64,000 nt of DNA from a virus (taxonomy: Duplodnaviria; Heunggongvirae; Uroviricota; Caudoviricetes). The notes below the pieces were generated by a model. That model worked only from the letters and a program-made list of their open reading frames with translations, had not been told where the DNA came from and made no database searches. Location: IMG/VR virus record IMGVR_UViG_2909262264_000005; one strand, given 5' to 3'. Positions within the stretch are counted from its first letter, which is position 1. The number at the start of each line of letters is the position of its first letter. This document shows positions 1 through 64,000 of the stretch, piece by piece. The position numbers and the translations under genes were made by a program.

Positions 1-258
1 AAGGCAAAACCCCATCCGGAACTGGCTTATCGTGCAGTTCTGGGGCTGCTGGCACTTCAGAAAAAATACGGCCCGGAACGACTGGAAAAGGCCTGTTACG
101 TTGCCCTGCACTATAACGCCCCTGACAGACGCTTTATCGACAATCTGCTGCGTCACCATCGGGAGAACCTGGAGCTTCCATTATCCCGCCAGGGCGAACA
201 ACATCCGACATATGCTTCAGAGCATGAAAACCTGCGTGGTCCGGGCTACTACCACTGA
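1..258 (+). CDS. istA: IS21-family transposase IstA, C-terminal fragment (5' end outside window)
   Basis: Frame-1 translation KAKPHPELAYRAVLGLLALQKKYGPERLEKACYVALHYNAPDRRFIDNLLRHHRENLELPLSRQGEQHPTYASEHENLRGPGYYH is identical to the C-terminus of the 548-aa ORF at 49796-51442. Confidence 0.85.
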   Translation, partial: KAKPHPELAYRAVLGLLALQKKYGPERLEKACYVALHYNAPDRRFIDNLLRHHRENLELPLSRQGEQHPTYASEHENLRGPGYYH

Positions 259-274
259 CAGAAGGAACAACAGT

Positions 275-1030
275 ATGAGTGATAACCTGTTAAACAAACT
301 GACCCAACTGAAACTCCCGGCGATGGCCGGGAGCCTGATACGGCAGCGGGAAACGCCTCAGACCTACGACGAACTGTCGTTCGAGGAAAGGCTGACGCTG
401 CTGGTTGATGACGAGCTTCTGAGCAGGGAAAACAGCCGTGTGGCACGGTTGAGAAAAAATGCCGGCCTGAAATACCAGGCAACACCGGAAGGGCTGCGCT
501 ATCCGGCCTCAAGAGGTCTGCGGGCTGAACAGATGAGAGAACTGCTGAACGGTCACTACATAACCCACAGGAAAAACCTGCTGATAACCGGTCCGACAGG
601 ATGTGGCAAGAGCTGGATAGCCAATGCGCTGGGCGAACAGGCATGTCGACAGAAACACAGCGTCCGGTACTGTAGAACCGGGCGATTACTGGAACAGCTG
701 GCTCAGGGACGTGTTGATGGCAGCTGGCTGAAATATCTGAAACAGTTGCAAAAAATACAGGTTCTAATCCTGGACGATCTGGGGCTGGAACAGTTAAGTA
801 ACGCCCAGTGTAATGACCTTCTGGAGCTCATAGAGGATCGTTACGGACAAAGCAGCACGATAGTGGTAAGCCAGTTCCCGGTAGATAAATGGCATGGTCT
901 GATGGAAAACCCAACAACAGCAGATGCCATCCTGGACAGACTGGTACATAACTCACACAGAGTGGTCCTTCAGGGAGAGTCCCTGAGGAAAAATCCCCCG
1001 ACAGTGGAAAGCAGCGAAAAAACGAGTTAA
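275..1030 (+). CDS. istB: IS21-family ATP-binding helper protein IstB
   Basis: Starts MSDNLLNKLTQLKLPAMAG 16 nt after the istA stop; Walker A GPTGCGKS and Walker B-like VLILDDLG; the six-frame ORF from 32 is an in-frame upstream extension from a GTG. Confidence 0.9.
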   Translation: MSDNLLNKLTQLKLPAMAGSLIRQRETPQTYDELSFEERLTLLVDDELLSRENSRVARLRKNAGLKYQATPEGLRYPASRGLRAEQMRELLNGHYITHRKNLLITGPTGCGKSWIANALGEQACRQKHSVRYCRTGRLLEQLAQGRVDGSWLKYLKQLQKIQVLILDDLGLEQLSNAQCNDLLELIEDRYGQSSTIVVSQFPVDKWHGLMENPTTADAILDRLVHNSHRVVLQGESLRKNPPTVESSEKTS

Positions 1031-1129
1031 AAAGCGATAGAAAAAGTTAAGTTCCCGGTTGATCGAATGTATGCGAATCGCTGATCGGACTTCGATGCCA
1101 ATCCGTGATCGAATAGAGCGGAATACGCA

Positions 1130-1578
1130 TTTGCCGCATAGCCGTCATTTTTGGGCTGGTATGGCCCCTGATAATGTTCGGCAAACAGAATGCGCTCTGT
1201 TGCCGGGAAATACGCCCGCAGGCTTTCCTTGTTGCATCCGTTCCAGCGTCCGGACGGCTTCGCCCAGATAATGTGATTCAGCACATTAAAGCGTTCACGC
1301 ATCATGATTTCGATATCAGATGCCAGGCGATGACCACAGAACAGGTAAAGACTTCCGGCAGGCTTCAGTACCCGCCAGAATTGCGCCAGACACTGGTCCA
1401 GCCATTTCAGGTAATCATCATCGCCCTTCCACTGGTTATCCCAGCCCTCGGGCTTCACTTTAAAGTATGGCGGGTCTGTGACTATCAGATCGACAGAATT
1501 TTCCGGTAAGGTCTGGATAAATTCCAGGCAATCAGCGTTGATTAACTCACAACTGGATATTTTTACAGTATTGGCCAT
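1130..1578 (-). pseudogene. DNA methyltransferase (DPPY motif), 5' fragment truncated by IS copy 1
   Basis: First ~150 codons ([41 protein letters not shown]...) are near-identical to the intact 350-aa gene at 45639-46691; similarity is lost at the IS boundary (1129/1130), after which the reading frame runs into IS sequence. Confidence 0.8.
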
Positions 1579-1728
1579 AGATCAATAAGCACTTCTCTGA
1601 TAGGCTCATACCGCTTTTGCGCAAAGCAGATGGGCCTGAGGTTTGCTTGTGACCCCAACGCATGAGCAGATGGCTGGCAGGTGCCGCTAACACCCACCAG
1701 CCGCCCATTACCACAAATTAAAAAGCCT

Positions 1729-1926
1729 TCACTGCGGAAGGCGTCTGTAACAACCGAACTGATAATCTGCCAGACCCGCCATAACAAGCTGAGTCAGTAT
1801 TAACTGGCAGCGTTCGCGTGAAAGGTACGTATTCTGCGCAATTTCCCCGACGGTCGCCGGTTCGGTGACGCTTAATTCATTAAATACCACTCTGGCGGTT
1901 TCGGTCATATCCTGCTGTTTTAGCAT
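1729..1926 (-). CDS. Small hypothetical protein (65 aa), first gene of the conserved late-operon leader block
   Basis: MLKQQDMTETARVV...; paralog of the C-terminal 68 aa of the ORF at 46842-47153 in prophage B, in the same position relative to the methyltransferase. Confidence 0.5.
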   Translation of the reverse strand: MLKQQDMTETARVVFNELSVTEPATVGEIAQNTYLSRERCQLILTQLVMAGLADYQFGCYRRLPQ

Positions 1927-2377
1927 GTCTTTTCCCTTTTCCGGTTAACGTGACATACCAATAACTCTTGTCGAAAAAGCCAGCAAGCTGAAAGACCAGT
2001 ATTCGCAACCACCAGCGCGTTTAACGTACTGCGCCGCTTTTCGGGCATAAAAAACCCCGTTTGGCGGCTGGTTTAAGCTGTGCGGCAAAGTGACCACTCT
2101 TAACATCATATTTAAATTTTTACGTACGTAAACCAGCACGCAAAAAATTTACATTATAAAATACAAAAACAATAACTTTTCATTACATTTCAGAAGCGCA
2201 TCTCTCATTACAAAAACATCGTCAATAATTACCAGTACGCATAAACGAGATCTTGATCACACTTTGAACCATTAAATAAACTCCATATCTTGAAATAGCC
2301 ATACCGATTAGATGTATATTTAGGCCGCAGTGACAATATTTTTTAATAATAGTTCCGAAAAGGACTAAGGATTCACG

Positions 2378-3475
2378 ATGAAAAAATTAACAGTGGCAAT
2401 CTCTGCTGTAGCTGCGTCAGTATTAATGGCGATGTCTGCTCAAGCAGCAGAGATTTATAACAAAGACAGCAACAAACTGGATCTGTACGGAAAAGTTAAT
2501 GCCGAGCACTACTTCTCCTCTAACGATAAACACGATGGTGACAAAACTTATGCTCGTCTGGGCTTCAAAGGCGAAACCCAAATCAATGATCAACTGACTG
2601 GTTTCGGTCAGTGGGAATATGAATTCAAAGGCAACCGTGCTGAATCTCAAGGTTCTTCCGGGGATAAAACTCGCCTTGCATTCGCTGGCCTGAAATTCGG
2701 TGACTACGGCTCCATCGATTATGGCCGTAACTACGGTGTAGCATACGACATCGGTGCGTGGACTAACGTTTTGCCAGAATTCGGTGGTGATACTTGGACT
2801 CAAACCGACGTATTCATGACTCAGCGTGCAACTGGTGTTGCAACTTACCGTAATAACGACTTCTTCGGTCTGGTTGATGGTCTGAACTTTGCTGCTCAGT
2901 ACCAAGGCAAAAACGATCGTAGCGATCTCGATAACTATACCGAAGGTAACGGTGATGGCTTCGGTTTCTCTGCTACCTATGAATACGAAGGATTCGGTAT
3001 TGGTGCAACTTATGCGAAATCTGACCGTACCGACACTCAAGTTAATCTAGGGAAAGTTCTTCCTGGAGTATTTGCTTCCGGTAAAAATGCAGAAGTTTGG
3101 GCCGCAGGTCTGAAATATGACGCTAACAACATTTACCTGGCCACTACCTATTCTGAAACCCAGAATATGACTGTATTTGCTGATCACTTCGTTGCTAATA
3201 AAGCCCAAAACTTCGAAGCTGTTGCACAATATCAGTTCGATTTCGGTCTGCGTCCGTCCGTGGCTTACCTGCAATCTAAAGGTAAAGATCTCGGAGTATG
3301 GGGCGATCAAGACTTAGTTAAATATGTTGATGTAGGCGCAACCTATTACTTCAACAAAAATATGTCTACTTTCGTTGATTACAAAATCAACCTGCTTGAC
3401 AAAAATGATTTCACCAGAGGTCTTGATATAAACACCGACGATATTGTTGCTGTCGGTATGGTTTACCAGTTCTAA
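2378..3475 (+). CDS. nmpC: Outer-membrane general porin (OmpC/OmpF/PhoE family; NmpC-like prophage porin)
   Basis: 365 aa; signal peptide [23 protein letters not shown], then [17 protein letters not shown] and C-terminal ...[41 protein letters not shown] typical of enterobacterial 16-strand porins; RBS AAGGA upstream; opposite strand to Q and the late genes, as for nmpC in DLP12 (symbol tentative). Confidence 0.85.
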
Positions 3476-3613
3476 ATCTTTTTATTAAAAAAGATATGTT
3501 GCGGGAGATATTTATCTCCCACAACATGTGGGTGACGCCCTCACGTCACTGCATTAAGAAAGACATTTTGTCTTTTCTTTTTAACCTTCTGTTATTTATT
3601 ACTCTAAACTCTT

Positions 3614-3641
3614 GGGGGCGTTTTTGCGTCCCCTTTTTTAT
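3614..3641 (+). terminator. Intrinsic terminator downstream of porin gene
   Basis: GGGGGCG-TTTTT-GCGTCCCC stem-loop followed by TTTTTTAT; two further hairpins (GGGAGATA/TATCTCCC ~3503-3520, GTGACG/CGTCAC ~3531-3548) lie in the same 3' UTR. Confidence 0.5.
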
Positions 3642-3664
3642 TCAATTTTACCAGCAAACGTTAA

Positions 3665-4048
3665 TCAATAACATCTAACAACTTCAAGATCCATCTCGAG
3701 ACGAACATCCAGTGCCATCAACATTCCGTCGACTATTCCTTCAGCCTTCTGAAGTTTTTTTCCTATATATCCATCAGAACAATGATGCTTACGGGCCAGT
3801 GCCATAAACGTCATACCAGCCACATAATAATCTACCAGCAAATCATGCAAATCACTGTTGTTCTTTTTCAAACGAGCCATGCATCCGCAAATGATCATTG
3901 CGTCATCATCACTACATTGCGGTCGCGATTTAACCTTTGAAGGAATAAGTCCCTTGAATCCGGCTGCAATCGATGACCAGGTGACATCCTCATGATTATT
4001 TGCCACCCATGCCCCCCAACGCTCAAGAACCATCTGAATATCACGCAT
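3665..4048 (-). CDS. Late-gene antitermination protein Q
   Basis: 127 aa; WGAW...[18 protein letters not shown]... shared with the split Q of prophage B; last gene before the cargo slot and late-operon leader. Confidence 0.75.
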
Positions 4049-4305
4049 CAGCGCAGTACCTCCTGCACCAGTTTTTCAAACTTTCCAACTCTGGTTTCCA
4101 GCTCTGTCACACAATCCACCAGCTCATCCACCGCTTTTTGTGCGCGGTGTTTCGCCTGCATCAGTTCCCTGAGCGCTGGCACCATATCCCGACGAATGGC
4201 ATCTTTTGTTACACCTGTTTTTTCCAGTTGTTCCGCCTGTCGCAACATTTCCTGTGCCTGTTTACGTAATTGTTCAGGGGTAAAAGGTGTTGTCTGGTTG
4301 TTCAA
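4048..4305 (-). CDS. Hypothetical protein (85 aa), nin-region position
   Basis: Charged, coiled-coil-like ORF filling the gap between the helicase and Q; stop overlaps the Q start. Confidence 0.45.
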
Positions 4306-5693
4306 AAGAAACGCTCCATCTTACTGCTGTCAGTTCGTTTGTTGCTGTATCTGCGCGGCTGGGGCTGCTGCATTGGGGTAGAAAGAATCTGTGCGCTTTC
4401 CTGATCCACAGGCAGAAAATGTCCGTTATAAAAACGCCGGTAAATCGTTCCCAGAGAACCGTTACGTTGTTTCGTGATATTGATTTCTGCGATGCCCCTG
4501 GCCTGCGTATCCGGGTTGTACACTTCATCCCTGTAAAGCATCAGAATGATGTCTGCATCCGCCTCTATTTCTCCGGAATTTTTCAGGTCTGAGTTCATGG
4601 GGCGTTTGTTGGGTCTGGACTCCACACCGCGGGAGAGCTGGCTCAGCGCAATCAACGGAAAACCACCGGATTTTGCCAGGCCTTTAAGCCCCTTTGAGAT
4701 TTCACCAACGGCAAGGTCATGACGCCCCGTGGTTCGGGTTTTTATCAGTCCGAGATAATCAACCACCACCAGCGCCGTTTCCGGATGTTTAATCAGGTGG
4801 TGTTTCGTTGTTGCGCATATCTCGTCAATGGTCAGGTTCGCCTGGTCCACCATCCAGATATTGCGCCCGGTCATCCGCCCCACTCCTTGTGAGAAACGTG
4901 CCCAGTCTTCGTCTTCAAAGTGAGTGACAGATTTCAGGCGTGATACCGGCATTCCTCCAGCCGCAGATACCATGCGCTCACCAATCTGGATGTTCGCCAT
5001 TTCCATTGTGAACAGAAGAACACCGCGCCCCTGTTCAGTCACCTTGTCGATGATATCCAGCGCCAGTTCGGTTTTGCCCATCGAAGGACGAGCAGCAATA
5101 AATACCAGGTCGCCAGGCTCCATGCCGCCCGTTTTTGCGTCCAGTTCATCAATACCGGTCATCAACGTCCTGGATTTCTCCAGCCCCTGATTCCGGCATT
5201 CAACACGCTCAACCACTTCCGGAAGCACATCATCAATATGTACCGGCTGAATAACGCCCTTTTCCGTCGACAATGAGGCCATCATGTTCTGCGCATCCTT
5301 CAGAGCATCTTCAGCTGCTTCACAGGTATGCGCATCACGTAATTTCTGCAGCGCCTCATTCAGTGTTTTTTCTGCATCACGCAATGCGGCATTACGCCGC
5401 AACGCCGTAACATAGTGCTCCAGTGACGACTTCACCCAGGTTTTGCGCCCGGTATCAGTAATCACCGGGGCAAGTTCCGGCATCTCATTACACAACAGCA
5501 CAGGGTCAATCACGCCTGAAACACGGGCCTGTCGGCAGATGCCTGTGTAGATATCCCGATACGCTCGTACAGAAAAAACGTCTGCCGGCAATGTGGCCAG
5601 AATATCCATCACTTCATGATCTGCCCCTCGCAGAAAAAACGCGCCAATGACAGCGCCTTCCAGGTCATCGTTACGCCAGACAGGAGAAGTCAT
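4302..5693 (-). CDS. Replicative DNA helicase (DnaB family)
   Basis: Walker A GARPSMGKTELALDI, DnaB C-terminal motifs (ALSQLSRGVESRPNKRP, ILMLYRDEVY); start taken at MTSPVWRNDD (ATG 5693) overlapping the upstream gene stop; the GTG-extended ORF reaches 5732. Confidence 0.85.
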   Translation of the reverse strand: MTSPVWRNDDLEGAVIGAFFLRGADHEVMDILATLPADVFSVRAYRDIYTGICRQARVSGVIDPVLLCNEMPELAPVITDTGRKTWVKSSLEHYVTALRRNAALRDAEKTLNEALQKLRDAHTCEAAEDALKDAQNMMASLSTEKGVIQPVHIDDVLPEVVERVECRNQGLEKSRTLMTGIDELDAKTGGMEPGDLVFIAARPSMGKTELALDIIDKVTEQGRGVLLFTMEMANIQIGERMVSAAGGMPVSRLKSVTHFEDEDWARFSQGVGRMTGRNIWMVDQANLTIDEICATTKHHLIKHPETALVVVDYLGLIKTRTTGRHDLAVGEISKGLKGLAKSGGFPLIALSQLSRGVESRPNKRPMNSDLKNSGEIEADADIILMLYRDEVYNPDTQARGIAEINITKQRNGSLGTIYRRFYNGHFLPVDQESAQILSTPMQQPQPRRYSNKRTDSSKMERFF

Positions 5694-6580
5694 GCTGCCA
5701 CACCTCCGATATGTGCACGGTAACTTTCCCAACCAAACACCAGGCAGTTACGCCCACCATCAGTAACGCGATCCACAATCCGTTCACCAATGGACTCCTT
5801 AAGTTGGTCAAATGTCAGATTACTAATCAAAATTGTCGGTAAAACGCTTTCGTAACGTGCATTGATGATTTCCTGCAGGATGGTTATCTCTGTTGGCGTA
5901 CCGAACTGCACACCAACCTCATCGATGATGAGCAGGTCCAGCGATACAAAATGGTCAATAACTTCATCTTCAGTGCGTTCAGAATTGTGACGCCAGGTAT
6001 TTTTCACAGCGCGGGTCAGTCGCATGACATCCGTAATTTCGACAGTCGCCAGGTGGTAGCGAATAATATTTTTTGCCATTGATACAGCCAGGTGATTTTT
6101 CCCGGTACCGCAATTGCCAATCATGATCATGCTGGTACCCGCAGCAAGACACTTCTCCCATGAACTGGCATAGCGCCGACAAGCCTCAAGATTTCTCTGT
6201 GCGTCAGCATTCACAGCCTGGTAGTTCTCAAACTCGCAGTCCTGGAAGCGGCGGGCAATACCAGCTCTGTCAAGTAATTCATGAACTTTCAGGATGCGTA
6301 ACGCCTCCTGTACCTGATCCAGTTCATTCGCAATGCAGGTCGGGCAACCAGACACCCGTTTGATGGTTTCCCCACGAACATCTGGCCCTTTCAACACCAG
6401 ACGTGTGTATTTCCCGTGTTTCTCACACTCAGCAGTTTCCTCGCTAGTCAGCCAGTGTTCACAGCGCCACGGACGCTTCCCGGCACGGGCAAACTGCATC
6501 TCCTCCTCCAGTTCCGCCCTGCGGTTGAGCAATTGCGCTTTATCGTGTTGTGCGTAGTGTTTTTTTAACTGTTCAAACAT
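5690..6580 (-). CDS. DnaC-like helicase loader (AAA+ ATPase, IstB-like fold)
   Basis: 296 aa; Walker A IGNCGTGKNHLAV, Walker B LLIIDEVG; translationally coupled to the helicase. Confidence 0.8.
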   Translation of the reverse strand: MFEQLKKHYAQHDKAQLLNRRAELEEEMQFARAGKRPWRCEHWLTSEETAECEKHGKYTRLVLKGPDVRGETIKRVSGCPTCIANELDQVQEALRILKVHELLDRAGIARRFQDCEFENYQAVNADAQRNLEACRRYASSWEKCLAAGTSMIMIGNCGTGKNHLAVSMAKNIIRYHLATVEITDVMRLTRAVKNTWRHNSERTEDEVIDHFVSLDLLIIDEVGVQFGTPTEITILQEIINARYESVLPTILISNLTFDQLKESIGERIVDRVTDGGRNCLVFGWESYRAHIGGVAA

Positions 6581-6599
6581 TGTTCATCACCTCGAAAAA

Positions 6600-7409
6600 T
6601 CACCAGTTGAAGTTCGTTGAACCGTAGTCCTGCTCACTGAATCCCGAGATCGGGAGGCCGGTAGTTCGCCCACCTCCGGGAGCGGCTGGCTGTTGCCAGG
6701 ATTCCTCGAAATGGCGATCGGGTCCAAAGAACGTCGCGGCCTGCTTCACGAACTGTGTGCCGGTATTTCCTGTTGCACGTACCCAGGCGGCATACCGCTT
6801 CACGCCATCAAGCATGACTTCAGGTTTTATTCCCTCCCTGAGACGGGCTTTCCAGGCTTTGAAGGCTGCTGACTTGGAATTACCACCAGCACGTTTGGGA
6901 TATTCCTGCCAGGCCTGTTCAAATTCCGGTGAATATTCCTGTCGGGCAGAGCGCGCTGGTGCAGACGCGTCAGCGGATGCGCCAATAGTTGATTCATTGA
7001 CTGGTTCTTTGACTGGTTCAAAAGAGTGACTGGTTCTGGGTGAATCTCCTGCACTACCCCCTGGTGCAACTCCTGCACCACCTGGTGAATTTGCTGCACT
7101 AGGTAGTGAATTATTTGCACTACCACCTGGTGAATCTTTTGCACCATCAAGACGAAGAAGATAAATATTGCTCGAGTTCCCTTTTTCACCTTTCCGGGAA
7201 ACTTTTTTTACCAGTCCCGATTCACAAAGAGCCGTAATATGATTCATCACAGAACGTTTGCTAATCTCGCACTGATCAGCAATATGCTGATAGCTGGGCC
7301 AGCACTCGCCCTGATCGCTGGCATTATCAGCCAGCTTAATCAGAACCAGTTTTCGCAACGGATTTCCCACACGAATTTTCATCGCTTTCACCATCAGCTC
7401 CATGCTCAT
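6600..7409 (-). CDS. Replication initiation protein (lambda O-like; N-terminal winged-HTH, Gly/Ser/Pro/Ala linker)
   Basis: 269 aa; N-terminal 90 aa almost identical to the ORF at 55467-56285; position immediately upstream of the helicase-loader genes; iteron-like DNA repeats inside the gene. Confidence 0.7.
   Translation of the reverse strand: MSMELMVKAMKIRVGNPLRKLVLIKLADNASDQGECWPSYQHIADQCEISKRSVMNHITALCESGLVKKVSRKGEKGNSSNIYLLRLDGAKDSPGGSANNSLPSAANSPGGAGVAPGGSAGDSPRTSHSFEPVKEPVNESTIGASADASAPARSARQEYSPEFEQAWQEYPKRAGGNSKSAAFKAWKARLREGIKPEVMLDGVKRYAAWVRATGNTGTQFVKQAATFFGPDRHFEESWQQPAAPGGGRTTGLPISGFSEQDYGSTNFNW
7035..7215. repeat. Iteron-like direct repeats plus AT-rich tract inside the O-like gene (putative replication origin)
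   Basis: About five imperfect ~20-bp repeats of the form GGTGAATCTCCTGCACTACC... followed by AT-rich AAGATAAATATTGCTCGAG...TTTTTCACCTTTCC; same layout as lambda ori inside O. Coordinates approximate. Confidence 0.4.
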
Positions 7410-7630
7410 AACACACCTCCCAGGCGTTTAAACATTTTTCCGGACTGAAACGCCACCAGTGGGTAACTGATGGTGTAGTTACGCCCCAGTAATTCACACA
7501 CGACTTTCTGGCTTTCGGTACTGACCAGGCAAACCCGCAGAACGTGACCGTTGCTGGTGGCGAACCACTGCCCCACACGGGGGCAACGGTTGTATCGGTG
7601 ATACAGGGAATTAACGATGCGACGAATCAT
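7406..7630 (-). CDS. Hypothetical protein (74 aa)
   Basis: Paralog of 56282-56518 (…VLRVCLV…VVCELLGRNY…); overlaps the O-like gene start by 4 nt. Confidence 0.5.
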   Translation of the reverse strand: MIRRIVNSLYHRYNRCPRVGQWFATSNGHVLRVCLVSTESQKVVCELLGRNYTISYPLVAFQSGKMFKRLGGVL

Positions 7631-7860
7631 GGGCGCTCCTCCTGCACATCAGCCATGAGCATTTTGCTGGCTGTTTCCAGCGCCTGGTCGGCGCTAATTT
7701 GCATGACAGCCAGTGAATGAGGAACAAAAGCACCGGCATATTCTGTTTCACTGGTGGCGTGTTTATGCGCCATATCTGCGATAACAGAGATGTCAATCAG
7801 TGCATCCATCAGGGTTTTAATTACCGTAACAGAGGTGTCTGAATAATGGTTATTACACAT
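7627..7860 (-). CDS. Hypothetical protein (77 aa)
   Basis: ORF with ATG overlapping the upstream stop (ATGTGTAA); no recognisable motif. Confidence 0.35.
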   Translation of the reverse strand: MCNNHYSDTSVTVIKTLMDALIDISVIADMAHKHATSETEYAGAFVPHSLAVMQISADQALETASKMLMADVQEERP

Positions 7861-8518
7861 GGCGCGCCTCCCATTGATTACGGCGAAAAGCGGTGTGACT
7901 GAGGCTGGTTTCTGCCTTATGGAATGCTTCAATACAGCTCTCGTAGTACCGCATTGTGCGCAGACTTAACCCAAGCTGAAGCATCATCAGGCCGTCAAGG
8001 GTGATGTAATAACCACGCAGGGAATCGCCATACACGTGGTAAGTACCCGGTATGAAATTACGGGAGAAGAATTCACGCGAGCAGTTCAAATACTCGATTT
8101 TGTCGACGATGTTCTGGTGCATGCGCTTAAAGTGGCAGGCAACATGCAGGGAGAAAATAACAGCTTTGCCGTTGACGACTTCAATTTTGAGGAATGAGTG
8201 GGTTGGGACTGTAGCCATGATGGCAACCTCCTTGAGCAGTGAAAGACTTCCACCACCGGAGGTTCCAAGCTCGCTGGTGGCGGACTGAACAGGGTTGGAA
8301 CTACCGGCGCTCAAGGAAACCGGCGAGCCTTTCGGCTCCCCTGCCCAGCCCACCATAATTCTGGCGTGCGCGAGCATGGACGATAAAAAAGACGCTGGCG
8401 CGTCGTATATCGCCTCGAGCAATTCCGGGGTTCCAATCCCGGCACCCGCTTTATAAGGTGCCGGAACAGTGTAACGTCCCGAAATTGCAGAATCAATATT
8501 TAGGCTTGAAACATTCAT
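7853..8518 (-). CDS. Hypothetical replication-module protein (221 aa)
   Basis: Shares a conserved ~120-aa segment (…IPGRYTV.APYKAGAGIG…AIYDAPASFLSS…IMVGW…) with the 278-aa ORF at 56511-57347. Confidence 0.55.
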   Translation of the reverse strand: MNVSSLNIDSAISGRYTVPAPYKAGAGIGTPELLEAIYDAPASFLSSMLAHARIMVGWAGEPKGSPVSLSAGSSNPVQSATSELGTSGGGSLSLLKEVAIMATVPTHSFLKIEVVNGKAVIFSLHVACHFKRMHQNIVDKIEYLNCSREFFSRNFIPGTYHVYGDSLRGYYITLDGLMMLQLGLSLRTMRYYESCIEAFHKAETSLSHTAFRRNQWEARHV

Positions 8519-8631
8519 ATGCTTACTGGTATTTTTACTAACGCAAATGTTCTTGGATGTTACTGGCTTACTTCTTTTGTGAAGTTGCCTTTACTAACGT
8601 TGAGCGAGCCGGGCCACTGCCCGGCTTTTTT

Positions 8632-9339
8632 TCACCGCTGCCAACCAATAACCTGAAATAACCCCATTTTCGGGTGATACCAGCGAGTCCCTCGCGGTTC
8701 TGCTTCCTCCATAACCCGATAAAAAGCAGCCATAAACGGTTCCACAGCAACAATTGCGCGACGTGATAACAATCCATCCGGTGTCATAAACTCGTGGGTA
8801 TCGGTAGGAATTTGATAAGCGTTCACCAGATTGCGGCATTTATCATCTGACAAACCGGTTTTCGCTTTCAGTTGGCGATATCCGGCATAGCCCTCACGAA
8901 TGGTACCCCTTTTGATTTGCTCAACTGTTTCGGCAACATGGCTGACTTTTTCTTCCACCTGAGTGATCCGTTTCTGCTGACGAACGGCTTCAAGAGCCAT
9001 CGCAGCAACCATTTCGATTTCGCTCATTGGCTTACGGATCTGTTCTTCCAGTTCGCGCCAGCGATCTACCAGGCGAGCAGTGAATTCAGGACAGAGCTGT
9101 GCGACGACAATAATGCTGTCGCGCTTACCTTGTTCTCCTTCAAACAGGTAATGCTCATATTGAACTTTAAAACCTAAGTTATTGATTCTTTCGGAAACCT
9201 CAATTTGAGGAGACCGGACAACGCCACCTTTGGCTAATGTTTCAATAGTGCGTTTCACATTGTCATGACGTTTACCCACCAGCTCTGCGATTTCAACGCT
9301 GGTCATGGATACTTTGTCGTTAAAAATTGCAGCGTTCAT
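8632..9339 (-). CDS. Rha-family phage regulatory protein (antirepressor-like)
   Basis: Start MNAAIFNDKVSMTSVEIAELVGKRHDNVKRTIETL with RBS AAGAGG; matches the Rha N-terminal signature. Confidence 0.65.
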   Translation of the reverse strand: MNAAIFNDKVSMTSVEIAELVGKRHDNVKRTIETLAKGGVVRSPQIEVSERINNLGFKVQYEHYLFEGEQGKRDSIIVVAQLCPEFTARLVDRWRELEEQIRKPMSEIEMVAAMALEAVRQQKRITQVEEKVSHVAETVEQIKRGTIREGYAGYRQLKAKTGLSDDKCRNLVNAYQIPTDTHEFMTPDGLLSRRAIVAVEPFMAAFYRVMEEAEPRGTRWYHPKMGLFQVIGWQR

Positions 9340-9510
9340 TGTTGCCTCTTTACGAAAAACCATGATTAACCTCTAGCTTTCCCTGTCTTTTCCGCACTTC
9401 TTGTACGGTGATATTATTCAGTGCCGGATGCTTACCCGTGTCCGGCGCACGACCACACGTAGCCGCGTGTTGGTCTCCATTTTCAATTCAGCTCTCAATG
9501 GAGGATAAAA

Positions 9511-9756
9511 ATGTCAAATACCCAACATCTAAAAGCGGCGGATCCCGTTTTACGCCTCAATGCACTTGAAACGGTTGTTCGGGCGATGCTGTCGAGCATG
9601 ACACCCGAGCAAATAAACAAAGCGCGATTGATTGCTACTCGTGGTGCCCAATTAGCAGCCCTAGATCCATTGCTCACTCCTGCGAATCGCGAAGATGTAG
9701 AGCACATTCAGGGGATGGTTGATTATTTATTCGCCCATATTCCTGATCAGATTTGA
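9511..9756 (+). CDS. Hypothetical protein (81 aa)
   Basis: Strong RBS GGAGGA 7 nt upstream of ATG; lies between Rha and cro on the opposite strand. Confidence 0.5.
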   Translation: MSNTQHLKAADPVLRLNALETVVRAMLSSMTPEQINKARLIATRGAQLAALDPLLTPANREDVEHIQGMVDYLFAHIPDQI

Positions 9757-9837
9757 TTCTTTGAACCATAATTTCAGCGATACGAATGGCCGCCGCTTCG
9801 AGTCTGGCGGCTTCTTTATCTGCATAAGAGCTACCCA

Positions 9838-10083
9838 TCACTTCTCGTCCTCTGTGTGCGCTAAGCTTGGGTGTGGAAAAAGCTCTGGTAGATCTGGACG
9901 AAATTCATACGCTTGGATCTTTCCGTCGACAGCTGCAACCAATAACGGCACAAATTCTGGTGAAATCTTGTTCTTGCAGTTCAACCAATCGCAGACTGTT
10001 GACTGGGCCTTTCCGCATCGCTTGGCTAAGGCTTGCTGACTTCCAAGAATCTCAATAGCTTTCTCTATGGCTTTATGTTTCAT
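9838..10083 (-). CDS. Cro-like HTH repressor
   Basis: Start MKHKAIEKAIEILGSQQALAKRCGKAQSTVCDWLN with RBS AGGAG; divergent from the cI-like gene across a 119-bp operator region. Confidence 0.7.
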   Translation of the reverse strand: MKHKAIEKAIEILGSQQALAKRCGKAQSTVCDWLNCKNKISPEFVPLLVAAVDGKIQAYEFRPDLPELFPHPSLAHTEDEK

Positions 10084-10152
10084 AATCGCATCTCCTATTG
10101 AATGCATAATAACAACAGGAAAAGCGATATTCAACGTTAAACCTAGAATATT

Positions 10153-10168
10153 TATCGGAAAGCCGATA
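10153..10168. promoter_or_regulatory. Operator-like palindrome in cro/cI intergenic region
   Basis: TATCGGAAAGCCGATA (inverted repeat TATCGG/CCGATA); a related half-site GCGATA lies ~30 bp upstream. Confidence 0.35.
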
Positions 10169-10202
10169 GACTAGCCAGGATAGAGAGGGGAGGAAAATCG
10201 CA

Positions 10203-10895
10203 ATGACATTTTCAGAACGACTTGATTTAGCTATGCGCAACGCAAAATTTACGCAAGGTAGGCTGGCCAAAGAAGTGGGTATGGCTCAGTCCAGTGTCAA
10301 TCAACTACTTAACAAAGCCAACGGTTCCAGAAAAACAGTCGAAATAGCAAAAGTTTTGGGCGTTAACCCGGAATGGCTTGCATCGGGTGTTGGCCCAATG
10401 GAAATCGTGACCTCTGCAGACTCACACCAAATACGTAACATTTCTGAAGATTGGGTTACTGATTCGTATGTCGTGGATGTTTTAGACATCAGATATAGTT
10501 GCGGACCTGGTAGTTATAACTCTGATTTTCCTGACATTGTCAGATCTATAGCGATAGAACCAGGATACGCATCAAGAGTTTTTGGCGGCAGACCAGCATC
10601 AGCAATCAAAGCAATAAACGCCCACGGCGACAGCATGAAAGGCACAATAAACCCTGAGGACTTGGTGTTTGTTGACGTATCAGTTCGCTCATTTAATGGC
10701 GATGGTATATACGCTTTTACATACTCAGGAACATCGCACATCAAAAGGCTTCAAAAAATCAAAGACACCCTAACAGTGATCTCAGACAATCCAGCTTACA
10801 AAGATTGGGCTATCGAACAAGATGACTTCGAGCAACTTCACATTGACGGAAAAGTAATCGTAAGTTGGCCTATGACGCTACACCGTTTCGCATAA
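10203..10895 (+). CDS. CI-like prophage repressor (N-terminal HTH, C-terminal S24 LexA-type peptidase domain)
   Basis: 230 aa; HTH region QGRLAKEVGMAQSSVNQLL; C-terminal GDSM...K autocleavage-type domain (AHGDSMKGTINPEDLVFVD). Confidence 0.85.
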   Translation: MTFSERLDLAMRNAKFTQGRLAKEVGMAQSSVNQLLNKANGSRKTVEIAKVLGVNPEWLASGVGPMEIVTSADSHQIRNISEDWVTDSYVVDVLDIRYSCGPGSYNSDFPDIVRSIAIEPGYASRVFGGRPASAIKAINAHGDSMKGTINPEDLVFVDVSVRSFNGDGIYAFTYSGTSHIKRLQKIKDTLTVISDNPAYKDWAIEQDDFEQLHIDGKVIVSWPMTLHRFA

Positions 10896-10918
10896 GCGAT
10901 AATTATTTAACATCCCCG

Positions 10919-10944
10919 CCCACTCCACGAGTGGGTTTTTTTTT
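10919..10944 (+). terminator. Intrinsic terminator after cI-like gene
   Basis: CCCACT-(C)CACG-AGTGGG stem-loop followed by T9. Confidence 0.55.
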
Positions 10945-10963
10945 GAAAAAATCGACAAACCGA

Positions 10964-10992
10964 TTGACAACATGAATAGGTAAACCTATTAT
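10964..10992 (+). promoter_or_regulatory. pL-like sigma70 promoter with embedded operator palindrome
   Basis: TTGACA (10964-10969), 17-bp spacer, TATTAT (10987-10992); spacer contains inverted repeat AATAGGTAAACCTATT (10975-10990). Confidence 0.45.
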
Positions 10993-11041
10993 CATGACAT
11001 AAGTATCGAACTCACCAAAACAATTATAGAGGATGAGGAAA

Positions 11042-11452
11042 ATGTCATCGTATATGGGGTTACCAACAAATCAACACGATGCTCTTGAGAATATTCAACT
11101 CTTAGTAGGGGCTGGAGCACTACTGTATAGCAGCAATAACCCTGAGTTAATTGAACTTGCCAGCTCCATCCTGGCTGTAACTCAAAAATATAGCCTCACC
11201 GCGTCGCGTTTATGCAAACAAAATTTAGTTATTAATTCCCAGAATCGGATTCGCACCCAACGCGAAGCCTGCGGCTTAACAACCGCCGAACTCGCCAGGC
11301 TGCTCGATCTCGATGAAGAAATCATCATCCAGTGGGAAAGCGGAGAGTATGAACCAACTATCAGTATGCTTATCCCACTGGCAAATGTTCTTGGTTGCGA
11401 CCCGATGTGGCTGTTAACCGGTAAACCAACAGGTGGGGATACTTGCGCATGA
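11042..11452 (+). CDS. XRE-family HTH protein (first early-left gene)
   Basis: Start MSSYMGL with RBS GAGGA; C-terminal HTH CGLTTAELARLLDLDEEIIIQWESGEYEP. Confidence 0.55.
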   Translation: MSSYMGLPTNQHDALENIQLLVGAGALLYSSNNPELIELASSILAVTQKYSLTASRLCKQNLVINSQNRIRTQREACGLTTAELARLLDLDEEIIIQWESGEYEPTISMLIPLANVLGCDPMWLLTGKPTGGDTCA

Positions 11453-11814
11453 AAAAGTTCGAAAACATAACCGTTCTCCATGTTGATGACTTTGATTATA
11501 CAAACCCGGAACTTCTCCCGGAGGTTGTAAAGGCAATAGATGTAGCCGATATAGTGATTAGAGGAAAGAGAATTGTCAAAAACAGACTCGCATGCACTTC
11601 AGGAGCAATGACAGAAACAACCCCACAGCAAGATGATTATGAAGGCATTTGTCTGGAACCGGACTCATTTGCGGTAAATGTTTATCATTTATTGCATGCA
11701 ACACGGGTATTACATATGTCCAGTAATCACGAAACAGAAACACTTGGCAGCGAAATTCTGAATTTTGCATGTGAATATGCAAAATCTGCTGCCGAAAAAG
11801 AATTAGCGCAATAA
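11443..11814 (+). CDS. Hypothetical protein (123 aa)
   Basis: Overlaps upstream gene by 10 nt; no recognisable motif. Confidence 0.45.
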   Translation: MRMKKFENITVLHVDDFDYTNPELLPEVVKAIDVADIVIRGKRIVKNRLACTSGAMTETTPQQDDYEGICLEPDSFAVNVYHLLHATRVLHMSSNHETETLGSEILNFACEYAKSAAEKELAQ

Positions 11815-12196
11815 CAATAAATATTCCCTGAATGTTTATTACGGTTTTATCGCCGGGGATTGTTGCAACCTTTATTCGCAGGAGATTATGTTATGACTTT
11901 CCTGAAACATAAGGCATCGTATAAAACTGCCTGCCTCATTGCACAACATGGAGATTCTTATCTTCATATAGCCAGCCTGTATTTGCGCAAAGCATATGGG
12001 AGATAAGTCAATGGAAGAAAAACAACAAAACATAACACATAAAAAAAGTAAGAGTGTTGCTAACCATTGAAAATGGTGAAGTAATTTACTCAAAACATCT
12101 GTTGGATAATGAATTCGTTGGCTGCATGGATACATTTCTGTGGATGGCAAAAAGAGCTGGCTACACGATTATTCCACCAGCAAAGGAGCAAACATT

Positions 12197-12778
12197 ATGA
12201 ATCATTCAGAGTTCCGACCAGAAGTTACGCCACATGGCATAAAAATTGGCAATACAACCATTGATTATGTTGAGGCCGTACAGCGGCTTAATGATGGTGA
12301 ATACGATAATCCATACTGGCACGGGTTAAGAATCATGCAATGTATTGCAGAAGCTGATGATGCCGGACTGCTGGGCAAATTTTCAGTCGATATGAAGGTT
12401 GCCCAGTGGCGCTGGCTATATGTAGCGAAATTTATCAGTGAAGTGGAAGACAAGAACGGCACCATTGATATCCCTAACGATAACGGAACTACAGATCGCG
12501 CAGTTATTTATAAGGGGAAGCATGGTTGCATGAGTATATACCCAGGACCACTTCGCATTGCCCTGCAAAACCATGTCGAATGGGGATTTATTGAAAAATA
12601 TGGTGAAGCTGAAGGCATGGGGCGAGTTCTGTTTCTCTATCAAAAAATGCTCATCGCAGATCCTAATAATGGTTTCATTGTCTCTGCTATGGGGCGCGAA
12701 GGGCTTGAACTCCTTCTGGATGAAATGATTCACGATCTGAATACTCATGGTATGCCAGAAGCGCCAGTGACACATTAA
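12197..12778 (+). CDS. Hypothetical protein (193 aa)
   Basis: Start MNHSEFRPEV with RBS AAGGAG 8 nt upstream; the six-frame ORF extends upstream from 12140. Confidence 0.5.
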   Translation: MNHSEFRPEVTPHGIKIGNTTIDYVEAVQRLNDGEYDNPYWHGLRIMQCIAEADDAGLLGKFSVDMKVAQWRWLYVAKFISEVEDKNGTIDIPNDNGTTDRAVIYKGKHGCMSIYPGPLRIALQNHVEWGFIEKYGEAEGMGRVLFLYQKMLIADPNNGFIVSAMGREGLELLLDEMIHDLNTHGMPEAPVTH

Positions 12779-12954
12779 ATATTAAGAAGAATATAATTCT
12801 TCCGTTTTTTACTAACCGTTTATATGAAAAGCAACCGTGAATTAAGCAGAGTAAAACTGCTTTTAATCCTTGCCACAGTACTGACACTAACAGAAATCAT
12901 TATTCTCTTTATTGCGCTGTCAGTCAGTTAAAAATATCGGGATGCAACAAACCA

Positions 12955-13143
12955 ATGAGATTGTATTTCAGAATAGTAATTTTACTGGCAATTATCGCAT
13001 GCATTTACGGACTACTCGTCCCGTTCCTTATATCCATGAAGGATACGGTAGCAGTCATTTCCGGCTTTGCACTGGCGTTTCTGACCCCGCCCTGCATTTA
13101 TGCCATTTACAAGGGTCTTTCTTTCACTAAGGGTAAAAGATGA
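12955..13143 (+). CDS. Small membrane protein (62 aa, two predicted TM helices)
   Basis: MRLYFRIVILLAIIACIYGLLVPFLISM…AVISGFALAFLTPPCIYAIY; stop overlaps the start of the SPFH gene (ATGA). Confidence 0.45.
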   Translation: MRLYFRIVILLAIIACIYGLLVPFLISMKDTVAVISGFALAFLTPPCIYAIYKGLSFTKGKR

Positions 13144-13967
13144 AAAAGGTTATTTTTGCTTTAGCCATTGTTCTTCCGACCATTGGCCTTGTCGGTTGCG
13201 ATCGCGTTGAACCAGGTAATGTTGGCATCAAGGTAAATAAACTGGGCGACGACAAAGGCGTCGGTGAAGTGGTTGGCGTTGGCCGCTACTGGACCGGCTG
13301 GAATACTGAAGTTTACATCTTCCCGACCTTCAAACAAATGAAGACCTACGATGAACCGTTCAGTTTCCAGATGAGTGACGGTACAACCATCGGCTATCAC
13401 ATCGGCGTGGCCTACAAAGTTGACCCATCCAAAGTTACCACGGTGTTTCAGACCTACCGCAAAGGCGTGGATGACATTACCGACACCGACCTGCGTCAAA
13501 AGATCGCCGACGCACTCAATCGACTGGCCAGCAAAATGACCACCGACAAATTTATCGACGGCGGGAAGTCTGAACTACTGGATGCAGCTCTTAAAGACAT
13601 TCAGGAGGAAATGACACCCATCGGTATTCAGGTAATGAGCCTCTCATATGTGGGTAAGCCGGAGTACCCGTCAACCGTTATCGACAGCATTAATGCCAAA
13701 GTCACGGCGAACCAGAAAACACTGCAGCGCGAGCAGGAAGTTAAACAGCGCGAAGCGGAAGCCAACATGTTGCGCGCGGAAGCTGCCGGACAGGCTGATG
13801 CGATTCGCACAAAAGCCCAGGCCGAAGCCGATGCTATTCGTTTACGCGGTGAAGCTCTGCGCCAGAACCCCGGTGTTATGGAGCTGGAAGCCATCAATAA
13901 ATGGAACGGCACACTGCCGCAATACATGACCAGCGGTGCAAATACACCATTTATCCAGGTTAAATAA
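13140..13967 (+). CDS. SPFH/band-7 (prohibitin/flotillin-like) domain lipoprotein
   Basis: Lipoprotein signal MKKVIFALAIVLPTIGLVGC; SPFH core (NVGIKVNKLG…) and Ala/Glu-rich coiled-coil C-terminus (EAEANMLRAEAAGQADAIRTKAQAEADAIR). Confidence 0.7.
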   Translation: MKKVIFALAIVLPTIGLVGCDRVEPGNVGIKVNKLGDDKGVGEVVGVGRYWTGWNTEVYIFPTFKQMKTYDEPFSFQMSDGTTIGYHIGVAYKVDPSKVTTVFQTYRKGVDDITDTDLRQKIADALNRLASKMTTDKFIDGGKSELLDAALKDIQEEMTPIGIQVMSLSYVGKPEYPSTVIDSINAKVTANQKTLQREQEVKQREAEANMLRAEAAGQADAIRTKAQAEADAIRLRGEALRQNPGVMELEAINKWNGTLPQYMTSGANTPFIQVK

Positions 13968-14007
13968 CTTATATGCCCGGCAGGCCGCCGGGCTAAGGGA
14001 AATGCAG

Positions 14008-14367
14008 ATGAACACCCAGAATACTCAACCGCAAATAATGAACTATGACCCGAATCTGACGTCATGCGGACGCATGGCAAAACAAACCGTTCGATTAACT
14101 TTCGGACTATGGGAATACCGCGAAACATTCGAAGTTACTGTCGGCGGCAATCTGACCGGACTGGATGTTATCAGTTGCGCTATTGAAAGCCTGTACGAAA
14201 CGCTGCCTTATGAAGAAGTCGAGGATGAGCGCGATATCATAGCCACCATTAATATCGGCGGACTGGAATGCAAGGATGAAAACCTGTCCGGAGAGCTCTG
14301 GCTTGCCGGGATGCTTATCTCAGCAGAAATTATCAGTATTGAACCCGCTACAAACATACAGCTCTGA
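14008..14367 (+). CDS. Hypothetical protein (~119 aa)
   Basis: ORF with RBS AAGGGA 7 nt upstream of the ATG at 14008; start uncertain. Confidence 0.4.
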   Translation: MNTQNTQPQIMNYDPNLTSCGRMAKQTVRLTFGLWEYRETFEVTVGGNLTGLDVISCAIESLYETLPYEEVEDERDIIATINIGGLECKDENLSGELWLAGMLISAEIISIEPATNIQL

Positions 14368-14398
14368 AGTTCTCACTATTCAGAGAGCAGGAGAAAAA

Positions 14399-14641
14399 AT
14401 GTTCGCTTTGATTAATCAAGGGCAACTGTATACCGACAGTGCCGGTTACCCGATAAAAATTATTCGCTGCATAAACAACACTGTGTTGTACAGAAGAATG
14501 GATGGGCGAACACAGTCGGTAAAAATAAACGATTTTAATGAACTGTTTGAACGGCTCGATCACCAGGAATACCGACAAATTCTGGCAGAAACAGAACAGG
14601 AAACTCATCTGAAAAAATTACGGGCCATGAAAAGGAAATAA
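14399..14641 (+). CDS. Hypothetical protein (80 aa)
   Basis: Start MFALINQGQLY with RBS AGGAG. Confidence 0.4.
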   Translation: MFALINQGQLYTDSAGYPIKIIRCINNTVLYRRMDGRTQSVKINDFNELFERLDHQEYRQILAETEQETHLKKLRAMKRK

Positions 14642-14644
14642 AGA

Positions 14645-14791
14645 ATGAATAAAGCGTTTGAGCTATGGGTACGCCAGCGTTACGGCAATCGCTATGACCT
14701 GACGCGAGATGTTGACGGTTTCTACTGCCGTGAAATTGTGAAACGAATGTTTGAAGTGTGGTGCCACTGCCGTGGGCTGAATGTTGTATGA
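14645..14791 (+). CDS. Small hypothetical protein (48 aa)
   Basis: MNKAFELWVRQRYGNRYDLTRDVDGFYCREIVKRMFEVWCHCRGLNVV; below the 60-aa track cut-off; tight spacing with flanking genes. Confidence 0.3.
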   Translation: MNKAFELWVRQRYGNRYDLTRDVDGFYCREIVKRMFEVWCHCRGLNVV

Positions 14792-14799
14792 GGTGAACT

Positions 14800-15009
14800 G
14801 TGGGGCTGGATTGCGTACCTATATCAACCTACTGCCGCAACGCAGGAGAAACGGTTGATGCCGTTAACAAACGGATACAAAGAGGAATATGGAAAGAAGG
14901 GGTACATGTATTAAAAGTCGACGGAGTTAAAGAACGTTGGGTCGACTTAATGGAGATTACAAAATGGGCAAGAAAGAACAAGGATCATTATCTCTCCCTA
15001 GAGGAGTAA
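14800..15009 (+). CDS. xis: Excisionase (Xis-like)
   Basis: 69 aa from a GTG; …LDCVPISTYCRNAGETVDAVNKRIQRG.WKEGVHVLKV.GVKERWVDL… paralog of 62114-62320; 3' end overlaps the integrase start. Confidence 0.65.
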   Translation: MGLDCVPISTYCRNAGETVDAVNKRIQRGIWKEGVHVLKVDGVKERWVDLMEITKWARKNKDHYLSLEE

Positions 15010-16136
15010 CTATTCGGCAGCATAAAACTGGTAGCACTCTGGTTATCACTTTTACATATAAAGGGGTTCTGTGTCGGGAGCCCCTCTCCAGAATGGAAGT
15101 AAACGCGCGCGGTGTGAAGTACGCAGAACGTCTGCTGGGAGAAATAAAAAATCAGATTATCGATGGTACCTTCGAATATGCAAAATACTTCCCCAACTCC
15201 CAAAAGCTGGAGTTGTTCGGGGGAGTGAAAAAAAACAAAAATATAAAATCTTATCTGGATGAATACCTGATTATCTGCCAGAACCGTAACCTGTCACCAT
15301 CGACAATTAGAGGTTATGAAAAATGCTTGTCGGCGCTGTCAGCATTGCATAAATTTCATGTATCAGAACTGACACCTGCTGTACTAAAAAACTGGATCGC
15401 CAGCAGAAAAACAAAACTGAAAACGATCCGCAATAATCTTTCGTTTCTGCGCAGCGCCATAGATGAAGCGGTGACCGATGGTTTGTTAACAATAAATCCT
15501 GTCACGCTAGTCAGCGCCAGCCGGTATCACGTATTGGACAACACACCAGGCAGTGGTGATTACGAGGTCGATCCCTTTACACCAGCGGAGACGGCAGCAA
15601 TCTATGACGCCTGTCATTACCCGGAATGGCGAAATCTGTTTCGCTTTGCCTTTAATACCGGACTGCGTAGCTCAGAATTGTGCGCGTTGCGCTGGACGGA
15701 TATAGACTTCATCGGCAACACCGCGCATGTTCAAACTGCAAGCGTAGTCGGGGTAATCAAAAGCACCAAAACAAAAGCCGGCACCCGCAAAGTGCAACTG
15801 AACAGCGAAGCGCTGGCGGCTCTTCAGGCACAAAAGCCCTACACGGCGCTAAAGAGCGACTTCATATTCAGCGATCCGAAAACTCGCGCTCCTTGGGCAA
15901 ACGCAGATGCGATCCGAAAAAAAGCCTGGGTACCAACCCTTAAAAAAGCTGGTGTACGCTATCGCAATCCGTACCAGACACGCCACACGTTCGCCACACG
16001 GCACATTAGCCAGGGCGTTAACCTGTTCTGGCTTGCTGGTCAGATGGGACATAAAGGACCGGAAATGCTGTTCAGACATTACGGCTCTTACCTTGCAGAA
16101 TACGATGGAAAAACGGCGATTTCTGCAGCCCCGTAA
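14964..16136 (+). CDS. int: Tyrosine integrase (phage integrase family)
   Basis: 390 aa; C-terminal catalytic region …RNPYQTRHTFATRHISQGVNLFWLAGQMGHKGPEMLFRHYGSYL; adjacent to att core. Confidence 0.9.
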   Translation: MGKKEQGSLSLPRGVTIRQHKTGSTLVITFTYKGVLCREPLSRMEVNARGVKYAERLLGEIKNQIIDGTFEYAKYFPNSQKLELFGGVKKNKNIKSYLDEYLIICQNRNLSPSTIRGYEKCLSALSALHKFHVSELTPAVLKNWIASRKTKLKTIRNNLSFLRSAIDEAVTDGLLTINPVTLVSASRYHVLDNTPGSGDYEVDPFTPAETAAIYDACHYPEWRNLFRFAFNTGLRSSELCALRWTDIDFIGNTAHVQTASVVGVIKSTKTKAGTRKVQLNSEALAALQAQKPYTALKSDFIFSDPKTRAPWANADAIRKKAWVPTLKKAGVRYRNPYQTRHTFATRHISQGVNLFWLAGQMGHKGPEMLFRHYGSYLAEYDGKTAISAAP

Positions 16137-16268
16137 CGGCAAAATATTTCAAAATGTTGTACAGAATCAGGACGTTACCGGGACAACAATATGTACGTAA
16201 AATGCACATAATTCATTGTTTGAAAAAATAAATCGTTCATATTCAGTAAATTAGATTAATCACGATCA

Positions 16269-16295
16269 CGGGTTCAACTCCCGCCAGCTCCACCA
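16269..16295 (+). other. att core: duplicate of the tmRNA (ssrA) 3' end (T-arm + acceptor 3' strand + CCA)
   Basis: CGGGTTCAACTCCCGCCAGCTCCACCA = T-stem/TΨC loop (GGTTCAACTCC), acceptor 3' strand CAGCTCC, discriminator A, CCA; upstream sequence is integrase 3' flank, so only the 3' fragment is present; matches my recollection of the E. coli ssrA 3' end. Confidence 0.6.
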
Positions 16296-16426
16296 ATCAT
16301 GATTGGACGGTGTAAGGACAACACCAACAAAAACAGGAAGTTAGCAGTCTCAGCAGGACACCGACCAGACGGTGAGGAGACAAAAAAGGATACGCAAAGG
16401 AGCCGCGGCTCTCGAGTGACACAAAA

Positions 16427-16453
16427 GCCCGCTTATGCGGGCTTTTTGTTTTT
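16427..16453 (+). terminator. Intrinsic terminator downstream of the att core
   Basis: GCCCGC-TTAT-GCGGGC followed by TTTTTGTTTTT. Confidence 0.5.
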
Positions 16454-16529
16454 CCCTTAAGTTCCTAGCCGCTTATCTATAACTATGGAAAAATGTTAAC
16501 CCTGACTGTATGTTAACAAAGGGATGTAT

Positions 16530-17738
16530 ATGTCGGTTTTTCATAACTGGCTGCTTGATATCGCAAGCGGGAATTACTTTATCTACATCAAACGCCTTTC
16601 TGCAAACGACACAGGCGCAACAGGTGGCCATCAGGTCGGACTTTATATCCCCTCAAATATCGTTGAAAAGCTTTTTCCATCTATCAATCATACTCGCGAA
16701 CTGAACCCTTCAGTCTTCCTTACTGCGCATGTATCATCCCATGATTGCCCTGATACCCAAGCACGCGCAATTTATTACAACAACCGTTATTTTGGTAAGA
16801 CCCGAAACGAAAAAAGAATTACGCGCTGGGGGAGAGGAAGTCCATTACAGAACCCTGAAAATACAGGAGCCCTCACAATTCTTGCTTTCAGGTTAAACGA
16901 ACAGAACACTGACTGTTCCGAGGTAGATATATGGGTCTGCGTCAATCCCGATGAAGAGGATATCATCGAGTCTGCTATTGGCGAAATCATACCTGGAACC
17001 CTAATTTCCGGCCCTGCCGGACAAATTTTGGGCGGATTGTCTCTTCAGCAAACTCCAGTAAATCATAAATATGTTATTCCTGAAGACTGGAAGAAGCGTT
17101 TTCCTTCTGGAAACGAAATTATTCAATATGCTGCTGGCCATTATGCTAAAAACTCCAAGGATCCAGATGAGCAACTGATTGACCGTCGGCGTGTCGAGTA
17201 TGATATTTTTCTACTCGTCGAGGAATTACATGTTATTGATATTATTAAGAAAGGATTCGATTCTGTAGATGAGTTTATTGCATTAGCCAACTCTGTCAGT
17301 AATCGACGTAAATCAAGGGCAGGCAAATCACTTGAACTTCACCTAGAGAAGCTTTTTATCGAGCACGGACTACGGCATTTCTCCACTCAGGCAGTTACTG
17401 AAGGTAATAAAAAACCAGATTTCCTGTTTCCTTCAGCAGAGGCATATCATAACGTTGAATTTCCTGTAGAAAACTTACGTATGCTGGCAGTAAAGACCAC
17501 CTGCAAAGATCGCTGGCGTCAGATACTGAATGAAGCAGATAAAATCCATCAGGTACATTTATTTACACTGCAAGAAGGTGTTTCTTCAGCACAATACCGA
17601 GAAATGAAAGATGCGGGTGTCAGACTCGTTGTACCATCAACTTTACATAAAAAATACCCAGAAGCAGTTAGAGAAGAATTAATAACGCTCGGAGCATTCA
17701 TTACTGAGCTGATAGAGCTTTACGCTGAACTATCATAG
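16530..17738 (+). CDS. Type II restriction endonuclease, EcoRII family
   Basis: Start MSVFHNWLLDIASGNYFIYIKRLSANDTGATGGHQVGLYIPS matches my recollection of the EcoRII N-terminus; ~402 aa; convergent with a C5-cytosine methyltransferase. Confidence 0.75.
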   Translation: MSVFHNWLLDIASGNYFIYIKRLSANDTGATGGHQVGLYIPSNIVEKLFPSINHTRELNPSVFLTAHVSSHDCPDTQARAIYYNNRYFGKTRNEKRITRWGRGSPLQNPENTGALTILAFRLNEQNTDCSEVDIWVCVNPDEEDIIESAIGEIIPGTLISGPAGQILGGLSLQQTPVNHKYVIPEDWKKRFPSGNEIIQYAAGHYAKNSKDPDEQLIDRRRVEYDIFLLVEELHVIDIIKKGFDSVDEFIALANSVSNRRKSRAGKSLELHLEKLFIEHGLRHFSTQAVTEGNKKPDFLFPSAEAYHNVEFPVENLRMLAVKTTCKDRWRQILNEADKIHQVHLFTLQEGVSSAQYREMKDAGVRLVVPSTLHKKYPEAVREELITLGAFITELIELYAELS

Positions 17739-17772
17739 GCTGACTCCCGGCTTAAAAGGCCGGGAGATGTTC

Positions 17773-19206
17773 TCAAGGCTGCCCAGTCTTACCAGCATCA
17801 GCAGAAACAGCTTTGAGGATATAGGGTTCCAGAAGTCTGGCAACAGCTTCAAATACTGGCACCACAACTGAGTTACCGAACTGCCGATATGACTGAGTAT
17901 CTGAAACCGGAATACGGAATGGTTTCCCTCCAGGTTTTTCAAATCCCATAAGGCGTGCGCACTCTCGGGGAGTCAGCCTGCGTGGTCGACGAGCCTGATT
18001 ACTCTCATTCATAAAGTCAGCCTCTCCCGTTGCCATATCCCAACCACGATCAATAAGAATTTCTGATCCGTCTTTGTGATATCTGGCAGAAAGTGTGCGT
18101 GCAATGCTTTCCTTATTCTCAGGATTGACCAACCCAAAGCCAAAACCATTCCCCTTGGCTGCATGCTTTTTGGCGTAGTTATAAAGGTACTCCCATAGTT
18201 TTGGCGTAAGTATATATTTACTGTCGACTACAGGCTCCAGCAATTCACCAAATGATGGGCGGTGTTCCGGATAAAAACGACTGATATCACGCAAGGTAAA
18301 CCCCTTGTGAATATTCAGATCTCGTCTAAATCCGACCAGAACAATACGTTCACGATGCTGAGGCAAAAAATGCTTCCCATCGATAATCTTTGGATCGTTT
18401 TTTCCCATTTCTGCAGCATCGGCAACTTCGTAGCCCAGCTCGTCAAGGGTCTCCATAATGACTTTGAAAGTTTTACCCTTATCATGGCTCTTCAGATTTT
18501 TGACATTTTCCAGCACAAAAATTGCCGGTTTTTTTGCTCGTATAATACGTGCCACGTCAAAAAAAAGTGTTCCTTGTGCTTCACATTCAAAACCATGCGC
18601 ACGACCAAGTGAGTTTTTCTTACTAACACCAGCAAGGCTAAATGGCTGGCACGGGAACCCCGCAAGAAGCACATCATGATCCGGCACATGCTCATCAATA
18701 TATGCATAAGCATCCGTTTCCAATACATCGGTTTTATCACTCAGCGTGACTTCCCGAATATCGAGATTGAATTTATGCACCTGTTCATCGTTAAACCAGT
18801 TGGCCTTGTATGTACGCACAGCATCTTTATTCCATTCACTGGTAAAAACACACTGGCCTCCAATGGCCTCAAAACCTTTCCGTATCCCTCCAATTCCAGC
18901 AAATAAGTCAATGAAGCGGAAAGCATATTCCGGATGGTTTGCAGGTGGTTCTGGTAGCATCTTACGCAGAAGAGACTCTTCTACTGAAGTCAACGATTTT
19001 GGTAAACACTTGCCATTAATCCAGCGGTTAATGGTTTCACGGCTCCACTCATTTTTTCCGACTTTTCTCAGTAATTCAGCCACATACTTCTGATCATAGA
19101 TTTCCAGCACTTTCTCGATAAGCTTTTTATCATTTTCCTGTCGCAGCTTTTCTTCCGCCTCGGCTTCCTTCAGCAGATGCTGTGCCAACACTTCAAATTC
19201 AGACAT
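17773..19206 (-). CDS. DNA (cytosine-5)-methyltransferase, Dcm/M.EcoRII-like
   Basis: Motif [16 protein letters not shown], motif [22 protein letters not shown]; start MSEFEVLAQ with RBS GGAGG; tail-to-tail with the endonuclease gene (34-bp gap). Confidence 0.85.
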
Positions 19207-19567
19207 AATTCCTCCAAGGGGTCTAATGGGTGAAACTTTATCACTCATTCAACCCAGAAGGAAATGTTTTATCTGGATATTTAAACAGTGACTACAACGT
19301 AATCTAGCACTGGTGATGCTTTGTTAGGCATAGAGAATCATTCTATATACGACTAATGACAGAAAAACAGCAGACAAGTAGTTTGTTCATAAATTAACGC
19401 ATACTATGTGTCTACGGTTTTCGAGACCGGTCCAATCATCAAACGAAACATAAAATTAGCTCACATTATGAGGAAAAGTATCTTTTTTGTACTATGTAAA
19501 TTCAAAGGCTTAGCCTCATTTCTCCGATGGTTTTCTCAACACTACTGGTTGTGAGCCCTTGCAATGA

Positions 19568-20386
<819 letters not shown>

Positions 20387-20408
20387 GTCTTTAAGTGATA
20401 AGCATAAA

Positions 20409-20452
20409 CCGCAGCACGTCATGCATACGTCGTGTCTGCGGTTTTTCTTTTT
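20409..20452 (+). terminator. Hairpin terminator between GIY-YIG gene and tfa
   Basis: CCGCAGCACG…CGTGTCTGCGG stem followed by TTTTTCTTTTTT. Confidence 0.4.
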
Positions 20453-20455
20453 TGC

Positions 20456-21040
20456 TTACACGGTGTCTGGTTCTTCTGGCCACTCAATATCCGGTGCAGT
20501 TGATGTATCAACACGGTTCAGCAACACCCGATACTTTTTCCAGGCTTCCAGCAATGAGGTTTCTTCCTCCGTTGCGATTTCCAGATCTACAGCATCCTGA
20601 AGTGGCGCAATATGCTCACTGGCTACCTGCATCAGGCTGTTTTTTGTTTCTTCCGCCTCTCGGATCCGGAACAGTTTTTCTGCTTCTGCATCTTTCACCC
20701 AGGCTGTGCCGTTCCACTTCTGAAACTCCCCTTCCGGCGATAACCAGGTAACATTTTCCGGTAACGGACCGAGTTCAGAAATAAATAACGCGTCCCCTGA
20801 CGCTACGTCATAAACCGTTTTACCCCGATGGTCTTCATCGAGATGCCACGATGCCTTATCACTGTTGAAAACAGCCACAAAGCCAGCAGGAATATCTGGT
20901 GGTGCAATATCGGTACTGTTTGCTGGCAGACCTGTATGAGGCGGAATATATGCGTCACCTTCACCAATAAATTCATTAGTTCCGGCCAGCAGATTATAAA
21001 TTTTTATGGTCCGTGGTTGTTCACTCATTCTGAATGCCAT
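20456..21040 (-). CDS. tfa: Tail fiber assembly protein
   Basis: [44 protein letters not shown]…; start overlaps stf stop (TAATG). Confidence 0.8.
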
Positions 21041-24000
21041 TATGCAAGCCTCACAATATAGTTAAATGCGATGTTTTTGACGGTGTTTTCCGCGTTACCA
21101 GCAGCGTTAACGGTGATGGTGTGTCCATGTGAACCAATCGCAACGGAGTGCGTATGAGCACCAATACCGACAGTATGCGCGTGTGCACCTGCAGATGCTG
21201 CTGTGCCGGACAGTGAATGGCTATGATTACCATCTGTACTGGTATTCGCTAACCACCCCGTAGACATACCTACTGAGCCTTGTACACCCCAGGTATTTTG
21301 ACCTGAGCTTGTATAACCATATTGATAAGTATCTTTAAAAACACTGGGGTTAAATCGACGGCCATCTCTATGGCTGTGATTACCAGCTGCATTCGTGCTG
21401 CCACTTAAACTATGGGTATGCGCACCAGTGTTATTCGTGGATTTAGTGCCGTAATCAAACGACGATGTGGTTTTCGTCCCCAAATCCGTACTGGATGCGC
21501 TGGCGCTGTGGGTATGCGATTTAATGCCATCCTGTTCCTGAGACAATACGGCACGACCACTGGCGGGCTTGCCCTTAATCGTCCAGCCACGCAAATCAGG
21601 GATCACGCCTGACGGATAAGCGGCAGCAAGTTTCGGGTAGGCAGATTTGTCAAAAGTCTGCCCCTGCATCAGGGCATAACCAGACGGAACGGTATCTGAT
21701 GGCCACGGGATTGGTGCGCCGACTGGGTAGCTTTCTGGTGGAAGATTTTTCGAGGTATAAACTTCTGCCCAGTCTTCCTCAAAACCATAGCCATCTCTTG
21801 AAGAACGGTAGAACAGACCACCATTTCTGTAATGCGCCTTCATCTGCAGGGTCCGGCAACTTCCGACTCCGGTATAGAAGTTAACCAGAATATAGCTGTC
21901 GCCAGAGCGGGTGACATTGTAAGCGCCTGATTCGGCATTCCAGGGAACGCCACCATCCGCATCGGCATATGTATCCGTTGCCCTTCTGGCAAAAGCAGCC
22001 ACATGCGCGGCGGTTAAAGTAATATCTTTGGAACCATCAAACTCAACACCAGAAACCAGTCTTGGCGTTTGCAGCTTTGTTGCTGTTAATGCATTACCGT
22101 TCAGACTTGCGGACAGTTTGGTTCCAATAACCAGTTCGCCGGTTGCGTTATCAATAGCAAACGGTCTTAATGTATTCCAGCCACCATAAACATCACCTTG
22201 ATTGGTAAGCAGCAGGTAAGTTTTAGCGCCATCATTACGCCATAATGCCCCATACTCCCCACCTATCATTCGAATCTGATTACCACCACGCGCTACAATT
22301 TCGTCTGTGGCAAAAAGTTTTTTGCACGACAAGTTATCGTTAACGATTAACGAATGAGACTCATAAAAACCACGCCCACTCTTAAAATCAAGGATAACGT
22401 CCGCCGCGATACATTCAGTCGCCGGATTTGTTGCCCCAAACTTATAGGTCGTATCATTAACAACGAGATCAGCACCAGGTGCGGATATTGACAGGCCATC
22501 TTCGATAAACGCAAAAACAGGGAAAGCAGCGCCATCAACATAGAACACAGAGCGCAAATCATCGCCCTTATTACTCATCATTATTGAGTGGATGGCTCGT
22601 TCATTGTTTTGATATTGCCAGAACATTCCATAAGCATAACGCCCCCTGTCAGTCCAGCCACCAGGCATAACAAATCCGTTAAACTCGCAGTTATTCATCG
22701 GATCGCCTGCGGTTCGCGGTGCCGTGGTGATAATGACCCTTGATGCCAGTTCGCTTACTGAGCCAGCAGAACGCATAACAACAACAGGGTAATATTTTCC
22801 AGATGTTGCACCTGCAGGAGCGTTAACCCGCACATAACGCATACCACGCTTATCAGCAAAGTCTGTTTTACTGACCGCGTTAATGTTGTTCAGGAAGCGT
22901 CCCTTATCGGGTATATCAGCGCCGTTCTGGTCTTTCTGCAGACGTTTCTCTGCATTGTCATAGGCTGATTTTACTGCCTTTGGCGTTGCCGCCAGCGTTT
23001 CAGACGTACTGTTGGTCGCACTGCTGAGCTGTACTATCCCCTTTTTCGTCGTACTTGCATCCTCAAGCGCCACGGCGGATGCAATATCCTCTGCCCGTTT
23101 AGCTGCTGTCTCGGCGCGCGTTGCCGCGGATTCCGCCGTACTTTTGCTCTGTGCTGCCGCCGTCGCACTGCCAGCTGCCTCTGTCGCCTTCGTGGATGCT
23201 GTCGTGGCGCTGCCCTTCGCTGCTGACGCCTGTCTGGTCGCCTCATCTTTTGAAGCAGACGCCGATGATGCCGATGACGCCGCCGAACTGGCGGACGATG
23301 CGGCAGCCGTTTTTGAGGATTCTGCGCTGGTTTCCGACGCTTTCGCGTTCGTCTCGGATGTCTTCGCTGCGGAAGCAGACCTCGCTGCTGCACTGGCCTG
23401 TTCAGTGGCTTCGCCAGCCTTCGTTGTGGCTGTTGAAGCGGACGATGCGGCGCTTTCTGCCGATTTTCCGGCGGCGCTAGCACTGGCTGAGGCCTGCCCG
23501 GCACTTGTTGACGCGGCACTGGCAGATGATGCAGCCGCTGTTTTTGAGCCTGCCGCAGCTGAGGCACTCTGTCCCGCTGCCGTTTCAGAAGACTTAGCGT
23601 TCGTCTCGGACGTTTTTGCCGCCTTCGCAGAATTTGCTGCCGCCGTTGCCGAGGAAGCGGCACTACTGGCGCTTGATGATGCGTTCGTTTCTGATGATTT
23701 CGCTGCCTCTTTTGAGGCCGCCGCATCCCGGGCTGAGGTGGCAGCTTCTGACGCCTTCGTGGTCGCGGCGGATGCAGAAGTGGCTGCAGATTTTTGTGAC
23801 GCTGCCGCATTCGTTTCTGACGTTTTCGCGGCACTGGCACTGGTAGCTGCCGCGCTTTTTGAGGACTCTGCAGCAGCAGCACTTTTCGATGCTTCAGTGG
23901 CCTTTGTTGATGCCGTTCCTGCGCTGGAAGACGCCTCCTGAGCCGAAGTCGCGGCCTGTCCGGCTGACGTGCTGGCTGCACGCGCTGAGCCTGCAGCATC

Positions 24001-24438
24001 AGTCGCATGGGTTGCCGCCTCACGGGCAGATGTGCCGGCATCGCCGGCTGACTTCTTCGCGGCTGCCGTGTTCTGTGCCACCGCGGACGCGTTACGCGCC
24101 ACCTCTTCCACCATCAGTTCAAAACGGCGCAGAGCCTCCGGACGGGCATCATCCTCCGTCATGGCACCGAGAAAATCATTCAGCGTACCGGGTCGGGAAT
24201 CTTCATACACGGTGATGGTCCCGGCATGTGACGGCGGGAATCCTTCCACCAACAGAATAACGCTGTACTGACCGTACTCAACGTCCATGCTGTAACGCCC
24301 GGCTTCATCCGGATTTTCTGAGGCCAGCGTGTTCACCACCACCGTGGTGCTGTTACGTTTTGCTTTCAGCTGGATTGTGCAGTTCTGTACCGGTTTTCCT
24401 GTGCCGTCTTTCAGTACACCTGAAATCTTTACTGCCAT
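21040..24438 (-). CDS. stf: Side tail fiber protein
   Basis: Start [37 protein letters not shown] and C-terminal …[27 protein letters not shown] as in lambda Stf; long Ala/Ser/Thr-rich central region. Confidence 0.85.
23050..23950. repeat. Low-complexity Ala/Ser/Thr-rich coding repeats within stf
   Basis: Degenerate repeats such as AAKTSETNA…SASAA recur; generate spurious long ORFs in other frames. Confidence 0.5.
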
Positions 24439-24449
24439 ATTCACCCCAC

Positions 24450-24475
24450 AAAAAAGCCCGCCTGAACCGGCGGGC
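24450..24475 (-). terminator. Intrinsic terminator downstream of lom
   Basis: On the minus strand: GCCCGCC-GGTTCA-GGCGGGC followed by TTTTT. Confidence 0.45.
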
Positions 24476-24502
24476 TGTCATAACACTGTGTTACCTGGCT
24501 AA

Positions 24503-25102
24503 TCAGAATTTATAACCGACACCCACGATGAAACCGTCAGTGCGCCAGTCGCCACTGCCGGAGCCTTCATAAGCAATATCAATGGCCACGGATTCGGTCG
24601 GGTTAAACTGCACGCCAGCTCCCCACGCCAGAGACGTGTTGCTGTGGCGACCGTCATCACTTCCGGTCAGCACGTCGTGCGTTTTCCCCTTGTTGTCAGT
24701 TACGCGGAGATAATCCCCGGAGAAAGTCGACACACGGCTGTAAGCCACGCCTGCCATCGCATACGCGCTGAACCATTCATTCACGCGTACAGACGGCCCC
24801 GCCATCACGCTGAACCAGCGGTTACGCACGGAATCTTCATGCCAGCGGGTATCGCTGTAATGGGTCAGCTGGCGATTCTTGTCTCCTGCATAGCTGAACG
24901 ACGTCACCATCCCCAGTGTGTCCGTAAACTCATAACGGTATTTCACGTTAATCCCGTTCAGATCATCACTGCCGGGAACGTTCGTCCGGGCATGAAGATA
25001 CCCCGCGCTCAGCGTGGACTGATGTTCAGACGCCCATGCAGGCGCACCGGATACGGCCAGACAAATGGCTGCGGACAAAATGGCGGCATAAAGTTTACGC
25101 AT
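24503..25102 (-). CDS. lom: Lom outer-membrane protein (Ail/Lom family)
   Basis: 199 aa; signal peptide MRKLYAAILSAAICLAVSGAPAWA; beta-barrel C-terminus …FIVGVGYKF. Confidence 0.8.
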   Translation of the reverse strand: MRKLYAAILSAAICLAVSGAPAWASEHQSTLSAGYLHARTNVPGSDDLNGINVKYRYEFTDTLGMVTSFSYAGDKNRQLTHYSDTRWHEDSVRNRWFSVMAGPSVRVNEWFSAYAMAGVAYSRVSTFSGDYLRVTDNKGKTHDVLTGSDDGRHSNTSLAWGAGVQFNPTESVAIDIAYEGSGSGDWRTDGFIVGVGYKF

Positions 25103-25123
25103 AATTACCTCTCGCTTTTCTGC

Positions 25124-25150
25124 AATAAAAAAGGCGTCATTTCTGACGCC
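25124..25150 (-). terminator. Intrinsic terminator between J and lom
   Basis: On the minus strand: GGCGTCA-GAAA-TGACGCC followed by TTTTTTT. Confidence 0.4.
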
Positions 25151-25168
25151 CGTTCTGGGTTATAAAAT

Positions 25169-28100
25169 TCAGCTGATACTGATACCTGCTGTGGATTTTT
25201 TCATCACCACAACCAGCAGATCGCTGATACTGGTTGTTGGTGTCCAGTTATTCGCTCCTGATGAAGATACGGTGAATGTCAGTGTCAGCGTCCCCTGTCC
25301 GGCAGGCATATCTATAACTGAGGAAAATACGCCCTGAGCATCCGTCGTGGACTGATTAAAAATCTCCTGACCATTGCGGGTCACTCTTAACCGGCAGGTT
25401 GAATACCAGTATGACTGTTGGTTATTACTGTTGAAATTCTCATGCTTACCACCGCGGAATAACACTGGCGGTATCATGACCTGCCGGTCAAATTTCTGAT
25501 CATCACTGATTCTTACCGTGATGGTGCCACTGGCATAACTGTTCGTGCGGGGGAAAGACTTGCTGACCGTTTTGACAATATCGCCTTCAATCTGATTGGC
25601 TGACAGTTTCCCCTTAATCTGACAGTTCTCATTAATCGTGACATTGTTGAGCGTCCCGGAGTTCGCATTCACACTGCCACTGATATCCGCATTTTTAGCA
25701 GTCAGCTTTCCGTCCGGTGTCAGGGAAAATGCCGGAGGATTACCGCCGCTGGTAATGGTGGGAGCCGTCAGATATTTCAGGAACACTTCATTCATGAATA
25801 TCTGATCGCCCTGACCAACAAACATCGGCTTTGTGTTGCCATTCGCAGGATTAATCATCGCAATCCTGTCTGCCGCCAGCAGCACCTGACTCTGCATGCC
25901 GTCGGGGGTGTTCTCAATACCGGCACCGATACCCGCAATATAAAGGCGTCCGTCCTGCATCTGCTGCAGCTTCACTGCCCACATGCTGTTCAGGTTATTA
26001 TTTGTATCAACCTGAACCTTCTGTATCTGCTGGATCGCTGCACTCTGGTCTTCCAGTTTCTTATTGACGGTCTGTGTTATTTCATTGCTGACATCCGTTA
26101 TGGACGTCCTGATTTCAGTCAGGTCAGGCGCAAGCTGACCGTTATCAATCTGCGTCCACAGCTCCTGAGCCAGATGGGTTTTCCCTATCTCGCCTTTGAA
26201 AAAATCCAGATAGCCTGATGCATCATCACTCGGCTGACCGACAGCCTCCACGAATGCCGATTTGCCAACGGTGTTCACACTGCGAACGTAAAAATAATAA
26301 TCATGGCCCGGTTTGATATTGATACTGGCGGCTATCCAGTACAGCGCCGTACCAAGATAACGCGCGCTGGTTTCAACCTGCCTGATATCGGCAATCCGCG
26401 TTTCCGAGAACCAGAACTCAAACTGTACCGTCGGATCATAAACGGCAAGATGCGGTATGGCGGTTATCTGAAAATAGCCCGGCGTCAGCTCAATCCGCGA
26501 CGGTGCTGCCGGTGCGGCAATCCGGAACGATACCGACGCCGGATCGCCCTGCTGTCCCCACGCATTTACCGCCCGGACCGTCAGCGTGTAACGCCCCAGC
26601 GCCAGTTGCCTGAAGCGGTATGTGGTTTCCGTCGTCCGGGCCGTGCTGACCAGCCGCTCACTGCCGTCATCCGCTGTTACGGTCAGACGGAGCAGGAAGC
26701 TCACGCCCTTCACCACCTTCGGCGTGTCCCAGCGCGCCAGCACCTGGTATTCCCCGCTGTCTGCGGTGACTTCTGCGGTCAGGTGCTGCACTGCTGGCGG
26801 CGTGACACCATTCACCGTGCCGCTCTGGTCGCCGTCAAAGTGCGCCCCGTTATCCACGATGGCCTCTTTCTCCGGCACATGCTGCACAGCGGTGATGGCA
26901 TACGTGCCGTCGTCATTCTCACGGATACTCACGCAGCGGAACAGGCGCTGGCGCAGCGTCGGCAGCTTCAGCCCCCACACGCTGTACTCGGCAACGCCGT
27001 CAGGAACACGGCTCACTTTCACCTTCACGCCGTCGGTGACGGACTGGACCTCCACGCTGACCGGATTGCCACTTCCGTCAACCAGGCTTATCAGCGTGGT
27101 ACCGGAGGATGGCAGCGTGATTTCACGGTCGAGCGTCAGCGTCCGGGTCTGGCTGTTCACCGCCAGCACGCGCCCGCCGGTGCTGATACCGGCATAGTCA
27201 TCATCACAGATTTCAATGACATCGCCCGGTACATGGCGAAGCCCTTCGGCACCCACGCTGAAGTCCACGGTCTGCGTCTCCAGCAGCTCCGTTTTAATCA
27301 GCCACAGCCCGGCTCGGTGTGCCTGCCCCCGGCTGGTACAACCAAAGGCATCCATCTTCGTGACATTACGACCGTAACGGGCAATGGCCTGCGTGTCCTC
27401 CACAAGCTCTGTCGCCGTCTCCCAGCCGTTGTTCGGGTCAATCCAGTTCACCTCAACGGCATTATGGCGGTCTTTCAGGGCGCTGAAGCTGTAGCGGAAC
27501 GGCGCGCCATCATCCGGCATCACCACATTACTGCGGTTATAGGTCCACACCTTATCCGACGGTCGGTCCTGCACGAACGTCAGCGTCTGCCCGTTCCATA
27601 CCGGCATACAGCGCATCGCCGAGCAGAAATCACTGAGCACATCCCACGCCTTGCGCTGTGTGGTCAGCCAGGCATTACAGGTGATGCGCGGCTCCGTGCC
27701 GCCAAAGCCGTCCGGCACCGACTGGTCGCAGTACTGGCCGATGACATACAGCGCCCATTTATCCACATCCGCCGCACCAAGACGTTTCCCCATGCCGTAG
27801 CGCGGATGGGTCAGCATATCCCACAGACACCAGGCCATGTTGTTGCTGTATGCCGGTTTAAACGTTCCGTCCCAGATACCGCTGTATTGCCGCGTCTGCG
27901 GGTTATAATTCGACGGCACCTGCAGAATACGCCCGCGCAGATGATAATTACGGCTCACCTGCTGGCTGCCGAACTGCTCCGAGTCCACCTGCACGCCGAC
28001 CAGTGCCGTGTTCGGGTAGCACTGTTTCACATCGATAATTTCGGTGTATGACGACCAGAGCGTTTTGTTCTGCAGCTGGTCTGTGGTGCTGTCCGGCGTC

Positions 28101-28651
28101 ATCCTGCGCATCCGGATACTGAACGGGCGCGGCGGCAGGTTATCCACCACCACCGAGGCCAGATACTGTGAAGTGGTTTTACCCTTAATGGTGATGTCTT
28201 TTTCCGTCACCCAGCCACCGTTACGCTGAATCTGAACCAGCAGGCGGACTTCCGACGGATTCCGGTCACCCTTTGAGGTGGTTTCCACCAGTGCCTGCAC
28301 ACCGAAGGTAAAGCGCAGACGGTCGATGTTTGCAGACGTGATGGTCCGGGTGATCGGCGTGTCGTATTTCACTTCCGTACCCAGCACCGTCTCGGAACCG
28401 GAGGATTCAAATCCCTCCGGCGGTGTCTGCTCCTGCTCACCTGCCCGGAACACCACCGTGACACCGGAGATGTTGGTATTCCCCTCACTGTCCAGCACCG
28501 GTGTACTGTTCAGCAGCACGCTTTTTAATCCATCCACCGGACCTTCAATCGGCCCTTCGCTGATGGCATCGATCACACTCAGCAACTGCGTGGATTTCAG
28601 GTTATCCTTCGCTTCGCGCGGGGTATGCCCCTTACTGCTGCCTTTACCCAT
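25169..28651 (-). CDS. J: Tail tip/host specificity protein J
   Basis: 1160 aa; start [37 protein letters not shown] as in lambda J. Confidence 0.9.
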
Positions 28652-28711
28652 TCGTCATGCTCCATAAACGACAAAACCGCCCGGAGGCGGTTTCACATAA
28701 AACATTTTGCA

Positions 28712-29359
28712 TCAGCGACCAATCACCACAACCTGACCACCGTCCCCTTCGTCTGCCGTGCTGATCTCCTGAGAAACCACCCGCGACCCCACACGCATTT
28801 CACCGTACAGAACAGGCAAAACATTGCCCTGAGCAACCATGTTATCCAGTGAGGAGAAATAGGTGTTCTGTTTGCCGTTATCTGTACTGGCTGCCGTGGG
28901 CGTCCTGGCTTTCGGTGCCAGCATCTGGGCCACACCACCCAGGATCATACTGGCCCCTGCCGCATACATGCCCGATACAGCCGCAGCACCCAGCCAGCCC
29001 ACAGGGTTCCACCATGCCACCGCAATCAGCGCCGCCCCCAGCACCACCTGAAACACACCGCCACTTTTAGCTCCCGCCATACGCGGCACGATGTGAATCA
29101 CGGCACCATTTTCCAGCGGCTCATTAAGACGGGCAGATAATTCATTTTCTCCCGCATCACGCCCGGCAATGCGCACCTGATACCAGCCCTCATTCAGTTT
29201 CTGGCGAAACGACGGAAGCTGTGTGGCCAGCGCCCGGATGGCTTCAGCCCCCGTTTTCACACGAAGGTCGATGCGGCGGCCAAATCGTTGTAAATCCCCG
29301 TAAAGGCAGATGCGTGCCATGCCCGGTGACGCCAGAGGGAGTGTGTGCGTCGCTGCCAT
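28712..29359 (-). CDS. I: Tail assembly protein I
   Basis: MAATHTLPLASPGMARICLYGDLQRFGRRIDLRV… and C-terminus …LYGEMRVGSRVVSQEISTADEGDGGQVVVIGR as in lambda I. Confidence 0.85.
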   Translation of the reverse strand: MAATHTLPLASPGMARICLYGDLQRFGRRIDLRVKTGAEAIRALATQLPSFRQKLNEGWYQVRIAGRDAGENELSARLNEPLENGAVIHIVPRMAGAKSGGVFQVVLGAALIAVAWWNPVGWLGAAAVSGMYAAGASMILGGVAQMLAPKARTPTAASTDNGKQNTYFSSLDNMVAQGNVLPVLYGEMRVGSRVVSQEISTADEGDGGQVVVIGR

Positions 29360-30000
29360 TTGTCGGTATACCTCTCTCGTTTGCTCAGTTGTTCAGGAAT
29401 ATGGTGCAGCAGCTCGCCATCACCACAGTAAATGGCGGCATGATTCGGCACCGATGAACCAAAACAGCACAGCAGCACATCGCCCGGCTGCGCCTCTGTC
29501 AGTGCGACACGGTAAAAACCAGTCGCCTCCATATTGTCAAGATAGAGATTCTGGCCGTTACGCCACCAGTCATCTCCGCGATGAAAATCCGGCATCTCAA
29601 TTCCCGCCAGATGGTATGCATCCCGGAACAGCGTGTAACAGTCCGTCACCCCGTGCTCAAAGCGCCGCCCGGTAAGATGTGGCACACAGCGGAACTTGTG
29701 AATCGCCCCGCGGCAGACCAGCCACCACGGCAAATCACTCTGCACCTGCAGCCGCCGATCGGCCTCACTCAGCCAGGGCAGACCACCGGGATGACTGTGG
29801 ACCAGCGCCACAATCTCACCCTGCATTTCTGCCCGCAGCCAGTCCTCCGGAGCCATCCGGAAATACGCCTCCGGCTCACCGGAGATATTCACGCAGGGAA
29901 AATATCTTTCTCCCTCCGGCATTCTCACCACGAAGCCGCACGACTCCGCTGGCGCACATCGCCGGGCGTGCGCCAGAATCGCTGATTCTGTCTCTGTCAT
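29257..30000 (-). CDS. K: Tail assembly protein K (NlpC/P60-type + JAB/MPN-like motifs)
   Basis: MTETESAILAHARRCAPAESCGFVV…HSHPGG…; 3' end overlaps I. Confidence 0.8.
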   Translation of the reverse strand: MTETESAILAHARRCAPAESCGFVVRMPEGERYFPCVNISGEPEAYFRMAPEDWLRAEMQGEIVALVHSHPGGLPWLSEADRRLQVQSDLPWWLVCRGAIHKFRCVPHLTGRRFEHGVTDCYTLFRDAYHLAGIEMPDFHRGDDWWRNGQNLYLDNMEATGFYRVALTEAQPGDVLLCCFGSSVPNHAAIYCGDGELLHHIPEQLSKRERYTDKWQRRTHSLWRHRAWHASAFTGIYNDLAAASTFV

Positions 30001-30005
30001 GGGAT

Positions 30006-30707
30006 TTACTGCGAAAGTTTGTTAATGGAAAGGTAACCGCCAAAGTTGCCGACGTTATTGCGAAACTTACAGCCGCTAAGGCATTTGCTGCATTTATCCT
30101 TCGTGATATCGGACGTCGGCTGGTCATATTCATCCGCGACTGCCGGACCGTGATAACCGCACTCATCACCGCGATAGGTCCAGGTGCAGGTGTTGGCCAG
30201 CATGATACGCCCCGGAAAAACAGCACCGTCCGTTTCCGTCGGCGTGGACAGTACAAAAGAAGCACTGACCGCACTCAGTTCACTGCACTGCTCGATGCGC
30301 CAGCTGCTGATCACCTCCTGCTCCTGGTCGGCATCACTGTTTCCGTTGACGAAGTTCACCGCATCCAGAAAACGGGCGTAAACCTTACGCCGGACCACCG
30401 TTCCGCCGACCAGACTCTGCAGATCTTCCGCCATACCGGTGACCATACCGTGCAGGTTAGAAACCGTCAGTGTCGGACGGGCAGCACTGCCCTTGCCGTT
30501 CAGTTCAAATCCTGTCCCCTGAATGGGGTATGCCTGATACTGCCGCCCCTGCCAGGTGACCGGCTCACCTTTTTCGTTCTGCTCATTACATAAAAAATAA
30601 CGTTCACCACCGACCTCTGTCAGATCGATTTCCCAGAGCACCACCTGGGCTGACTGAGTGAGGCGTGTCGTCTCATGATGTGTTTCCTGTGGAATATCCT
30701 GCATCAT
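30006..30707 (-). CDS. L: Minor tail protein L
   Basis: 233 aa; lambda L-like order and size. Confidence 0.8.
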   Translation of the reverse strand: MMQDIPQETHHETTRLTQSAQVVLWEIDLTEVGGERYFLCNEQNEKGEPVTWQGRQYQAYPIQGTGFELNGKGSAARPTLTVSNLHGMVTGMAEDLQSLVGGTVVRRKVYARFLDAVNFVNGNSDADQEQEVISSWRIEQCSELSAVSASFVLSTPTETDGAVFPGRIMLANTCTWTYRGDECGYHGPAVADEYDQPTSDITKDKCSKCLSGCKFRNNVGNFGGYLSINKLSQ

Positions 30708-30713
30708 GGCCTC

Positions 30714-31043
30714 CTATGCCACGACCTGTTCAAAATCTGCCGTTATGGTTACCCACAGCGCCCCCACGCTTGCCGACCATTTACGACAAACCACCCTAAT
30801 CGGCTTCCAGTCATAAGGTGGCGTCCACTGAAATGCGCGGACGCCACCGTGCCGTTCCAGAAAGGCTTTTAAAGATGGGTGTTCACATTTACGAACACGT
30901 ATCGTCACGCTGTAAGTCGACAACTGGTTATTCAGTCCCGCCGCACGACGCTGTTCATAACCATCGCCCAGCTTCACTGTCACCACTTTCGGTTCTGATA
31001 CCACATTCATATCCGGGCGCACTTTCCAGTGAAACGTCTCCAT
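30714..31043 (-). CDS. M: Minor tail protein M
   Basis: 109 aa, same size and position as lambda M. Confidence 0.8.
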   Translation of the reverse strand: METFHWKVRPDMNVVSEPKVVTVKLGDGYEQRRAAGLNNQLSTYSVTIRVRKCEHPSLKAFLERHGGVRAFQWTPPYDWKPIRVVCRKWSASVGALWVTITADFEQVVA

Positions 31044-34000
31044 TACCGATATGCTCCACTTAACCGACCACCATCACGGGCCTGCTGTTGCATAAAGTCC
31101 GCTGCCGCTTTTTTCCCGAGGTCATAAACCACCTTCAGGGCAGCCGGACCTATCTGCCCGTTCGTGCCATCGTTATTGATCTCGATGTTGTACTGCGGGG
31201 CAAACATCGCCATACCTGAACCACCAATATCCGCCACAACCCCCAGCTTACCGTCAGCACCACGACGCAGTGGCAGAATGGCTTCAGGTCCAGCTTCCCC
31301 CATCACACCTGCACCTTTTGCAAAAGCAAAAAACGTCGGACGGTTAACCACCGTGCCACTGTAGCGACTCAAATCAGCAGACTGATAAACACCACCATCA
31401 GCATTGGGCGTCACACTGGCAGTTGCTGCACTCCCCCAGCCAAACGCCGAACCAATCCCCTTAACTGCCTGCATCATGGACATCTGGGCCATGATTTTTG
31501 CCAGATCAGAAAGGAGCGAGGCGGTAAAAGATTTGAAGTTCAGTTTTCCGGTAGTACAGAACGTTGCCAGTGCATTACCTGCACTGTTAAATGCCGCTGT
31601 AAGCATCTGCTCAGCAGTGCCTGCCGCATTATCCGCATCTGCCGTGAAATTCTGAAACGCCCGCATAGCACCGTTTTTCCAGTTACCCTGAGCAATTTCA
31701 AGCTGTTGCCAGTAACGGCGATTCTCATTCAGTTGTCGGTTCAGGCTCTCCGTCAGCGCCTGCTCGGCCTTTCTGTAGTCATCCGTGTTATATGTCCCTT
31801 TCTGCTCACTATCCCGCCTCAACTGCTCCAGCTGTTGCTGGTATTTCTGGCGAAGACTCAGTTGTACCTGATATCGCTGCCGCTGCTGATCACCCATACC
31901 CACCGTGGCGATATCCAGGTCATGTTGCTGACGCTGAGCGCGCTCTTCTTCAGCCAGTTGACTGGTCAGCTGAATTGTTTTTTTCTTCAGCTCGTTGAGT
32001 GCCGTCTGTTTCTGAAGCTCCTGCTGTTTTACATCCAGCAGCGTCAGTGCCTGAATCAGTTCATCTTTACGGGCCAGCACACTCTTTTCATCTGCCGTCA
32101 GTTTTTTCCCGTCCAGGTCGCTGATGCGCTGCTGCAGAGCCAGAAGCTGTTTATGCGCTTCTGTCATCTTTTCAGTGGCAATGCCTGCTGACTGTCTTGC
32201 AGCAGCAATCTGCCCTTCCACCTGTGCCTGTTGCTGACTGTACTGCATCAATAACCGGGTGGCCTCATCATTACGGGTTTCGCGTGTTTTTTTCTTACCG
32301 GATGCCAGGGCTTTCTCGTAACGTTCATTTTCACGTTGTATCGCCGCATCCCTGACAGCCTGGTCGGCGTACTGCATGGCATTAATACGCGCAATTTCAC
32401 GCTGATGTCGTGCTGCTTCCGTTTCATTCATCCGGTTCAGTGCAGCATTTTCAGCATTACGTCGTTTCTGTTGCTCCTGATAATTCCGCTCTGCCTGCTC
32501 TTTTGCATCCTGCAAATCCTTCTGGCGTTTTTTCTCCTGAAGATCGTTAAGACGCTGCTGATCGTATTCAACCTGAGAAGATGATGCCGTCCAGGGGAGT
32601 CTTTTCGCCCGCGACACTTTCTCCTGTAAAGCGGCAATCTGTTCATCCAGCGAGTCTTCACGACCAATATTCATGGCCGCATCCCAGAAACGACTCCACA
32701 AATCAGACAGATACTTCAGCGTACTGCCAAGCGCATTGAGGTTATTATCAATATCCGCAGTACGCCGACCGGTTTCCTCTGCCAGTGCAGACATGGCTAT
32801 CCGTGCAGCATCACTGGACCGTCCCTGATCCCCAAGGACACGTATCTGCTCAAGCTGAGTGGCAGTAAGAAAATGCAGCTCATTGTCCAGAGCCTTCGCG
32901 GCATTTACAGGATCATCCTTCAGCCGCTTAAACTGATTTATGGTATCGCTGACCGACTGGCCAACCGATCGCTCCATCTGTGCGGCAGCTCTCGCCACCA
33001 TACCGATATCGTTTCCACGAAATGCACCACTCCCCACCACCTGAGCCAGCGCACCGGCTGCAGCATGTTGCGTGATACCATTCCCGGAAATAGCACGACT
33101 AAGCGTCCACAGCTGCCCGGCAGTGACTCCGGCATAATGCCCCGTCAGCGACAACTGGCGGTTAAATTCTTCCCCCTCCTTCTGACCGTCATACCAGGCT
33201 TTACCCAGACCATAGACGGCCGCGGCAATACCGCCAATAACCCCGCCCAGCATCATGCCTTTCGGTGACATCAGTGTGTCTATCCATCCGGCACGGTTAG
33301 CCAGCGTTATCCCGGATCCCCTCAGCGCACCTAAATTGCCGCGAGCCAGTTCACCTATCAGAACGCCTATCTCCTGGCGGGCCGCTGCACTTTTCAGACC
33401 CAGCGAATGCGTGGCTTTTCCTGCCTGCTCCATTTTGCGGATATACACTTCTGCAGCACTGCTTACCCCCAGTTGGGCAGCCTTAGCACGAAGCAACTCA
33501 GAAGAAGAAAGATTCTGGCGGGTTGCCTGCTCTTTAAGCTGACGGATAAACGCCACTTTCTGTCGGGTAGCCTCTTCCTCAGCCTGTGTAAGAACACGGG
33601 TTTTCGCCGTAACCTCAGAAATCAGCGCCAGATAATCCTGCTGACCAATCCCGCCACTGTGTCTGGCCTGTCGGATCTGCTGCTGAATACGCTGTAATTC
33701 CTGCAGCCCCGCACTGGCCTGTTTCACACTGTCAATCTGACGATAAAACGCAGCAGCCGCTTTATCCTGAGCCTCCGCCAGAGCCATGGCCTGCGCCTGT
33801 TCATCGCGCATTTTCTGGCTCAGCGCCTCCATGCGCTGGCGGGTTTTCTCCACCTCGCGAGCCATGCGTTCATGAGCCTGTGCGTTCTTCTCCACCGTCT
33901 GCGCATGGACGGAGGCGGCTGTTGCAGCCGAAGAAGCCGCCTGCGTTGTCTGCCGGGCGGCCTGAGTCTGACGCTCCATAAAACGCTGCATACGGGCAGA

Positions 34001-34147
34001 AGACCGTTCTGCATCGCTGGCTGCACCATTCAGAAGGTTTTTGATACGGGGAATTTCATTTTTAAACTCTGCCGCATCAATCCCCAAATCAATGACCAGG
34101 TTGGCTATCTGGTCCATAACGCACACCTCCGGAAATACCTTCTCCAA
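31043..34147 (-). CDS. H: Tail tape measure protein H
   Basis: 1034 aa; long coiled-coil, Ala/Gln/Glu-rich; C-terminal …NNDGTNGQIGPAALKVVYD… typical of lambdoid tape measure. Confidence 0.85.
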   Translation of the reverse strand: MEKVFPEVCVMDQIANLVIDLGIDAAEFKNEIPRIKNLLNGAASDAERSSARMQRFMERQTQAARQTTQAASSAATAASVHAQTVEKNAQAHERMAREVEKTRQRMEALSQKMRDEQAQAMALAEAQDKAAAAFYRQIDSVKQASAGLQELQRIQQQIRQARHSGGIGQQDYLALISEVTAKTRVLTQAEEEATRQKVAFIRQLKEQATRQNLSSSELLRAKAAQLGVSSAAEVYIRKMEQAGKATHSLGLKSAAARQEIGVLIGELARGNLGALRGSGITLANRAGWIDTLMSPKGMMLGGVIGGIAAAVYGLGKAWYDGQKEGEEFNRQLSLTGHYAGVTAGQLWTLSRAISGNGITQHAAAGALAQVVGSGAFRGNDIGMVARAAAQMERSVGQSVSDTINQFKRLKDDPVNAAKALDNELHFLTATQLEQIRVLGDQGRSSDAARIAMSALAEETGRRTADIDNNLNALGSTLKYLSDLWSRFWDAAMNIGREDSLDEQIAALQEKVSRAKRLPWTASSSQVEYDQQRLNDLQEKKRQKDLQDAKEQAERNYQEQQKRRNAENAALNRMNETEAARHQREIARINAMQYADQAVRDAAIQRENERYEKALASGKKKTRETRNDEATRLLMQYSQQQAQVEGQIAAARQSAGIATEKMTEAHKQLLALQQRISDLDGKKLTADEKSVLARKDELIQALTLLDVKQQELQKQTALNELKKKTIQLTSQLAEEERAQRQQHDLDIATVGMGDQQRQRYQVQLSLRQKYQQQLEQLRRDSEQKGTYNTDDYRKAEQALTESLNRQLNENRRYWQQLEIAQGNWKNGAMRAFQNFTADADNAAGTAEQMLTAAFNSAGNALATFCTTGKLNFKSFTASLLSDLAKIMAQMSMMQAVKGIGSAFGWGSAATASVTPNADGGVYQSADLSRYSGTVVNRPTFFAFAKGAGVMGEAGPEAILPLRRGADGKLGVVADIGGSGMAMFAPQYNIEINNDGTNGQIGPAALKVVYDLGKKAAADFMQQQARDGGRLSGAYR

Positions 34148-34418
34148 GATGCATCAGTTCTTCGTCCGTTCGCTCCGGTATCCCGTTCTCTTCCGGTAAA
34201 AGGCTGAAATCAGCCACCGCAGCATCACTGCTGCCGGACACCATTCTCACGATCAATGCCTTCAGCGAGGCAAACTGCGCATCCATCCACACATCACTGA
34301 AGCTCTGCATCCGGAAATAATCGCCCCACTCACCAAGCTCAGTGGCCGACATTTCCGACAGCATCCGCCGCCAGTCTGCCCGCCGGAACTCCCGGGCAAG
34401 CCGCATGACAAACTGCAT
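34089..34418 (-). CDS. T: Tail assembly chaperone T segment (expected to be expressed as a G-T fusion by -1 frameshift)
   Basis: ORF in the -1 frame overlapping the 3' end of G and the 5' end of H, as in lambda G/GT. Confidence 0.5.
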   Translation of the reverse strand: MQFVMRLAREFRRADWRRMLSEMSATELGEWGDYFRMQSFSDVWMDAQFASLKALIVRMVSGSSDAAVADFSLLPEENGIPERTDEELMHLGEGISGGVRYGPDSQPGH

Positions 34419-34426
34419 TTCCCGCG

Positions 34427-34855
34427 TCAGGACTTTTCCGGCGTCAGCGCCTCATGCTCATCATCCCCGGCATTATCAATGGCCCCCATACCGCTCAGCG
34501 ACAGAACCATCTCCGCCCCCGCACCCAGGGCATCATACGACCATGTTGTAATAACGGATGCGCAAAGCGTCTCTACATCCTTAGACTGATCCGCATTCCA
34601 CAGTGAGCGGGAAACCAGCCAGGCATTGATATCCATCCCCATCCGCAGAAAAGCAATCTGTCGTTCAGCCTCCGGCAGTTCTCCCTCCCCGGCATCAAAC
34701 TTTGCCGTTCGCTGCTGAACAAACGCCAGATATTCAATTCTCTGCAGCCCGGACAGCTCACTGAGCACCACGGACTGTTTTTCATAATTAAACGTGCCCT
34801 GTTTCAGAAACATCATGTTCTCCACCTGCAAAAAAGCCCCGAATAACCGGGGCAA
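34427..34855 (-). CDS. G: Tail assembly chaperone G
   Basis: 142 aa between V and T. Confidence 0.7.
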   Translation of the reverse strand: MPRLFGAFLQVENMMFLKQGTFNYEKQSVVLSELSGLQRIEYLAFVQQRTAKFDAGEGELPEAERQIAFLRMGMDINAWLVSRSLWNADQSKDVETLCASVITTWSYDALGAGAEMVLSLSGMGAIDNAGDDEHEALTPEKS

Positions 34856-34873
34856 ATGATGAGTATCATCCTG

Positions 34874-35617
34874 TTAACCTGCGGCGCTGACAGCCACCGT
34901 AGCCACTGCCACAAAATCGCCGTCAGAAGTCATGCCCACAATGCTGACACTGCCCTGCTTCACGCCTTTCACCGTGGCCACAAGTCCGTTCAGGGTCACA
35001 GTGGCTGTCTGTGGATCTGTCGAATGCACACTGATCGCTTTGTCACTGGCTCCGTCAGGTTTTACTGTAAAGGTCAGCGTGGTGGTTGCTCCCACATTGA
35101 CACTGGCGGATGCCGGTGCCACCGTCAGCCCGGTAACGCCCACAGTTTGAGTGCCCTCCTCTGCCAGATATGGACGCCCCACACCGCTGATTTTAACGGT
35201 GCGGGTCATCACGTCTTTTGAGGCAATGGTTTTACCCAGTGAACTCAGCCAGCCACGGAAAACATCAACAGTACCGTTGGGATATTTGATACGAAACGCG
35301 CAGACTTCACCGGAGTCGAACAACTGAACCAGTTTTTTCTGCCCGCTGTCACCCGGACGCCAGGCCAGCGTCGCCGAAGTATCACCGACGGATTTCTGCC
35401 CCTGGGTTGTCGTTTTCCAGTCTGCATCTTCATCATCGAGATAAGTGTCATCTTCTGCATCAGCGGTCATTTCGCCAGGTTGCAGATCCTTCACCATCGC
35501 AAGACGCAGCCAGTCAGTGTCCGATAAAGGGTTCGCAAACGCATCGCCCTTGCCGGTGTACATCCAGAACGTCGTTCCCGCACCTTTCGTTTTTGCCAGT
35601 GGATTTGGTGTGGTCAT
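34874..35617 (-). CDS. V: Major tail protein V (with C-terminal Ig-like domain)
   Basis: Start MTTPNPLAKTKGAGTTFWMY with RBS AAGGAGG; …VFRGWLSSLGK… like lambda V. Confidence 0.85.
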   Translation of the reverse strand: MTTPNPLAKTKGAGTTFWMYTGKGDAFANPLSDTDWLRLAMVKDLQPGEMTADAEDDTYLDDEDADWKTTTQGQKSVGDTSATLAWRPGDSGQKKLVQLFDSGEVCAFRIKYPNGTVDVFRGWLSSLGKTIASKDVMTRTVKISGVGRPYLAEEGTQTVGVTGLTVAPASASVNVGATTTLTFTVKPDGASDKAISVHSTDPQTATVTLNGLVATVKGVKQGSVSIVGMTSDGDFVAVATVAVSAAG

Positions 35618-35627
35618 TGCCACCTCC

Positions 35628-36029
35628 TTAATTCGTGTACGTGATCTGGTACGTGATTTCCGCCATCGCCCAGGTGGCCATCTCATTATCACGTTGATAG
35701 TTAAAACCGAGTGGGATCAGGGTGTCGATGAGTCCGGAAAGTGCCGGTACATCATTCAGGGCCGGGAAAATGGTGCTCTCCATCCACATATCCAGCTCTG
35801 AATCCGGTGCCTGTGCCCGGATGAAGACAGCAATATGCAGAACAGCCTGCCAGTCATCTTCATCCGTCATTTTTCCGGTGTACTGAGCATCACTCAGCCA
35901 CACCGCCACGGCAGGCAGTTCCTGCGCATCAACAAATGCCGGAAGCCCGTCAAAAAACGTGGCGCTGTCTCCACACTGTTCCCGAAGGCGTGCCAGTACG
36001 GCCTGGCGGATTTGTGTATGTCGGTTCAT
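35628..36029 (-). CDS. U: Tail terminator protein U
   Basis: …ATFFDG…PAVAVWLSDAQYTG…DSELDMWMES… like lambda U. Confidence 0.75.
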   Translation of the reverse strand: MNRHTQIRQAVLARLREQCGDSATFFDGLPAFVDAQELPAVAVWLSDAQYTGKMTDEDDWQAVLHIAVFIRAQAPDSELDMWMESTIFPALNDVPALSGLIDTLIPLGFNYQRDNEMATWAMAEITYQITYTN

Positions 36030-36604
36030 CGGGTCAGCCATAACCTCAGTTGTTGTTTCAGTGCATACCCCAGCTGTTTCGGCATTTCCGCAGCAATGAT
36101 GCGGTCGCGGGCATCTTCAAATGCCTGTGTCAGCGGTCCGGACAGCGGGATTTTCACCACATCAATGGGGTAACGATTTTTGCCATCAATACGCCGCATC
36201 ACATGCCAGCGACCATTCGCCAGTTGCTGAATAAACGCATCCCGGAAAAGATATTTACCCACCTTCAGCACACTGCCACGGTACTGCAGTTTTCCACCAC
36301 GCCGGGCCAGTCTGACCCGGGCTGTCCCCAGCTTAATGGCGGGCAGATTGCCCCGGTTAACGCGGATCCTGGCCGTCATTTTTCCTGACGGACTGGCTTT
36401 AAACACCCGGACACGCTGACGTACCAGTTTCAGGGGGATCCCTTTCACCTGGTTATCTCCCGCAACGGTATTCCCGGCAACCTGCCGGGTGGCAACCGAG
36501 ACCGCTTTCTGTGCCACACGGTTTATCGCCCATGCGCTGGCCTGTGGCACCATACGGGTATCAAGGCTGTTCAGATTGCGGATGGCATTCTCAAGCCCCT
36601 TCAT
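36026..36604 (-). CDS. Z: Tail completion protein Z
   Basis: 192 aa, lambda Z size and position. Confidence 0.7.
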   Translation of the reverse strand: MKGLENAIRNLNSLDTRMVPQASAWAINRVAQKAVSVATRQVAGNTVAGDNQVKGIPLKLVRQRVRVFKASPSGKMTARIRVNRGNLPAIKLGTARVRLARRGGKLQYRGSVLKVGKYLFRDAFIQQLANGRWHVMRRIDGKNRYPIDVVKIPLSGPLTQAFEDARDRIIAAEMPKQLGYALKQQLRLWLTR

Positions 36605-36615
36605 CCCACACCTCT

Positions 36616-36891
36616 TTACTCAATAAAGATCATTGGCTTACCGTTAAAGCGTTCATGCCGTGTGACCGTCCATTGTTGTCCGTCATAAACAACGCGATCC
36701 CCGCGCCGTGGGCGGTATCCCGAAGAAAACACCACCAGAGATACCGCAGGTCCGGACAGAGCATTCAGCTCTGCCAGTGTTTCTCCCGGGATCACAGTCA
36801 TATCGACATCATTAATCGAGGCTGTCTTTCCCATCTTTCTGACCGTGATCGCATCCATACGCGCTGCCAGCCGGGAAAAGGGATCAGACAT
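36616..36891 (-). CDS. Head-tail joining protein (FII-like position)
   Basis: 91 aa between the head and tail modules. Confidence 0.45.
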   Translation of the reverse strand: MSDPFSRLAARMDAITVRKMGKTASINDVDMTVIPGETLAELNALSGPAVSLVVFSSGYRPRRGDRVVYDGQQWTVTRHERFNGKPMIFIE

Positions 36892-37207
36892 TGAGTTTTA
36901 CCGGCACTTCTTCTGCACTGGTTCCGGCATCTGCCCAGACAACCCCGACCAGCGGATCAGAGCCGCTGTTAGTCAGCTGAACTTTTCCGGACTTCAGATA
37001 AACCTTCTTACCCGTTTTCATGTCATCCGTTTTCAGCTTAGGCAGCATAAACACACCTTCGGTCAGGCCGTCGCCTGTTTCACCCTGTGGAATATCGGTC
37101 AGTGCCACCGCAAAAACATCACCCACCTGCACCAGATCTCCGCTGCTGATGGCTGCACTGGCAACAATCGCCACCGTTTTTCCTTCTTCTACAAAATTCT
37201 TTGCCAT
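36884..37207 (-). CDS. Hypothetical head-module protein (107 aa)
   Basis: Start MAKNFVEEGKTVAIV with RBS GGAG; immediately downstream of the capsid gene. Confidence 0.45.
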   Translation of the reverse strand: MAKNFVEEGKTVAIVASAAISSGDLVQVGDVFAVALTDIPQGETGDGLTEGVFMLPKLKTDDMKTGKKVYLKSGKVQLTNSGSDPLVGVVWADAGTSAEEVPVKLNV

Positions 37208-37293
37208 AACTGTCTCCGCACAGCCCCGTTCAGGGGCTGATTTCAGGTACAAAAAAAGCCCTTACGGGCCATCAGAGTTGTTGTCTGCGACGT

Positions 37294-39252
37294 TTACGCC
37301 GTACATTTCACCAGACCGCGGTGATCAACTGGCGCGACACCGGCGTCAATACGCACTTTCGTTGTCACGCCATCCACACTGAAGCCCTCCATCTGATCAA
37401 TATATGGCGTATCCACACCGTTGAGATAAGCCACTTCAATAGTATCGGAGCCTTTTGACGCAGCCAGGTAGAAGGTGGTCTGGCTGTTATCATCAAGACG
37501 AGGCTCTGCAATAACGGTCGCAAAATCTTTCACCGGGTTAATAATACCGGCGTTAATGTCAGCCCCCTTGACACTTGAGGAGCGAATGACCTGGTTAGCA
37601 ACAGACTCCATCGCCGTCGGTACCAGTACGAACGCAGGACGAATATTCAGATGACGCTCCCCCTCTTTCTGAACGCGCATCAACTGGCGGGCTTTATCCA
37701 GCGATGCCACGTCCATTGCAGCGCTCTCCAGTACGTTTGCATGTTTCGCTTTATCGAACAGACTTACATTATCTGTGGAGATTTTCGGGTTAGACGTCAG
37801 AATGGCATAAACCAGATCGGCAATAGTGGATTTCGCCGCACGGCCCAGTTTCATCGGGACATCGGTCAGCATATTCAGATCATCATTGATAATGGCCTGA
37901 CGGGTGATACTGAACAGCTCGCCATAGGTCGCCAGTGCAATAGTGGCCTGTTTATCTCCGGTGGTGACGTATTTATATTCCGCCCCTTCACGCACCTGAC
38001 GCAGAGCACTGAAGCCCCCCATACCCACACGATGGGCAATTTTAAAATCAGACAACTGACCTTTCCGCGTCCACTGTTCATAGGTTTCAGGGGCATCTTC
38101 CCAGCCCTGCAGAATGGCTTTGTTCGCAACATCCAGCAGAATATTACCGAAGTCAGACGTACTGTGTGTGAACGCCGCACCGACCATCTGCATCGGGTTA
38201 TAACTGGAAACCCCAATACCCCGTTCAGTCAGTGACATACGGGCATATTCACGCAGGGTCATCCCGTTGTAGACATTATCACGTTCGGTTTTTTCAAATC
38301 CGGCACGCGCCATCAGCGCCTGGCGGATCCCGTCCCCCACAAAATTACCGTTACCGGCATAAATATGAGCCGGGGTATTTTTATTGGATGGCGTGGACTC
38401 GCGCCCCATCTCGTTCAACAGCTTTTCGCGGGCCTGCTCCAGCGAACATTCAGGATCGGCAAGACACTGAGCCTGCAGCGTCTGATAACGCCCGCCAAAC
38501 ATGGCAAACAGATCATTAATACCGTTTACACGCGCTTTTTGCTCTGCCAGTACCTGCGCACGGATACTGTTTTCATCCACCACGGGTGCTGCTGCCTGCA
38601 CTGGCGTCCGGGAGGCTGCAGGTTCATCATCCTGTACGCGTGGAGCACTGTTGCGTGGCGGAGTAATCATGTTTCGAATGGATTCCGGCATCTTTTTAAA
38701 TTCCTCTGTACGTTTTGACTGAATACATGCCATTGCCTTAACGGCTGGCGTCACCTGATCAGCAAATCCCTGTGCCAGACATTCGGCACCGGACATCCAG
38801 GTCTCATCCGCCAGCATGGCAGCAATTTCATCGGTGGTTTTCCCGGTTTTCTGTGCATAAGCGGGTAACAGAACCGCCTCAACTTTATCGAGCAGGTCGG
38901 CATAGGTGCGCATGTCCTCCGCATCACCGCCCGTAAAGCCAAATGGTTTATGAATCATCATGAAGGAGTTTTCCGGCATAATGACCGGGTTTCCCACCAT
39001 AGCAATGACCGACGCCATTGACGCCGCCACACCGTCGACATAAACGGTAATGGACGCACCATGTGTTTTCAGTGCATTAAAAATGGCGATGCCTTCAAAG
39101 ACATCGCCACCCGGTGAATTAATATGGAGATTAATGTGGGTGATATCGCCCAGTGCATTCAGATCACTGATAAACTGCTTCGCCGTAACACCCCAGAAAC
39201 CAATCTCGTCATAAATATAAATATCCGCGTCACTCTGGTGACCTGCCTGCAT
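37294..39252 (-). CDS. Prohead protease (ClpP/S14-like) fused to major capsid protein
   Basis: N-terminal ClpP-type domain (ADIYIYDEIGFWGVTA…NSPGGDVFEG…) followed by a ~400-aa capsid-like region; start placed at MQAGHQSDADIYIY (uncertain; track ORF extends to 39513 overlapping portal). Confidence 0.7.
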   Translation of the reverse strand: MQAGHQSDADIYIYDEIGFWGVTAKQFISDLNALGDITHINLHINSPGGDVFEGIAIFNALKTHGASITVYVDGVAASMASVIAMVGNPVIMPENSFMMIHKPFGFTGGDAEDMRTYADLLDKVEAVLLPAYAQKTGKTTDEIAAMLADETWMSGAECLAQGFADQVTPAVKAMACIQSKRTEEFKKMPESIRNMITPPRNSAPRVQDDEPAASRTPVQAAAPVVDENSIRAQVLAEQKARVNGINDLFAMFGGRYQTLQAQCLADPECSLEQAREKLLNEMGRESTPSNKNTPAHIYAGNGNFVGDGIRQALMARAGFEKTERDNVYNGMTLREYARMSLTERGIGVSSYNPMQMVGAAFTHSTSDFGNILLDVANKAILQGWEDAPETYEQWTRKGQLSDFKIAHRVGMGGFSALRQVREGAEYKYVTTGDKQATIALATYGELFSITRQAIINDDLNMLTDVPMKLGRAAKSTIADLVYAILTSNPKISTDNVSLFDKAKHANVLESAAMDVASLDKARQLMRVQKEGERHLNIRPAFVLVPTAMESVANQVIRSSSVKGADINAGIINPVKDFATVIAEPRLDDNSQTTFYLAASKGSDTIEVAYLNGVDTPYIDQMEGFSVDGVTTKVRIDAGVAPVDHRGLVKCTA

Positions 39253-39298
39253 CCTGAACCAGGAATTATTCTTCGGACTGGTCGTCGGTGTACTGCGG

Positions 39299-40774
39299 CT
39301 ACTGTCGTTTCGTTGCGGCACTGCTGCCTCCTTTATCACTGGCCGGATCGGTATCAAATACCAGGTCCAGCTTGCGGTTTTCATCAATTTCGGCCTTGCG
39401 CCGACGTTTGACATCATCCGGATTACGACCACCTGCACGTACCCAGTCTGATTCTGTCGCCGCTCCACCACGAATCTGGATTTTCCAGGCCTCAGCCTCC
39501 TTAACAGGGTCAATCCACGGCATCACCGGTCCGGAATACACCGCGGTATACAGTGAAGAACGGTCAAGATCGCGGGGTAGCCTGATAACACCGGATGCCA
39601 CAGCCTGTTTCAGCCAGGCACGATACATCGGGCGGGTGACGGCACCAATAAACCAGTCCTGCAGGATCAGGTAGCCATCAGTGGATTCAACCAGCTCCTG
39701 ACGCTGGGCGCTGTAAGTGCCGTTATAGTTGCGCGCTGTACTGGAAAAACTCAGACGACTGCCCGCCGCCACGGCACGCAACTGAGCATTACGAAAAGTT
39801 TCAAGGTTAGGATTTGGGCGATCCGACTTCACCATTCCGATTTCTTCGCCGGGTTTCAGATCGTCGTAAATAATGCCTGGCTGAATGGTAAGCTCGCGTT
39901 CATTCTCCTTGCTGTCATTACCATCCGTTTCATAGCTCTGTCCGTCGCCTTTGCGGATGTACATCCCCAGAGCAGCGGCGACCCTTGCTGCAGTCAGCTC
40001 AGAATCTTCATACTCTTTCAGGGCGCTGAGGCGGATCAGCACACCGGACAATAAAGACGTCCCGCGCATCTGGTGCAGACGGCGAACAAATTTAAGATGC
40101 AGCATTCGCTCTGCATCCACTTCTTTGGTTTCCATCTGCCGTCCGGATACAGGACGACTTTTATACACCAGATATTTTTCGGGACGCCCCCAGTCATCAA
40201 CAAACACGCCCTGATTCAGCCTGTTGCTCTCATCACTGGTCATGGGAATAAAGTCCGGCTCGAGCGCCTCCAGCCAGAAATGAACACCGGCAGAAGGCGT
40301 CAGGCTGTTTATGCGCCCGGAAACCATCTGGGCAAACACCTCACCATCGCGCAGCCAGGTACGCAGCATCAGACGTTCCAGCATCGGACGGGTAAACTGC
40401 CCGGTGACCTCCGGACTGACAGACCATTCACTCCATCGGGTACGTATCTCCGCTGCCAGATCACGGGCAATGGCCCCATTGCGTAATACCGGATGTGGCT
40501 CGACAATAATCCCGTTTTTCCCCACCACCCGTTCTTCCAGCTTGTCAAATACACCAATGACCAGATCGTGGTTGTTATCAAGGTAACGGGCCTGCTCACG
40601 TAACGACACGGCCCCGTACTGGCTTAACTGGTCGGCAGTTCGGTTCTCCCGTCGGGCTTTGTGTGTCCGCGTCGTTTTTACGGCCTCATAAGCCTGGATC
40701 ACCGCACGGGAACGCAGCCTTGCCGCTTTCCATCCTGGTGAAAAAACGCCAATCACATCATCAAGAATTGCCAT
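39299..40774 (-). CDS. Portal protein
   Basis: ~490 aa between the gpW-like gene and the protease-capsid gene; start chosen at the ATG overlapping the upstream stop. Confidence 0.7.
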   Translation of the reverse strand: MAILDDVIGVFSPGWKAARLRSRAVIQAYEAVKTTRTHKARRENRTADQLSQYGAVSLREQARYLDNNHDLVIGVFDKLEERVVGKNGIIVEPHPVLRNGAIARDLAAEIRTRWSEWSVSPEVTGQFTRPMLERLMLRTWLRDGEVFAQMVSGRINSLTPSAGVHFWLEALEPDFIPMTSDESNRLNQGVFVDDWGRPEKYLVYKSRPVSGRQMETKEVDAERMLHLKFVRRLHQMRGTSLLSGVLIRLSALKEYEDSELTAARVAAALGMYIRKGDGQSYETDGNDSKENERELTIQPGIIYDDLKPGEEIGMVKSDRPNPNLETFRNAQLRAVAAGSRLSFSSTARNYNGTYSAQRQELVESTDGYLILQDWFIGAVTRPMYRAWLKQAVASGVIRLPRDLDRSSLYTAVYSGPVMPWIDPVKEAEAWKIQIRGGAATESDWVRAGGRNPDDVKRRRKAEIDENRKLDLVFDTDPASDKGGSSAATKRQ

Positions 40775-40986
40775 CAGAACCTCGCCAGCCGGTACCCGGG
40801 ATGCCCACGTCGTCGTGTAATCAGAGCCGCAAGGCGGCGCTCCCACTCCTGCCGCCCCTGCCGGATCTCAGATAAGTTTTCCATGGTCATCTGCTGACCA
40901 TTAAAAGTGACGGATTTTCCGTCCAGCACCGCCATTTCAGCTTCCGTATAACGCTGAATCATGGCTTCAATATCATTCTGATTCAT
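40774..40986 (-). CDS. Head-tail joining protein (gpW-like)
   Basis: ~70 aa; C-terminus …RRRGHPGYRLARF resembles lambda W (…RRRGPAGFYV). Confidence 0.5.
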   Translation of the reverse strand: MNQNDIEAMIQRYTEAEMAVLDGKSVTFNGQQMTMENLSEIRQGRQEWERRLAALITRRRGHPGYRLARF

Positions 40987-49795: not shown

Positions 49796-51361
49796 TCAGT
49801 GGTAGTAGCCCGGACCACGCAGGTTTTCATGCTCTGAAGCATATGTCGGATGTTGTTCGCCCTGGCGGGATAATGGAAGCTCCAGGTTCTCCCGATGGTG
49901 ACGCAGCAGATTGTCGATAAAGCGTCTGTCAGGGGCGTTATAGTGCAGGGCAACGTAACAGGCCTTTTCCAGTCGTTCCGGGCCGTATTTTTTCTGAAGT
50001 GCCAGCAGCCCCAGAACTGCACGATAAGCCAGTTCCGGATGGGGTTTTGCCTTCAGCATGGATTCAACCACCCGGCCTGTGGACGGGCCCGTACGTTTCC
50101 CCTGCTCGATCAGGCGTTCCGGTGTCCATGTCCCGTGCTGCCGGTGGCGCTCTGGCATGTGAAGCGGATTGGTTGTGTGTTTATATTCATGTGTGCTGCG
50201 CGGATGTTGCGCCACACACTGCCCCTTGTGCCAGAGTTGTACCACAGACTGCCCCGCCTTCAGTGACAGACGCTGACCGACCAGTTCGTGTGGAACGGAG
50301 TACCAGTGACGGGCATATTCAACGTGATAGTCAGGGCCAACCTTCACGGCTTTGTATTCCGTGTATTCATAAGGTGCCAGAGGCAGCGGAGAGAGTGCTG
50401 GCGCATCCAGCATGCGGAAGCGTTCTGCACGGGTTTGATTGCCGTACCCCTTCATTGGCCGGTTATTCATGTCCGTCAGTAACTCCCGAAGGCGCGCATT
50501 CAGCGCCCTGAGCGTGTGGAAGGTTTCATTACGGATGCGGGCAAGAAGCCATCGTTCGACGATGAGGACGCCGTTTTCTGCTTTTGGTTTATCTTTAGGT
50601 TTGCGCGGGCGGGCCGGGATAATAACCGTGCCATAGTGCTCAGCCAGCGCCTGATAACTGTCGTTGATGACAGGCTCATAGCGATCGGCTTTTTTGACTG
50701 CACTTTTGAGATTATCGGGGATGAGCAGCTTCGGCACGCCGCCCAGGAAGGTCAGGCAACGGCTGTGGGCATTTAACCATGACATCATGTCCTGACCTTC
50801 GCACGCTTCAACGTAGGTATAGTTGGATGCCCCCATCACGGCCACGAAGATTGCCACGCGGCGTATCTCTCCGGTGTCCGGATTAATAACAGGAACCGTA
50901 GGACCGCAGAAGTCGATAAAGAGCTTTTCGCCGGCACGATGCTCCTGGCGCATGGAGAGGCGTCGCGTTTTTTTCCACTCCCGGTAGCAACGGCAGAAGT
51001 GCGAGTATCCCATCGCTTTGTCACTCGCCTGTGCCTTGTATTCCATCCACAACAGCTGGCGCGTCACGCCCGGTTTTCTCATTTCCGTATCGAAGTACAG
51101 CATGTCAGGCATAACAAGCTCTGACGCAGAGGTGTCTTTGGGCGGGTAAATGAGTTTCTCCAGCGTGTCATGGGATATATCAGCAGGTAATGGCCATGAC
51201 AGAGAAGAGGCTTTGAAGCGTGCAAGAACCTCAAAAACGGTTGAGGCGCTGATGTGTAACGTCAGTCCGATACAACGGTTAGTCAGCTTCTGGTCGAACT
51301 TGAGCTGAAGGATCTTAAAACAGGTTTCCATAGTGCTCCTGGATTTTCTCTTTCTGGACAT
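49796..51361 (-). CDS. istA: IS21-family transposase IstA
   Basis: N-terminal HTH region, DDE-type core (…LFIDFCG…DNLKS…); start at MSRKRK (RBS GGAG) or 30 nt downstream at METCF (RBS AGGAG), uncertain. Confidence 0.85.
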   Translation of the reverse strand: MSRKRKSRSTMETCFKILQLKFDQKLTNRCIGLTLHISASTVFEVLARFKASSLSWPLPADISHDTLEKLIYPPKDTSASELVMPDMLYFDTEMRKPGVTRQLLWMEYKAQASDKAMGYSHFCRCYREWKKTRRLSMRQEHRAGEKLFIDFCGPTVPVINPDTGEIRRVAIFVAVMGASNYTYVEACEGQDMMSWLNAHSRCLTFLGGVPKLLIPDNLKSAVKKADRYEPVINDSYQALAEHYGTVIIPARPRKPKDKPKAENGVLIVERWLLARIRNETFHTLRALNARLRELLTDMNNRPMKGYGNQTRAERFRMLDAPALSPLPLAPYEYTEYKAVKVGPDYHVEYARHWYSVPHELVGQRLSLKAGQSVVQLWHKGQCVAQHPRSTHEYKHTTNPLHMPERHRQHGTWTPERLIEQGKRTGPSTGRVVESMLKAKPHPELAYRAVLGLLALQKKYGPERLEKACYVALHYNAPDRRFIDNLLRHHRENLELPLSRQGEQHPTYASEHENLRGPGYYH

Positions 51362-51563
51362 TGCCGTCTCCACTGGTTTAAACACGGCAATGAAGACTGT
51401 GGTGAAAAGAGTTAATTCCCGGAGTGACTGGCAGGATGCCAATCAATGATCGGAAGCATGCCAAATCGTGATCGATTGTGATGCCAAACTGTGATCGGAG
51501 ATGGATGCCAAATCATGATCGATTCGAATGCCAAACCGTGATCGATTTAGATGCCATTTTGCA

Positions 51564-51569
51564 CTCATA
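51564..51569. repeat. Target-site duplication, right copy (CTCATA)
   Basis: See left copy. Confidence 0.7.
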
Positions 51570-51785
51570 CTCTTCGGGCTTATATTTCCGCAATCGCGCA
51601 ACACAGCTGTCAATCATGATTCCTTCATCATCATCGCATTGTTGACGTGTTTTCTTTCCATGAGGTAGTAAACCTTTAAACCCTGCAGCAACAGGCTGCC
51701 AGTCCACACCACTGTTATCTGCTGCAGCCCATGCACCCCAGCGGTCCAATACTTCATACATATCACGCATCAACTTTCTCCACAA
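51564..51785 (-). pseudogene. Antiterminator Q, 5' fragment
   Basis: MWRKLMRDMYEVLDRWGAWAAADNSGVDWQPVAAGFKGLLPHGKKTRQQCDDDEGIMIDSCVARLRKYKPEEYE aligns with Q of prophage A; reading frame then enters IS sequence. Confidence 0.75.
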
Positions 51786-51787
51786 AA

Positions 51788-52783
51788 TCAGGCCAGTACG
51801 CCAATTGCCAGTGCACGATCGATAAAACGAAATATCAGCTCCAGCTGGGAGCCATACTTCTCTTCAAATGCCACGGTATCCGCATGCAGCTCGTCGTGAT
51901 GCTTTCTGCACAAAGGCAACACAAAGAGGTCATGCGCTTTTGTAGCCATTCCACCCTGACCGTGACCTATCAGGTGGTGGGGATCATCAGCAGGTTTTCC
52001 ACAACATGCGCACGGCTGCGTCTTAACCCATCGCGTGTACTTTTCATTAACCCAGCGGCGACGTTTGGGGCGTAACATAAAAGACTCCGGCGACTCCGGA
52101 TCCACTTTCAGCGCCAGCACCTTTTTCGCCTTATCCTGGATGATGCTGGTGGCAGGAACCGAAGGCATAAGGTCACTTTCCCGGGTAACAGACGGCACAA
52201 CAGGCTTCGGTAATCTCAGTGCCTTACGGGCTGCACTTTCCGGTAAGGCATCCGCCAGATCATTACGAATCAGCCACCAGCACAGTTCCGGCATTGTCAC
52301 AACGTGACTATCATCAAAACCGAGATCCCGACGCACAACAGACAACACCCAGCGGGCACTGTTATCCGTTGCCATTGATTCCAGCCGTTCCGTGAACTGA
52401 TCGCGCAGCTGGTTATCGCAGTGCCAGCACAAACGGATTGCGCCCGGAGCGTGTCGCATTGTTGTCATGTTCTCGCTGTGCCAGTCGGAATGAGGCCACT
52501 GGCAGCCTTTTTCACGAAGTAACCAGCTTTCAAGACATTCCACGCCACCAGCACGACGGATCACTGCCTCATTGCGGAACACGGCCCGAACGGCAGGATC
52601 ATCCGCCAGCGGTTGTGATGCCGCCGGAACGGCACCACTGGCGAAAGATGAATAACGTTCCGGCTCAGGCTCCAGCAAGACACGCCCCTGCATAAACAAG
52701 GGCATCAGCTCTGAACCTGGTCTGAACAATACGATCCCCATACGCGGGGCAATTTCAGGGGTCAGTAGTGCTCTCACGGTCAC
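51788..52783 (-). CDS. DUF968-like phage protein with C-terminal HNH-like Cys/His motif
   Basis: 331 aa; C-terminal …CACCGKPADDPHHLIGHGQGGMATKAHDLFVLPLCRKHHDELH. Confidence 0.5.
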   Translation of the reverse strand: MTVRALLTPEIAPRMGIVLFRPGSELMPLFMQGRVLLEPEPERYSSFASGAVPAASQPLADDPAVRAVFRNEAVIRRAGGVECLESWLLREKGCQWPHSDWHSENMTTMRHAPGAIRLCWHCDNQLRDQFTERLESMATDNSARWVLSVVRRDLGFDDSHVVTMPELCWWLIRNDLADALPESAARKALRLPKPVVPSVTRESDLMPSVPATSIIQDKAKKVLALKVDPESPESFMLRPKRRRWVNEKYTRWVKTQPCACCGKPADDPHHLIGHGQGGMATKAHDLFVLPLCRKHHDELHADTVAFEEKYGSQLELIFRFIDRALAIGVLA

Positions 52784-52784
52784 C

Positions 52785-53594
52785 TCAATGAACGGTATCG
52801 AGCAGCTTTAACAGCTCAGGGAATCGGGATTCGAAGAAATGCGGCTGCGTCTCGCGCGGATTTGCGGGACTGGTGATGTTCTTGCCGAACATGCAGCCTT
52901 TCGCCGTCAGCGACCAGAATTTTTTGATGTTGTTAATCGCAGTGCGGCTGTATCGTTCACGTTGTTCAACGATCCCCAGCTTCGCCATCTGGTGATATGC
53001 CTGATTAGCTGTCAGGCGGATACCATGCTGCTTCAGCAGTGCGCTCAGTGACAGCGTGGGGCGGCTTGAGCCATCAGGCGCGTCAACAGGAGCATCAATG
53101 GCATAGCGCGGTGCCAGATTCGGTAAGCCAACAGCCTCCTGGAGTTTCTGACAGGCACCAAGCACTGAAGAGTTAGACAGGTTTAATTCCCGGCGCATAA
53201 AGTCCAGCAGAATCACACCAGCCTGCATCTTGTCAGCAGCCTGTCCGGATAATTTTTCCGGTGCGCTTGTTACCATGTCGAAAGTACGGATCACCTTCAG
53301 ATGGAATGACGGGCTGATCCACATTGCATAGGCATACACCAGTTCCTTGCAGACATACGTTCCCCGTTCATTTCCCCCATGAATCACACTCACCGGGTCA
53401 ACACCCAAATTCTGGGTGTTGGTCAATTCATGAACAAGCTCAACAGTTTGTTGGCTGGAAAGAAACTTTCCTGGCTCCTTGGTTCTGGCATTTGCACCAG
53501 ATGCTACTGCTGCGCGATGCAGATCGTTCAGGCTGTAACGCCCATAAGCATCACGACGAACTTCAATACCATCAATGACCATCAGATTATTCAT
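52785..53594 (-). CDS. KilA-N domain antirepressor-like protein (Roi-like)
   Basis: N-terminal …GIEVRRDAYGRYSLNDLHRAA…GTYVCKELVYAYAMWISPSFHLKVI… typical KilA-N signature. Confidence 0.6.
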   Translation of the reverse strand: MNNLMVIDGIEVRRDAYGRYSLNDLHRAAVASGANARTKEPGKFLSSQQTVELVHELTNTQNLGVDPVSVIHGGNERGTYVCKELVYAYAMWISPSFHLKVIRTFDMVTSAPEKLSGQAADKMQAGVILLDFMRRELNLSNSSVLGACQKLQEAVGLPNLAPRYAIDAPVDAPDGSSRPTLSLSALLKQHGIRLTANQAYHQMAKLGIVEQRERYSRTAINNIKKFWSLTAKGCMFGKNITSPANPRETQPHFFESRFPELLKLLDTVH

Positions 53595-53613
53595 ACTTCG
53601 TTTCTCCTCTTAA

Positions 53614-54003
53614 TCAGGCGGCTGCACCCGCCGGTTTCTCATACTTACTGATAGTGATCTCGACCTTCCCTTTCGGGATAACCGGTCCCCACTCCACCAG
53701 CATTCTTTTCACCTGTCTGTCGTCTTCCCACACACCCGCGTGGGTCAGGGCGTCAAACAGCGCCTTGTTATAGTTGTCCAGATCGCGGATCCGGTTATCC
53801 GGAGGAAACAACACGATCTCCACTGAAGCAGGTGCCGACGTTGGTTTCGGCAGACGACGTAACTGCTCAACTATTGCTGCGCACGCCGCGCTCTGAAATT
53901 TTCGCCCCGCCTCGCTTATCAGGCTCTTACCAGCAAATGCCCCTTTGTTGGGGTGTCGCCAGTACGTGTTCACACTGGGCGGGAAAGGAAGGATCAACTT
54001 CAT
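53614..54003 (-). CDS. rusA: Holliday junction resolvase RusA
   Basis: …PPSVNTYWRH…DLDNYNKALFDALTHAGVWEDDRQV… matches RusA motifs. Confidence 0.85.
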   Translation of the reverse strand: MKLILPFPPSVNTYWRHPNKGAFAGKSLISEAGRKFQSAACAAIVEQLRRLPKPTSAPASVEIVLFPPDNRIRDLDNYNKALFDALTHAGVWEDDRQVKRMLVEWGPVIPKGKVEITISKYEKPAGAAA

Positions 54004-54326
54004 ACTTTCAGGCCCCTCTCATGTAACCAGTGGGCTGCACGCAACCTGGCGTTCTCCTCACCGGCAAGCAGTGCGCGGATGATACCGACCGCCTCGCTGT
54101 CGTCGTCCTTCACCGCGATATGAAGCGTTATCCCCCGGGCCACGCCACGCTTTATCGTGATGACACCTTTTTTCTCCAGTGCGCGAAGATGCTCCACCGC
54201 TGCATTCACTGAACGATATCCCAGCATGGTTGCCACCTCCTGATTGGTTGGCGGGAAGCCTCGTTCTTTCTGGTAAGAAATCAGCATATCCAGCACCTGC
54301 TGCTGGCATTGAGTTAATGTCGTCAT
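54000..54326 (-). CDS. LexA-N-terminal-like winged-helix DNA-binding protein
   Basis: 108 aa; …QQVLDMLISYQKERGFPPTNQEVATMLGYRSVNAAVEHLRALEKKGVI… resembles the LexA DNA-binding domain; no peptidase domain. Confidence 0.5.
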   Translation of the reverse strand: MTTLTQCQQQVLDMLISYQKERGFPPTNQEVATMLGYRSVNAAVEHLRALEKKGVITIKRGVARGITLHIAVKDDDSEAVGIIRALLAGEENARLRAAHWLHERGLKV

Positions 54327-54976
54327 GCCGCCATCTCCCTGACCAGTTTTTCTGCCTGCAGGCGAACCTGCGCCAGAAAGGCCTCACCACATGCCTCAAG
54401 TTCATCACGCCCGATGTAGCTGATTGCCGGTCCCTTCCAGGTCTTGTCGAAAACAGCAATAGCACCAGCGAAGAAAGCGCCTGTCGGCACCTGCTTCTCG
54501 TCCTTCGGTATAAACCAGGCAGGCAGTTCAAAACCAATACGCCCGCGAATAAAAGCAATATGATCTGCATCTTCCGGCCACCACACTTCGCTGGTGGCCG
54601 CTTTGATCAGGAAAACATAGCGCCCGCCCTTATCACGCATGGCACTGGCATGTTTCATGATGTAACGCATGCCGGTGATGTATTGCCCCTCATGCTGACT
54701 GGCGCGGCTGTATGGGGGATTACCAAAGGCAGCACCTTTAAGCTCCGCAAGACGTTCTGACCAGTCATGCGCCAGCGCGTTATCTTCCGCCGTGTAATAC
54801 GCGGCACATTTGGCGTTATCACCGTCAGTAAACAGATCCAGAACAAACGGGCCAAACAGGGTGTTAATTCCCCAGAAAATGTTGTCCGGCGTGCGCCACT
54901 GATCGCCCACTTCCTTCAGTTCATGGGCTGGTTTGTTCCGCAGTTCCACCAGCGCCTGGCAATATTTATTACTCAT
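54323..54976 (-). CDS. Phage N6-adenine DNA methyltransferase (NPPY motif)
   Basis: Start MSNKYCQALVELR; motif …AAFGNPPYSRAS…; orphan (no restriction partner). Confidence 0.75.
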   Translation of the reverse strand: MSNKYCQALVELRNKPAHELKEVGDQWRTPDNIFWGINTLFGPFVLDLFTDGDNAKCAAYYTAEDNALAHDWSERLAELKGAAFGNPPYSRASQHEGQYITGMRYIMKHASAMRDKGGRYVFLIKAATSEVWWPEDADHIAFIRGRIGFELPAWFIPKDEKQVPTGAFFAGAIAVFDKTWKGPAISYIGRDELEACGEAFLAQVRLQAEKLVREMAA

Positions 54977-55470
54977 TAAGCCCCCACGTAATTCCCTGAC
55001 AGATACCACTCTTCACCCGATGCAGCGCGCTTGCTGCTTTTCCGTAAGCACCGCTCACGACGCGCCAGAAAATTGTTTCGTTCTGGCTGGGAGTGGCTTT
55101 CACGGAATGCCGCCATCCACACGGTTGCAGCACGACGGTATAAGCCCCTGGACTCCAGTTCTTCAGCCTGGCGGGTCAGGCACAAAATCACCCGTGGATC
55201 GTTAGTGCCGACATAGAAATTGCGCACAGGTCTGGTTTCTCGAACTGGTTGTGGTTCCGGTTCCTGCGCTCTCTCAGTCAGGCGCGGGAAATGTCTGCGT
55301 GTATCTCCTTCACAACGGTGAGCCACACGCCCACTCTGACGTAACTTGCTTGCTGACTGCAGAACGCGCTGCCGTGAGTAACCTGCAAAAGCATCCGCAA
55401 TGTCTCCGGAAGTACACCCCGGATGGGCTTCAATGAATTTCTGAACTTCATTCAAAAGACTCATGATCAC
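54976..55470 (-). CDS. Hypothetical protein (164 aa)
   Basis: Arg-rich ORF tightly packed between the O-like gene and the methyltransferase. Confidence 0.45.
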   Translation of the reverse strand: MIMSLLNEVQKFIEAHPGCTSGDIADAFAGYSRQRVLQSASKLRQSGRVAHRCEGDTRRHFPRLTERAQEPEPQPVRETRPVRNFYVGTNDPRVILCLTRQAEELESRGLYRRAATVWMAAFRESHSQPERNNFLARRERCLRKSSKRAASGEEWYLSGNYVGA

Positions 55471-56285
55471 CCCCTGAATCCTGCCGGGATCTGGCTGTAG
55501 TCCACGTTGTCGTAACTGGCTTTGAAGTACGGGTCCTCGCGTCTGGCTGCAGATACCGCAGGAACTTCCCAGGATTCTTCGAAATGACGATCCGGACCAA
55601 AGAACGTGACAGCCTGTTTCACAAATTGTGTGCCGCTGTTACCCATCGCAGATACCCAGCCCGCGTAGCGTTTCACACCTTCCAGCATGGTTTCGGGGTT
55701 TACTCCCTCATTCAAACGGGCTTTCCAGGCTTTGAAGGCTGCAGATTTTGAATTGCCACCAGCACGTTTGGGATATACCAGCCATGCCTGCTCAAACTCC
55801 GGAGAGTATTCCGGTCGGTTTGAACGAACTCGCACGGACTCATCAACTGATGCACCAACAGCTATTGGTTCATTGACTGGTTCTTTGACAGGTTCAAAAG
55901 AGTGACTGGTTCTGGGTGAATCTCCTGCACTACCCCCTGGTGCAACTCCTGCACTACCTGGTGAATTTGCTGCACCAGATAGTGAATTATTTGCACTACC
56001 CCCTAGTGAATCTCCTGCACCATCCAGATGAAGGAGATAGATATTACTTGAGTTACCTTTTTCACCTTTCCGGGTGACTTTTTTTACCAGCCCGGACTCA
56101 CAAAGGGCCGCAATATGATTCATCACAGAACGTTTGCTAATCTCGCACTGGTCAGCAATATGCTGGTAGCTGGGCCAGCACTCACCCTGATCGCTGGCAT
56201 TATCAGCCAGCTTGATCAGAACCAGTTTTCGCAATGGATTACCCACTCGAATTTTCATCGCTTTAACCATCAGCTCCATACTCAT
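55467..56285 (-). CDS. Replication initiation protein (O-like)
   Basis: 272 aa; N-terminus nearly identical to 6600-7409. Confidence 0.7.
   Translation of the reverse strand: MSMELMVKAMKIRVGNPLRKLVLIKLADNASDQGECWPSYQHIADQCEISKRSVMNHIAALCESGLVKKVTRKGEKGNSSNIYLLHLDGAGDSLGGSANNSLSGAANSPGSAGVAPGGSAGDSPRTSHSFEPVKEPVNEPIAVGASVDESVRVRSNRPEYSPEFEQAWLVYPKRAGGNSKSAAFKAWKARLNEGVNPETMLEGVKRYAGWVSAMGNSGTQFVKQAVTFFGPDRHFEESWEVPAVSAARREDPYFKASYDNVDYSQIPAGFRG
55905..56095. repeat. Iteron-like repeats + AT-rich tract inside second O-like gene (putative ori)
   Basis: Same repeat family as 7035-7215 (GGTGAATCTCCTGCACTACC…), followed by GATAGATATTACTTGAG…TTTTTCACCTTTCC. Confidence 0.4.
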
Positions 56286-56518
56286 GCTGCACCTCCGAGA
56301 TGCTTCATGTTTTTTCCGGAGCGAAAGGCTATAAGCGGCATACTGACGCGGTAATTACGGCCCAGCGGTTCACAAACCACCTTCTGACATTCACGGTCAA
56401 CCAGGCTAACACGTAGAACATGCCCTGCAGGCGTGGTGTACCACTGCCCAACTGTAGGAATTGATGTTTTTTTACGCTGAAGCAAACGGCAAATATTGAG
56501 GATCAACGGATTAAGCAT
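56282..56518 (-). CDS. Hypothetical protein (78 aa)
   Basis: Paralog of 7406-7630. Confidence 0.5.
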   Translation of the reverse strand: MLNPLILNICRLLQRKKTSIPTVGQWYTTPAGHVLRVSLVDRECQKVVCEPLGRNYRVSMPLIAFRSGKNMKHLGGAA

Positions 56519-57347
56519 GACGATGCCCTCCGCTGATATTCAGGAGACGGTGAATATGAAAATTAGCCTTATCCGCCAAACGGATACGTTCAGCCTGCAA
56601 GTTAAGAAGGGTTTCTACCAGAACCTGATGCGCCTGCGGATCCGAAAGAGTTACCTTGCGCAGAGCACGTAGTGCAGTTGTTACATAACTGAGTTTATGT
56701 AAGTCTTCATCATTCAGACGAGTGAGGGCTGGGACAGTAGCCATGATGGCAGCCTCCGATAACAGTGAATTACCTTCACCACCGGAAACGCCAATTTCGC
56801 TGGTGGTGAACTGAACGGGGTTGGCGTAACCGGCGTTATCGGAAACCGGCGCACCTTTCGGTGCCCCCGTCCAGCCCACCATAATTTGGGTGTGCGCAGA
56901 CGCAGACGATAAAAAAGACGCTGGCGCGTCATATATCGCCGATAACATTTCCAGGACGCCAATCCCGGCACCCGCTTTATAAGGTGCCTGAACAGTGTAA
57001 CGTCCCGGAATGGCAGAATCAATGTGCTGGTGGTCCTTCACACTCAACAAAATCACGCCTGAATTTCCACAAAGGACTAAAGCACTCATGCGGGTAGTCT
57101 TTGCGAAGATAGATAACGCGCTGTGTTTCTGGCTCCCAACGAATAACATGGACATAAAGCCCTCTTCCATCACGAAACCAGCGGTTAAGTTCCTGCACAA
57201 CTCGCCCCCCACAGTCAGGTAAAGTTCTCTGTGGTTACTTACAGCCAGGTGATTTGGTAATCTGCATTCATGCCGTAACAACAGGTGTTCAGCGACACTG
57301 ACCACCAGCTGTTGCGACAAACGGTTATTTGCCGTTAAACTGTTCAT
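56511..57347 (-). CDS. Hypothetical replication-module protein (278 aa)
   Basis: Shares conserved core with 7853-8518. Confidence 0.55.
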   Translation of the reverse strand: MNSLTANNRLSQQLVVSVAEHLLLRHECRLPNHLAVSNHRELYLTVGGELCRNLTAGFVMEEGFMSMLFVGSQKHSALSIFAKTTRMSALVLCGNSGVILLSVKDHQHIDSAIPGRYTVQAPYKAGAGIGVLEMLSAIYDAPASFLSSASAHTQIMVGWTGAPKGAPVSDNAGYANPVQFTTSEIGVSGGEGNSLLSEAAIMATVPALTRLNDEDLHKLSYVTTALRALRKVTLSDPQAHQVLVETLLNLQAERIRLADKANFHIHRLLNISGGHRHA

Positions 57348-57907
57348 GCGTTAGTTTCTCCACAGACACAAAACGCCACGACGCCCGGAGCTGCACACTC
57401 GCGGGCGTCACTCTTTTCTGGAGCGCAAAAGATTTTGTAGACCAGTGCTGCATGCTCCTGGAGCTTCGAAATTGACAGATACAACTCATCATTAATTGCT
57501 GTCTGCTCGTGTGGCTCCACTACCCCATCTTCGATTGCCGAACGAATCTGCTTTGAGTAACTCCCGATCTGTTCGATGACTTCCAGCAGGCGCTGGTTTA
57601 TATCGGCGTTCTCTACTTCCTCAATTTCAGGAAGCGATACAAACACCCCACCAGCAGACTGTGCGACAGCATCCGCAATGTAGTGAGTGCCAGCCGCGCG
57701 CTGTAAAATCATTGCCCATCCCAGCGGGAAAATCTGATCGCCATCTGCACGAAGGCGGTTGAATAAAGCGTTCTCTGTTACATCCAGCCACTCAGCAGCT
57801 TCAGCGTAACCCCCCGGCAACGCCGCGATCGTTTTTCTGACAGCTTTCACGTACCACTCAGGCTGTTTTTCTACTTTCCAGTGATGCTTACCCACGGTTA
57901 GCCTCAT
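57344..57907 (-). CDS. Hypothetical regulatory protein downstream of cro (CII-like position)
   Basis: 187 aa, first gene after the Cro-like gene in the rightward early operon; family not assigned. Confidence 0.45.
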   Translation of the reverse strand: MRLTVGKHHWKVEKQPEWYVKAVRKTIAALPGGYAEAAEWLDVTENALFNRLRADGDQIFPLGWAMILQRAAGTHYIADAVAQSAGGVFVSLPEIEEVENADINQRLLEVIEQIGSYSKQIRSAIEDGVVEPHEQTAINDELYLSISKLQEHAALVYKIFCAPEKSDARECAAPGVVAFCVCGETNA

Positions 57908-57938
57908 CGTTCTGTGGTTAAAAATTGAAGGTGTTCTG

Positions 57939-58139
57939 TTAATCTTTCGGATAGATATCCGGTCTTAAGTCAGATTTCGTAATTGCACCTGACGTGCATT
58001 GCTCAAGTTTTTTAGCCAGCACAAAACTGGCTTTTTTATAACCATTGAAAACCAGCCGTAAGTAGCCAGGTGTTGAGCCAACTTTTCCGGCCAACTCGCC
58101 CTGCTGTTCTTTGGTTAAAGAGTCCCAATACGCTTTCAT
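57939..58139 (-). CDS. Cro-like HTH repressor
   Basis: Start MKAYWDSLTKEQQGELAGKVGSTPGYLRLVFNG…; divergent from the cI-like gene. Confidence 0.65.
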   Translation of the reverse strand: MKAYWDSLTKEQQGELAGKVGSTPGYLRLVFNGYKKASFVLAKKLEQCTSGAITKSDLRPDIYPKD

Positions 58140-58142
58140 ACA

Positions 58143-58213
58143 ATATGTACCTCCGATATACATATTACATGATTAAGATGAACCATCAAGATACTTGTAC
58201 CTTATCGGTACAA
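58143..58213. promoter_or_regulatory. Operator palindromes in cro/cI intergenic region of prophage B
   Basis: ATATGTA-N9-TACATAT (58143-58165) and TTGTACC-N5-GGTACAA (58195-58213); shared TGTAC half-site. Confidence 0.4.
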
Positions 58214-58229
58214 AGGTTTTAATTTCTTT

Positions 58230-58904
58230 ATGAAAACAGTCCATGACATCCGGCGGTCTAACGCCAGAAAACTGAGAGATGGTGTTGGCGGGAATTCTTC
58301 CTTTGCCACCATGATTGATCGCGAGCCAACCCAGACCAGCAGGTTTATGGGAGATGGTGCTACTAAAAATATCGGTGACAGCATGGCAAGGCACATCGAA
58401 AAATGTTTCGACCTGCCTGTCGGATGGCTTGATCAAGAACACCAGACCACGAACATCACAAAAAAACCTGATGTTTCAATCACTAACAAACAAATAACGT
58501 TAGTCCCTGTCATATCATGGGTACAGGCCGGAGCATGGAAAGAAGTTGGCTATTCTGAGGTTGATTTGAGCACAGCAGAAACTTATCCCTGCCCTGTACC
58601 CTGTGGCGAAATGACTTATATCTTGCGGGTGATTGGTGATTCAATGATTGATGAGTACCGCCCGGGAGACATGATTTTTGTTGATCCTGAAGTCCCTGCC
58701 TGCCACGGTGACGACGTTATTGCATTGATGCACGATTCAGGCGAAACCACCTTCAAGCGATTGATAGAAGATGGAACACAGCGTTATCTCAAAGCATTAA
58801 ACCCAAACTGGCCTGAGCCTTACATTAAGATTAACGGTAATTGCTCTATAATTGGTACAGTGATTTTCTCGGGAAAACCAAGAAGATACACAATAAAGGC
58901 CTAA
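58230..58904 (+). CDS. CI-like prophage repressor (HTH + S24 peptidase domain)
   Basis: 224 aa; C-terminal …LRVIGDSMIDEYRPGDMIFVDPE… LexA-type autocleavage domain. Confidence 0.8.
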   Translation: MKTVHDIRRSNARKLRDGVGGNSSFATMIDREPTQTSRFMGDGATKNIGDSMARHIEKCFDLPVGWLDQEHQTTNITKKPDVSITNKQITLVPVISWVQAGAWKEVGYSEVDLSTAETYPCPVPCGEMTYILRVIGDSMIDEYRPGDMIFVDPEVPACHGDDVIALMHDSGETTFKRLIEDGTQRYLKALNPNWPEPYIKINGNCSIIGTVIFSGKPRRYTIKA

Positions 58905-58917
58905 TCAATATTTATGA

Positions 58918-58940
58918 ACCTGCTTCGGCAGGTTTTTTTA
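58918..58940 (+). terminator. Intrinsic terminator after cI-like gene
   Basis: ACCTGC-TTCG-GCAGGT followed by TTTTTTT. Confidence 0.5.
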
Positions 58941-58943
58941 TAC

Positions 58944-58971
58944 TTGACAATGTACCCATGAGATACATAAT
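58944..58971 (+). promoter_or_regulatory. pL-like sigma70 promoter with operator-like half-sites
   Basis: TTGACA, 16-bp spacer, CATAAT; spacer contains TGTACC…TACAT related to the cro/cI operators. Confidence 0.45.
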
Positions 58972-59572
58972 GTATCCAAAAGAAACATGAGGCAGGCAAG
59001 ATTCAAACAAAATTTGGTTGTAACACGGCGTATGGCACATGCGTCGTTAGCGGTCTGGGGACGTTAAAGGGGACAATCCACTTCTTGCTCGGGCAAACAA
59101 ACCAGGTAGCCGGAATGTGCAAGTCAATGATGATGCAGATAAGACGCCTAACCAGCGTGGCGATTCGGTTTGACGCCTGGGAAGAGACCAGGGTGCAACG
59201 ATGAGGGCATTTATGGAGCCGCGACAAAGTGTGGTGCCGTAACTGGCTAAGTGCTCTCAGCGTTGTGGTAATCCGCGAAATGGCGCGGCGGTAAGTATGG
59301 CGGGGTTACTCTTTCCCCGTTGAGGACACCGGATTGTCAGGTTGACCATACGCCTGAGTGACAACCCCACCACAACAGCCACTGCTTTGGCGGTACCAGT
59401 TTGTACCCTTGCTTCCGGCTGGTACCGCTCTTTTTACAAAACAGAGAAGAGCATCACCGGACGACGGGCTCATAACCCAATCCATCCGGGCGGCTGCCAC
59501 CGCAGGTGTTCTTCTCCGTTTTGTGGAGAAACCAACCGACCTTGCAGGGTCGATATGATGAGGAGCAGCAAA

Positions 59573-59935
59573 ATGGCTAGCGAACGCAGTACTGATGTGC
59601 AGGCATTTATTGGGGAGCTGGACGGCGGCGTATTTGAAACCAAAATCGGCGCAGTTCTCAGTGAAGTCGCTTCCGGTGTGATGAACACGAAAACCAAAGG
59701 TAAGGTCTCGCTCAACCTGGAAATCGAACCGTTTGATGAGAATCGTGTGAAAATCAAACACAAACTCTCGTATGTTCGCCCGACTAACCGCGGGAAAATT
59801 TCCGAAGAAGACACCACCGAAACGCCGATGTATGTCAATCGCGGTGGTCGCCTGACTATTCTGCAGGAAGACCAGGGACAATTACTGACTCTTGCTGGTG
59901 AACCTGACGGAAAACTCCGCGCAGCAGGTCATTAA
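59573..59935 (+). CDS. Hypothetical protein (120 aa; YfdP-like position)
   Basis: Start MASERSTDVQ with RBS GAGGAG 7 nt upstream. Confidence 0.5.
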   Translation: MASERSTDVQAFIGELDGGVFETKIGAVLSEVASGVMNTKTKGKVSLNLEIEPFDENRVKIKHKLSYVRPTNRGKISEEDTTETPMYVNRGGRLTILQEDQGQLLTLAGEPDGKLRAAGH

Positions 59936-60000
59936 TATCGTTCTTAATTAACTGATTATTTATCTCATCACTGAATATCTTTATATAGTGAGGACTTATT

Positions 60001-60825
60001 ATGTCTCAGAACTTAGACGCAACCGCAATTAATCAAATCCATGCCCTTATTTCTGCTCAGGGTGTTAATGAAATTATCAGTAAGATTGGTGCCGATGCTG
60101 TGGCATTGCCTGAGAATTTCCGCATTCATGATCTGGAAAAATTTAATTTAAATCGCTTCCGTTTCCGTGGTGCGCTTTCCACTGCCAGCATCGATGACTT
60201 TACCCGTTATTCTAAAGATCTTGCAGATGAAGGCACCCGCTGCTTTATCGATGCTGATAATATGCGTGCCGTCAGTGTGCTTAACCTGGGTACTATTGAT
60301 GAACCAGGTCACGCAGATAACACCGCCACTCTCAAACTGAAAAAGACAGCACCGTTCTCTGCTCTGTTGTCTGTTAATGGCGAGCGTAACTCCCAGAAAT
60401 CACTGGCAGAATGGATTGAAGACTGGGCCGACTACCTTGTGGGCTTTGATGCTAATGGTGACACCATTCAGGCAACAAAAGCGGCTGCGGCGGTCCGTAA
60501 AATCACGATTGAAGCAAACCAGACCGCTGATTTTGAAGATAATGACTTCAGCGGCAAACGCTCCCTGATGGAGTCTGTCGAAGCGAAGACTAAAGACATT
60601 ATGCCAGTGGCATTTGAATTTAAATGCGTTCCGTTTGAAGGCCTTAAAGAACGTCCGTTTAAATTACGCCTCAGCATTATCACTGGCGATCGTCCTGTAC
60701 TGGTTCTGCGCATTATTCAGCTGGAAGCGGTGCAGGAAGAAATGGCTAACGAATTTCGTGATCTGCTTGTTGAGAAATTTAAAGACAGCAAAGTAGAAAC
60801 CTTTATTGGTACTTTCACCGCCTGA
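60001..60825 (+). CDS. Hypothetical protein (274 aa; YfdQ-like)
   Basis: Same length and gene order as yfdQ of E. coli CPS-53 as I recall it; no motif assigned. Confidence 0.55.
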
Positions 60826-60952
60826 TTTCATTACTGCAAATGCCCCTGCGGGGGCATTTATGGAAACATAATTTACTCAATAATCGCCGGATGGTGATGG
60901 CTTCCTTTTACCAGAATTCAGCACGGTGCAGCGCATATACGTGGAGAACAAA

Positions 60953-61489
60953 ATGTCATTTATTAAAACTTTTTCCGGGAAGCATTTTTATTATGACAGG
61001 ATAAATAAAGACGACATCGATATTAACGATATCGCGGTTTCCCTTTCAAATATCTGTCGCTTTGCCGGTCATCTTTCGCACTTCTACAGCGTCGCCCAAC
61101 ATGCGGTTCTTTGCAGCCAGCTGGTGCCGCAGGAATTTGCTTTTGAAGCGTTAATGCATGATGCAACAGAAGCGTATTGCCAGGACATCCCCGCACCACT
61201 GAAACGACTTCTTCCTGACTATAAACGGATGGAAGAAAAAATAGACGCCGTAATCCGTGAGAAATACGGGTTACCTCCTGTTATGAGCACGCCAGTGAAA
61301 TATGCCGATCTCATCATGCTGGCAACCGAACGCCGCGATCTCGGGCTTGATGATGGCTCTTTCTGGCCTGTGCTGGAAGGTATCCCGGCAACAGAGATGT
61401 TCAACGTGATTCCACTGGCTCCAGGCCATGCCTACGGGATGTTTATGGAACGCTTTAACGAATTATCGGAGTTACGCAAATGCGCATGA
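60953..61489 (+). CDS. HD-domain phosphohydrolase (YfdR-like 5'-deoxynucleotidase family)
   Basis: Start MSFIKTFSGKHFYY; HD motif …SVAQHAVLCS…LMHDATEAY…. Confidence 0.7.
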   Translation: MSFIKTFSGKHFYYDRINKDDIDINDIAVSLSNICRFAGHLSHFYSVAQHAVLCSQLVPQEFAFEALMHDATEAYCQDIPAPLKRLLPDYKRMEEKIDAVIREKYGLPPVMSTPVKYADLIMLATERRDLGLDDGSFWPVLEGIPATEMFNVIPLAPGHAYGMFMERFNELSELRKCA

Positions 61490-61842
61490 GTGTTTTCGAA
61501 ATGGAAGGGTTTCTTCGCGGGAAATGTGTACCGCGAGATCTGAAAGTGAACGAAACAAATGCTGAGTACCTGGTACGTAAATTCGACGCGCTTGAAGCTA
61601 AATGTGCGGCACTGGAAAGCAAAATAATACCAGTGTCAGCTGAACTGCCACCAGCAAATGAAAGTGTTCTGTTATTTGATGCTAACGGAGAAGGCTGGCT
61701 GATTGGCTGGCGTTCTCTCTGGTACACCTGGGGACAAAAAGAAACCGGAGAATGGCAGTGGACATTTCAGGTCGGGGACCTTGAAAACGTCAATATCACT
61801 CACTGGGCAGTAATGCCGAAAGCACCAGAGACTAAGAAATGA
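61480..61842 (+). CDS. Hypothetical protein (120 aa; YfdS-like position)
   Basis: Overlaps upstream gene by 10 nt. Confidence 0.5.
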   Translation: MRMSVFEMEGFLRGKCVPRDLKVNETNAEYLVRKFDALEAKCAALESKIIPVSAELPPANESVLLFDANGEGWLIGWRSLWYTWGQKETGEWQWTFQVGDLENVNITHWAVMPKAPETKK

Positions 61843-62054
61843 GCGTGATAAAAACTCATACAGGAATTGTTATCACCCGAGACGGTGAAAAGCGGATGAA
61901 ATTACATTCCACTGAAACGTCCTGGGTTGCCGGACGTTGTGAATCCTACGACAAAAAGACTGGTTACCGTTGGGGGGCACCTAACATGCGTCGCCGTCTG
62001 CTACTGGACAGCATCAGGCCAATAAAACAGGTAGCAACCAGGGAACAAAATTAA
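61839..62054 (+). CDS. Hypothetical protein (71 aa)
   Basis: ATGA overlap with upstream gene. Confidence 0.45.
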   Translation: MSVIKTHTGIVITRDGEKRMKLHSTETSWVAGRCESYDKKTGYRWGAPNMRRRLLLDSIRPIKQVATREQN

Positions 62055-62113
62055 TTATCAGGACTGGAATTTGATATTACTGCCCGTGTGCAGCGGGCTA
62101 AGTGGAGAAACAT

Positions 62114-62320
62114 ATGCTGAACCTCGATTGTGTTCCAATCTCAACTTATTGCAAAGAAACTGGCGAAACTCCTGAAGCAATAAACAAACGTGTACAGCGC
62201 GGTGTTTGGCGTGAAGGTGTTCAGGTTTTAAAGGTTGAAGGCGTTAAGGAGAGGTGGATTGATCTTAGTGAGGTTGCAAAATGGGCCAGACAAAACTGCT
62301 CAAACTACCGCGCGGCGTAA
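62114..62320 (+). CDS. xis: Excisionase (Xis-like)
   Basis: MLNLDCVPISTYCKETGETPEAINKRVQRGVWREGVQVLKVEGVKERWIDL…; RBS GGAG; 3' end overlaps integrase start. Confidence 0.65.
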   Translation: MLNLDCVPISTYCKETGETPEAINKRVQRGVWREGVQVLKVEGVKERWIDLSEVAKWARQNCSNYRAA

Positions 62321-63456
62321 CAATCAGGAAACACCGCCAGGGCGAAACGATCAATATAACTTTCACCTACAAAGGAGTTAAATGTCGTGAGCCTCTTTCC
62401 AATCTGGAAGTAATACCAAAGAACATAAAATACGCCGAGCGCACACTCGGCGAAATTCATAATAAGATCGAAAGGGGAACATTCATTTATGCGGAATATT
62501 TTCCCCGTTCTGCTCGTTTGAAAATTTTTGGTAATGCTGCTGCAGGCAAAACGGTAAAAATGTACCTGGACGAATACCTTGAAATCTGCGAAACGAGAAA
62601 ACTTTCACCCTCTACGATTGGTGGTTATAAAAAATGCCGTAGTGCGTTAGCCTCACTCCACATTTGCCCTGCAAGTGAATTAACACCAGCAATCCTGAAA
62701 GCGTGGATTCAAAGCCAGAAAACGACCTTAAAAACAATTCGCAACCAGTTATCTTTCCTGCGGTCAGCACTTGATGAAGCCGTAACCGATGGGGTACTTC
62801 AAATTAACCCCGTATCGTTGGTAACTGCTTCGCGCTACCAAAGTGATAAGTCAGAAGCAGAAAGCAGCTACGTGGTTGATCCGCTATCACCAGCAGAAGT
62901 TGATGCATTACTAGCAGCAGCCGGAAACAAACAATGGGAAAATCTGTTCCGGTTCGCTATACATACAGGCCTGCGTAGTTCTGAATTATGTGCCCTTCGA
63001 TGGCGTGATATCGACTTTGTTGGAAAAACTGCCCATGTCCAGAGCGCAAGTGTTGTCGGTGTTATCAAAGGAACAAAGACAAAAGCCGGTACTCGTAAAG
63101 TTGAACTGACAGAAGAGGCAATGTTGGCGCTGATAAATCAGAAGCCATTTACATTCATGAAGGATGCTACTGTCTTTGAAGATCCAAAGACAAACAAACC
63201 GTGGGCCAGCGCCGATGCGATAAGGAAAAAAGCGTGGATACCAACCTTACGTAAAGCAGGTATCCGGTACCGTAACCCATATCAGACCAGGCATACATTC
63301 GCCACCAGCCATATCAGCCGTGGTGCGAACCTGTTCTGGCTTGCAGGCCAGATGGGCCATAAGGGACCAGAAATGCTATTTCGTCACTATGGCAGTTACC
63401 TTGCTGCATATGACGGACATACCGCTAAAAATACTAATGATACAAAACAGGCTTGA
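62281..63456 (+). CDS. int: Tyrosine integrase
   Basis: 391 aa; ~70% identical to the integrase at 14964-16136 with a divergent N-terminal domain and C-terminal tail. Confidence 0.9.
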   Translation: MGQTKLLKLPRGVTIRKHRQGETINITFTYKGVKCREPLSNLEVIPKNIKYAERTLGEIHNKIERGTFIYAEYFPRSARLKIFGNAAAGKTVKMYLDEYLEICETRKLSPSTIGGYKKCRSALASLHICPASELTPAILKAWIQSQKTTLKTIRNQLSFLRSALDEAVTDGVLQINPVSLVTASRYQSDKSEAESSYVVDPLSPAEVDALLAAAGNKQWENLFRFAIHTGLRSSELCALRWRDIDFVGKTAHVQSASVVGVIKGTKTKAGTRKVELTEEAMLALINQKPFTFMKDATVFEDPKTNKPWASADAIRKKAWIPTLRKAGIRYRNPYQTRHTFATSHISRGANLFWLAGQMGHKGPEMLFRHYGSYLAAYDGHTAKNTNDTKQA

Positions 63457-63751
63457 TGCTGCCCGAACAAATAGCCACTGAAACCTGATAAAAAGTTATT
63501 TGTGATGTGGTTATGTTCGTCATATCCACATCATACATACTTAAACATAAGGCACTTTTTACCTTGCAAAAATTCGAACCAAGTATATATGTTATAGGTG
63601 AACTTGGTACTCAGGCAGCTGTCCTAGTACTAGGAACACGCGGGAAATCTTGGAGCCAGTACGTAGATTATGGTAAAATCCCGCGCCCCGTTCTGCGGGG
63701 AGCAATAAATGCCTCAAAAGGATACATTGGGGGGACTGAAAGGAGGTCTTT

Positions 63752-64000
63752 ATGTCAGAACTAGTCATGAAGATGTTTGGGCTGAATGATTTGGTCAAAG
63801 GCGGACAAGCCATGGCCGATCGTTTGAACAAATCTGGTGTTAAAAACATCAAGGTCGTAGGGCGTGGTGCAGTTATTGTAGACCCATCTACTGACCCAGA
63901 AAAAATCACTCAGCTTAGGAAAGCAGCTAGAAAATTCGTCGAGCAGGATGCAAAAGCTGTTGCAGCCGCTAAAGCTAACTCAATGGACAATGACGACTAA
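63752..64000 (+). CDS. Hypothetical protein (82 aa)
   Basis: Excellent RBS GAAAGGAGG; complete ORF ending at the last window base; could be phage or host. Confidence 0.5.
   Translation: MSELVMKMFGLNDLVKGGQAMADRLNKSGVKNIKVVGRGAVIVDPSTDPEKITQLRKAARKFVEQDAKAVAAAKANSMDNDD

What the first reader, a model, noticed from the sequence alone, without database searches (positions are those of the whole stretch)
7035..7215. Iteron-like repeats and an AT-rich tract inside both O-like genes: putative replication origins
Within the Gly/Ser/Pro/Ala-rich linker coding region of both O-like genes (7035-7215 and 55905-56095) there are about five imperfect ~20-bp direct repeats followed by an AT-rich segment, the arrangement of lambda ori inside O. 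The repeats also create long spurious ORFs on the opposite strand. The two prophages share almost identical O N-termini and repeats, so they probably have the same initiator specificity.
Basis: partly seen in the sequence, partly recalled or inferred. Interest (0 to 1): 0.4.

Follow-up and report, generated by a model that had tools for sequence, protein, structure and literature searches.

The report
Iteron replication origins inside initiator genes
Both prophages carry, inside their replication-initiator gene, five evenly spaced copies of a small palindromic DNA word that is conserved as DNA rather than as protein, which is the signature of a lambda-style phage replication origin; the arrangement is an expected kind, here documented for an initiator family unrelated in sequence to lambda O.

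Summary
Each O-like gene (minus strand: 6600-7409 and 55467-56285) holds five exact copies of GTGCA-N5-TKCAC, spaced 24, 21, 21 and 24 bp. The window has 14 matches to this pattern against 0.53 expected.

The repeats are selected as DNA, not as protein:
- Synonymous-codon resampling never reproduces them (0 of 20,000).
- Relatives carry the same word in different reading frames.
- About 25 variants of the recognition helix each have their own dyad word at the same spacing.

The repeats lie in a predicted disordered linker between a winged-helix N-domain and a helical C-domain. They are most likely iterons of a phage origin, as in lambda, P22 and L. The initiator itself is not a lambda-O family member. 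It belongs to the SfV Orf39 / Eru2A family (Pfam HTH_36).

The "AT-rich tract" is only modestly AT-rich, and nothing identifies it as the unwinding element.

Two further points emerged:
- A block just after the iterons, with 2-3 direct AACCAGTCA 9-mers, is conserved codon for codon across Escherichia, Salmonella, Klebsiella and Vibrio phages.
- The prophage-2 initiator ends in a DnaT-like tail, and no helicase or loader gene follows it.

Verdict: a new member of a known kind, of moderate interest.

The parts
6600..7409 (-). Prophage-1 replication initiator gene (O1, 269 aa). Winged-helix N-domain aa 1-88, disordered linker aa ~89-156, helical C-domain aa ~157-230.
   Evidence: ORF. Pfam HTH_36 2.5e-11. 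phrog_270 'replication initiation protein' 9e-88. AlphaFold model and pLDDT profile. Winged-helix fold matches.
7040..7144 (-). O1 iteron array: five copies of GTGCA-N5-TKCAC at 7130-7144, 7106-7120, 7085-7099, 7064-7078 and 7040-7054. Spacing 24, 21, 21, 24 bp.
6998..7037 (-). O1 conserved block AGAACCAGTCACTCTTTTGAACCAGTCAAAGAACCAGTCA, with three direct AACCAGTCA 9-mers (7027-7035, 7010-7018, 6998-7006). Candidate second cis-element of the origin.
   Evidence: No segregating site at gene nt 371-393 among 47 haplotypes.
7146..7215 (-). It encodes the wing of the winged-helix domain. GC about 0.33-0.45. No evidence that it is the unwinding element.
5690..6580 (-). DnaC/IstB-like helicase-loader ATPase immediately downstream of O1.
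   Evidence: Pfam IstB_IS21 5.7e-15. NCBIfam DnaC 3.4e-43, below the curated cut-off.
4302..5732 (-). DnaB-family replicative helicase of prophage 1.
   Evidence: Pfam DnaB_C 1e-72. TIGR00665 6e-93, below the curated cut-off.
55467..56285 (-). Prophage-2 replication initiator gene (O2, 272 aa), 81% identical to O1 and a very close relative of SfV Orf39. It ends in SQIPAGFRG, which resembles the C-terminus of DnaT.
55916..56020 (-). O2 iteron array: five copies of GTGCA-N5-TKCAC at 56006-56020, 55982-55996, 55961-55975, 55940-55954 and 55916-55930. Spacing 24, 21, 21, 24 bp.
55874..55913 (-). O2 conserved 9-mer block. The middle copy has one mismatch (AACCTGTCA).
54976..55470 (-). PerC-like gene directly after O2. 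It occupies the place where prophage 1 has its loader and helicase, so prophage 2 encodes neither.
   Evidence: Pfam PerC 7.8e-9. The same gene order is seen in SfV, cdtI and 118970_sal3 and in 58-60 non-redundant loci.

Best explanation
Proposal. Each repeat array is the iteron set of a phage replication origin that lies inside the coding sequence of its own initiator.

Proposed mechanism, all steps inferred:
1. The initiator's N-terminal winged-helix domain, probably as a dimer, reads each 15-bp dyad GTGCA-N5-TKCAC with its recognition helix (ISKRSVMNHI).
2. The five sites sit about two helical turns apart, on one face of the DNA, so they would assemble a lambda-O-some-like nucleoprotein complex.
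3. That complex would destabilise a neighbouring stretch. My preferred candidate is the conserved AACCAGTCA 9-mer block just downstream in the direction of transcription, and the stretch beyond it.
4. The C-terminal domain and tail of the initiator would then bring in a helicase. In prophage 1 this would be the phage's own DnaC-like and DnaB-like proteins. In prophage 2 it would be the host machinery, possibly through the DnaT-like tail.

The two prophages have the same recognition helix and the same half-sites, so each initiator should fire both origins.

Shown here:
- The repeats, their spacing and their dyad symmetry.
- Selection on the repeats at the DNA level.
- Covariation between the repeat word and the recognition helix.
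- The predicted domain layout of the protein.

Inferred, not shown: binding, unwinding, helicase loading and origin activity.
For: 1. Statistics.
- 14 matches against 0.53 expected, confined to the two genes apart from one site.
- Synonymous resampling never reproduces the repeats.

2. The constraint is on DNA, not protein.
- In relatives the same word occurs in a different reading frame and encodes a different peptide.
- Cases: mEp044 (VTQSH against SDTESP), Vibrio phage D96a, Klebsiella KpnBHU6, and loci L104, L110, L114, L119, L180.
- Spacing stays at 21-25 bp in all of them.

3. Specificity covaries with the recognition helix across about 25 helix variants.
- ISKRSVMNHI goes with GTGCA-N5-TKCAC.
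- VSRSTVKSHI goes with GGGCA-N5-TGCCC.
- CSK[ST]AVRNHI goes with TGCCA-N5-TGGCA.
- MTRRSAINHI goes with GTGAAA-N3-TTTCAC.
- Three N-domains only 34-53% identical to each other share (K/E)RTxMR and GTGAC-N5-GTCAC.

4. Population data.
- Among 47 haplotypes, core sites vary rarely and only as singletons or doubletons (7 of 50 sites).
- Between-core sites vary often, including common non-synonymous changes (13 of 30).
- Copy number ranges from 5 to 8 with the register kept.
- A Klebsiella homologue (72% aa) has its highest nucleotide identity over the iterons (0.87-0.93 against 0.6-0.83), and its changes fall in the N5 spacers.

5. Protein context.
- The family is annotated as a replication initiator: phrog_270 at 9e-88.
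- The gene sits after cI, cro and cII-like genes and, in prophage 1, directly before the loader and helicase genes.
- The iterons fall in a predicted disordered linker (pLDDT about 30) between a winged-helix domain and a C-domain.
- The two halves of the protein are shuffled independently among phages.

6. Precedent. Lambda, P22 and L have iterons inside O or gene 18 (PMC8022706; lambda annotation).
Against: - There is no experimental evidence for binding or origin activity in this family. None turned up in the library I could search. The SfV genome paper is not held.
- There is no pronounced AT-rich unwinding element. Both flanks are only 8-10 GC points below the gene average.
- Some relatives (Salmonella SF6, Stx2_16002) keep only one recognisable copy of their word. 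Either one site can suffice or other elements matter.
- The iterons and the N-domain are physically adjacent, so part of the covariation could be co-inheritance.
- No IHF site, good DnaA box or promoter-like site was found nearby.
Confidence: 0.8

Rival explanations
1. The repeats are only a by-product of a repetitive Gly/Ser/Pro/Ala-rich protein linker, for example one made by replication slippage. On this reading the DNA has no function of its own.
For: The repeats are in frame (21 and 24 bp) and encode a repetitive low-complexity peptide. Copy number varies, as slippage would produce.
Against: - Synonymous resampling gives 0 of 20,000.
- Out-of-frame copies encoding different peptides occur in at least eight lineages.
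- The half-sites are invariant while the peptide between them changes freely.
- The linker is predicted to be disordered.
Confidence: 0.03
2. The dyads are operators through which the initiator, or another phage DNA-binding protein, regulates transcription or translation of the replication operon. On this reading they are not origin elements.
For: Dyad-symmetric 15-bp sites are typical of winged-helix repressors, and the fold matches are mostly to such regulators. No strong AT-rich unwinding element lies beside them.
Against: - Five to eight phased sites inside a coding region, far from any promoter-like site, is not an operator layout.
- The protein family is annotated as an initiator and is paired with helicase modules.
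- The layout matches lambda, P22 and L origins.
- Autoregulation could coexist with origin function.
Confidence: 0.08
3. The repeats and the conserved block are kept mainly as homology patches that promote exchange of initiator modules between phages, that is, as junctions for modular recombination.
For: N- and C-terminal halves are shuffled with break points near here. Vibrio phages D160 and D96a have identical C-terminal 160 aa but different N-modules. The block is nearly identical in nucleotide sequence across distant phages.
Against: - Iteron words differ between specificity types, so they cannot provide homology between those types.
- Selection for evolvability is weak compared with the purifying selection observed on single bases.
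- Stx2_499 joins the same C-domain without the block.
Confidence: 0.05
4. The dyads are bound by a host factor or by another phage protein, not by the product of the gene that contains them.
For: No binding data exist. One iteron (GTGCAAATAATTCAC) also fits a loose Fis consensus.
Against: The word changes with the recognition helix of the embedding gene across about 25 variants, including distantly related N-domains that share a helix motif and a word. A host factor would predict one word in every phage of a given host.
Confidence: 0.04

Closest known systems
Phage lambda ori (four iterons inside gene O, bound by the O N-terminal domain)
   Same: - The repeats lie inside the initiator gene, in the linker just after the DNA-binding domain.
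- Each repeat has internal dyad symmetry.
- Spacing is about two helical turns: lambda 20, 24, 23 bp against 24, 21, 21, 24 bp here.
- The protein is modular, with an N-half for specificity and a C-half for helicase recruitment.
- The gene has the same place in the early right operon.
   Different: - No detectable sequence homology of the proteins.
- The word is different, and there are five to eight copies rather than four.
- No strongly AT-rich region lies downstream. A conserved block of AACCAGTCA 9-mers sits there instead.
- The partner is DnaC-like plus DnaB-like, or nothing, rather than lambda P.
P22 gene 18 and phage L gene 18 origins (iterons inside the initiator gene, each with its own repeat)
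   Same: The principle is the same, as stated in PMC8022706: distantly related ori-binding proteins each bind different iterons within their own coding regions. Prophage 1, like P22, has a DnaB-type helicase gene downstream.
   Different: - Different protein families and different repeat words. L has six 11-bp repeats of TGTCCAACGGA.
- As for L, the origin here is inferred from sequence only.
SfV Orf39 / Stx2c-phage Eru2A / phi24B-type 'O2' replication proteins
   Same: - This is the same protein family. O1 is 81% identical in protein to SfV Orf39 and to Stx2c-phage proteins, and the O2 and SfV sequences printed are almost identical.
- O1 shares 58% identity with the phi24B O protein over aa 1-138.
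- Their genes contain the same kind of array.
   Different: The papers I could read on these phages (PMC8044961; PMC3430580) classify the replication modules but describe no origin or iterons.
Iteron plasmids (RepA, pi, TrfA, RepE)
   Same: A winged-helix initiator binds phased direct repeats. There are possible accessory repeats next to the iterons, as with the DUE 13-mers of RK2, which are bound strand-specifically (PMC4081077, listed).
   Different: - The model shows one winged-helix domain rather than the WH1-WH2 pair of plasmid Rep proteins (the pair is from background knowledge).
- The iterons are inside the gene rather than upstream of it.
- No DnaA boxes.

Membership tests
Lambdoid-type origin embedded in the initiator gene | Three or more phased direct repeats with internal dyad symmetry, located between the DNA-binding and helicase-recruiting parts of the initiator gene | tested here: met
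   Five exact GTGCA-N5-TKCAC copies, 21 or 24 bp apart, at codons 89-124, between the winged-helix domain and the C-domain.
Lambdoid-type origin embedded in the initiator gene | The repeats are conserved as DNA, beyond what the protein-coding requirement imposes | tested here: met
   Synonymous resampling 0 of 20,000. Out-of-frame copies in relatives. Cores invariant while spacers vary.
Lambdoid-type origin embedded in the initiator gene | The repeats are bound by the N-terminal domain of the cognate initiator | not testable with these tools
   Indirect support only: the repeat word covaries with the recognition helix.
Lambdoid-type origin embedded in the initiator gene | An AT-rich DNA-unwinding element adjacent to the iterons | tested here: inconclusive
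   Flanks have GC 0.40 and 0.43 against 0.51 for the gene. The least stable 30-mers rank in the top 1-6% of the window, far from lambda's A-rich run.
Lambdoid-type origin embedded in the initiator gene | The region supports initiator-dependent replication | not testable with these tools
   Circular 41-45 kb 'plasmid' records carry this module, and the one inspected has no typed plasmid replicon. They look like phage genomes, so this is weak evidence.
Lambda O protein family (Pfam PF04492, Phage_rep_O) | Significant match to the family profile or to lambda O | tested here: not met
   No Phage_rep_O hit at E <= 0.01. hhalign of the family alignment against lambda O gives probability 1.2%.
HTH_36 winged-helix phage replication initiators (phrog_270; SfV Orf39 / Eru2A) | Profile match and close homology to named members | tested here: met
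   PF13730 at 43.6 bits against a cut-off of 25. phrog_270 at 9e-88. 81% protein identity to SfV Orf39 and Stx2c-phage proteins. Winged-helix model.
DnaD-like replisome organisers | DnaD N-terminal domain match above the curated threshold | tested here: inconclusive
   PF21984 at 24.4 bits against a cut-off of 27. DnaD N-domain 2v79 appears among many winged-helix fold matches at E 0.055.
Iteron-plasmid Rep proteins (WH1-WH2) | Two tandem winged-helix domains, iterons upstream of rep, and DnaA boxes | tested here: not met
   One winged-helix domain followed by a disordered linker and a helical domain. The iterons are inside the gene. There are only one-mismatch DnaA-box matches.

The most novel reading that the evidence does not exclude
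The origin of this large initiator family may have two layers.

1. A variable iteron set, read by a rapidly diversifying recognition helix.
2. An invariant module of strand-specific AACCAGTCA 9-mers.
- This module is conserved codon for codon from Escherichia to Vibrio phages, whatever the iteron word and whatever helicase is used.
- It would be a previously unrecognised universal cis-element, for example the melting or helicase-entry site, or a site bound as single-stranded DNA.

In addition, phages of this family that encode no helicase or loader may recruit the host machinery through a C-terminal SQIPxGFRG tail copied from host DnaT. That would also point to the still unknown way in which DnaT hands DnaB-DnaC to DNA.
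Probability: 0.3. Interest if true: 0.6.

Novelty: new member of a known kind. Interest (0 to 1): 0.4.

Why it matters
This initiator family is very common. The protein search found 5,540 relatives at E <= 1e-5, and NCBI names most of them simply "helix-turn-helix domain-containing protein". It drives replication of SfV, cdtI, Stx2c (Eru2) and phi24B-type Shiga-toxin phages, where toxin output is linked to prophage induction and the lytic cycle (PMC8951638, PMC8065619).

- Knowing the origin and its recognition code gives direct targets for experiments on replication control and for annotation.
- It also helps predict cross-talk between co-resident prophages. The two prophages here should fire each other's origins.
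- The out-of-frame iteron copies are a clean natural demonstration that a coding region can be constrained by a DNA-binding site rather than by its protein product.
- The 9-mer block and the DnaT-like tail are testable leads on how such origins open and how they acquire a helicase.

Tried and rejected
- Tandem Repeats Finder on 6800-7450 missed the O1 array and found only the 12-bp TGACTGGTTC repeat. The divergent spacers defeat it, so I used motif scans instead.
- Homology to lambda O was tested and rejected.
- No solved structure is related by sequence. The only matches are low-complexity noise, to a keratinase and a glucuronidase.
- The fold search gave only generic winged-helix matches, E 0.015-0.09.
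- No Rfam family matches 6500-7700.
- Single-strand folding of the origin region is unremarkable, z = -1.4.
- No sigma-70-like promoter, no IHF site, and only one-mismatch DnaA boxes.
- The single extra motif match at 31570-31584 is within chance expectation.
- The SfV genome paper could not be retrieved. An earlier description of these repeats therefore cannot be excluded.
- The first IMG/VR scan, with the N-domain as query, returned only near-identical relatives. I obtained diversity by scanning for the conserved block instead. All loci from that scan contain the block by construction, so they say nothing about how common the block is.
Full report
**What is there**

The two "O-like" genes are on the minus strand: O1 at 6600-7409 (269 aa) and O2 at 55467-56285 (272 aa). 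They are 81% identical in protein.

Read on the coding strand, each gene contains five exact copies of the 15-bp dyad GTGCA-N5-TKCAC. The starts are 24, 21, 21 and 24 bp apart.
- O1 copies, + coordinates: 7130-7144, 7106-7120, 7085-7099, 7064-7078, 7040-7054.
- O2 copies, + coordinates: 56006-56020, 55982-55996, 55961-55975, 55940-55954, 55916-55930.

The pattern occurs 14 times in the window against 0.53 expected. All but one isolated palindrome at 31570 lie in these two arrays. The fourth copy (GTGCAGGAGTTGCAC) is a perfect palindrome. The others differ from perfect symmetry by one base.

Immediately downstream in the direction of transcription lies a second kind of repeat: three direct copies of (G)AACCAGTCA, at 6998-7036 and 55874-55912.

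**Is it more than the amino-acid repeat?**

The repeats are in frame (xGT GCA nnn nnT TCA Cnn) and encode a Gly/Ser/Ala/Pro-rich peptide.

I resampled synonymous codons for the same peptide, using the codon usage of neighbouring genes, 20,000 times.
- Motif copies: mean 0.04, maximum 2, against 5 observed.
- Pairwise identity of the ten core positions: 0.55, against 0.96 observed. No resample reached it.
- Best-lag self-identity: the observed value was reached in 0 of 20,000 resamples (O1) and 4 of 20,000 (O2).

Shared ancestry of recently duplicated units could also give identical codons. Three further results argue against that.

1. *Variation among close relatives.* 80 IMG/VR loci gave 68 unique genes, and together with four reference genes they gave 47 collinear haplotypes.
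- Core positions vary at 7 of 50 sites, and only as singletons or doubletons.
- Positions between cores vary at 13 of 30 sites, including frequent non-synonymous changes.
- Copy number ranges over 5, 6, 7 and 8 with the register kept.

2. *A more distant homologue.* A Klebsiella homologue (72% aa identity) has its highest nucleotide identity over the array (0.87-0.93 against 0.6-0.83 elsewhere). All five cores still obey the pattern, and the changes fall in the N5 spacers.

3. *Out-of-frame copies, the decisive result.* Relatives carry exact copies of their own word in a different reading frame, so the copy encodes a different peptide.
- mEp044: GTGACACAGAGTCAC is read as VTQSH twice and as SDTESP once, with spacing 22 and 23 bp.
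- Vibrio phage D96a: VTESH against GDRESH.
- Klebsiella KpnBHU6: MPSKST against VCHEIA.
- Further cases occur in L104, L110, L114, L119 and L180.

The constraint is therefore on the DNA.

**What reads it**

Pfam places the N-terminus in HTH_36 (43.6 bits against a cut-off of 25). There is a sub-threshold DnaD_N match and no Phage_rep_O match.

PHROGs assigns the protein to phrog_270, "replication initiation protein", at 9e-88.

An AlphaFold model built on 20 homologues shows three parts:
- a winged-helix domain, aa 1-88, with pLDDT 62-90 per ten-residue block (mostly 78-90), a recognition helix at 51-64 and a beta-hairpin wing at 67-85;
- a disordered stretch, aa 91-156, with pLDDT about 30;
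- a helical C-domain, aa 157-230.

Foldseek finds only generic winged-helix regulators and the DnaD N-domain.

The iterons (codons 89-124) and the 9-mer block (codons 125-138) thus lie in the part of the gene where the protein is least constrained.

A tblastn search of phage genomes shows that the two halves are shuffled independently.
- phi24B and Min27 "O" share aa 1-138 with O1 (58% identity) but have another C-half.
- Stx2_499 "O" shares only the C-half (about 85%).

**Covariation with the recognition helix**

I compared 13 annotated phage loci. I also compared 120 IMG/VR loci recovered by scanning for the conserved block. Each variant of the recognition helix has its own dyad word at 21-25 bp multiples.

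| Recognition helix | Repeat word | Notes |
|---|---|---|
| ISKRSVMNHI | GTGCA-N5-TKCAC | the type in this window |
| ISRRSVINHI | GTGAA-N5-TGCAC | |
| VSRSTVKSHI / IGRSTVKVHI | GGGCA-N5-TGCCC | three copies in phi24B, five in L171 |
| CSK[ST]AVRNHI | TGCCA-N5-TGGCA | |
| CSKSAVR[ADY]HI | GTGCCG-N5-AAGCAC | |
| MTRRSAI[NS]HI | GTGAAA-N3-TTTCAC | |
| MSRKTAIGHI | GTGTAA-N3-TTACAC | |

Part of this could be simple co-inheritance, because the two features are adjacent. Against that, Vibrio D160, E. coli mEp044 and Vibrio D96a have N-domains only 34-53% identical to each other. That is no closer than they are to other family members. Yet all three share a (K/E)RTxMR helix motif and the word GTGAC/Y-N5-GTCAC.

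**The AT-rich tract**

- Its least stable 30-mers have GC 0.30-0.33.
- They rank in the least stable 6% (O1) and 1.1% (O2) of the window.
- Over 60 nt the flank is GC 0.40, against 0.43 on the other side and 0.51 for the gene.
- Its third codon positions vary as freely as elsewhere in the N-domain.

In lambda the AT-rich region follows the iterons in the direction of transcription, and it is a conspicuous A-rich run. Here nothing comparable exists on either side. The claim is therefore only partly confirmed, and the position of the unwinding element remains open.

**A conserved block not noted before**

Just after the last iteron comes AGAACCAGTCACTCTTTTGAACCAGTCAAnGAACC, which encodes RTSHSFEPVxEP.

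I compared six mutually divergent lineages: O1, phi24B, Vibrio D160, Vibrio D59, Salmonella S137 and Klebsiella KpnBHU6. Their N-domains are 59-78% identical.
- In the block, 8 of 9 amino-acid-invariant columns use a single codon in all six lineages (pairwise codon identity 0.94). The codons include AGA and AGT, which are rare in E. coli (general knowledge, not measured here).
- In the N-domain, only 1 of 37 such columns does so (pairwise codon identity 0.36).

The 9-mer AACCAGTCA is always on the sense strand. It occurs in all three reading frames:
- two frames within the block itself;
- a third frame in mEp044 (CCT AAC CAG TCA);
- the same third frame in an extra copy upstream of the iterons in phi24B-type genes.

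So this too is a DNA-level element. It goes with this clade of N-domains whatever the iteron word and whatever the helicase type. It is absent from D96a and from Stx2_499.

I do not know what it does. My preferred guess is that it forms part of the opening or helicase-entry zone, or is a secondary site, possibly single-stranded, for the initiator. A role as a recombination junction between modules is a weaker alternative.

**How the helicase would arrive**

O1 is followed by a DnaC/IstB-like ATPase (5690-6580) and a DnaB-family helicase (4302-5732).

O2 is followed by a PerC-like gene, a gene resembling the phage dam methylases, a LexA-like gene and a RusA-like gene, with no loader or helicase. 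Only the PerC assignment was tested. The others rest on ORF order and on the annotations of the collinear SfV, cdtI and 118970_sal3 loci, which have the same order.

O2 and its relatives end in ...YSQIPAGFRG. This matches the extreme C-terminus of E. coli DnaT (...DSQIPPGFRG) at 8 of 9 positions.

The tail of the initiator tracks what lies within 3 kb downstream in non-redundant loci.

| C-terminal tail | What follows | Loci |
|---|---|---|
| DnaT-like (..IPxGFRG) | PerC-like, Dam-like and/or RusA; no helicase or loader | 58, plus 2 variants |
| ..STNFNW | DnaC-like, usually followed by DnaB-like | 3 |
| ..SDKLTF | DnaC-like then DnaB-like | 4 |
| ..GYVFFDR | phi24B-type primase-helicase | 7 |
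| ..LRKTREGxL | DnaB-like only | about 6 |

A 2017 review states that the way DnaT recruits DnaB-DnaC is unknown (PMC5778457). That the tail mimics DnaT to borrow host functions is therefore an inference.

**Context**

The window holds two separate prophages.
- Their integrases are at 14937-16136 and 62281-63456.
- Their S24-peptidase repressors are at 10203-10895 and 58230-58904.
- An EcoRII restriction-modification pair lies between them (16524-19248).
- The large ORFs at about 20-53 kb, including a large terminase at 40983-43085, look like the late genes of prophage 2.

Recognition helix and half-sites are identical in the two initiators.

**Comparison with what is known**

The arrangement is that of lambda ori. 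It is also the arrangement of the P22 and L origins, whose iterons lie inside distantly related initiator genes (PMC8022706).

The protein is not a member of the lambda O family. It belongs with SfV Orf39, the Eru2A protein of Stx2c phages, and the phi24B "O2" type.

The papers I could read on those phages classify the modules but mention no origin or iterons (PMC8044961; PMC3430580). I found no description of these repeats in the searchable library. The SfV genome paper is not held.

**Verdict**

This is a new member of a known kind, of moderate interest. Most of that interest comes from three things: the clean evidence for DNA-level selection, the map from recognition helix to iteron word, and the two side leads (the 9-mer block and the DnaT-like tail).

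Noticed in passing
window 55470-55496 (-), last 9 codons of O2; compared with L094:3979-4518 (E. coli dnaT): The O2 and SfV-type initiators end in SQIPAGFRG, 8 of 9 identical to the extreme C-terminus of host DnaT (SQIPPGFRG). In 58-60 non-redundant loci this tail goes with the absence of any helicase or loader gene downstream. Other tails go with DnaC-like plus DnaB-like, DnaB-like only, or a primase-helicase.
   Followed up: partly
window 6998-7037 and 55874-55913 (-): A block of direct AACCAGTCA 9-mers is conserved codon for codon across Escherichia, Salmonella, Klebsiella and Vibrio phages: 8 of 9 invariant columns use a single codon, against 1 of 37 in the N-domain. The 9-mer occurs in all three reading frames and always on the sense strand. 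Its function is unknown.
   Followed up: partly
window 16524-19248: An EcoRII-type restriction endonuclease (16524-17738, +) and a C-5 cytosine methyltransferase (17773-19248, -) sit between the two prophages, next to the prophage-1 integrase at 14937-16136.
   Followed up: no
window 7406-7630 (-) and 56282-56518 (-): A small ORF (74 and 78 aa) ends in an ATGA overlap with the initiator start codon in both prophages. The ORF in the same position in a Klebsiella phage-like plasmid is annotated as DUF4222. Pfam found nothing for either window ORF at E <= 0.01.
   Followed up: no
window 31570-31584: A single perfect-palindrome match to the iteron pattern (GTGCATTACCTGCAC) lies inside the long ORF 31043-34147. 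This is within chance expectation (0.53 per window).
   Followed up: no
L002 (Vibrio phage D160) and L012 (Vibrio phage D96a): The two initiators have identical C-terminal 160 aa, but their N-domains are only 36% identical. This is a recent swap of the N-domain-plus-iteron module. Both carry GTGAC/Y-N5-GTCAC repeats.
   Followed up: partly
L216 (Klebsiella pneumoniae plasmid pKPTCM2-4, NZ_CP118695.1) and other hits: Several 28-48 kb circular records deposited as plasmids carry this initiator. Hosts include E. coli, Klebsiella, Arsenophonus nasoniae, Shewanella, Microbulbifer and Edwardsiella. The one inspected has a lambdoid early region and no typed plasmid replicon, so it is probably a circular phage genome or a phage-plasmid.
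   Followed up: partly
L004 (Salmonella phage SF6) and L010 (Stx2_16002): These phi24B-type initiators keep only one recognisable copy of their word (GGGCAGGAGCTGACC), whereas phi24B has three and L171 has five. Either a single site can suffice or other elements compensate.
   Followed up: no

What the first reader, a model, noticed from the sequence alone, without database searches (positions are those of the whole stretch)
12955..13967. Small two-helix membrane protein translationally coupled to an SPFH/band-7 lipoprotein in the early-left operon of prophage A
A 62-aa ORF with two hydrophobic helices ends in ATGA overlapping the start of a 275-aa lipoprotein with an SPFH core and Ala/Glu-rich coiled-coil tail. 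The pair sits in the pL-driven accessory region where lambdoid phages keep exclusion and host-modulation genes. Cellular SPFH proteins are usually paired with larger NfeD-type partners; here the partner is a minimal membrane peptide. A membrane-microdomain scaffold in this position suggests a superinfection-exclusion or envelope-remodelling function.
Basis: partly seen in the sequence, partly recalled or inferred. Interest (0 to 1): 0.5.

Follow-up and report, generated by a model that had tools for sequence, protein, structure and literature searches.

The report
Phage SPFH cage with hairpin partner
A tiny two-helix membrane protein and a lipid-anchored SPFH (band-7) protein form a conserved two-gene module carried among the early genes of hundreds of unrelated phages, including coliphage N4; it probably builds a cage on the periplasmic face of the inner membrane, but what the phage gains from it is untested.

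Summary
A 62-aa ORF (12955-13143) ends in ATGA on the start of a 275-aa Band_7/SPFH lipoprotein (13140-13967), in the early-left arm of a phiP27-like prophage.

Both genes are real. dN/dS is 0.12-0.28 for the small ORF and 0.03-0.06 for SPFH.

The pair is not a lambdoid speciality:
- It occurs in P2-like P88, P1-like and SSU5-like phage-plasmids, virulent N4 (gp19/gp20, 62% identity), PVP-SE1 and a crAss-like phage.
- 412 phage records encode an SPFH relative.
- In many metagenomic relatives the two proteins are fused, with the lipobox cysteine kept.
- Dyella species carry the pair in a conserved cellular locus.

The partner is an N-in/C-in hairpin with a conserved periplasmic turn. The SPFH protein has Asp at +2 (inner-membrane retention). 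Its model matches full-length HflC, HflK, prohibitin and erlin, which are cage-forming SPFH proteins.

Best reading: an equimolar, periplasm-facing SPFH cage module, probably expressed early in lytic growth and acting on a conserved inner-membrane host function. FtsH-type proteolysis is my leading guess at about 0.25-0.3.

Superinfection exclusion is not excluded but has no specific support. There are no PADLOC hits, and I found no functional literature.

Verdict: a new variant of a known kind, of moderate interest.

The parts
12955..13143 (+). 62-aa partner protein: a two-TM helical hairpin, N-in/C-in. It has a conserved turn motif P-x-L-I-S-x-x-D/S-T (here VPFLISMKDT) and a basic C-tail.
   Evidence: hydropathy; PHROG 1130, 1.5e-23; 36 homologue clusters of 62-65 aa; present in 95/95 loci; dN/dS 0.12-0.28; K+R: N-tail 41, C-tail 85, turn 9; fused homologues
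13129..13143 (+). Coupling junction: Shine-Dalgarno AAGGG (13129-13133) inside the end of the small ORF, then the ATGA stop/start overlap (13140-13143).
   Evidence: a 4-nt overlap is kept in most related loci
13140..13967 (+). 275-aa SPFH/Band_7 lipoprotein
   Evidence: PF01145, 1.8e-30; PHROG 200; AF2 pLDDT 85; Foldseek: HflC 4.9e-14, PHB2, HflK, erlin
13140..13202 (+). Lipoprotein signal peptide MKKVIFALAIVLPTIGLVGC with lipobox LVGC (Cys20 at 13197-13199), followed by Asp at +2 (13200-13202), the inner-membrane retention signal.
   Evidence: 99 of 103 enterobacterial homologues with a lipobox have Asp at +2; Cys invariant or nearly invariant
13203..13763 (+). SPFH1 and SPFH2 domains (aa 22-208). 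The membrane-proximal N-terminal part (aa 23-90) holds most of the invariant residues.
13671..13865 (+). Long Ala/Glu/Gln-rich helix (aa 178-242), the counterpart of the coiled-coil wall of SPFH cages.
   Evidence: H178-242, pLDDT about 90; aligned with full-length HflK/C, prohibitin and erlin chains
13899..13919 (+). Conserved C-terminal motif KWNGTLP (aa 254-260; W255 and G257 invariant), a candidate lid or inter-subunit element.
   Evidence: low pLDDT in the monomer model
10918..10992 (+). Context: a terminator-like hairpin with a T-run (10918-10936) after the cI-like gene, then a strong sigma-70-like promoter TTGACA-17-TATTAT (10964-10992). This is the putative pL driving the operon that contains the pair.
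   Evidence: no + strand terminator-like or promoter-like site between it and the pair
13975..13993 (+). GC-rich hairpin GCCCGGC-AGGCC-GCCGGGC directly after the SPFH stop, with no T-run. It may mark the cassette boundary or stabilise the RNA.
   Evidence: read from the sequence; not called as a terminator

Best explanation
The two genes encode the two subunits of one membrane machine: a periplasm-facing SPFH cage on the inner membrane.

Shown:
- The 275-aa protein is an SPFH protein with a lipoprotein signal and Asp at +2.
- The 62-aa protein is an N-in/C-in hairpin whose only conserved polar element is its 5-residue periplasmic turn.
- The two genes are translationally coupled or fused across very distant phages.
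- The module sits in early or repressor-controlled operons of temperate phages and in the early/middle region of virulent N4.

Inferred:
- The lipid-anchored SPFH subunits assemble into an HflK/C-, prohibitin- or erlin-like ring with a coiled-coil wall and a C-terminal lid.
- The hairpin is made in equimolar amounts. It supplies the transmembrane palisade, or docking element, that the lipoprotein lacks, so that a patch of inner membrane is fenced off.
- In fused relatives, signal peptidase II would cut at the conserved lipobox and yield the same two products.
- The phage makes the cage early in lytic development to take over a conserved inner-membrane host function.

My leading candidate for that function is sequestration or modulation of FtsH-type membrane proteolysis, as HflK/C does. 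That would stabilise phage or host FtsH substrates. I put this last step at only about 0.25-0.3. The architecture itself I put at about 0.7.
For: Real, coupled genes.

The partner travels with SPFH across unrelated elements:
- P88 gp11/gp12.
- RCS47, where the pair replaces P1 tciABC inside the C1-controlled ban operon.
- An SSU5-like phage-plasmid.
- N4 gp19/gp20, 61.6% identity.
- PVP-SE1 gp116/gp118 and crAss-like PhiCrAssBcn1.
- A Cohaesibacter prophage.
- At least 58 of 85 further loci.

Fusions: 19 representatives of 322-392 aa read hairpin, basic linker, lipobox signal, SPFH. The Cys is invariant, and several have no Met before the signal segment. Their contigs look like phage.

Topology:
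- Positive-inside counts place both tails in the cytoplasm. This is the only arrangement compatible with the fusions.
- Asp at +2 in 99 of 103 homologues.
- Lineages that replaced the Cys by Tyr, Trp or Phe keep the partner gene, so the anchor type is interchangeable. I take this as fitting an inner-membrane location rather than an outer-membrane one.

Conserved host target:
- SPFH dN/dS is 0.03-0.06.
- Dyella species keep the pair in cellular synteny between BlaR1/BlaI-like genes and nrdAB.
- The best structural matches are, from established knowledge of those families, extracytoplasmic cages tied to membrane-protein degradation.
Against: - No oligomer, localisation or expression data exist. 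The cage is inferred from a monomer model.
- Some relatives lack the motif-bearing partner (Clew-1, Karma), so SPFH may work without it.
- Between the window and P88 the SPFH protein is 93% identical but the partner only 23%. That is odd for a tight, specific interface. It may mean the partner co-adapts with the signal peptide rather than with the mature protein.
- The FtsH link rests on analogy only. HflK/HflC models are far below threshold, and sequence similarity to solved SPFH proteins is weak (E about 1e-6).
- The module also occurs in an archaeal virus, and as far as I know archaea lack FtsH (not checked here).
Confidence: 0.6

Rival explanations
1. Superinfection exclusion. The inner-membrane cage blocks genome entry of later-arriving phages, for example by sequestering an inner-membrane entry factor or by obstructing the periplasmic face. 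This would resemble the early exclusion genes of virulent phages.
For: Envelope location facing the periplasm. Early-operon position in temperate phages and presence in virulent phages, as for T4 imm and sp (established knowledge). In P1-like elements the pair occupies the slot of tciABC, whose record annotates a TerB-like 'tellurite or colicin resistance' function.
Against: No hit to any PADLOC model at E<=1 or to known exclusion families in Pfam or PHROGs. No promoter of its own for prophage expression. Very strong purifying selection, and 62% identity between unrelated phages N4 and phiP27. Exclusion proteins that recognise rival phages are, from my general knowledge, usually fast-evolving and lineage-specific. 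The conserved cellular copy in Dyella is hard to explain by exclusion. No paper in the library combines SPFH with anti-phage or defence terms, and the single paper with both SPFH and 'superinfection exclusion' only lists two separate gene annotations.
Confidence: 0.18
2. Membrane-integrity or lysis-timing device. The cage mechanically or energetically stabilises the inner membrane during infection. It would delay premature holin triggering or blunt host abortive-infection effectors that depolarise the membrane. No specific protein would be sequestered.
For: SPFH and flotillin proteins are generally linked to membrane stress tolerance (abstracts of PMC10434171 and PMC8581546, listed). The module occurs in very different hosts, which fits a lipid-level rather than a protein-specific action. 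The Dyella copy lies next to a BlaR1/BlaI-type envelope-signal sensor pair. N4 is known for delayed lysis (own knowledge, not tested).
Against: The module is not in or near the lysis cassette in any phage examined. No experimental link. The strictly conserved periplasmic turn and SPFH1 residues suggest specific protein contacts.
Confidence: 0.15
3. Lysogenic-conversion surface or virulence lipoprotein. The SPFH lipoprotein is exported to the outer membrane or to vesicles and acts on the animal host, as reported for the prophage-encoded HflK/C-like protein PM0222 of Pasteurella multocida.
For: PMC9872710 reports a prophage-island SPFH protein of 25-35 kDa found in outer-membrane vesicles. It stimulates TLR1/2, and its deletion attenuates virulence in mice.
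Against: Asp at +2 in 99 of 103 enterobacterial homologues, and lineages that swap the lipobox Cys for an aromatic residue, point to the inner membrane. The module is common in virulent phages and environmental phages. It lies in a repressor-controlled operon with no promoter of its own.
Confidence: 0.04
4. The small ORF is not a gene. It would be only the leader region or ribosome-loading site of the SPFH gene.
For: It is unannotated in the phiP27 record. There is only a weak Shine-Dalgarno before its ATG.
Against: dN/dS 0.12-0.28 with dS up to 1.5. The reading frame and length are kept at 64-71% identity in Klebsiella, Salmonella and Enterobacter. Homologues occur in Alphaproteobacteria, Bacteroidota and Leptospira, and natural in-frame fusions exist. 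PGAP annotates it.
Confidence: 0.02

Closest known systems
Coliphage N4 gp19 + gp20 (uncharacterised), and PHROG 1130 + PHROG 200
   Same: Same family and same arrangement. N4 has a 68-aa 2-TM hairpin with the P-x-M-V-S-A-x-D-S turn, overlapping by 8 nt a 278-aa SPFH lipoprotein that is 61.6% identical to the window protein. The PHROG profiles match at 1.5e-23 and 9e-114.
   Different: N4 is virulent and unrelated to phiP27-like phages. Its +2 residue is Tyr rather than Asp. I found no published function for gp19/gp20.
HflK/HflC cage around FtsH (E. coli; PDB 7VHP, 7VHQ, 7WI3, 9CZ2)
   Same: Best or near-best structural match over the full length: SPFH1/2, long helix and C-terminal region. SPFH domains on the periplasmic face of the inner membrane. 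'hfl' has a known link to phage lysis-lysogeny (established knowledge; PMC3053222, PMC1838920).
   Different: Only 15-19% identity. The HflK/HflC equivalog models fail. There is one SPFH gene, not two paralogues. The anchor is a lipid, not an N-terminal TM helix. A separate hairpin subunit is present. No evidence of FtsH binding.
Prohibitin PHB1/2 and erlin1/2 cages
   Different: Eukaryotic, hetero-oligomeric and TM-anchored, with no small partner. Sequence similarity is marginal (E 0.003-0.01).
SPFH-NfeD operons (QmcA-YbbJ, PDB 8Z5G; stomatin PH1511-PH1510)
   Same: An SPFH scaffold encoded next to, and co-assembling with, a membrane partner. QmcA is the best sequence-level PDB match (3e-6).
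   Different: The partner has no NfeD/OB-fold domain (no Pfam hit) and only 62 aa. From established knowledge, QmcA faces the cytoplasm, whereas this protein faces the periplasm.
Lambda CIII (FtsH inhibitor in the pL operon)
   Same: Position in the early-left operon. It would be a functional analogue if the cage acts on FtsH (PMC1838920 abstract).
   Different: No sequence or structural relation. CIII is a 54-aa amphipathic peptide acting from the cytoplasmic side (established knowledge).
Pasteurella multocida PM0222 (prophage-encoded HflK/C-like protein)
   Same: Prophage-borne SPFH protein of similar size (PMC9872710).
   Different: Reported in vesicles as a TLR1/2 agonist. Homology to this family is untested, and no partner is described.

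Membership tests
SPFH / Band 7 superfamily | Match to the SPFH domain model above the curated threshold | tested here: met
   PF01145, 106.8 bits against a cut-off of 23.6, aa 22-208
SPFH / Band 7 superfamily | SPFH alpha/beta fold followed by a long coiled-coil helix and a C-terminal oligomerisation region | tested here: met
   AF2 model pLDDT 85 with helix 178-242. Full-length matches to HflC, HflK, PHB and erlin. This is a predicted structure only.
SPFH / Band 7 superfamily | Assembly into a large ring or cage on a membrane | not testable with these tools
   Only monomer predictions were possible. Needs native PAGE or cryo-EM.
HflK/HflC (FtsH modulators) | Scores above the equivalog thresholds TIGR01933 (HflK) and TIGR01932 (HflC) | tested here: not met
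   23.4 and 24.4 bits against cut-offs of 159.4 and 134.4
HflK/HflC (FtsH modulators) | Two paralogous SPFH subunits, each with an N-terminal TM anchor | tested here: not met
   One SPFH gene, with a lipobox anchor instead of a TM helix, and a non-SPFH hairpin partner
HflK/HflC (FtsH modulators) | Physical complex with FtsH | not testable with these tools
   No interaction data. Analogy only.
SPFH-NfeD operon pairs | Partner protein carries the NfeD C-terminal OB-fold domain | tested here: not met
   The 62-aa partner has no Pfam hit at E<=0.01. It is too short to hold an OB fold.
Bacterial lipoproteins (Lgt/LspA substrates) | N-terminal signal peptide ending in a lipobox [LVI][ASTVI][GAS]C | tested here: met
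   MKKVIFALAIVLPTIGLVGC. The Cys is nearly invariant in 129 homologues and invariant in 19 fusions.
Bacterial lipoproteins (Lgt/LspA substrates) | Inner-membrane retention signal (Asp at +2 in Enterobacteriaceae) | tested here: met
   C-D-R in the window. Asp at +2 in 99 of 103 close homologues. Actual lipidation and sorting are not testable here.
Known superinfection-exclusion or anti-phage defence systems | Homology to a described exclusion or defence protein family | tested here: not met
   No PADLOC model at E<=1 for either protein. Pfam and PHROGs give only Band_7, 'lipoprotein' and 'membrane protein'.
Known superinfection-exclusion or anti-phage defence systems | Protection of the expressing cell against phage | not testable with these tools
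   Needs plaque and DNA-entry assays.
Phage 'moron' (independently transcribed lysogenic-conversion cassette) | Own promoter and terminator flanking the cassette | tested here: not met
   No + strand promoter-like site between 10992 and 13140. The hairpin after the stop lacks a T-run. This is a consensus scan only, so it is weak evidence.
Hairpin + SPFH-lipoprotein module (the family defined here; PHROG 1130 + PHROG 200) | 2-TM partner with the P-x-L-I-S-[AS]-x-[ST] turn, placed immediately upstream of, overlapping or fused to an SPFH protein that has a lipobox and a C-terminal KW[ND]G-x-LP motif | tested here: met

The most novel reading that the evidence does not exclude
The hairpin plus lipid-anchored SPFH pair is a previously undescribed two-component class of SPFH cage. 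It is made as one polypeptide and split at an internal lipobox in some lineages. Virulent and temperate phages of many bacterial phyla (N4-like, rV5-like, crAss-like, Lak) spread it as a general early 'inner-membrane takeover' device. One example would be caging FtsH or another universal inner-membrane machine, which would make it a structural counterpart of lambda CIII that works from the periplasmic side.
Probability: 0.25. Interest if true: 0.75.

Novelty: new variant of a known kind. Interest (0 to 1): 0.55.

Why it matters
SPFH cages (HflK/C, prohibitin, erlin, stomatin, flotillin) have recently been shown to be closed domes that fence off membrane patches. What they enclose, and why, is still being worked out.

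This family has several useful properties:
- It is phage-borne, compact and genetically dispensable in many contexts.
- It has an obligatory 60-aa partner, natural fusions, and both lipid-anchored and TM-anchored variants.
- It is present in the model phage N4 and in about 13% of complete E. coli genomes.

That makes it a tractable system for asking what an SPFH cage does.

If phages use it to control FtsH or another inner-membrane machine, that would explain why more than 400 sequenced phages carry a protein that is currently annotated as 'lipoprotein', 'serine protease' or even 'transposase'. It would also correct the habit of reading the gene as a marker of a temperate lifestyle (PMC8540360).

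Tried and rejected
- PADLOC scan of both proteins and three neighbours: no hits.
- NCBIfam: only sub-threshold HflK/HflC/FloT matches.
- Literature searches (SPFH with prophage, lipoprotein, superinfection exclusion, anti-phage, NfeD or defence terms; N4 gp19/gp20; phiP27): no functional study of this family. Two SPFH survey papers do not mention phages or lipoproteins.
- The first scan of viral contigs returned only near-identical loci. Diversity came from the representative search and a profile search instead.
- Vi01-like phages: the PhiSH19 SPFH lipoprotein next to an annotated 'superinfection exclusion protein' looked promising. It is not this family (blastp matches only the signal peptide). 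The neighbour is a soluble acidic protein, and there is no hairpin gene.
- Predicted-structure coordinates are not exposed, so hairpin-SPFH contacts in the fused model could not be measured.
- I considered whether the 35-aa ORF upstream (12824-12931) is a third component. It is conserved only within phiP27-like loci and absent from the other contexts.
Full report
**1. The observation.**
The window holds a 62-aa ORF at 12955-13143 (+). Its TGA stop overlaps the ATG of a 275-aa ORF at 13140-13967 (+), giving ATGA. An AAGGG Shine-Dalgarno lies 6 nt before that ATG, inside the end of the small ORF.

The small protein has two hydrophobic segments. The large one starts with MKKVIFALAIVLPTIGLVGC, a lipoprotein signal with the lipobox LVGC. 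It matches Pfam Band_7 over aa 22-208 (E 1.8e-30) and ends in an Ala/Glu/Gln-rich stretch. PHROGs place the two proteins in families 1130 ('membrane protein') and 200 ('lipoprotein').

**2. Context in the window.**
The stretch is 95.7% identical to phage phiP27 and 93% identical to a set of Stx2-converting phages. The gene order is a cI-like S24 repressor (10203-10895), an HTH gene, several small genes, the pair, DUF5406, DUF4222 and int at 14937-16136.

Directly after the repressor gene lies a terminator-like hairpin (10918-10936). It is followed by a near-consensus promoter, TTGACA-17-TATTAT, at 10964-10992. No + strand promoter-like or terminator-like site lies between that promoter and the pair. 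'Early-left, pL-driven' is thus a reasonable reading, although it rests on consensus scans only.

**3. Both genes are real, and they belong together.**
- In all 95 fetched loci with a complete SPFH gene, an upstream 2-TM ORF overlaps the SPFH start, usually by 4 nt.
- Against diverged relatives (dS up to 1.5-2.1), dN/dS is 0.12-0.28 for the small ORF and 0.03-0.06 for SPFH.
- Homologues of the small protein, 62-65 aa long and 64-71% identical, occur in Klebsiella, Salmonella and Enterobacter prophages. There they always lie directly before the SPFH gene while the other neighbours vary.

**4. The pair is not a lambdoid speciality.**
The same two genes are found in:
- P2-like phage P88, as gp11 and gp12 in the early operon after cox.
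- P1-like RCS47, where an unannotated hairpin ORF and gp078 replace tciA-tciB-tciC of reference P1, inside the C1-controlled ban operon.
- SSU5-like phage-plasmids.
- Plasmids more generally: 357 of 365 plasmid records with a match are non-mobilizable, and the sampled rows are mostly 90-120 kb. I read these as phage-plasmids.
- 724 of 5,426 complete E. coli genomes.

A tblastn search finds SPFH relatives in 412 phage records. Among them are virulent phages:
- Coliphage N4 has gp19, a 68-aa hairpin, overlapping gp20, which is 61.6% identical to the window protein. They lie just downstream of the RNAPII genes.
- PVP-SE1 has partner gp116 and lipoprotein gp118, with one small gene between them.
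- The crAss-like PhiCrAssBcn1 has an unannotated hairpin ORF before its gene 71.
- N4-like, rV5-like, PaP3-like and phiCbK-like phages, Lak megaphages and a Halorubrum virus also have SPFH hits. I did not check all of these for the partner.
- Clew-1 and Karma lack the typical partner.

**5. Fusions.**
A search of 1.84 billion representative proteins gave 227 hits below 1e-30. Many representatives of 322-392 aa are single polypeptides built as hairpin, basic linker, signal-like segment with lipobox, then SPFH. In 19 aligned examples the lipobox Cys is invariant, and several have no Met before the signal segment, so they are true fusions. Their contigs look like phage genomes, with RtcB, D5 primase, SNF2 helicase and strings of small early genes.

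Fusion, together with translational coupling, is the strongest argument that the two proteins act as one unit and in equal amounts.

**6. Topology.**
Across 24 diverse partners, Lys+Arg counts are 41 in the N-tail, 85 in the C-tail and 9 in the 5-residue turn. Both tails are therefore cytoplasmic, and the conserved turn (P-x-L-I-S-[AS]-x-[ST/D]-[ST]; here VPFLISMKDT) sits at the periplasmic surface. Only this orientation lets the C-tail continue into the n-region of the signal peptide, as the fusions require.

For the SPFH protein:
- The residue after the lipid-modified Cys is Asp in 99 of 103 close enterobacterial homologues. By the established '+2 rule', that is the inner-membrane retention signal.
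- Populous lineages have replaced the Cys with Tyr, Trp or Phe, which would leave an uncleaved signal anchor. They still keep the partner gene.
- I read this as follows: the anchor type is interchangeable, which fits the periplasmic face of the inner membrane rather than the outer membrane.

**7. Fold.**
An AlphaFold2 model built on 129 homologues (pLDDT 85) shows SPFH1 and SPFH2, one 65-residue helix (aa 178-242) and a short helix. The C-terminus is unresolved. Foldseek against the PDB gives full-length matches:

| Match | Foldseek E-value |
|---|---|
| HflC | 4.9e-14 |
| prohibitin-2 | 8.5e-14 |
| HflK | 1.7e-13 |
| erlin1/2 | 3.9e-13 and weaker |

Stomatin, flotillin and QmcA follow.

The invariant residues cluster in two places: the membrane-proximal SPFH1 segment (aa 23-90) and a C-terminal motif, KW[ND]G-x-LP.

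**8. A cellular copy.**
Among 80 loci from species-representative genomes, almost all keep the lipobox, and at least 58 of 85 loci examined have the motif-bearing partner, either separate or fused. In eight Dyella and related Rhodanobacteraceae genomes the pair lies in conserved synteny, between a BlaR1 (M56)/BlaI-like gene pair and nrdB-nrdA. That is a cellular, non-prophage locus. The module therefore works on its own in a cell.

**9. How it most likely works.**
*Shown:* the gene pair, its coupling, the fusions, the topology signals, the SPFH fold, its position in early or repressor-controlled operons, and its wide phage distribution.

*Inferred:*
- The lipid-anchored subunits form an HflK/C-like dome on the periplasmic face of the inner membrane.
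- The hairpin is an equimolar membrane-embedded subunit, acting as a palisade or dock, whose conserved turn meets the conserved SPFH1 base.
- Fused precursors are cut by signal peptidase II into the same two products.

For the biological role, three observations point to a conserved host inner-membrane function rather than to rival phages:
- The extreme conservation across unrelated phages.
- The cellular copy in Dyella.
- The best structural relatives are, from established knowledge, extracytoplasmic cages tied to membrane-protein degradation.

I favour control of FtsH-type proteolysis at about 0.25-0.3. Superinfection exclusion (0.18) and membrane stabilisation or lysis timing (0.15) remain open. 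Nothing I could compute separates these three.

**10. Known or new.**
The genes are annotated in databases as 'SPFH domain-containing protein', 'lipoprotein', 'putative serine protease' or 'hypothetical'. Their presence in lytic phages has been remarked on (PMC8540360) and speculatively linked to HflKC (PMC4936722).

I found no functional study and no description of the hairpin partner, the fusions or the cellular copy. A prophage SPFH protein of Pasteurella was reported as a vesicle-borne TLR1/2 agonist (PMC9872710), but its relation to this family is untested.

The instance in the window is an ordinary member of a common family. The family itself is a new variant of a known kind of system.

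**11. Caveats.**
- All structural statements rest on monomer predictions.
- Promoter and terminator calls are consensus matches.
- Expression timing is inferred from operon position.
- The window and P88 share 93% identical SPFH proteins but only 23% identical partners, and the similarity starts just after the signal peptide. The partner may therefore be co-adapted with the signal peptide rather than with the mature protein. This is unexplained.

Noticed in passing
window 12824-12931 (+): Unannotated 35-aa ORF encoding a single hydrophobic helix (MKSNRELSRVKLLLILATVLTLTEIIILFIALSVS), 23 nt upstream of the hairpin gene. It is intact, with conservative changes, in 53 of 54 related phiP27-like loci. 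It is absent from the other phage contexts of the pair. It could be a small membrane peptide or toxin-like gene.
   Followed up: partly
P0108-P0119 and P0060/61/67/68 (homologues); L186:2297-3331: In SSU5-like phage-plasmid lineages the lipobox Cys is replaced by Tyr, Trp or Phe (for example ...MGIIGYDRVEPG). The SPFH protein would then keep an uncleaved signal anchor instead of a lipid. The 66-aa partner gene is retained.
   Followed up: partly
L004:2731-3775 compared with L180:10234-10930: In P1-like phage RCS47 the hairpin + SPFH pair sits exactly where reference P1 carries tciA-tciB-tciC (TerB-like 'tellurite or colicin resistance' genes). That is between upl and the tRNA/ban genes of the C1-controlled ban operon, so this looks like an exchangeable accessory slot.
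   Followed up: partly
window 13140-13200 compared with L003 and L004: Mosaic boundary. DNA similarity to P88 and P1-like copies begins only after the signal peptide (query position about 489-494). The mature SPFH proteins are 92-93% identical, but the hairpin proteins only 23-28%. The hairpin and the signal peptide are inherited as one unit.
   Followed up: partly
L114:4005-10732 and seven other Dyella/Rhodanobacteraceae loci: The pair lies in a conserved chromosomal neighbourhood: BlaR1-like M56 peptidase, BlaI-like repressor, the pair, a hemerythrin-domain gene, then ribonucleotide reductase nrdB/nrdA. It appears to be a domesticated or ancestral cellular copy.
   Followed up: partly
L183:2440-2560 (Pseudomonas phage Clew-1): The annotated start of the SPFH gene (Clew-1_18) is too far downstream. 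The reading frame continues upstream through a signal peptide with the lipobox ITAGC. This phage has a 1-TM upstream protein instead of the hairpin partner.
   Followed up: no
L184:2290-2490 (PhiCrAssBcn1): Unannotated ORF of about 65 aa with two TM helices (…SFEMISQANT…), directly upstream of the SPFH gene 71 of a crAss-like phage. It resembles the hairpin partner but lacks the conserved Pro.
   Followed up: no
window 13975-13993: Perfect 7-bp GC hairpin (GCCCGGC AGGCC GCCGGGC) immediately after the SPFH stop, with no T-run. The Shine-Dalgarno and start of the DUF5406 gene follow.
   Followed up: no
window 14937-16136 and 16524-17738: Two tyrosine-recombinase or integrase genes lie in tandem at the prophage end. 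The second is annotated 'integrase domain-containing protein' in the near-identical E. coli record. This may be the edge of a second integrated element.
   Followed up: no
L188 (Salmonella phage PhiSH19 74,140-75,457): Vi01-like phages carry a different SPFH lipoprotein (lipobox LLSGC) that is not detectably related beyond the signal peptide and has no hairpin partner. The neighbouring 'superinfection exclusion protein' is a soluble acidic protein without TM segments.
   Followed up: yes

What the first reader, a model, noticed from the sequence alone, without database searches (positions are those of the whole stretch)
16269..16295. tmRNA (ssrA) 3'-end duplicate marks the integrase-proximal att of prophage A; tandem array of integrative elements
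132 nt after the integrase stop lies CGGGTTCAACTCCCGCCAGCTCCACCA, a tRNA-like T-arm plus acceptor 3' strand and CCA whose acceptor strand is complementary (with one G-U) to the tmRNA 5' end GGGGCUG; no tmRNA body precedes it. This is the signature of a phage integrated into the ssrA 3' end, with the intact gene expected at the far end of prophage A (left of the window). What follows is not ordinary host sequence but an R-M islet and a second prophage whose integrase is ~70% identical yet is not followed by a similar core, so several elements appear stacked at or near this hotspot.
Basis: partly seen in the sequence, partly recalled or inferred. Interest (0 to 1): 0.55.

Follow-up and report, generated by a model that had tools for sequence, protein, structure and literature searches.

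The report
Prophage attachment scar from tmRNA gene
The 27 bases are a leftover copy of the end of the tmRNA gene (ssrA), made when a lambda-like virus inserted into that gene in E. coli; a second, related virus sits right behind it, which is a well-known and ordinary arrangement.

Summary
Confirmed and ordinary. Window 16269-16295 is an exact, unique copy of the last 27 nt of E. coli ssrA (T-arm, acceptor 3' strand, CCA). It has no tmRNA body, and it lies 132 nt after the stop codon of a tyrosine integrase that has an arm-binding domain.

- **Empty site:** in E. coli MB06171 an intact ssrA ends exactly where window 16296 begins, and the next 4.8 kb are 100% identical.
- **Single lysogens:** in strains ETEC1738 and E94 a prophage about 96% identical to prophage A lies between an intact ssrA at the tail-fibre end and this same 27-mer at the integrase end.
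- **Free phages:** LMessi (integrase 88% identical to IntA) and LLS (85% identical to IntB; attP annotated "tmRNA pseudogene") carry the same block inside a contiguous attP.

So the 27-mer is attR of prophage A and also attL of prophage B.

The EcoRII-type restriction-modification genes lie inside prophage B's att boundaries, so they are cargo and not a separate element. Prophage B does have an ssrA-derived attR, but in relatives it lies 1.44 kb past the intB stop, about 0.9 kb beyond the window end.

The intact ssrA left of the window could not be seen directly, because the source genome was not found. Novelty is nil and interest is low.

The parts
1..16295 (+). Right-hand (early region to integrase) part of lambdoid prophage A. 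The left part, with the intact ssrA, lies outside the window.
   Evidence: Window 1130-16295 is 95.7% identical, at 84% coverage, to ssrA-bounded prophages in ETEC1738, E94 and five other complete genomes. Pfam finds an S24 LexA-like repressor, Rha/Ash, an SPFH protein and a porin.
14800..15009 (+). Putative excisionase of prophage A, overlapping the start of int.
   Evidence: RefSeq calls the homologous ORF 'excisionase' in two genomes (H6 and H9) and 'hypothetical protein' in others. It has no Pfam hit. The assignment is inferred from position.
14964..16136 (+). Integrase A, a tyrosine recombinase of 390 aa.
   Evidence: Pfam hits pass their cut-offs: Arm-DNA-bind_2 (2.7e-19), SAM-like domain, Phage_integrase (1.8e-19). 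It is 88% identical to the integrase of the isolated phage LMessi.
16137..16268 (+). Integrase-proximal att arm of prophage A, with two GGAC motifs 11 bp apart at 16170 and 16181.
   Evidence: This arm is contiguous with the core in the free phage LMessi, with GGAC at the same offsets, -98 and -87. The arm occurs in only 26 of 5,426 complete E. coli genomes. A role as arm-type Int sites is inferred.
16269..16295 (+). Core: a displaced copy of ssrA nt 337-363 (T-stem CGGG, T-loop TTCAACT, CCCG, acceptor 3' strand, ACCA). It is attR of prophage A and attL of prophage B.
   Evidence: Similarity to A-only lysogens and to the A-free strain MB06171 breaks exactly at its two edges.
16296..16456 (+). 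Integrase-distal arm of a B/LLS-type attP. It has GGAC motifs at 16305, 16316 and 16356, and an intrinsic terminator (stem 16423-16446 plus T-run) that ends ssrA transcription in B-only lysogens.
   Evidence: It is 100% identical to the sequence directly after intact ssrA in MB06171. It is 91-92% identical to the arm after the 'tmRNA pseudogene' in the attP of free phage LLS. Terminator scan. Motif statistics.
16524..17738 (+). EcoRII-type restriction endonuclease, cargo of prophage B.
   Evidence: Pfam EcoRII-N (3.9e-61) and EcoRII-C (3.6e-71). It lies inside B's att boundaries in three genomes.
17773..19248 (-). C5 cytosine DNA methyltransferase, partner of the endonuclease. RefSeq places the start at about 19206.
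   Evidence: Pfam DNA_methylase (4.6e-78) and DNA_meth_N. RefSeq annotation.
19613..20386 (+). LEM-3-like GIY-YIG nuclease gene, variable cargo of prophage B.
   Evidence: Pfam PF22945. In ST95-32 it is replaced by ferredoxin and hydrolase genes.
20456..63456 (.). Body of lambdoid prophage B, from tail-fibre assembly to integrase. It carries one IS21-family insertion at 48925-51562.
   Evidence: It is colinear with MB06171 at 100% identity in every stretch compared, apart from one 2,638-bp insert.
62281..63456 (+). Integrase B, 391 aa.
   Evidence: Pfam Arm-DNA-bind_2 and Phage_integrase. It is 69% identical to IntA and 85% identical to the integrase of phage LLS.
63752..64000 (+). First of two small genes lying between intB and prophage B's own ssrA-derived attR. 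That attR is expected near position 64,898, outside the window.
   Evidence: RefSeq CDS in MB06171, SA186, ST95-32 and AL.H8. The ssrA remnant follows the second gene.

Best explanation
The 27-mer is the displaced original 3' end of the tmRNA gene ssrA. It was left at the integrase end (attR) of lambdoid prophage A when that phage integrated into ssrA by site-specific recombination.

The phage attP carries its own copy of ssrA nt 337-363, so the lysogen keeps a complete ssrA at the other (tail-fibre) end of the prophage. The old 3' end is pushed about 40 kb downstream as a silent direct repeat.

IntA is a heterobivalent tyrosine integrase. It probably binds the CGGG/CCCG T-stem dyad as its core sites and exchanges strands in or near the 7-nt T-loop. 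Its N-terminal domain probably binds GGAC repeats in the flanking arms. These three steps are inferred, not shown.

The DNA to the right of the 27-mer is the distal attP arm, restriction-modification cargo and body of a second ssrA-integrating lambdoid prophage, B. The 27-mer is therefore a hybrid junction: proximal arm of A, core, distal arm of B. It serves as attR for A and attL for B within a tandem array at ssrA.

Because the copy is wild-type, excision of A should leave ssrA unchanged.
For: Shown:
- The 27-mer matches ssrA 337-363 exactly and is unique in the window.
- There is no tmRNA body in front of it.
- A tyrosine integrase with an arm-binding domain ends 132 nt upstream.
- Empty-site comparator: in MB06171 intact ssrA ends at the base matching window 16295, and the downstream 4.8 kb are 100% identical.
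- Single lysogens ETEC1738 and E94 carry an A-like prophage between an intact ssrA and the same 27-mer in direct orientation, 43.1 and about 39.6 kb apart.
- Free phages LMessi and LLS carry a contiguous proximal arm, ssrA 3' block and distal arm. LLS is annotated 'tmRNA pseudogene / attP'.
- In other E. coli prophages the similarity to A's early region stops at 14794, just before xis-int. So int-att behaves as a swappable cassette.

Crossover position:
- In four B-type attR copies the segment up to C356 is constant and carries the phage-specific G336A.
- The tail beyond C356 varies: wild-type, delta-T357, or a 5-nt deletion.
- This places B's strand exchange between nt 337 and 356.

Arm sites: five GGAC motifs lie on one strand against 1.1 expected (P = 0.004), at conserved offsets in four independent att arms.
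Against: The partner copy inside an intact ssrA in the source genome was not seen. It lies left of the window, and the source genome was not found in any collection.

No complete E. coli genome shows the A|B tandem, so the full array is reconstructed from separate A-only and B-only lysogens.

The strand-exchange position for IntA itself, the role of the GGAC motifs and the activity of either prophage are all inferred. Prophage A also carries an IS21-family insertion.

The 155-bp arm also occurs next to the chromosomal backbone in strains without prophage B (ETEC1738; SA186). On its own it therefore does not prove phage origin.
Confidence: 0.9

Rival explanations
1. The structure is the same but the history differs. 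Prophage A was the first resident at ssrA. Prophage B arrived later and integrated into the displaced 27-mer at A's attR, used as a secondary attB, rather than A integrating into the intact ssrA of a B lysogen.
For: Both routes give exactly the observed hybrid junction: proximal arm of A, core, distal arm of B (reasoned). The displaced copy keeps the full T-arm dyad. Displaced copies followed by the same 155-bp arm exist in A-only lysogens such as ETEC1738.
Against: At least 240 complete genomes have the R-M/prophage B block, and it abuts intact ssrA in the three inspected. MB06171 is 100% identical to the window across the junction. A-type arms are rare, 26 of 5,426 genomes, and none of these has B behind it. 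Parsimony therefore favours a B lysogen that later acquired A.
Confidence: 0.2
2. The 27-mer is what remains of an ssrA gene whose body was deleted or overwritten, that is, a decayed pseudogene. It is not an integration-generated duplicate.
For: Only the last 27 nt are present and no partner copy is visible in the window.
Against: The left edge of the match coincides with the start of the attP identity block. The same upstream arm is contiguous with the core in the free phage LMessi. That arm plus the 27-mer co-exist with a complete ssrA in ETEC1738 and E94. A deletion would not reproduce the same breakpoint in 26 genomes.
Confidence: 0.03
3. Prophage A did not integrate here by its own integrase. 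Instead, an int-att cassette carrying the 27-mer was moved onto a resident prophage by homologous recombination between mosaic lambdoid genomes.
For: The early region 1130-14794 occurs with other integrase modules at other chromosomal loci, so exchange at about 14795 does happen.
Against: This would still leave the 27-mer as an ssrA att core. Prophages with the same cassette are found only at ssrA in the genomes inspected. The junction is base-precise.
Confidence: 0.05
4. The 27-mer is a chance resemblance to a tRNA-like 3' end.
For: None beyond the shortness of the match.
Against: The match is 27/27 exact, with no matches in 100 shuffles even allowing 3 mismatches, and E = 1e-9. The comparative breakpoints are precise.
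Confidence: 0

Closest known systems
[quoted passage not shown]
   Same: The target gene is the same. ssrA 3'-end fragments separate successive elements. ssrA is a hotspot holding almost all prophage genera and other mobile elements (PMC3603311). Tandem prophages arise when phages share an attB (PMC8112680).
   Different: Nothing in kind. This particular A|B pairing is absent from the 5,426 complete E. coli genomes searched.
Escherichia phage LMessi (PP925823), an isolated temperate phage
   Same: Its integrase is 88% identical to IntA. Its attP has a homologous proximal arm, the ssrA 3' block and an A-type distal arm, with GGAC motifs at the same offsets.
   Different: LMessi's identity block to ssrA is 35 nt with one mismatch (G336A), against 27 nt in prophage A. 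DNA identity across int-att is only 79%.
Escherichia phage LLS (PQ299149), whose attP is annotated 'tmRNA pseudogene'
   Same: Its integrase is 85% identical to IntB. A gene of about 270 codons (no detectable similarity to B's) sits between int and the ssrA block. Its distal arm is 91-92% identical to window 16296-16447, terminator included.
   Different: LLS lacks the EcoRII-type restriction-modification and GIY-YIG cargo. The rest of its genome was not compared.
CP4-57 of E. coli K-12 and other P4-type ssrA islands
   Same: They integrate into the 3' end of ssrA and leave a partial direct repeat. A P4-type island follows prophage B in MB06171 and follows the A-like prophage in E94.
   Different: In P4-type elements the integrase lies directly after the intact gene and is transcribed away from it. 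Their attR copy carries delta-T357, so excision inactivates tmRNA (PMC10107115). Here the integrase is at the far end and is transcribed towards the core, the identity block covers the whole T-arm, and the displaced copy is wild-type.
Phage lambda Int/attP
   Same: The integrase is heterobivalent, with an arm-binding N-domain and a catalytic domain. The int gene sits beside attP and is transcribed towards it. Repeated arm motifs lie on both sides of the core. Cargo sits between the tail-fibre genes and att, in the position of lambda's 'b region'.
   Different: The target is an RNA gene 3' end that the phage must restore, and the core sequence differs. The arm-site consensus here (GGAC) is only a statistical inference.

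Membership tests
att duplicate of a prophage integrated in a tRNA/tmRNA gene 3' end | A partial copy identical to the 3' end of the target gene, without the gene body | tested here: met
   27/27 identity to ssrA 337-363. ARAGORN finds no gene. Rfam gives only a truncated 3' hit below the gathering score.
att duplicate of a prophage integrated in a tRNA/tmRNA gene 3' end | An adjacent tyrosine integrase belonging to the same element | tested here: met
   IntA at 14964-16136 has Arm-DNA-bind_2 and Phage_integrase domains above their cut-offs. The arm between int and core is conserved together with int.
att duplicate of a prophage integrated in a tRNA/tmRNA gene 3' end | A second copy, in direct orientation, inside an intact gene at the other end of the element | not testable with these tools
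   That end lies outside the window and the source genome was not found. The feature is met in the closest lysogens, ETEC1738 and E94.
att duplicate of a prophage integrated in a tRNA/tmRNA gene 3' end | An empty-site relative in which the flanks join precisely at the repeat | tested here: met
   In MB06171 intact ssrA ends at the base equivalent to 16295 and continues 100% identical to 16296-21100.
att duplicate of a prophage integrated in a tRNA/tmRNA gene 3' end | A contiguous attP (arm, core, arm) in a free phage genome | tested here: met
   LMessi and LLS.
att duplicate of a prophage integrated in a tRNA/tmRNA gene 3' end | Demonstrated Int-dependent integration and excision | not testable with these tools
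   This needs an experiment.
functional tmRNA gene | A complete tRNA-like domain, tag reading frame and pseudoknots | tested here: not met
   Only the last 27 nt are present.
tandem array at ssrA | Two or more elements, each with its own integrase, separated by ssrA 3' fragments in the same orientation | tested here: inconclusive
   Two integrase-bearing prophages and one fragment lie in the window. B's distal fragment is seen only in relatives, at a position 0.9 kb beyond the window end.
independent restriction-modification genomic islet | Its own recombinase, or flanking repeats that separate it from neighbouring elements | tested here: not met
   No integrase and no att-like or long direct repeat in 16100-21100. 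The genes stay inside B's attL-attR in three genomes.
prophage 'regulatory switch' that inactivates tmRNA on excision (CP4-57 type) | A displaced att copy carrying a defective 3' end (delta-T357 or a 5-nt deletion) | tested here: not met
   The window copy is the wild-type ...CGCCAGCTCCACCA. Defective tails occur at B's attR in MB06171 and ST95-32, which is outside the window. See PMC10107115 Table 1.

The most novel reading that the evidence does not exclude
The array may act as a layered buffer for tmRNA function. Prophage A carries wild-type cores at both ends and sits between ssrA and the downstream elements. If B's attR in this genome carries a delta-T357 or 5-nt-deletion tail, as it does in MB06171 and ST95-32, then excision of B alone would place that tail in the silent 27-mer and not in ssrA. 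Only joint excision of A+B, or excision of B after A is lost, would switch off trans-translation. The hybrid junction (proximal arm of A, core, distal arm of B) has compatible GGAC arm motifs, so it might be used by either of the 69%-identical integrases. That would couple the fates of the two prophages.
Probability: 0.1. Interest if true: 0.35.

Novelty: already known. Interest (0 to 1): 0.1.

Why it matters
The finding matters mainly for annotation.

- **Boundaries:** it fixes the right boundary of prophage A at 16295 and the left boundary of prophage B at the same core.
- **Cargo:** it assigns the EcoRII-type restriction-modification genes to prophage B.
- **Locus:** it places the window at the ssrA hotspot of an E. 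coli chromosome.
- **Excision:** because the displaced copy is wild-type, loss of prophage A should not damage tmRNA. This differs from CP4-57-type islands.

It opens no new question. ssrA-targeting integrases, tandem arrays at ssrA and attP sites annotated as tmRNA pseudogenes are all established.

Tried and rejected
Searches for the source genome:
- Exact-pattern scans of the GTDB species representatives, with the junction 59-mer and with an A-arm+core 38-mer, found nothing.
- No complete E. coli genome covers 14900-17400 contiguously.
- Scans of viral and metagenome contigs gave three hits. They are 96-99% identical to the window and stop within tens of bases of the core, or are of the ETEC1738 type. 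None reaches an ssrA.
- The 53-kb metagenome contig ERZ1034763 NODE-90 probably spans the whole of prophage A, but only 4.4 kb of it could be read.

Searches for a second att copy:
- No second copy of the core exists inside the window with up to 3 mismatches or by short-word BLAST of the whole ssrA.
- No repeats flank the restriction-modification genes; only short chance repeats were found.

Other checks:
- Inversion between the two inverted IS21-family copies was considered and rejected. Both flanks of the copy in B are contiguous in MB06171, with a 7-bp target duplication.
- Williams 2003 (PMC142792) is not held in the library. Its content is cited only through other papers or from memory.
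- The putative excisionase has no Pfam hit.

Full report
**1. The observation**

The sequence CGGGTTCAACTCCCGCCAGCTCCACCA lies at window 16269-16295 on the + strand. It occurs once in the 64-kb window even when three mismatches are allowed, and none of 100 dinucleotide-preserving shuffles produced a match.

I aligned it against an annotated E. coli ssrA gene taken from strain MB06171. It equals the last 27 nt, positions 337-363, with E = 1.2e-9. These positions cover four of the five T-stem bases (CGGG), the T-loop (TTCAACT), the return strand (CCCG) plus C352, the acceptor 3' strand (CAGCTCC) and ACCA.

ARAGORN finds no tmRNA or tRNA gene anywhere in the window. The Rfam tmRNA model gives only a truncated 3' hit of 24 bits, against a gathering score of 47, and it is confident only over the last ~30 nt. 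So this is a fragment and not a gene.

The upstream ORF, 14964-16136, encodes 390 aa with Arm-DNA-bind_2, SAM-like and Phage_integrase domains, all above the Pfam cut-offs. Its stop codon is 132 nt before the 27-mer.

**2. A natural experiment fixes what the fragment is**

Three kinds of comparator agree to the base.

- **Empty site for prophage A.** In E. coli MB06171 the intact 363-nt ssrA, downstream of smpB, ends at the base equivalent to window 16295. The next 4,805 bases are 100% identical to window 16296-21100. The window therefore differs from MB06171 by having prophage A inserted within the last 27 nt of ssrA.
- **Single lysogens.** Seven complete genomes carry a prophage 95.7% identical to window 1130-16295.
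  - In ETEC1738 the element runs from an intact ssrA at the tail-fibre end to the same integrase arm plus 27-mer. The two 27-mers are in direct orientation, 43.1 kb apart.
  - E94 has the same layout, with the copies about 39.6 kb apart.
- **Free phages.**
  - The isolated phage LMessi has an integrase 88% identical to IntA. It carries a contiguous int, proximal arm, ssrA 3' block and distal arm. Its distal arm is homologous to what follows intact ssrA in ETEC1738.
  - The isolated phage LLS has an integrase 85% identical to IntB. It carries int, one gene, a block annotated 'tmRNA pseudogene / attP', and an arm 91-92% identical to window 16296-16447.

Together these show that the 27-mer is the att core. 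The 132 nt to its left are prophage A's integrase-proximal arm. The 155 nt to its right are the integrase-distal arm of a B/LLS-type attP.

**3. How it most likely works**

What is shown:
- The phage attP contains a copy of the ssrA 3' end.
- Lysogens have a complete ssrA at one end and the partial copy at the integrase end.

What is inferred:
- **Core sites.** IntA probably uses the T-stem dyad CGGG/CCCG as core-binding sites and exchanges strands in or beside the 7-nt T-loop. As I recall it, this matches the T-loop sublocation class described by Williams (2002).
- **Crossover position.** Four B-type attR copies give indirect support.
  - All four share the segment up to C356, which carries the phage-specific G336A.
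  - The tail beyond C356 varies: wild-type in AL.H8 and SA186, delta-T357 in MB06171, and a 5-nt deletion in ST95-32.
  - So for IntB the left part of attR comes from the phage and the extreme 3' tail from the host. That places strand exchange between nt 337 and 356.
  - IntA is 69% identical to IntB, and its identity block begins exactly at nt 337.
- **Arm sites.**
  - GGAC motifs lie only on the + strand. Five are observed against 1.1 expected (P = 0.004).
  - They sit at conserved offsets from the core in the window, LMessi, LLS and ETEC1738: about -99 and -88 in the proximal arm, and +10, +21 and +50 or +61 in the distal arm, with 11-bp spacing within each pair.
  - They are plausible binding sites for the N-terminal arm-binding domain.
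- **Terminator.** An intrinsic terminator at 16423-16446 plus a T-run is part of the distal arm. It would end ssrA transcription in a B-only lysogen. In the window it lies behind the orphan core.
- **Effect of excision.** Both copies flanking prophage A are expected to be wild-type, so excision of A should restore an intact ssrA. CP4-57-type islands differ here: their excision leaves delta-T357 and inactivates trans-translation (PMC10107115).

**4.

*Prophage B is also an ssrA prophage.* In MB06171, SA186 and ST95-32 it lies between intact ssrA and an ssrA 3' fragment, TTCGGACaCGGGTTCAACTCCCGCCAGC plus a tail. That fragment lies 1,441 nt after the intB stop, behind two small genes. The window ends at the stop codon of the first of those genes, at position 64000. 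The fragment would therefore fall near position 64,898.

*The restriction-modification genes are cargo of B.* The block consists of the following genes:
- an EcoRII-type endonuclease at 16524-17738, with EcoRII-N and EcoRII-C domains;
- a C5 methyltransferase at 17773-19248 on the - strand;
- a GIY-YIG gene at 19613-20386.

This block lies between B's distal arm and its tail-fibre genes, inside B's att boundaries, in all three genomes. No att-like repeat or recombinase separates it from B. In ST95-32 only the GIY-YIG gene is replaced. So the block occupies the position of lambda's b region and is not a separate element.

*The window holds two stacked elements, not three.* In MB06171 a P4-type integrase island follows B. 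In E94 a P4-type island follows the A-like prophage directly.

*The order of arrival cannot be read from the structure.* A integrating into the ssrA of a B lysogen, and B integrating into A's displaced core, give the same junction. Frequencies favour the first route. The R-M/prophage B block occurs in at least 240 complete genomes, and it directly follows intact ssrA in the three inspected. The A-type arm occurs in 26 of 5,426, and none has A|B.

**5. Comparison with what is known**

ssrA is a classic integration hotspot that holds almost all prophage genera and other mobile elements (PMC3603311). Tandem prophages that share an attB are the textbook explanation for such arrays (PMC8112680). 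The partial ssrA copies and their variants were catalogued by Williams (2003), as tabulated in PMC10107115. An attP annotated 'tmRNA pseudogene' already exists in GenBank for phage LLS.

All defining features of an att duplicate at an RNA-gene 3' end that could be tested here were met. The only untested ones are the partner copy in the source genome and experimental recombination.

**6. Verdict**

This is an already-known kind of feature and of low interest. The particular A|B pairing is not present in the complete genomes searched, but it is only a new combination of known elements.

**7. Limits**

The source genome was not found. The intact ssrA to the left and prophage B's attR to the right are therefore inferred from close relatives. 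Arm sites, crossover position and prophage viability are also inferences. Prophage A carries an IS21-family insertion.

Noticed in passing
window 48925-51562 and window 1-1133: A 2,638-bp IS21-family element is a simple insertion in prophage B relative to MB06171, with a 7-bp target duplication ACTCATA. It encodes IstA (rve + Mu-transposase C domain, 49796-51442, - strand) and IstB (49024-50022, - strand). A 99.9% identical copy of its IstB end, in inverted orientation, fills window 1-1133. That copy interrupts prophage A's DNA-methyltransferase gene. The inverted copies could mediate an inversion of about 48 kb that would include the att junction.
   Followed up: partly
L004 17699-17733; L012, L013 and L014 near 5699-5735 (equivalent to about window 64,898, outside the window): Prophage B's attR copies share a constant phage-derived left part (G336A). 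Their 3' tails differ: wild-type, delta-T357, or a 5-nt deletion (AGC-----CA). These are the same tmRNA-inactivating variants listed for CP4-57-type islands in PMC10107115. Excision of B in some strains might therefore disable tmRNA.
   Followed up: partly
window 16170, 16181, 16305, 16316, 16356: GGAC motifs lie on one strand only, in 11-bp-spaced pairs. Their offsets from the core are conserved in phages LMessi and LLS and in ETEC1738. They are candidate arm-type integrase sites.
   Followed up: partly
window 16524-19248: A complete EcoRII-type restriction-modification pair (endonuclease with EcoRII-N and EcoRII-C domains, plus a C5 methyltransferase) is carried as prophage cargo next to ssrA. 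At least 240 complete E. coli genomes have the 16296-21100 block that includes it.
   Followed up: partly
window 8273-8461 and 56799-56987 (- strand): Each prophage carries a C4 antisense RNA plus an isrK sRNA (Rfam hits above the gathering scores), next to Rha/Ash-type regulator genes. This points to P1/P7-like antisense control of an antirepressor in both prophages.
   Followed up: no
window 2378-3475 (+): Prophage A carries an OmpC-like porin gene (Pfam Porin_1, E = 2.9e-154). RefSeq annotates it as ompC in related prophages.
   Followed up: no
window 14794/14795: In several E. coli genomes (UMNF18, SE11, STEC313 and others), at other chromosomal positions, similarity to prophage A's early region ends at 14794, just before xis-int. 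So the xis-int-att cassette is exchanged as a mosaic module.
   Followed up: no
window 20499-20697 (- strand): A full-length Rfam IS009 hit (229 bits) lies entirely inside the tail-fibre-assembly gene of prophage B (20456-21040, - strand). The 'sRNA' family may simply reflect this conserved coding sequence.
   Followed up: no
window 16296-16450; L002 7396-7550; L012 from about 5736: The 155-bp distal-arm sequence with its terminator also occurs next to chromosomal backbone genes (ypjA, glaH) in strains that have no prophage B at that spot. It could be a relic of an earlier phage, or an ancestral ssrA downstream region that these phages copy. I could not decide between the two.
   Followed up: partly

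Follow-up and report, generated by a model that had tools for sequence, protein, structure and literature searches.

EcoRII has so far been studied as a plasmid enzyme. In the classical system, of the N3 type and found on many IncN, IncX and IncF plasmids, the genes of the endonuclease and of the methyltransferase are convergent and separated by a spacer of 33–34 bp. The Dcm-Vsr system associates an orphan CCWGG methyltransferase with a very-short-patch repair nuclease. Anti-phage genes are found in the lambda b region and in the P2 and P4 defence hotspots, which are variable accessory slots at fixed positions of temperate phages.

M.EcoRII is an autorepressor (PMC12707154). Post-segregational killing by EcoRII has been reported, and is neutralised by Dcm (PMC3874152). 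An EcoRII-family restriction-modification (R-M) system is also carried by a temperate phage, the Burkholderia phage KL3, the module of which consists of an EcoRII-C endonuclease, a Vsr and an EcoRII-type methylase. It was proposed to cut non-self DNA, the DNA of the phage itself being methylated, and no Dcm equivalent was reported in its host (PMC3091744). PD-T4-3/CMoRE is a nuclease that cleaves DNA containing 5hmC or glucosyl-5hmC and spares 5mC DNA (PMC12923530; PDB 9U75, 9U7U); the NILS69 study is a further source on its function.

The window, which is the whole 64-kb stretch of DNA analysed here, contains two prophages. A three-gene cassette consisting of an EcoRII-type endonuclease gene (R), an M.EcoRII-type methyltransferase gene (M) and a CMoRE gene lies between the integrase of prophage 1 and the tail genes of prophage 2. 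Systems of this kind are well understood; the carrier, a chromosomal prophage, is less familiar, classical EcoRII being carried by a conjugative plasmid.

The endonuclease and methyltransferase genes

R (16530–17738, plus strand) encodes 402 residues, or 404 if the alternative ATG at 16524 is used, and is an intact EcoRII-type endonuclease gene. Its product matches the EcoRII structure 1na6 over the full length (E = 2.5e-242) and shares 86.8% amino-acid identity with plasmid EcoRII. It has the two domains of the classical enzyme (PDB 1NA6, 3HQF, 3HQG): a B3-like effector domain at the N-terminus (Pfam EcoRII-N, E = 3.9e-61) and, at the C-terminus, a PD-(D/E)XK catalytic domain (EcoRII-C, E = 3.6e-71). 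The EcoRII functional residues listed in PMC2770665 were checked, and all 27 are kept. They comprise the four catalytic residues E271, D299, K324 and E337, the CCWGG-readout residues N260, K328, D329 and R330 (CC:GG readout), the base-flip-pocket residues R222, E225, Y226, F229, R265 and A266, the effector-domain residues N28, H36, Q37, Y85, R94, E96 and R98, and six phosphate contacts. Catalytic, recognition and effector residues are thus identical to those of the classical enzyme. An earlier note on this DNA had proposed an EcoRII-like endonuclease, which the full-length match and the presence of both domains confirm; the inactivating catalytic mutations that it had envisaged are absent.

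M (17773–19206, minus strand) is preceded by a GGAGG Shine-Dalgarno sequence and encodes a C5-cytosine methyltransferase of 477 residues, as is classical M.EcoRII. The product is 91.1% identical to plasmid M.EcoRII and 68.6% identical to K-12 Dcm. It is recognized by Pfam DNA_methylase (E = 4.7e-78) and by NCBIfam PRK10458 (927 bits for a cutoff of 710). As previously noted, the canonical C5-methyltransferase motifs are present, and the set is complete: I (FxGxG; FAGIGG at residue 102), IV (PCQ, 185), VI (ENV, 233), VIII (QxRxR; QHRER, 283), IX (RRLTPRE, 409) and X (GNS; GNSV, 444). The N-terminus consists of DNA_meth_N (PF18284, E = 7.1e-27), a domain that acts as a repressor in M.EcoRII and is common to both proteins.

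The convergent arrangement is also as first described. R and M meet across a 34-bp spacer containing a 10-bp hairpin (17744–17766) that may be a bidirectional terminator. The whole R-M module (16462–19288) is homologous to the classical plasmid module, with 79.6% nucleotide identity over 2828 bp to that of pACN001-A. The prophage and classical alleles thus share about 80% of their DNA sequence and differ at 13% (R) and 9% (M) of the amino-acid positions. A T8 homopolymer in the prophage M, at 18559–18566, is absent from the classical allele.

Upstream of R, the resemblance to the classical system is only partial; the conserved part includes a Shine-Dalgarno sequence and a -10-like TATAAC/TATAAT block. 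A scan with the sigma-70 consensus found nothing convincing at the 5' end of R or of M. Upstream of M, a block (19207–19289, minus strand) aligns with the corresponding region of classical M and includes the element CCAGA...TCTGG. Since M.EcoRII autorepression has been reported (PMC12707154), this block is a candidate for the promoter and autorepression site of M. The arms of the element are 5 nt long and were spotted by eye in the alignment only; a search for an inverted-repeat operator upstream of M with a repeat finder (6-nt seed) returned only trivial palindromes.

A short TGTTAAC direct repeat upstream of R had been put forward as a possible regulatory site. The repeat exists, with copies of ATGTTAAC at 16493–16500 and 16510–16517, and the regulatory role was rejected. 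Of the comparable 77-nt segments of the same sequence, 6.4% contain an exact repeat of at least 8 nt, and of shuffled sequences 3.5%, so that the repeat does not exceed chance. Sister cassettes have ATGCTAAC in place of the second copy, and the region upstream of classical EcoRII conserves neither.

CMoRE and the distribution of the cassette

A third defence gene of the 4-kb block had escaped the earlier note. This gene (19613–20386, plus strand) encodes PD-T4-3/CMoRE, a GIY-YIG nuclease of type IV with specificity for 5hmC- and glucosyl-5hmC-DNA. Its product matches the PADLOC model PDLC04031 over residues 1–256 of 257 (E = 7.4e-139) and the structure 9u75 with few substitutions over all 257 residues (E = 6.6e-170). 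It is a near-identical full-length orthologue of the characterised protein (PMC12923530), without any difference of substance. What the present locus adds is that the gene is tightly linked, physically, to the two genes of an EcoRII system; a term search of the main text of PMC12923530 found neither "prophage" nor "genomic context".

The R allele, at a nucleotide identity of at least 99%, is present in 261 of 5426 complete E. coli genomes (about 5%) and is almost always linked to CMoRE. The whole cassette was found in 243 of these genomes and CMoRE in 837. In other strains, an AraC-family regulator and an IS remnant replace the R-M pair upstream of CMoRE. Examination of 37 related loci found R intact in 36 and M in 34. 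At two of the 37, a T7 run replaces the T8 run of M, which is frameshifted while R is intact; if genuine, these frameshifts would indicate that Dcm covers for M.

In IMG/VR, 34 prophage contigs carry R at 99–100% identity, often at the contig edge. In a collection of 50,697 records, the cassette was not found in any isolated phage. A search at the protein level retrieved an EcoRII-like nuclease only in phage KL3 and in two metagenomic fragments. The KL3 nuclease has no N-terminal effector domain, and its C-domain is only about 39% identical. The KL3 module also includes a vsr, and all three of its genes point the same way, whereas R and M are convergent and without vsr. Hundreds of enterobacterial plasmids are about 80% identical to the R-M module.

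Position of the cassette relative to the prophages

The right end of prophage 1 abuts an att core, and the best match of this prophage in the collection has 95.7% identity over 84% of the query. The integrase of prophage 1 (14937–16136, plus strand; Pfam Arm-DNA-bind_2 and Phage_integrase) is 69% identical to that of prophage 2 (62281–63456, plus strand; identified by its Pfam domains). The core GGGTTCAACTCCCGCCAGCTCCACCA (16270–16295, plus strand) is the 3' end of ssrA, the tmRNA gene, and has a single exact copy in the window, where no full tmRNA gene was found. In strain G749, which has a collinear prophage (about 94–99% identical) as the sole one at ssrA, the core aligns to the 3' end of the full ssrA gene and a second exact copy is present at the far end of the prophage. 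The core in the window is a hybrid junction consisting of the attR of prophage 1 and the attL of prophage 2.

The core is followed by a phage-derived P' arm (16296–16455, plus strand), which shares 87–92% identity with the phage LLS attP region and is conserved in the attL and attR of G749 and in the AH02 and pHNAH sequences. A terminator scan located a hairpin with a T-run within this arm (16423–16446, plus strand), so that an att core and a terminator do precede R as initially reported. A search for known RNAs in the conserved 150 nt of the P' arm gave only sub-threshold Rfam matches (STnc350, isrK and RsmY), all far below the gathering scores.

On the other side, 69 bp separate CMoRE from the tail-fibre assembly gene tfa (20456–21040, minus strand; Pfam Caudo_TAP), with which the structural genes of prophage 2 begin. 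Between 16269 and 63392, the window and the G749 prophage are collinear. In G749, the order is full ssrA, R, M, CMoRE, tfa, stf, lom, J and so on to the integrase, followed 1.7 kb further by the second core, attR. By this collinearity, the attR of prophage 2 would lie just past the end of the window. The cassette is also contained in a closed circular phage genome of 43.7 kb (NZ_CP081704.1) with a different integrase, in the order int, DinI, core-like site, R, M, CMoRE, acyltransferase and tail genes.

The earlier note had described the block as an independent 4-kb islet between two prophages. Within the window, the block has the integrase and att core of prophage 1 on one side and the prophage 2 tail genes on the other. 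This location would fit an integrative islet in its own right, or what is left of a third element, and the occurrence of the cassette in different backbones indicates modular mobility. Against this, the block has neither a recombinase of its own (no such gene in 16296–20444) nor its own att repeats, as the core is single in the window and no extra copy lies between the cassette and tfa. The left flank is a phage attP arm. In G749, both the cassette and the whole prophage lie between the two core copies, with the cassette between attL and the tail-fibre genes, and NZ_CP081704.1 carries the cassette within a circular phage genome. An independent islet is thus very improbable. Because the att repeats of G749 enclose both, and because a circular phage carries the cassette, it is instead assigned to the attL-proximal region of prophage 2. 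The segment 16270–20444 is most probably (with a probability of about 0.85) the attL-proximal accessory, or moron, region of a lambdoid prophage inserted in ssrA, endowed with two restriction functions. The lambda b region has the same position, between attL and the tail-fibre genes; in the lambda b region and the P2 and P4 hotspots, both the backbone and the slot differ from the attP-to-tail-fibre slot of prophage 2.

CCWGG methylation, Dcm and the role of the cassette

The specificity of the R-M pair is very likely CCWGG, judging from sequence. This target is expected for M because of its identity to Dcm and its score above the PRK10458 cutoff, and the 91% identity to M.EcoRII and 69% identity to Dcm suggest that M methylates the inner cytosine. 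M is placed in the NCBIfam subfamily of Dcm, and dcm-vsr was found in 5358 of the 5426 complete E. coli genomes (98.7%). The overlap with host Dcm methylation anticipated in the earlier note is upheld. The bearing of this overlap on the choice between selfish and defensive behaviour, also raised there, is a question largely answered in the literature (PMC3874152). There are 154 CCWGG sites in the window, so that both prophages would need methylation to be safe from R.

Unlike Dcm, M has an endonuclease as its partner. No vsr gene overlaps M or lies downstream of it, where the convergent R is located. A hidden vsr was also sought: tblastn of the whole window with K-12 Vsr found none (best E = 1.7), in agreement with the first description. 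Repair is presumably supplied for M in trans by the host vsr.

The cassette is proposed to work as follows. M would methylate the inner cytosine of CCWGG and probably repress its own promoter via its N-terminal domain. R, autoinhibited by its N-terminal effector domain, would cut unmethylated CCWGG only when at least two sites are engaged. CMoRE would degrade the 5hmC and glucosyl-5hmC DNA of T-even phages and ignore C and 5mC, which would make it compatible with M. If expressed in the lysogen, R-M and CMoRE may shield it against incoming DNA that is unmethylated or cytosine-hypermodified, and thereby protect the prophage. As Dcm and Vsr are present in almost all E. coli, the endonuclease would be harmless on entering a new host, loss of the prophage should not kill the cell, and vsr need not travel with the module. 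As a defence, the R-M half may have a narrow range, because most coliphages grown on Dcm+ hosts are already methylated at CCWGG.

It is doubtful that the R-M pair acts as an addiction module, stabilising the prophage by post-segregational killing and not by phage defence. Such killing is on record for EcoRII and the module is carried by a mobile element; however, Dcm attenuates the killing (PMC3874152) and dcm-vsr is nearly universal in E. coli, and the two loci with a frameshifted M and an intact R, if genuine, also point to Dcm covering for M. About equally unlikely is a decaying or silent system, in which an inactive or unexpressed R would be accompanied by an M that serves only as an extra Dcm-like methylase, protecting the phage progeny from hosts with EcoRII plasmids. 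The negative consensus scan for an R promoter would be consistent with this, and selection on the pair could be weak as host Dcm makes M redundant. Yet R is full length with all its catalytic and recognition residues, is conserved at 99% or more in 261 genomes, is intact at all but one of the sampled loci, and has retained the Shine-Dalgarno sequence and the -10-like block of the classical system.

Beyond the assignment to the accessory region of prophage 2, a broader reading is offered tentatively. Together, the EcoRII pair and CMoRE may form a module, selected and mobilised as one, that checks the cytosine state and lets only 5mC pass. It would move as a unit between unrelated temperate phage backbones via a shared attP arm, and could spread freely in E. 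coli as host Dcm pre-immunises new lysogens. EcoRII-type systems would then lend themselves unusually well to carriage by phages.

The understanding of the EcoRII and CMoRE enzymes themselves is unchanged. The finding is that temperate phages carry a diverged, intact EcoRII allele as cargo next to the attachment site, and that about 5% of complete E. coli genomes contain it. It provides a natural setting for asking how a prophage benefits from an R-M system the target of which is already methylated by the host, whether the effects of type II and type IV restriction add up when the two are linked, and how phage backbones exchange defence cassettes.

An EcoRII-type endonuclease and methyltransferase

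The endonuclease gene R (16530–17738, + strand) encodes 402 residues, or 404 from the ATG at 16524. R aligns with EcoRII over its whole length (PDB 1na6, E = 2.5e-242), contains both Pfam domains EcoRII-N and EcoRII-C, and is 86.8% identical to the EcoRII of plasmid pACN001-A. The 27 functional residues of EcoRII catalogued by Golovenko et al. (2009; PMC2770665) comprise the catalytic E271, D299, K324 and E337; N260, K328, D329 and R330, which read out CC:GG; the flipped-base pocket (R222, E225, Y226, F229, R265 and A266); seven base contacts of the effector domain; and six phosphate contacts. R is identical to EcoRII at 27 of 27, and no sign of inactivation was found. From its sequence, R very probably recognizes CCWGG.

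The methyltransferase gene M (17773–19206, − strand, 477 residues), preceded by a GGAGG Shine-Dalgarno sequence, converges on R across a 34-bp spacer with a 10-bp GC-rich hairpin at 17744–17766. Both open reading frames lie exactly where the earlier note had placed them. M shares 91.1% identity with plasmid M.EcoRII and 68.6% with K-12 Dcm, scores 927 bits with the NCBIfam Dcm-subfamily model (cutoff 710), and contains the Pfam domains DNA_methylase and, at its N-terminus, DNA_meth_N. The C5-methyltransferase motifs I, IV, VI, VIII, IX and X are all seen. By every available sequence test, R and M are members of the EcoRII family. Public databases already list the exact R protein, generically named, on over 1000 contigs.

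Upstream of R, a TATAAC/TATAAT block (16478–16483), the Shine-Dalgarno sequence and the start codon are conserved with the classical, plasmid-borne system. A direct repeat, ATGTTAAC at 16493 and 16510, had been proposed as a regulatory site. This was rejected, as 6.4% of comparable windows contain repeats of that length, sister cassettes have ATGCTAAC in place of the second copy, and the classical EcoRII upstream region preserves neither copy. The 83 bp upstream of M (19207–19289), which include short CCAGA...TCTGG arms, are also kept with respect to the classical system. M.EcoRII is reported to be an autorepressor, acting by means of a repressor domain fused to it and leaving the endonuclease gene unaffected (PMC12707154), and by analogy the prophage M is probably autorepressed in the same way. 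An in-frame ATG lies 42 nt upstream of the M start (19207–19248, − strand) with no intervening stop and would add 14 residues; the classical plasmid allele has the same open extension.

The GTLFFD codons of M contain a T8 homopolymer (18559–18566; A8 on the + strand), where classical M.EcoRII has TTTTCTTC and dcm has T6. A T7 run shifts the frame of M and leaves R intact in two of 37 related loci (L017 and L038). These are either sequencing errors or natural R+ M− genotypes that are alive thanks to host Dcm.

A third gene and the modules of the cassette

The R-M block of the earlier note stood as to R and M, but a third gene had been overlooked: CMoRE (PD-T4-3; 19613–20386, + strand), a full-length hit to the PADLOC PD-T4-3 model (E = 7.4e-139). 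It is also nearly identical to the E. coli O157:H7 CMoRE of solved structure 9u75 (E = 6.6e-170), with only a few of its 257 residues substituted.

Four segments can be delimited: a P' arm (16269–16447) matching the attP region of phage LLS; the R-M module (16462–19288), 79.6% identical to classical plasmids; a unique junction (19289–19411) for which no match was found; and a CMoRE module (19412–20444) common to many prophages. In O157:H7 strains and EC21Z-101, an AraC-family regulator and an IS remnant stand upstream of CMoRE instead. CMoRE was counted in 837 genomes, against 261 for the R allele. In the simplest history, an EcoRII module inserted beside a CMoRE already in place, and the two then spread together.

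Placement of the cassette in prophage 2

Upstream of R lie the 26-nt 3' end of ssrA (16270–16295), present once in the window, which has no full tmRNA gene, and a terminator hairpin with a T-run (16423–16455). The cassette had been read as an islet starting after this core, between the two prophages. The comparison with E. coli G749, which has a single prophage at ssrA, contradicts this. Its order is smpB, full ssrA, R, M, CMoRE, tfa, stf, lom and J, then tail, head and lysis genes, Q, the immunity region and int, followed by a second exact copy of the core. Positions 16269–63392 of the window are collinear with that prophage except for a 2.6-kb insertion in the window (48925–51562); the prophage 2 integrase gene lies at 62281–63456. 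The att repeats therefore enclose the cassette along with the phage, and attR of prophage 2 would lie roughly 1 kb beyond the window end. No extra core copy is found between CMoRE and tfa, which starts 69 bp further on. The cassette is also found inside a closed circular 43.7-kb complete phage genome (NZ_CP081704.1) whose integrase is different, whose core is a variant and whose tail is of the myovirus type; this genome contains int, DinI, core, R, M, CMoRE, an acyltransferase and tail-fibre genes.

Of 5426 complete E. coli genomes, 243 contain the block 16269–20500 at ~100% identity. R occurs at 99–100% identity on 34 IMG/VR prophage contigs with tail modules of at least two types; CMoRE follows on 32 of them, and the P' arm is present on every one reaching upstream of R. 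The cassette is thus cargo in a slot between attP and the tail-fibre genes, the counterpart of the b region of lambda. One IMG/VR locus (L014, IMGVR_UViG_2939177367_000001) has intact R and M and lacks CMoRE, with ~1.1 kb of different sequence (4316–5400) before the tail-fibre assembly gene.

To the right of the core, 150 nt correspond to the attP arm of LLS, an isolated phage; the P' arm matches no Rfam family. The attL/attR homology extends beyond the core to ~190 nt (16270–16455 in the window; 23079–23270 in L005, the G749 region; 19430–19620 in locus L003), taking in this conserved segment and the terminator. In the circular phage AH02 the arm is retained but combined with another tRNA-like core (GCGGTCTCAACTCCGTCCCCCACCA) and another integrase, an arrangement suggesting that cargo is exchanged by recombination at the arm.

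In the window, two phages are integrated in tandem at ssrA; their integrases share 69% identity. The prophage of E. coli ETEC1732 (L011, NZ_CP122823.1 1214000–1228000) matches prophage 1 with 95.7% identity over 84% of the latter. In such prophage-1-like strains, the core is followed not by the cassette but by a second integrase gene and a phage polarity-suppression gene, read in ETEC1732 as a satellite-like element. The ssrA gene is therefore a multi-occupancy site.

Other features were observed in the prophages. The 2.6-kb insertion is probably an IS element, as its open reading frame (49796–51442, − strand) has rve and Mu-transposase C-terminal domains. Within the tail-fibre assembly frame 20456–21040 sits a full-length match to Rfam IS009 (20499–20697, − strand; 229 bits, gathering score 117). 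Each prophage has a C4 antisense RNA and isrK-like sRNA pair (8273–8461 and 56799–56987, both − strand), all exceeding gathering scores, so that both phages may carry antisense immunity modules of the P1/P7 type. Prophage 2 encodes an N6_N4 DNA methyltransferase (PF01555; 45639–46691, − strand); the G749 annotation has the same gene and a second, phage N-6-adenine methyltransferase (L005 6085–7137 and 12124–12777), so that the phage carries several methylases besides M.

Probable defence role in hosts with Dcm

One phage-carried EcoRII-type system has been published, that of Burkholderia phage KL3, whose nuclease, unlike R, consists of the C-domain only and which has its own vsr (PMC3091744). 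No full-length EcoRII-type enzyme was found among 50,697 records of isolated phages. The carrier and linkage of the pair are previously undescribed; the mechanism is already known.

No vsr gene is present in the 64-kb window, in agreement with the earlier note, and dcm-vsr is found in 5358 of 5426 complete genomes. The R-M module would therefore rely on host Vsr for repair. As Dcm is reported to attenuate post-segregational killing by EcoRII (PMC3874152), the module would be a poor addiction device in typical hosts, and harmless on arrival with an infecting phage.

CMoRE is a GIY-YIG type IV enzyme that binds and degrades 5hmC and glucosyl-5hmC DNA, counters T-even phages and spares C or 5mC DNA (PMC12923530); it can therefore coexist with the 5mC that M writes. 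In a native host, just two defences were active, CMoRE being one of them (bioRxiv 10.1101/2024.12.20.629700). The window contains 154 CCWGG sites, only two of them in the cassette (16992 and 17930). Hattman and colleagues (1973) reportedly found that the host methylase protected lambda only partially against N3-encoded restriction. The benefit of the R-M module is likely the restriction of DNA un- or under-methylated at CCWGG, and CMoRE complements this system, which hmC phages evade.

What the first reader, a model, noticed from the sequence alone, without database searches (positions are those of the whole stretch)
34400..34460. Probable programmed -1 frameshift joining tail chaperones G and T
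The T ORF lies in the -1 frame overlapping the end of G and has no independent start with an RBS, as in lambda G/GT. The overlap contains CCGGAAAAG, a non-canonical slippery candidate, so the exact shift site is uncertain.
Basis: inference. Interest (0 to 1): 0.2.

Follow-up and report, generated by a model that had tools for sequence, protein, structure and literature searches.

The report
Lambda-type G/GT tail chaperone frameshift
This is the ordinary, long-known -1 ribosomal frameshift that lambda-like phages use to make a small amount of a fused G-T tail-assembly chaperone, here in a very common E. coli prophage and at the heptamer GGAAAAG that the phage N15 and phage LLS records mark as this slip site.

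Summary
On the minus strand, a gpG homologue (34813..34427) is followed by a gpT homologue whose frame is -1 and opens only at 34451. The shift must therefore occur within 22 nt (34451..34430). Only one motif in that stretch allows re-pairing: G_GAA_AAG at 34439..34433.

The site is not really uncertain:
- The GenBank/RefSeq records of phages N15 and LLS annotate this same heptamer as the -1 slip site.
- It is the commonest heptamer among relatives, in 40 of 52 distinct junctions. The AAA core is invariant in all 52.
- Third-codon-position variability switches from the G frame to the T frame at the heptamer.
- The conceptual 241-aa fusion aligns colinearly with lambda gpGT (E 4e-43), with the slip-site lysine aligned.

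Public records (RefSeq/PGAP, phage mEp460) start T at an ATG at 34418. That ATG has no usable Shine-Dalgarno sequence, is Leu or Arg in most relatives, and is absent in Gifsy-2.

The module is 99.7% identical to phage mEp460 and occurs in 1845 of 5426 complete E. coli genomes. This is a known mechanism and a known site, so interest is low. Fusion synthesis was not shown here; it is inferred from comparison.

The parts
34874..35617 (-). Major tail tube protein gene (lambda V homologue), immediately upstream of G.
   Evidence: Pfam Phage_TTP_12 1.9e-66 plus Big_2. Coordinates were mapped from the mEp460 annotation.
34830..34853 (-). Terminator-like hairpin GCCCCGGTTATTCGGGGC followed by TTTTTT, between V and G. 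It probably lowers transcription of G, T and H relative to V.
   Evidence: The mEp460 record annotates the equivalent site as a rho-independent terminator, and the N15 record annotates a putative terminator at the corresponding V/G position.
34427..34813 (-). Gene G, the tail assembly chaperone of 128 aa (MFLK...TPEKS), stop TGA at 34429-34427. It is the product of standard decoding.
   Evidence: Pfam PF06894 1.8e-39. SD GGTGGAG lies 5 nt before ATG 34813. PGAP uses the same start.
34433..34439 (-). Slip site G_GAA_AAG (0-frame codons CCG GAA AAG, -1 frame GGA AAA G). tRNA-Lys re-pairs from AAG to AAA, and tRNA-Glu from GAA to GGA.
   Evidence: It is the only Z_ZZN motif in the 22-nt permitted stretch. 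It is identical to the annotated slip sites of N15 and LLS. It is found in 40 of 52 distinct junctions, with the AAA core invariant.
34430..34451 (-). The G/T overlap, the only stretch in which a -1 shift can join G to T. It is bounded by T-frame TGA 34454-34452 and G-frame TGA 34429-34427.
34089..34433 (-). T segment read in the -1 frame after the slip (VLTREMQFVMRLAREF...GGVRYGPDSQPGH, 114 aa, stop 34091-34089). With G residues 1-127 it gives a 241-aa GT fusion.
   Evidence: Pfam PF06223 5.1e-15. Fusion built. Colinear with lambda gpGT, E 4e-43.
34416..34418 (-). In-frame ATG that public annotation uses as the T start. It is probably just an internal Met codon of GT.
   Evidence: No spaced SD. 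The position is Leu or Arg in most relatives, and Gifsy-2 has no start codon there.
34450..34453 (-). SD-like GAGG 10 nt upstream of the heptamer, the same geometry as in dnaX. It is a possible weak stimulator and is not established.
   Evidence: an SD core is present in 18 of 52 distinct junctions, including this clade and Gifsy-2, and is absent in lambda and N15.
31043..34117 (-). Tape measure protein gene (lambda H homologue). Its start overlaps the end of T by 29 nt, and its SD GGAGGTG lies inside T's conserved GGVRYG motif.
   Evidence: Pfam TMP_2 2.8e-49 and Tape_meas_lam_C 9.8e-24. SD duplex -10.8 kcal/mol.

Best explanation
Most ribosomes translating gene G read ...CCG GAA AAG TCC TGA and release the 128-aa chaperone G.

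A small fraction slip back one base while tRNA-Glu (on GAA) and tRNA-Lys (on AAG) occupy the P and A sites. tRNA-Lys re-pairs perfectly with AAA. tRNA-Glu re-pairs with GGA through a central G-U pair. Alternatively, only the Lys tRNA slips, as at A_AAG tetramers. Decoding then continues in the -1 frame (GTC CTG ACG...) to give a 241-aa G-T fusion.

By analogy with lambda, many G and a few GT molecules coat the tape measure protein H. The T domain then recruits the tail tube protein V. Neither G nor GT ends up in the virion.

Shown here: the ORF geometry, the homology, the position of the slip site, its conservation, and the frame switch in the conservation pattern. Inferred: that the shift happens, its efficiency, and the tRNA details.
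For: - Gene order V-G-T-H, with Pfam matches to gpG, gpT, the tail tube and the tape measure.
- T is in the -1 frame and the permitted stretch is only 22 nt, with a single re-pairing motif.
- The same heptamer is annotated as the -1 slip site in N15 and LLS.
- Among 52 distinct junctions from 76 loci, GGAAAAG occurs 40 times, GGGAAAG (lambda's) 6 times and AAAAAAG once. The AAA core is invariant, while flanking bases vary freely.
- The least-conserved codon phase is the G-frame third position upstream of the heptamer (0.17 vs 0.70 and 0.73 bits). Downstream it is the T-frame third position (0.61 vs 1.09 and 1.12 bits).
- Residues between the heptamer and the ATG are conserved in the T frame: GKVLTRE here against lambda GKVFDGE, with K2, E7 and F10 invariant.
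- The first in-frame ATG of T falls at codon 7, 11, 17 or 25 in different relatives, so there is no conserved start.
- ATG 34418 lacks a usable SD.
- The fusion aligns with lambda gpGT across the junction at E 4e-43.
- The literature covers lambda G:GT of about 30:1, conservation of G-T frameshifting among long-tailed phages, and A_AAG and NNA_AAG shiftiness in E. coli (PMC5009743).
Against: - There is no direct evidence of the fusion protein for this phage group.
- The heptamer is not a strict X_XXY_YYZ, because P-site re-pairing of GAA to GGA has a central G-U mismatch.
- No significant downstream structure was found: for the 90 nt after the site, z = -1.09 and 35 of 200 shuffles fold as well.
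- An ATG lies 8 nt after the G stop and is used by all public annotations.
- The exact fusion sequence is absent from a 15-billion-protein collection. This reflects annotation practice, not biology.
Confidence: 0.9

Rival explanations
1. T is a separate protein started at ATG 34418, as annotated by PGAP and in the mEp460 and cdtI records. Ribosomes terminating at the G stop 8 nt upstream could reinitiate there by translational coupling.
For: The ATG exists in frame, 8 nt downstream of the G stop. Every public record inspected for this clade annotates T as a separate ORF, all but phage Ayreon from this ATG. The 109-aa product is on record on at least 1000 contigs.
Against: There is no spaced SD: the duplex is -4.3 kcal/mol, equal to the 25th percentile of random sequence, and the paired bases abut the ATG. 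The codon is Leu or Arg in most relatives, and Gifsy-2 (54% identical T) has no start codon there at all. T-frame conservation and the codon-phase switch begin at the heptamer, 18 nt upstream of the ATG. In lambda the T part is described only as the -1-frame C-terminal domain of the gpGT fusion, whose G part tethers it to the tape measure (PMC5009743).
Confidence: 0.07
2. The frame change is made at the RNA level, by transcriptional slippage of RNA polymerase on the A run, rather than by the ribosome.
For: An A run is present. A minority of relatives carry six A's (TCAAAAAAG in some Stx phages), where slippage is more conceivable.
Against: From general knowledge, not tested here: the run here is only four A's, and productive transcriptional slippage generally needs much longer homopolymer runs. 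The conserved feature is the heptamer in a fixed reading phase, which matters for tRNA re-pairing and not for polymerase slippage.
Confidence: 0.01
3. The overlap and the heptamer are fortuitous. T is a decaying remnant and no fusion is made.
For: Many copies sit in prophages that may be defective.
Against: The same sequence is found in plaque-forming phages (mEp460, Tritos, Ayreon and others). T shows protein-coding conservation across genera. Chance expectation of the in-phase heptamer is about 0.1% (counts).
Confidence: 0.01

Closest known systems
Phage lambda G / GT tail assembly chaperone -1 programmed frameshift (Levin, Hendrix and Casjens 1993; Xu, Hendrix and Duda 2004, 2013, 2014; cited through PMC5009743)
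   Same: It has the same gene order (V, G, T, H) and the same Pfam families (PF06894, PF06223). T is in the -1 frame. The slip site is at the homologous position, with the slip-site Lys aligned. The fusion is colinear, at 35% identity over 251 columns and E 4e-43.
   Different: Lambda uses the canonical G_GGA_AAG and this element uses G_GAA_AAG. The overlap stretch is shorter (22 nt against 61 nt). The G stop follows one codon after the heptamer rather than five. T lacks lambda's C-terminal duplication of the GGVRYG segment.
Phage N15 genes 14/15 and phage LLS genes 11/12 (also phi80, mEp043 and mEp237)
   Same: The heptamer GGAAAAG is identical and sits at the homologous position. It is explicitly annotated as the -1 slippery sequence in NC_001901 (10027..10033) and in PQ299149.
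   Different: T is only 42-46% identical. Those phages lack the GAGG 10 nt upstream, and their G tail after the site is five codons long.
Gifsy-2 prophage STM1039 / STM1041.1n (Salmonella)
   Same: It is the closest annotated relative outside the clade, with T 54% identical. It has the same CCG GAA AAG TCC TGA junction and an AGAGGA 9 nt upstream. Its record calls T 'part of G+G' frameshift hybrid protein'.
   Different: It has no ATG after the G stop, so independent initiation is impossible there.
E. coli dnaX, and A_AAG / NNA_AAG -1 frameshift sites (IS1222 G_CGA_AAG, B. subtilis cdd A_CGA_AAG)
   Same: tRNA-Lys slips from AAG to AAA. The P-site codon is not a perfect XXY (PMC5009743). This clade has an SD-like GAGG with a 10-nt spacer, as in dnaX.
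   Different: There is no significant downstream hairpin. The protein family and biological purpose are unrelated. The expected efficiency is a few percent, against about 50% for dnaX.

Membership tests
Lambda-like G/GT tail assembly chaperone frameshift | Two overlapping ORFs located between the major tail (tube) gene and the tape measure gene. | tested here: met
   V (PF16461), then G, then T, then H (PF06791, PF09718) on the minus strand.
Lambda-like G/GT tail assembly chaperone frameshift | Sequence homology of the two ORFs to gpG and gpT. | tested here: met
   PF06894 at 1.8e-39 and PF06223 at 5.1e-15. BLASTP of the fusion against lambda gpGT gives E 4e-43.
Lambda-like G/GT tail assembly chaperone frameshift | The downstream ORF is in the -1 frame and has no conserved start codon or RBS of its own. 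| tested here: met
   -1 frame. ATG 34418 lacks a spaced SD. The position of the first ATG varies among relatives and Gifsy-2 has none.
Lambda-like G/GT tail assembly chaperone frameshift | A slip-prone sequence inside the overlap, conserved at the nucleotide level. | tested here: met
   G_GAA_AAG at 34439..34433. It is in 40 of 52 distinct junctions, the AAA core is invariant, and it is the most conserved block of the junction.
Lambda-like G/GT tail assembly chaperone frameshift | Coding constraint switches from the upstream frame to the -1 frame at the slip site. | tested here: met
   The phase of least conservation changes from the G-frame third position to the T-frame third position at the heptamer.
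Lambda-like G/GT tail assembly chaperone frameshift | Synthesis of both G and a minor GT fusion (about 30:1 in lambda), both required for tail assembly. | not testable with these tools
   This needs proteomics or genetics. Only the lambda data are available, through PMC5009743.
Canonical X_XXY_YYZ tandem-slippage heptamer | The first three bases are identical, so that the P-site tRNA re-pairs with at most a wobble-position change. | tested here: not met
   The heptamer is G_GAA_AAG. The P-site codon GAA becomes GGA, a second-position G-U mismatch. It fits the Z_ZZN (A_AAG) / NNA_AAG class instead (PMC5009743).
dnaX-type stimulated -1 frameshift | An internal Shine-Dalgarno-like element about 10-14 nt 5' of the slip site. 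| tested here: inconclusive
   GAGG with a 10-nt spacer is present here and in close relatives. An SD core is found in 18 of 52 distinct junctions, and 35% are at or below -4.5 kcal/mol against 15% of background. It is absent in lambda and N15. It overlaps a conserved Glu codon, so coding constraint may explain it.
dnaX-type stimulated -1 frameshift | A stable stem-loop or pseudoknot a few nt 3' of the slip site. | tested here: not met
   The fold of the 90 nt downstream is -38 kcal/mol against a shuffle mean of -34.5, z = -1.09.

The most novel reading that the evidence does not exclude
In this subgroup (mEp460/cdtI, Gifsy-2 and a few other enterobacterial prophages) the imperfect heptamer G_GAA_AAG might be helped by a dnaX-like internal Shine-Dalgarno element. 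That element would be GAGG, 10 nt upstream, embedded in the conserved Glu codon of G. G:GT stoichiometry would then be tuned by rRNA-mRNA pairing, which has not been described for tail chaperone frameshifts. More modestly, G_GAA_AAG, with a central G-U re-pairing by tRNA-Glu, is the majority slip site of enterobacterial lambda-type chaperones in this sample, and I did not find a measurement of its efficiency.
Probability: 0.2. Interest if true: 0.3.

Novelty: already known. Interest (0 to 1): 0.08.

Why it matters
It matters mainly for annotation. This module is present in about a third of complete E. coli genomes (1845 of 5426). RefSeq and most phage records list T as a free-standing 109-aa protein, and the 241-aa GT fusion is absent from a 15-billion-sequence protein collection. 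Correct annotation would join 34813..34433 to 34433..34092 with ribosomal slippage. Biologically it adds nothing new to the well-understood role of G and GT in measuring and assembling long phage tails.

Tried and rejected
- Downstream stimulatory RNA structure. The 90 nt after the site fold no better than shuffles (z = -1.09), so this was rejected.
- Independent T start. I tested anti-SD pairing at ATG 34418 and compared it with real starts and with random sequence, then checked conservation of the ATG across relatives. It was rejected as the main route.
- Other slip sites. Every codon in the 22-nt stretch was inspected by eye on the and sequence, and only A_AAG allows re-pairing.
- Literature search for 'GGAAAAG' plus 'frameshift' returned only unrelated human and plant genetics papers. 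Xu et al. 2004 is not held in the library. The Serratia and Vibrio HY01 phage papers say nothing about this frameshift. The thermodynamic dnaX paper and Sharma et al. 2014 do not test G_GAA_AAG.
- PDB sequence search with the fusion found no solved relative.
- The viral-contig scan returned 80 near-identical copies and added no diversity. The diversity came from genome contigs and from phage records.
- A search for a second G/T pair in the window found none.

Full report
**What is in the sequence**

All genes in this part of the window run on the minus strand. The order, 5' to 3' on that strand, is:
- a lambda V-type tail tube gene, 35617..34874 (Pfam Phage_TTP_12 1.9e-66 plus Big_2);
- a terminator-like hairpin, 34853..34836, followed by a T run;
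- a gpG homologue, ATG 34813 to TGA 34429-34427, 128 aa (Pfam Phage_TAC_2 1.8e-39);
- a gpT homologue, whose frame is open from 34451 to 34092 (Pfam Phage_tail_T 5.1e-15);
- a lambda H-type tape measure gene, ATG 34117 to 31043 (TMP_2 2.8e-49, Tape_meas_lam_C 9.8e-24).

The T frame is -1 relative to G. It is closed by a TGA at 34454-34452. A ribosome that is to join G to T must therefore change frame between 34451 and the G stop, a stretch of 22 nt.

The 0-frame codons there are GAG GCG CTG ACG CCG GAA AAG TCC TGA. Only at A_AAG can a tRNA re-pair in the -1 frame.

GGAAAAG occurs 12 times on this strand in 64 kb. My estimate from those counts is that its presence in phase within about 7 codons has a chance expectation near 0.1%.

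**Identity of the element**

The 781-nt G-T region is 99.7% identical to phage mEp460 and 97.7-99.6% identical to fifteen other phage records, including cdtI, Tritos, Ayreon and phi458. It is found in 1845 of 5426 complete E. coli genomes. It is a very common lambdoid tail module.

**Is T made by frameshifting or from its own start?**

mEp460, cdtI and RefSeq/PGAP all annotate T as a free 109-aa ORF from ATG 34418, which lies 8 nt after the G stop. Ayreon starts it even further downstream.

Four lines of evidence argue that this ATG is not the real start.

1. The only SD-like bases (GGGAA) abut the ATG. The duplex with the 16S 3' end is -4.3 kcal/mol, equal to the 25th percentile of random 20-mers from the same strand. 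The G start gives -6.4 kcal/mol with 5-nt spacing, and the H start gives -10.8 kcal/mol with 6-nt spacing.

2. The ATG is not conserved. The homologous codon is Leu in lambda, N15, phi80 and Gifsy-2, and Arg in others. The first in-frame ATG of the T frame falls at codon 7, 11, 17 or 25 in different relatives. Gifsy-2, the closest relative outside the clade (54% identity), has no start codon near the junction.

3. T-frame protein conservation starts at the heptamer, not at the ATG. The window reads GKVLTREMQFVMRLAREF and lambda reads GKVFDGELSFALKLAREM. K2, E7 and F10 are invariant in eight diverse sequences.

4. The frame of coding constraint switches at the heptamer. I collected 64 loci from species-representative genomes and 12 phage loci, which gave 52 distinct 67-nt junctions. 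Upstream of the heptamer the least-conserved phase is the G-frame third position (0.17 bits against 0.70 and 0.73). Downstream it is the T-frame third position (0.61 bits against 1.09 and 1.12).

**Which site?**

In those 52 junctions the heptamer at the homologous position is:
- GGAAAAG in 40;
- GGGAAAG (lambda's) in 6;
- GGCAAAA in 2;
- CCCAAAA in 2;
- GGGAAAA in 1;
- AAAAAAG in 1.

The AAA core is invariant, and the heptamer is the most conserved block of the junction, while the flanking bases vary.

The same heptamer is annotated as 'slippery sequence for -1 translational frameshift' in the phage N15 record (NC_001901, 10027..10033). It is annotated as 'minus-one programmed translational frameshift site GGAAAAG' in phage LLS (PQ299149). 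The Gifsy-2 record describes its T as part of a G+G' frameshift hybrid. The site is therefore not uncertain, and it is not new.

The conceptual product is G residues 1-127 (ending ...ALTPEK) followed by VLTREMQ..., 241 aa in total. It aligns colinearly with lambda gpGT across the junction at 35% identity over 251 columns, E 4e-43, with the slip-site lysine aligned.

**Mechanism**

Shown here: the geometry, the homology, the site, its conservation, and the frame switch in the conservation pattern.

Inferred from established knowledge (the Atkins et al. 2016 review, PMC5009743):
- In E. coli the single tRNA-Lys slips readily from AAG to AAA.
- A_AAG alone supports low-level -1 shifting, and its efficiency depends on the preceding codon (NNA_AAG). 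Natural sites of this kind include G_CGA_AAG in IS1222.
- G_GGA_AAG is highly shift-prone.

In this window the P-site tRNA-Glu would re-pair from GAA to GGA with a central G-U pair. This is not a strict X_XXY_YYZ heptamer. A weak site is adequate, because lambda needs only about one GT per 30 G.

Function, by analogy with lambda: G and the G part of GT coat the tape measure protein, and the T domain binds the tail tube protein and starts its polymerisation. Both leave the finished tail (PMC5009743).

**Stimulators**

The 90 nt downstream of the site fold no better than shuffled sequence (z = -1.09).

Upstream, this clade has GAGG separated from the heptamer by 10 nt, the same geometry as the dnaX internal SD. 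A 4-nt SD core is found in 18 of 52 distinct junctions. In 35% of junctions the duplex is at or below -4.5 kcal/mol, against 15% of background segments from inside G. Lambda and N15 lack the element, and it overlaps a conserved Glu codon. I treat it as an untested possibility only.

**Rivals**

- Independent initiation or termination-reinitiation at ATG 34418 cannot be excluded as a minor extra product. As the main route it is contradicted by the four points above.
- Transcriptional slippage is implausible on a run of four A's (general knowledge, not tested here).
- Chance overlap is excluded by the conservation.

**Comparison and novelty**

This is a member of the lambda G/GT programmed -1 frameshift family. 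The review describes that frameshift as widely conserved among long-tailed dsDNA phages. It uses the N15-type heptamer.

Every defining feature that can be tested in silico is met. Synthesis of the fusion protein could not be tested.

The only practical point is annotation. The exact 241-aa fusion is absent from a collection of about 15 billion proteins, whereas the 109-aa 'T' is on record on at least 1000 contigs. No solved structure is related by sequence.

**Verdict**

The mechanism and the site are already known, and interest is low.

Noticed in passing
window 34830-34853 (minus strand): A strong terminator-like hairpin (GCCCCGGTTATTCGGGGC plus TTTTTT) sits between the tail tube gene V and G. 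It is annotated as rho-independent in mEp460, and N15 has a putative terminator at the same V/G position. It would lower expression of G, T and H relative to V, which adds a second layer of stoichiometry control on top of the frameshift.
   Followed up: partly
window 34450-34453 (minus strand); loci L005, L026, L027, L041, L071: An SD-like GAGG lies 10 nt 5' of the slip site, with dnaX-like spacing, in this clade and several relatives. It is not found in lambda or N15. An SD core is present in 18 of 52 distinct junctions, and strong anti-SD pairing is seen in 35% against 15% of background. Sequence relatedness was not controlled for.
   Followed up: partly
window 34089-34117 (minus strand): The tape measure gene start overlaps the end of T by 29 nt. 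Its Shine-Dalgarno GGAGGTG is encoded inside T's conserved C-terminal GGVRYG motif, so that motif is under dual constraint.
   Followed up: no
window 8273-8461 and 56799-56987 (minus strand); direct repeats 1130-1429/46243-46542, 6989-7288/55865-56164, 8179-8478/56705-57004: There are two copies each of the C4 antisense RNA and the isrK Hfq-binding sRNA (Rfam). Direct repeats of 79-92% identity are spaced 45-49 kb apart. The window seems to hold two related prophage-type regions, perhaps adjacent lambdoid prophages. Only one of them carries a G/T pair.
   Followed up: partly
window 20499-20697 (minus strand): A full-length match to Rfam IS009 (229 bits against a gathering score of 117), downstream of the tail gene block on the coding (minus) strand.
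   Followed up: no
loci L056-L062, L064-L068 and L074-L077 (genome contigs): Contigs filed under unrelated organisms carry a junction identical to lambda's over the 45 nt compared. Examples are Kitasatospora, Neobacillus, Oceanobacillus, Shewanella, Leeuwenhoekiella, Enterococcus, Pseudoxanthomonas and Psychrobacter. Many are short or low-coverage contigs. This is almost certainly lambda DNA contamination of those assemblies.
   Followed up: no
loci L023 (Kluyvera) and L025 (Ewingella), position 701: A variant junction, CTG GCA AAA TAG, in which the slip motif A_AAA abuts the G stop codon directly. The shift there may occur with tRNA-Lys in the P site and the stop codon in the A site.
   Followed up: no
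public records NC_019716 (mEp460), MF807953 (Ayreon), NZ_CM132658 (PGAP); window 34089-34418: T is annotated as a free-standing ORF from ATG 34418, or from even further downstream in Ayreon. No record inspected for this clade carries the ribosomal-slippage join, and the exact 241-aa fusion is not in the large protein collection.
   Followed up: yes
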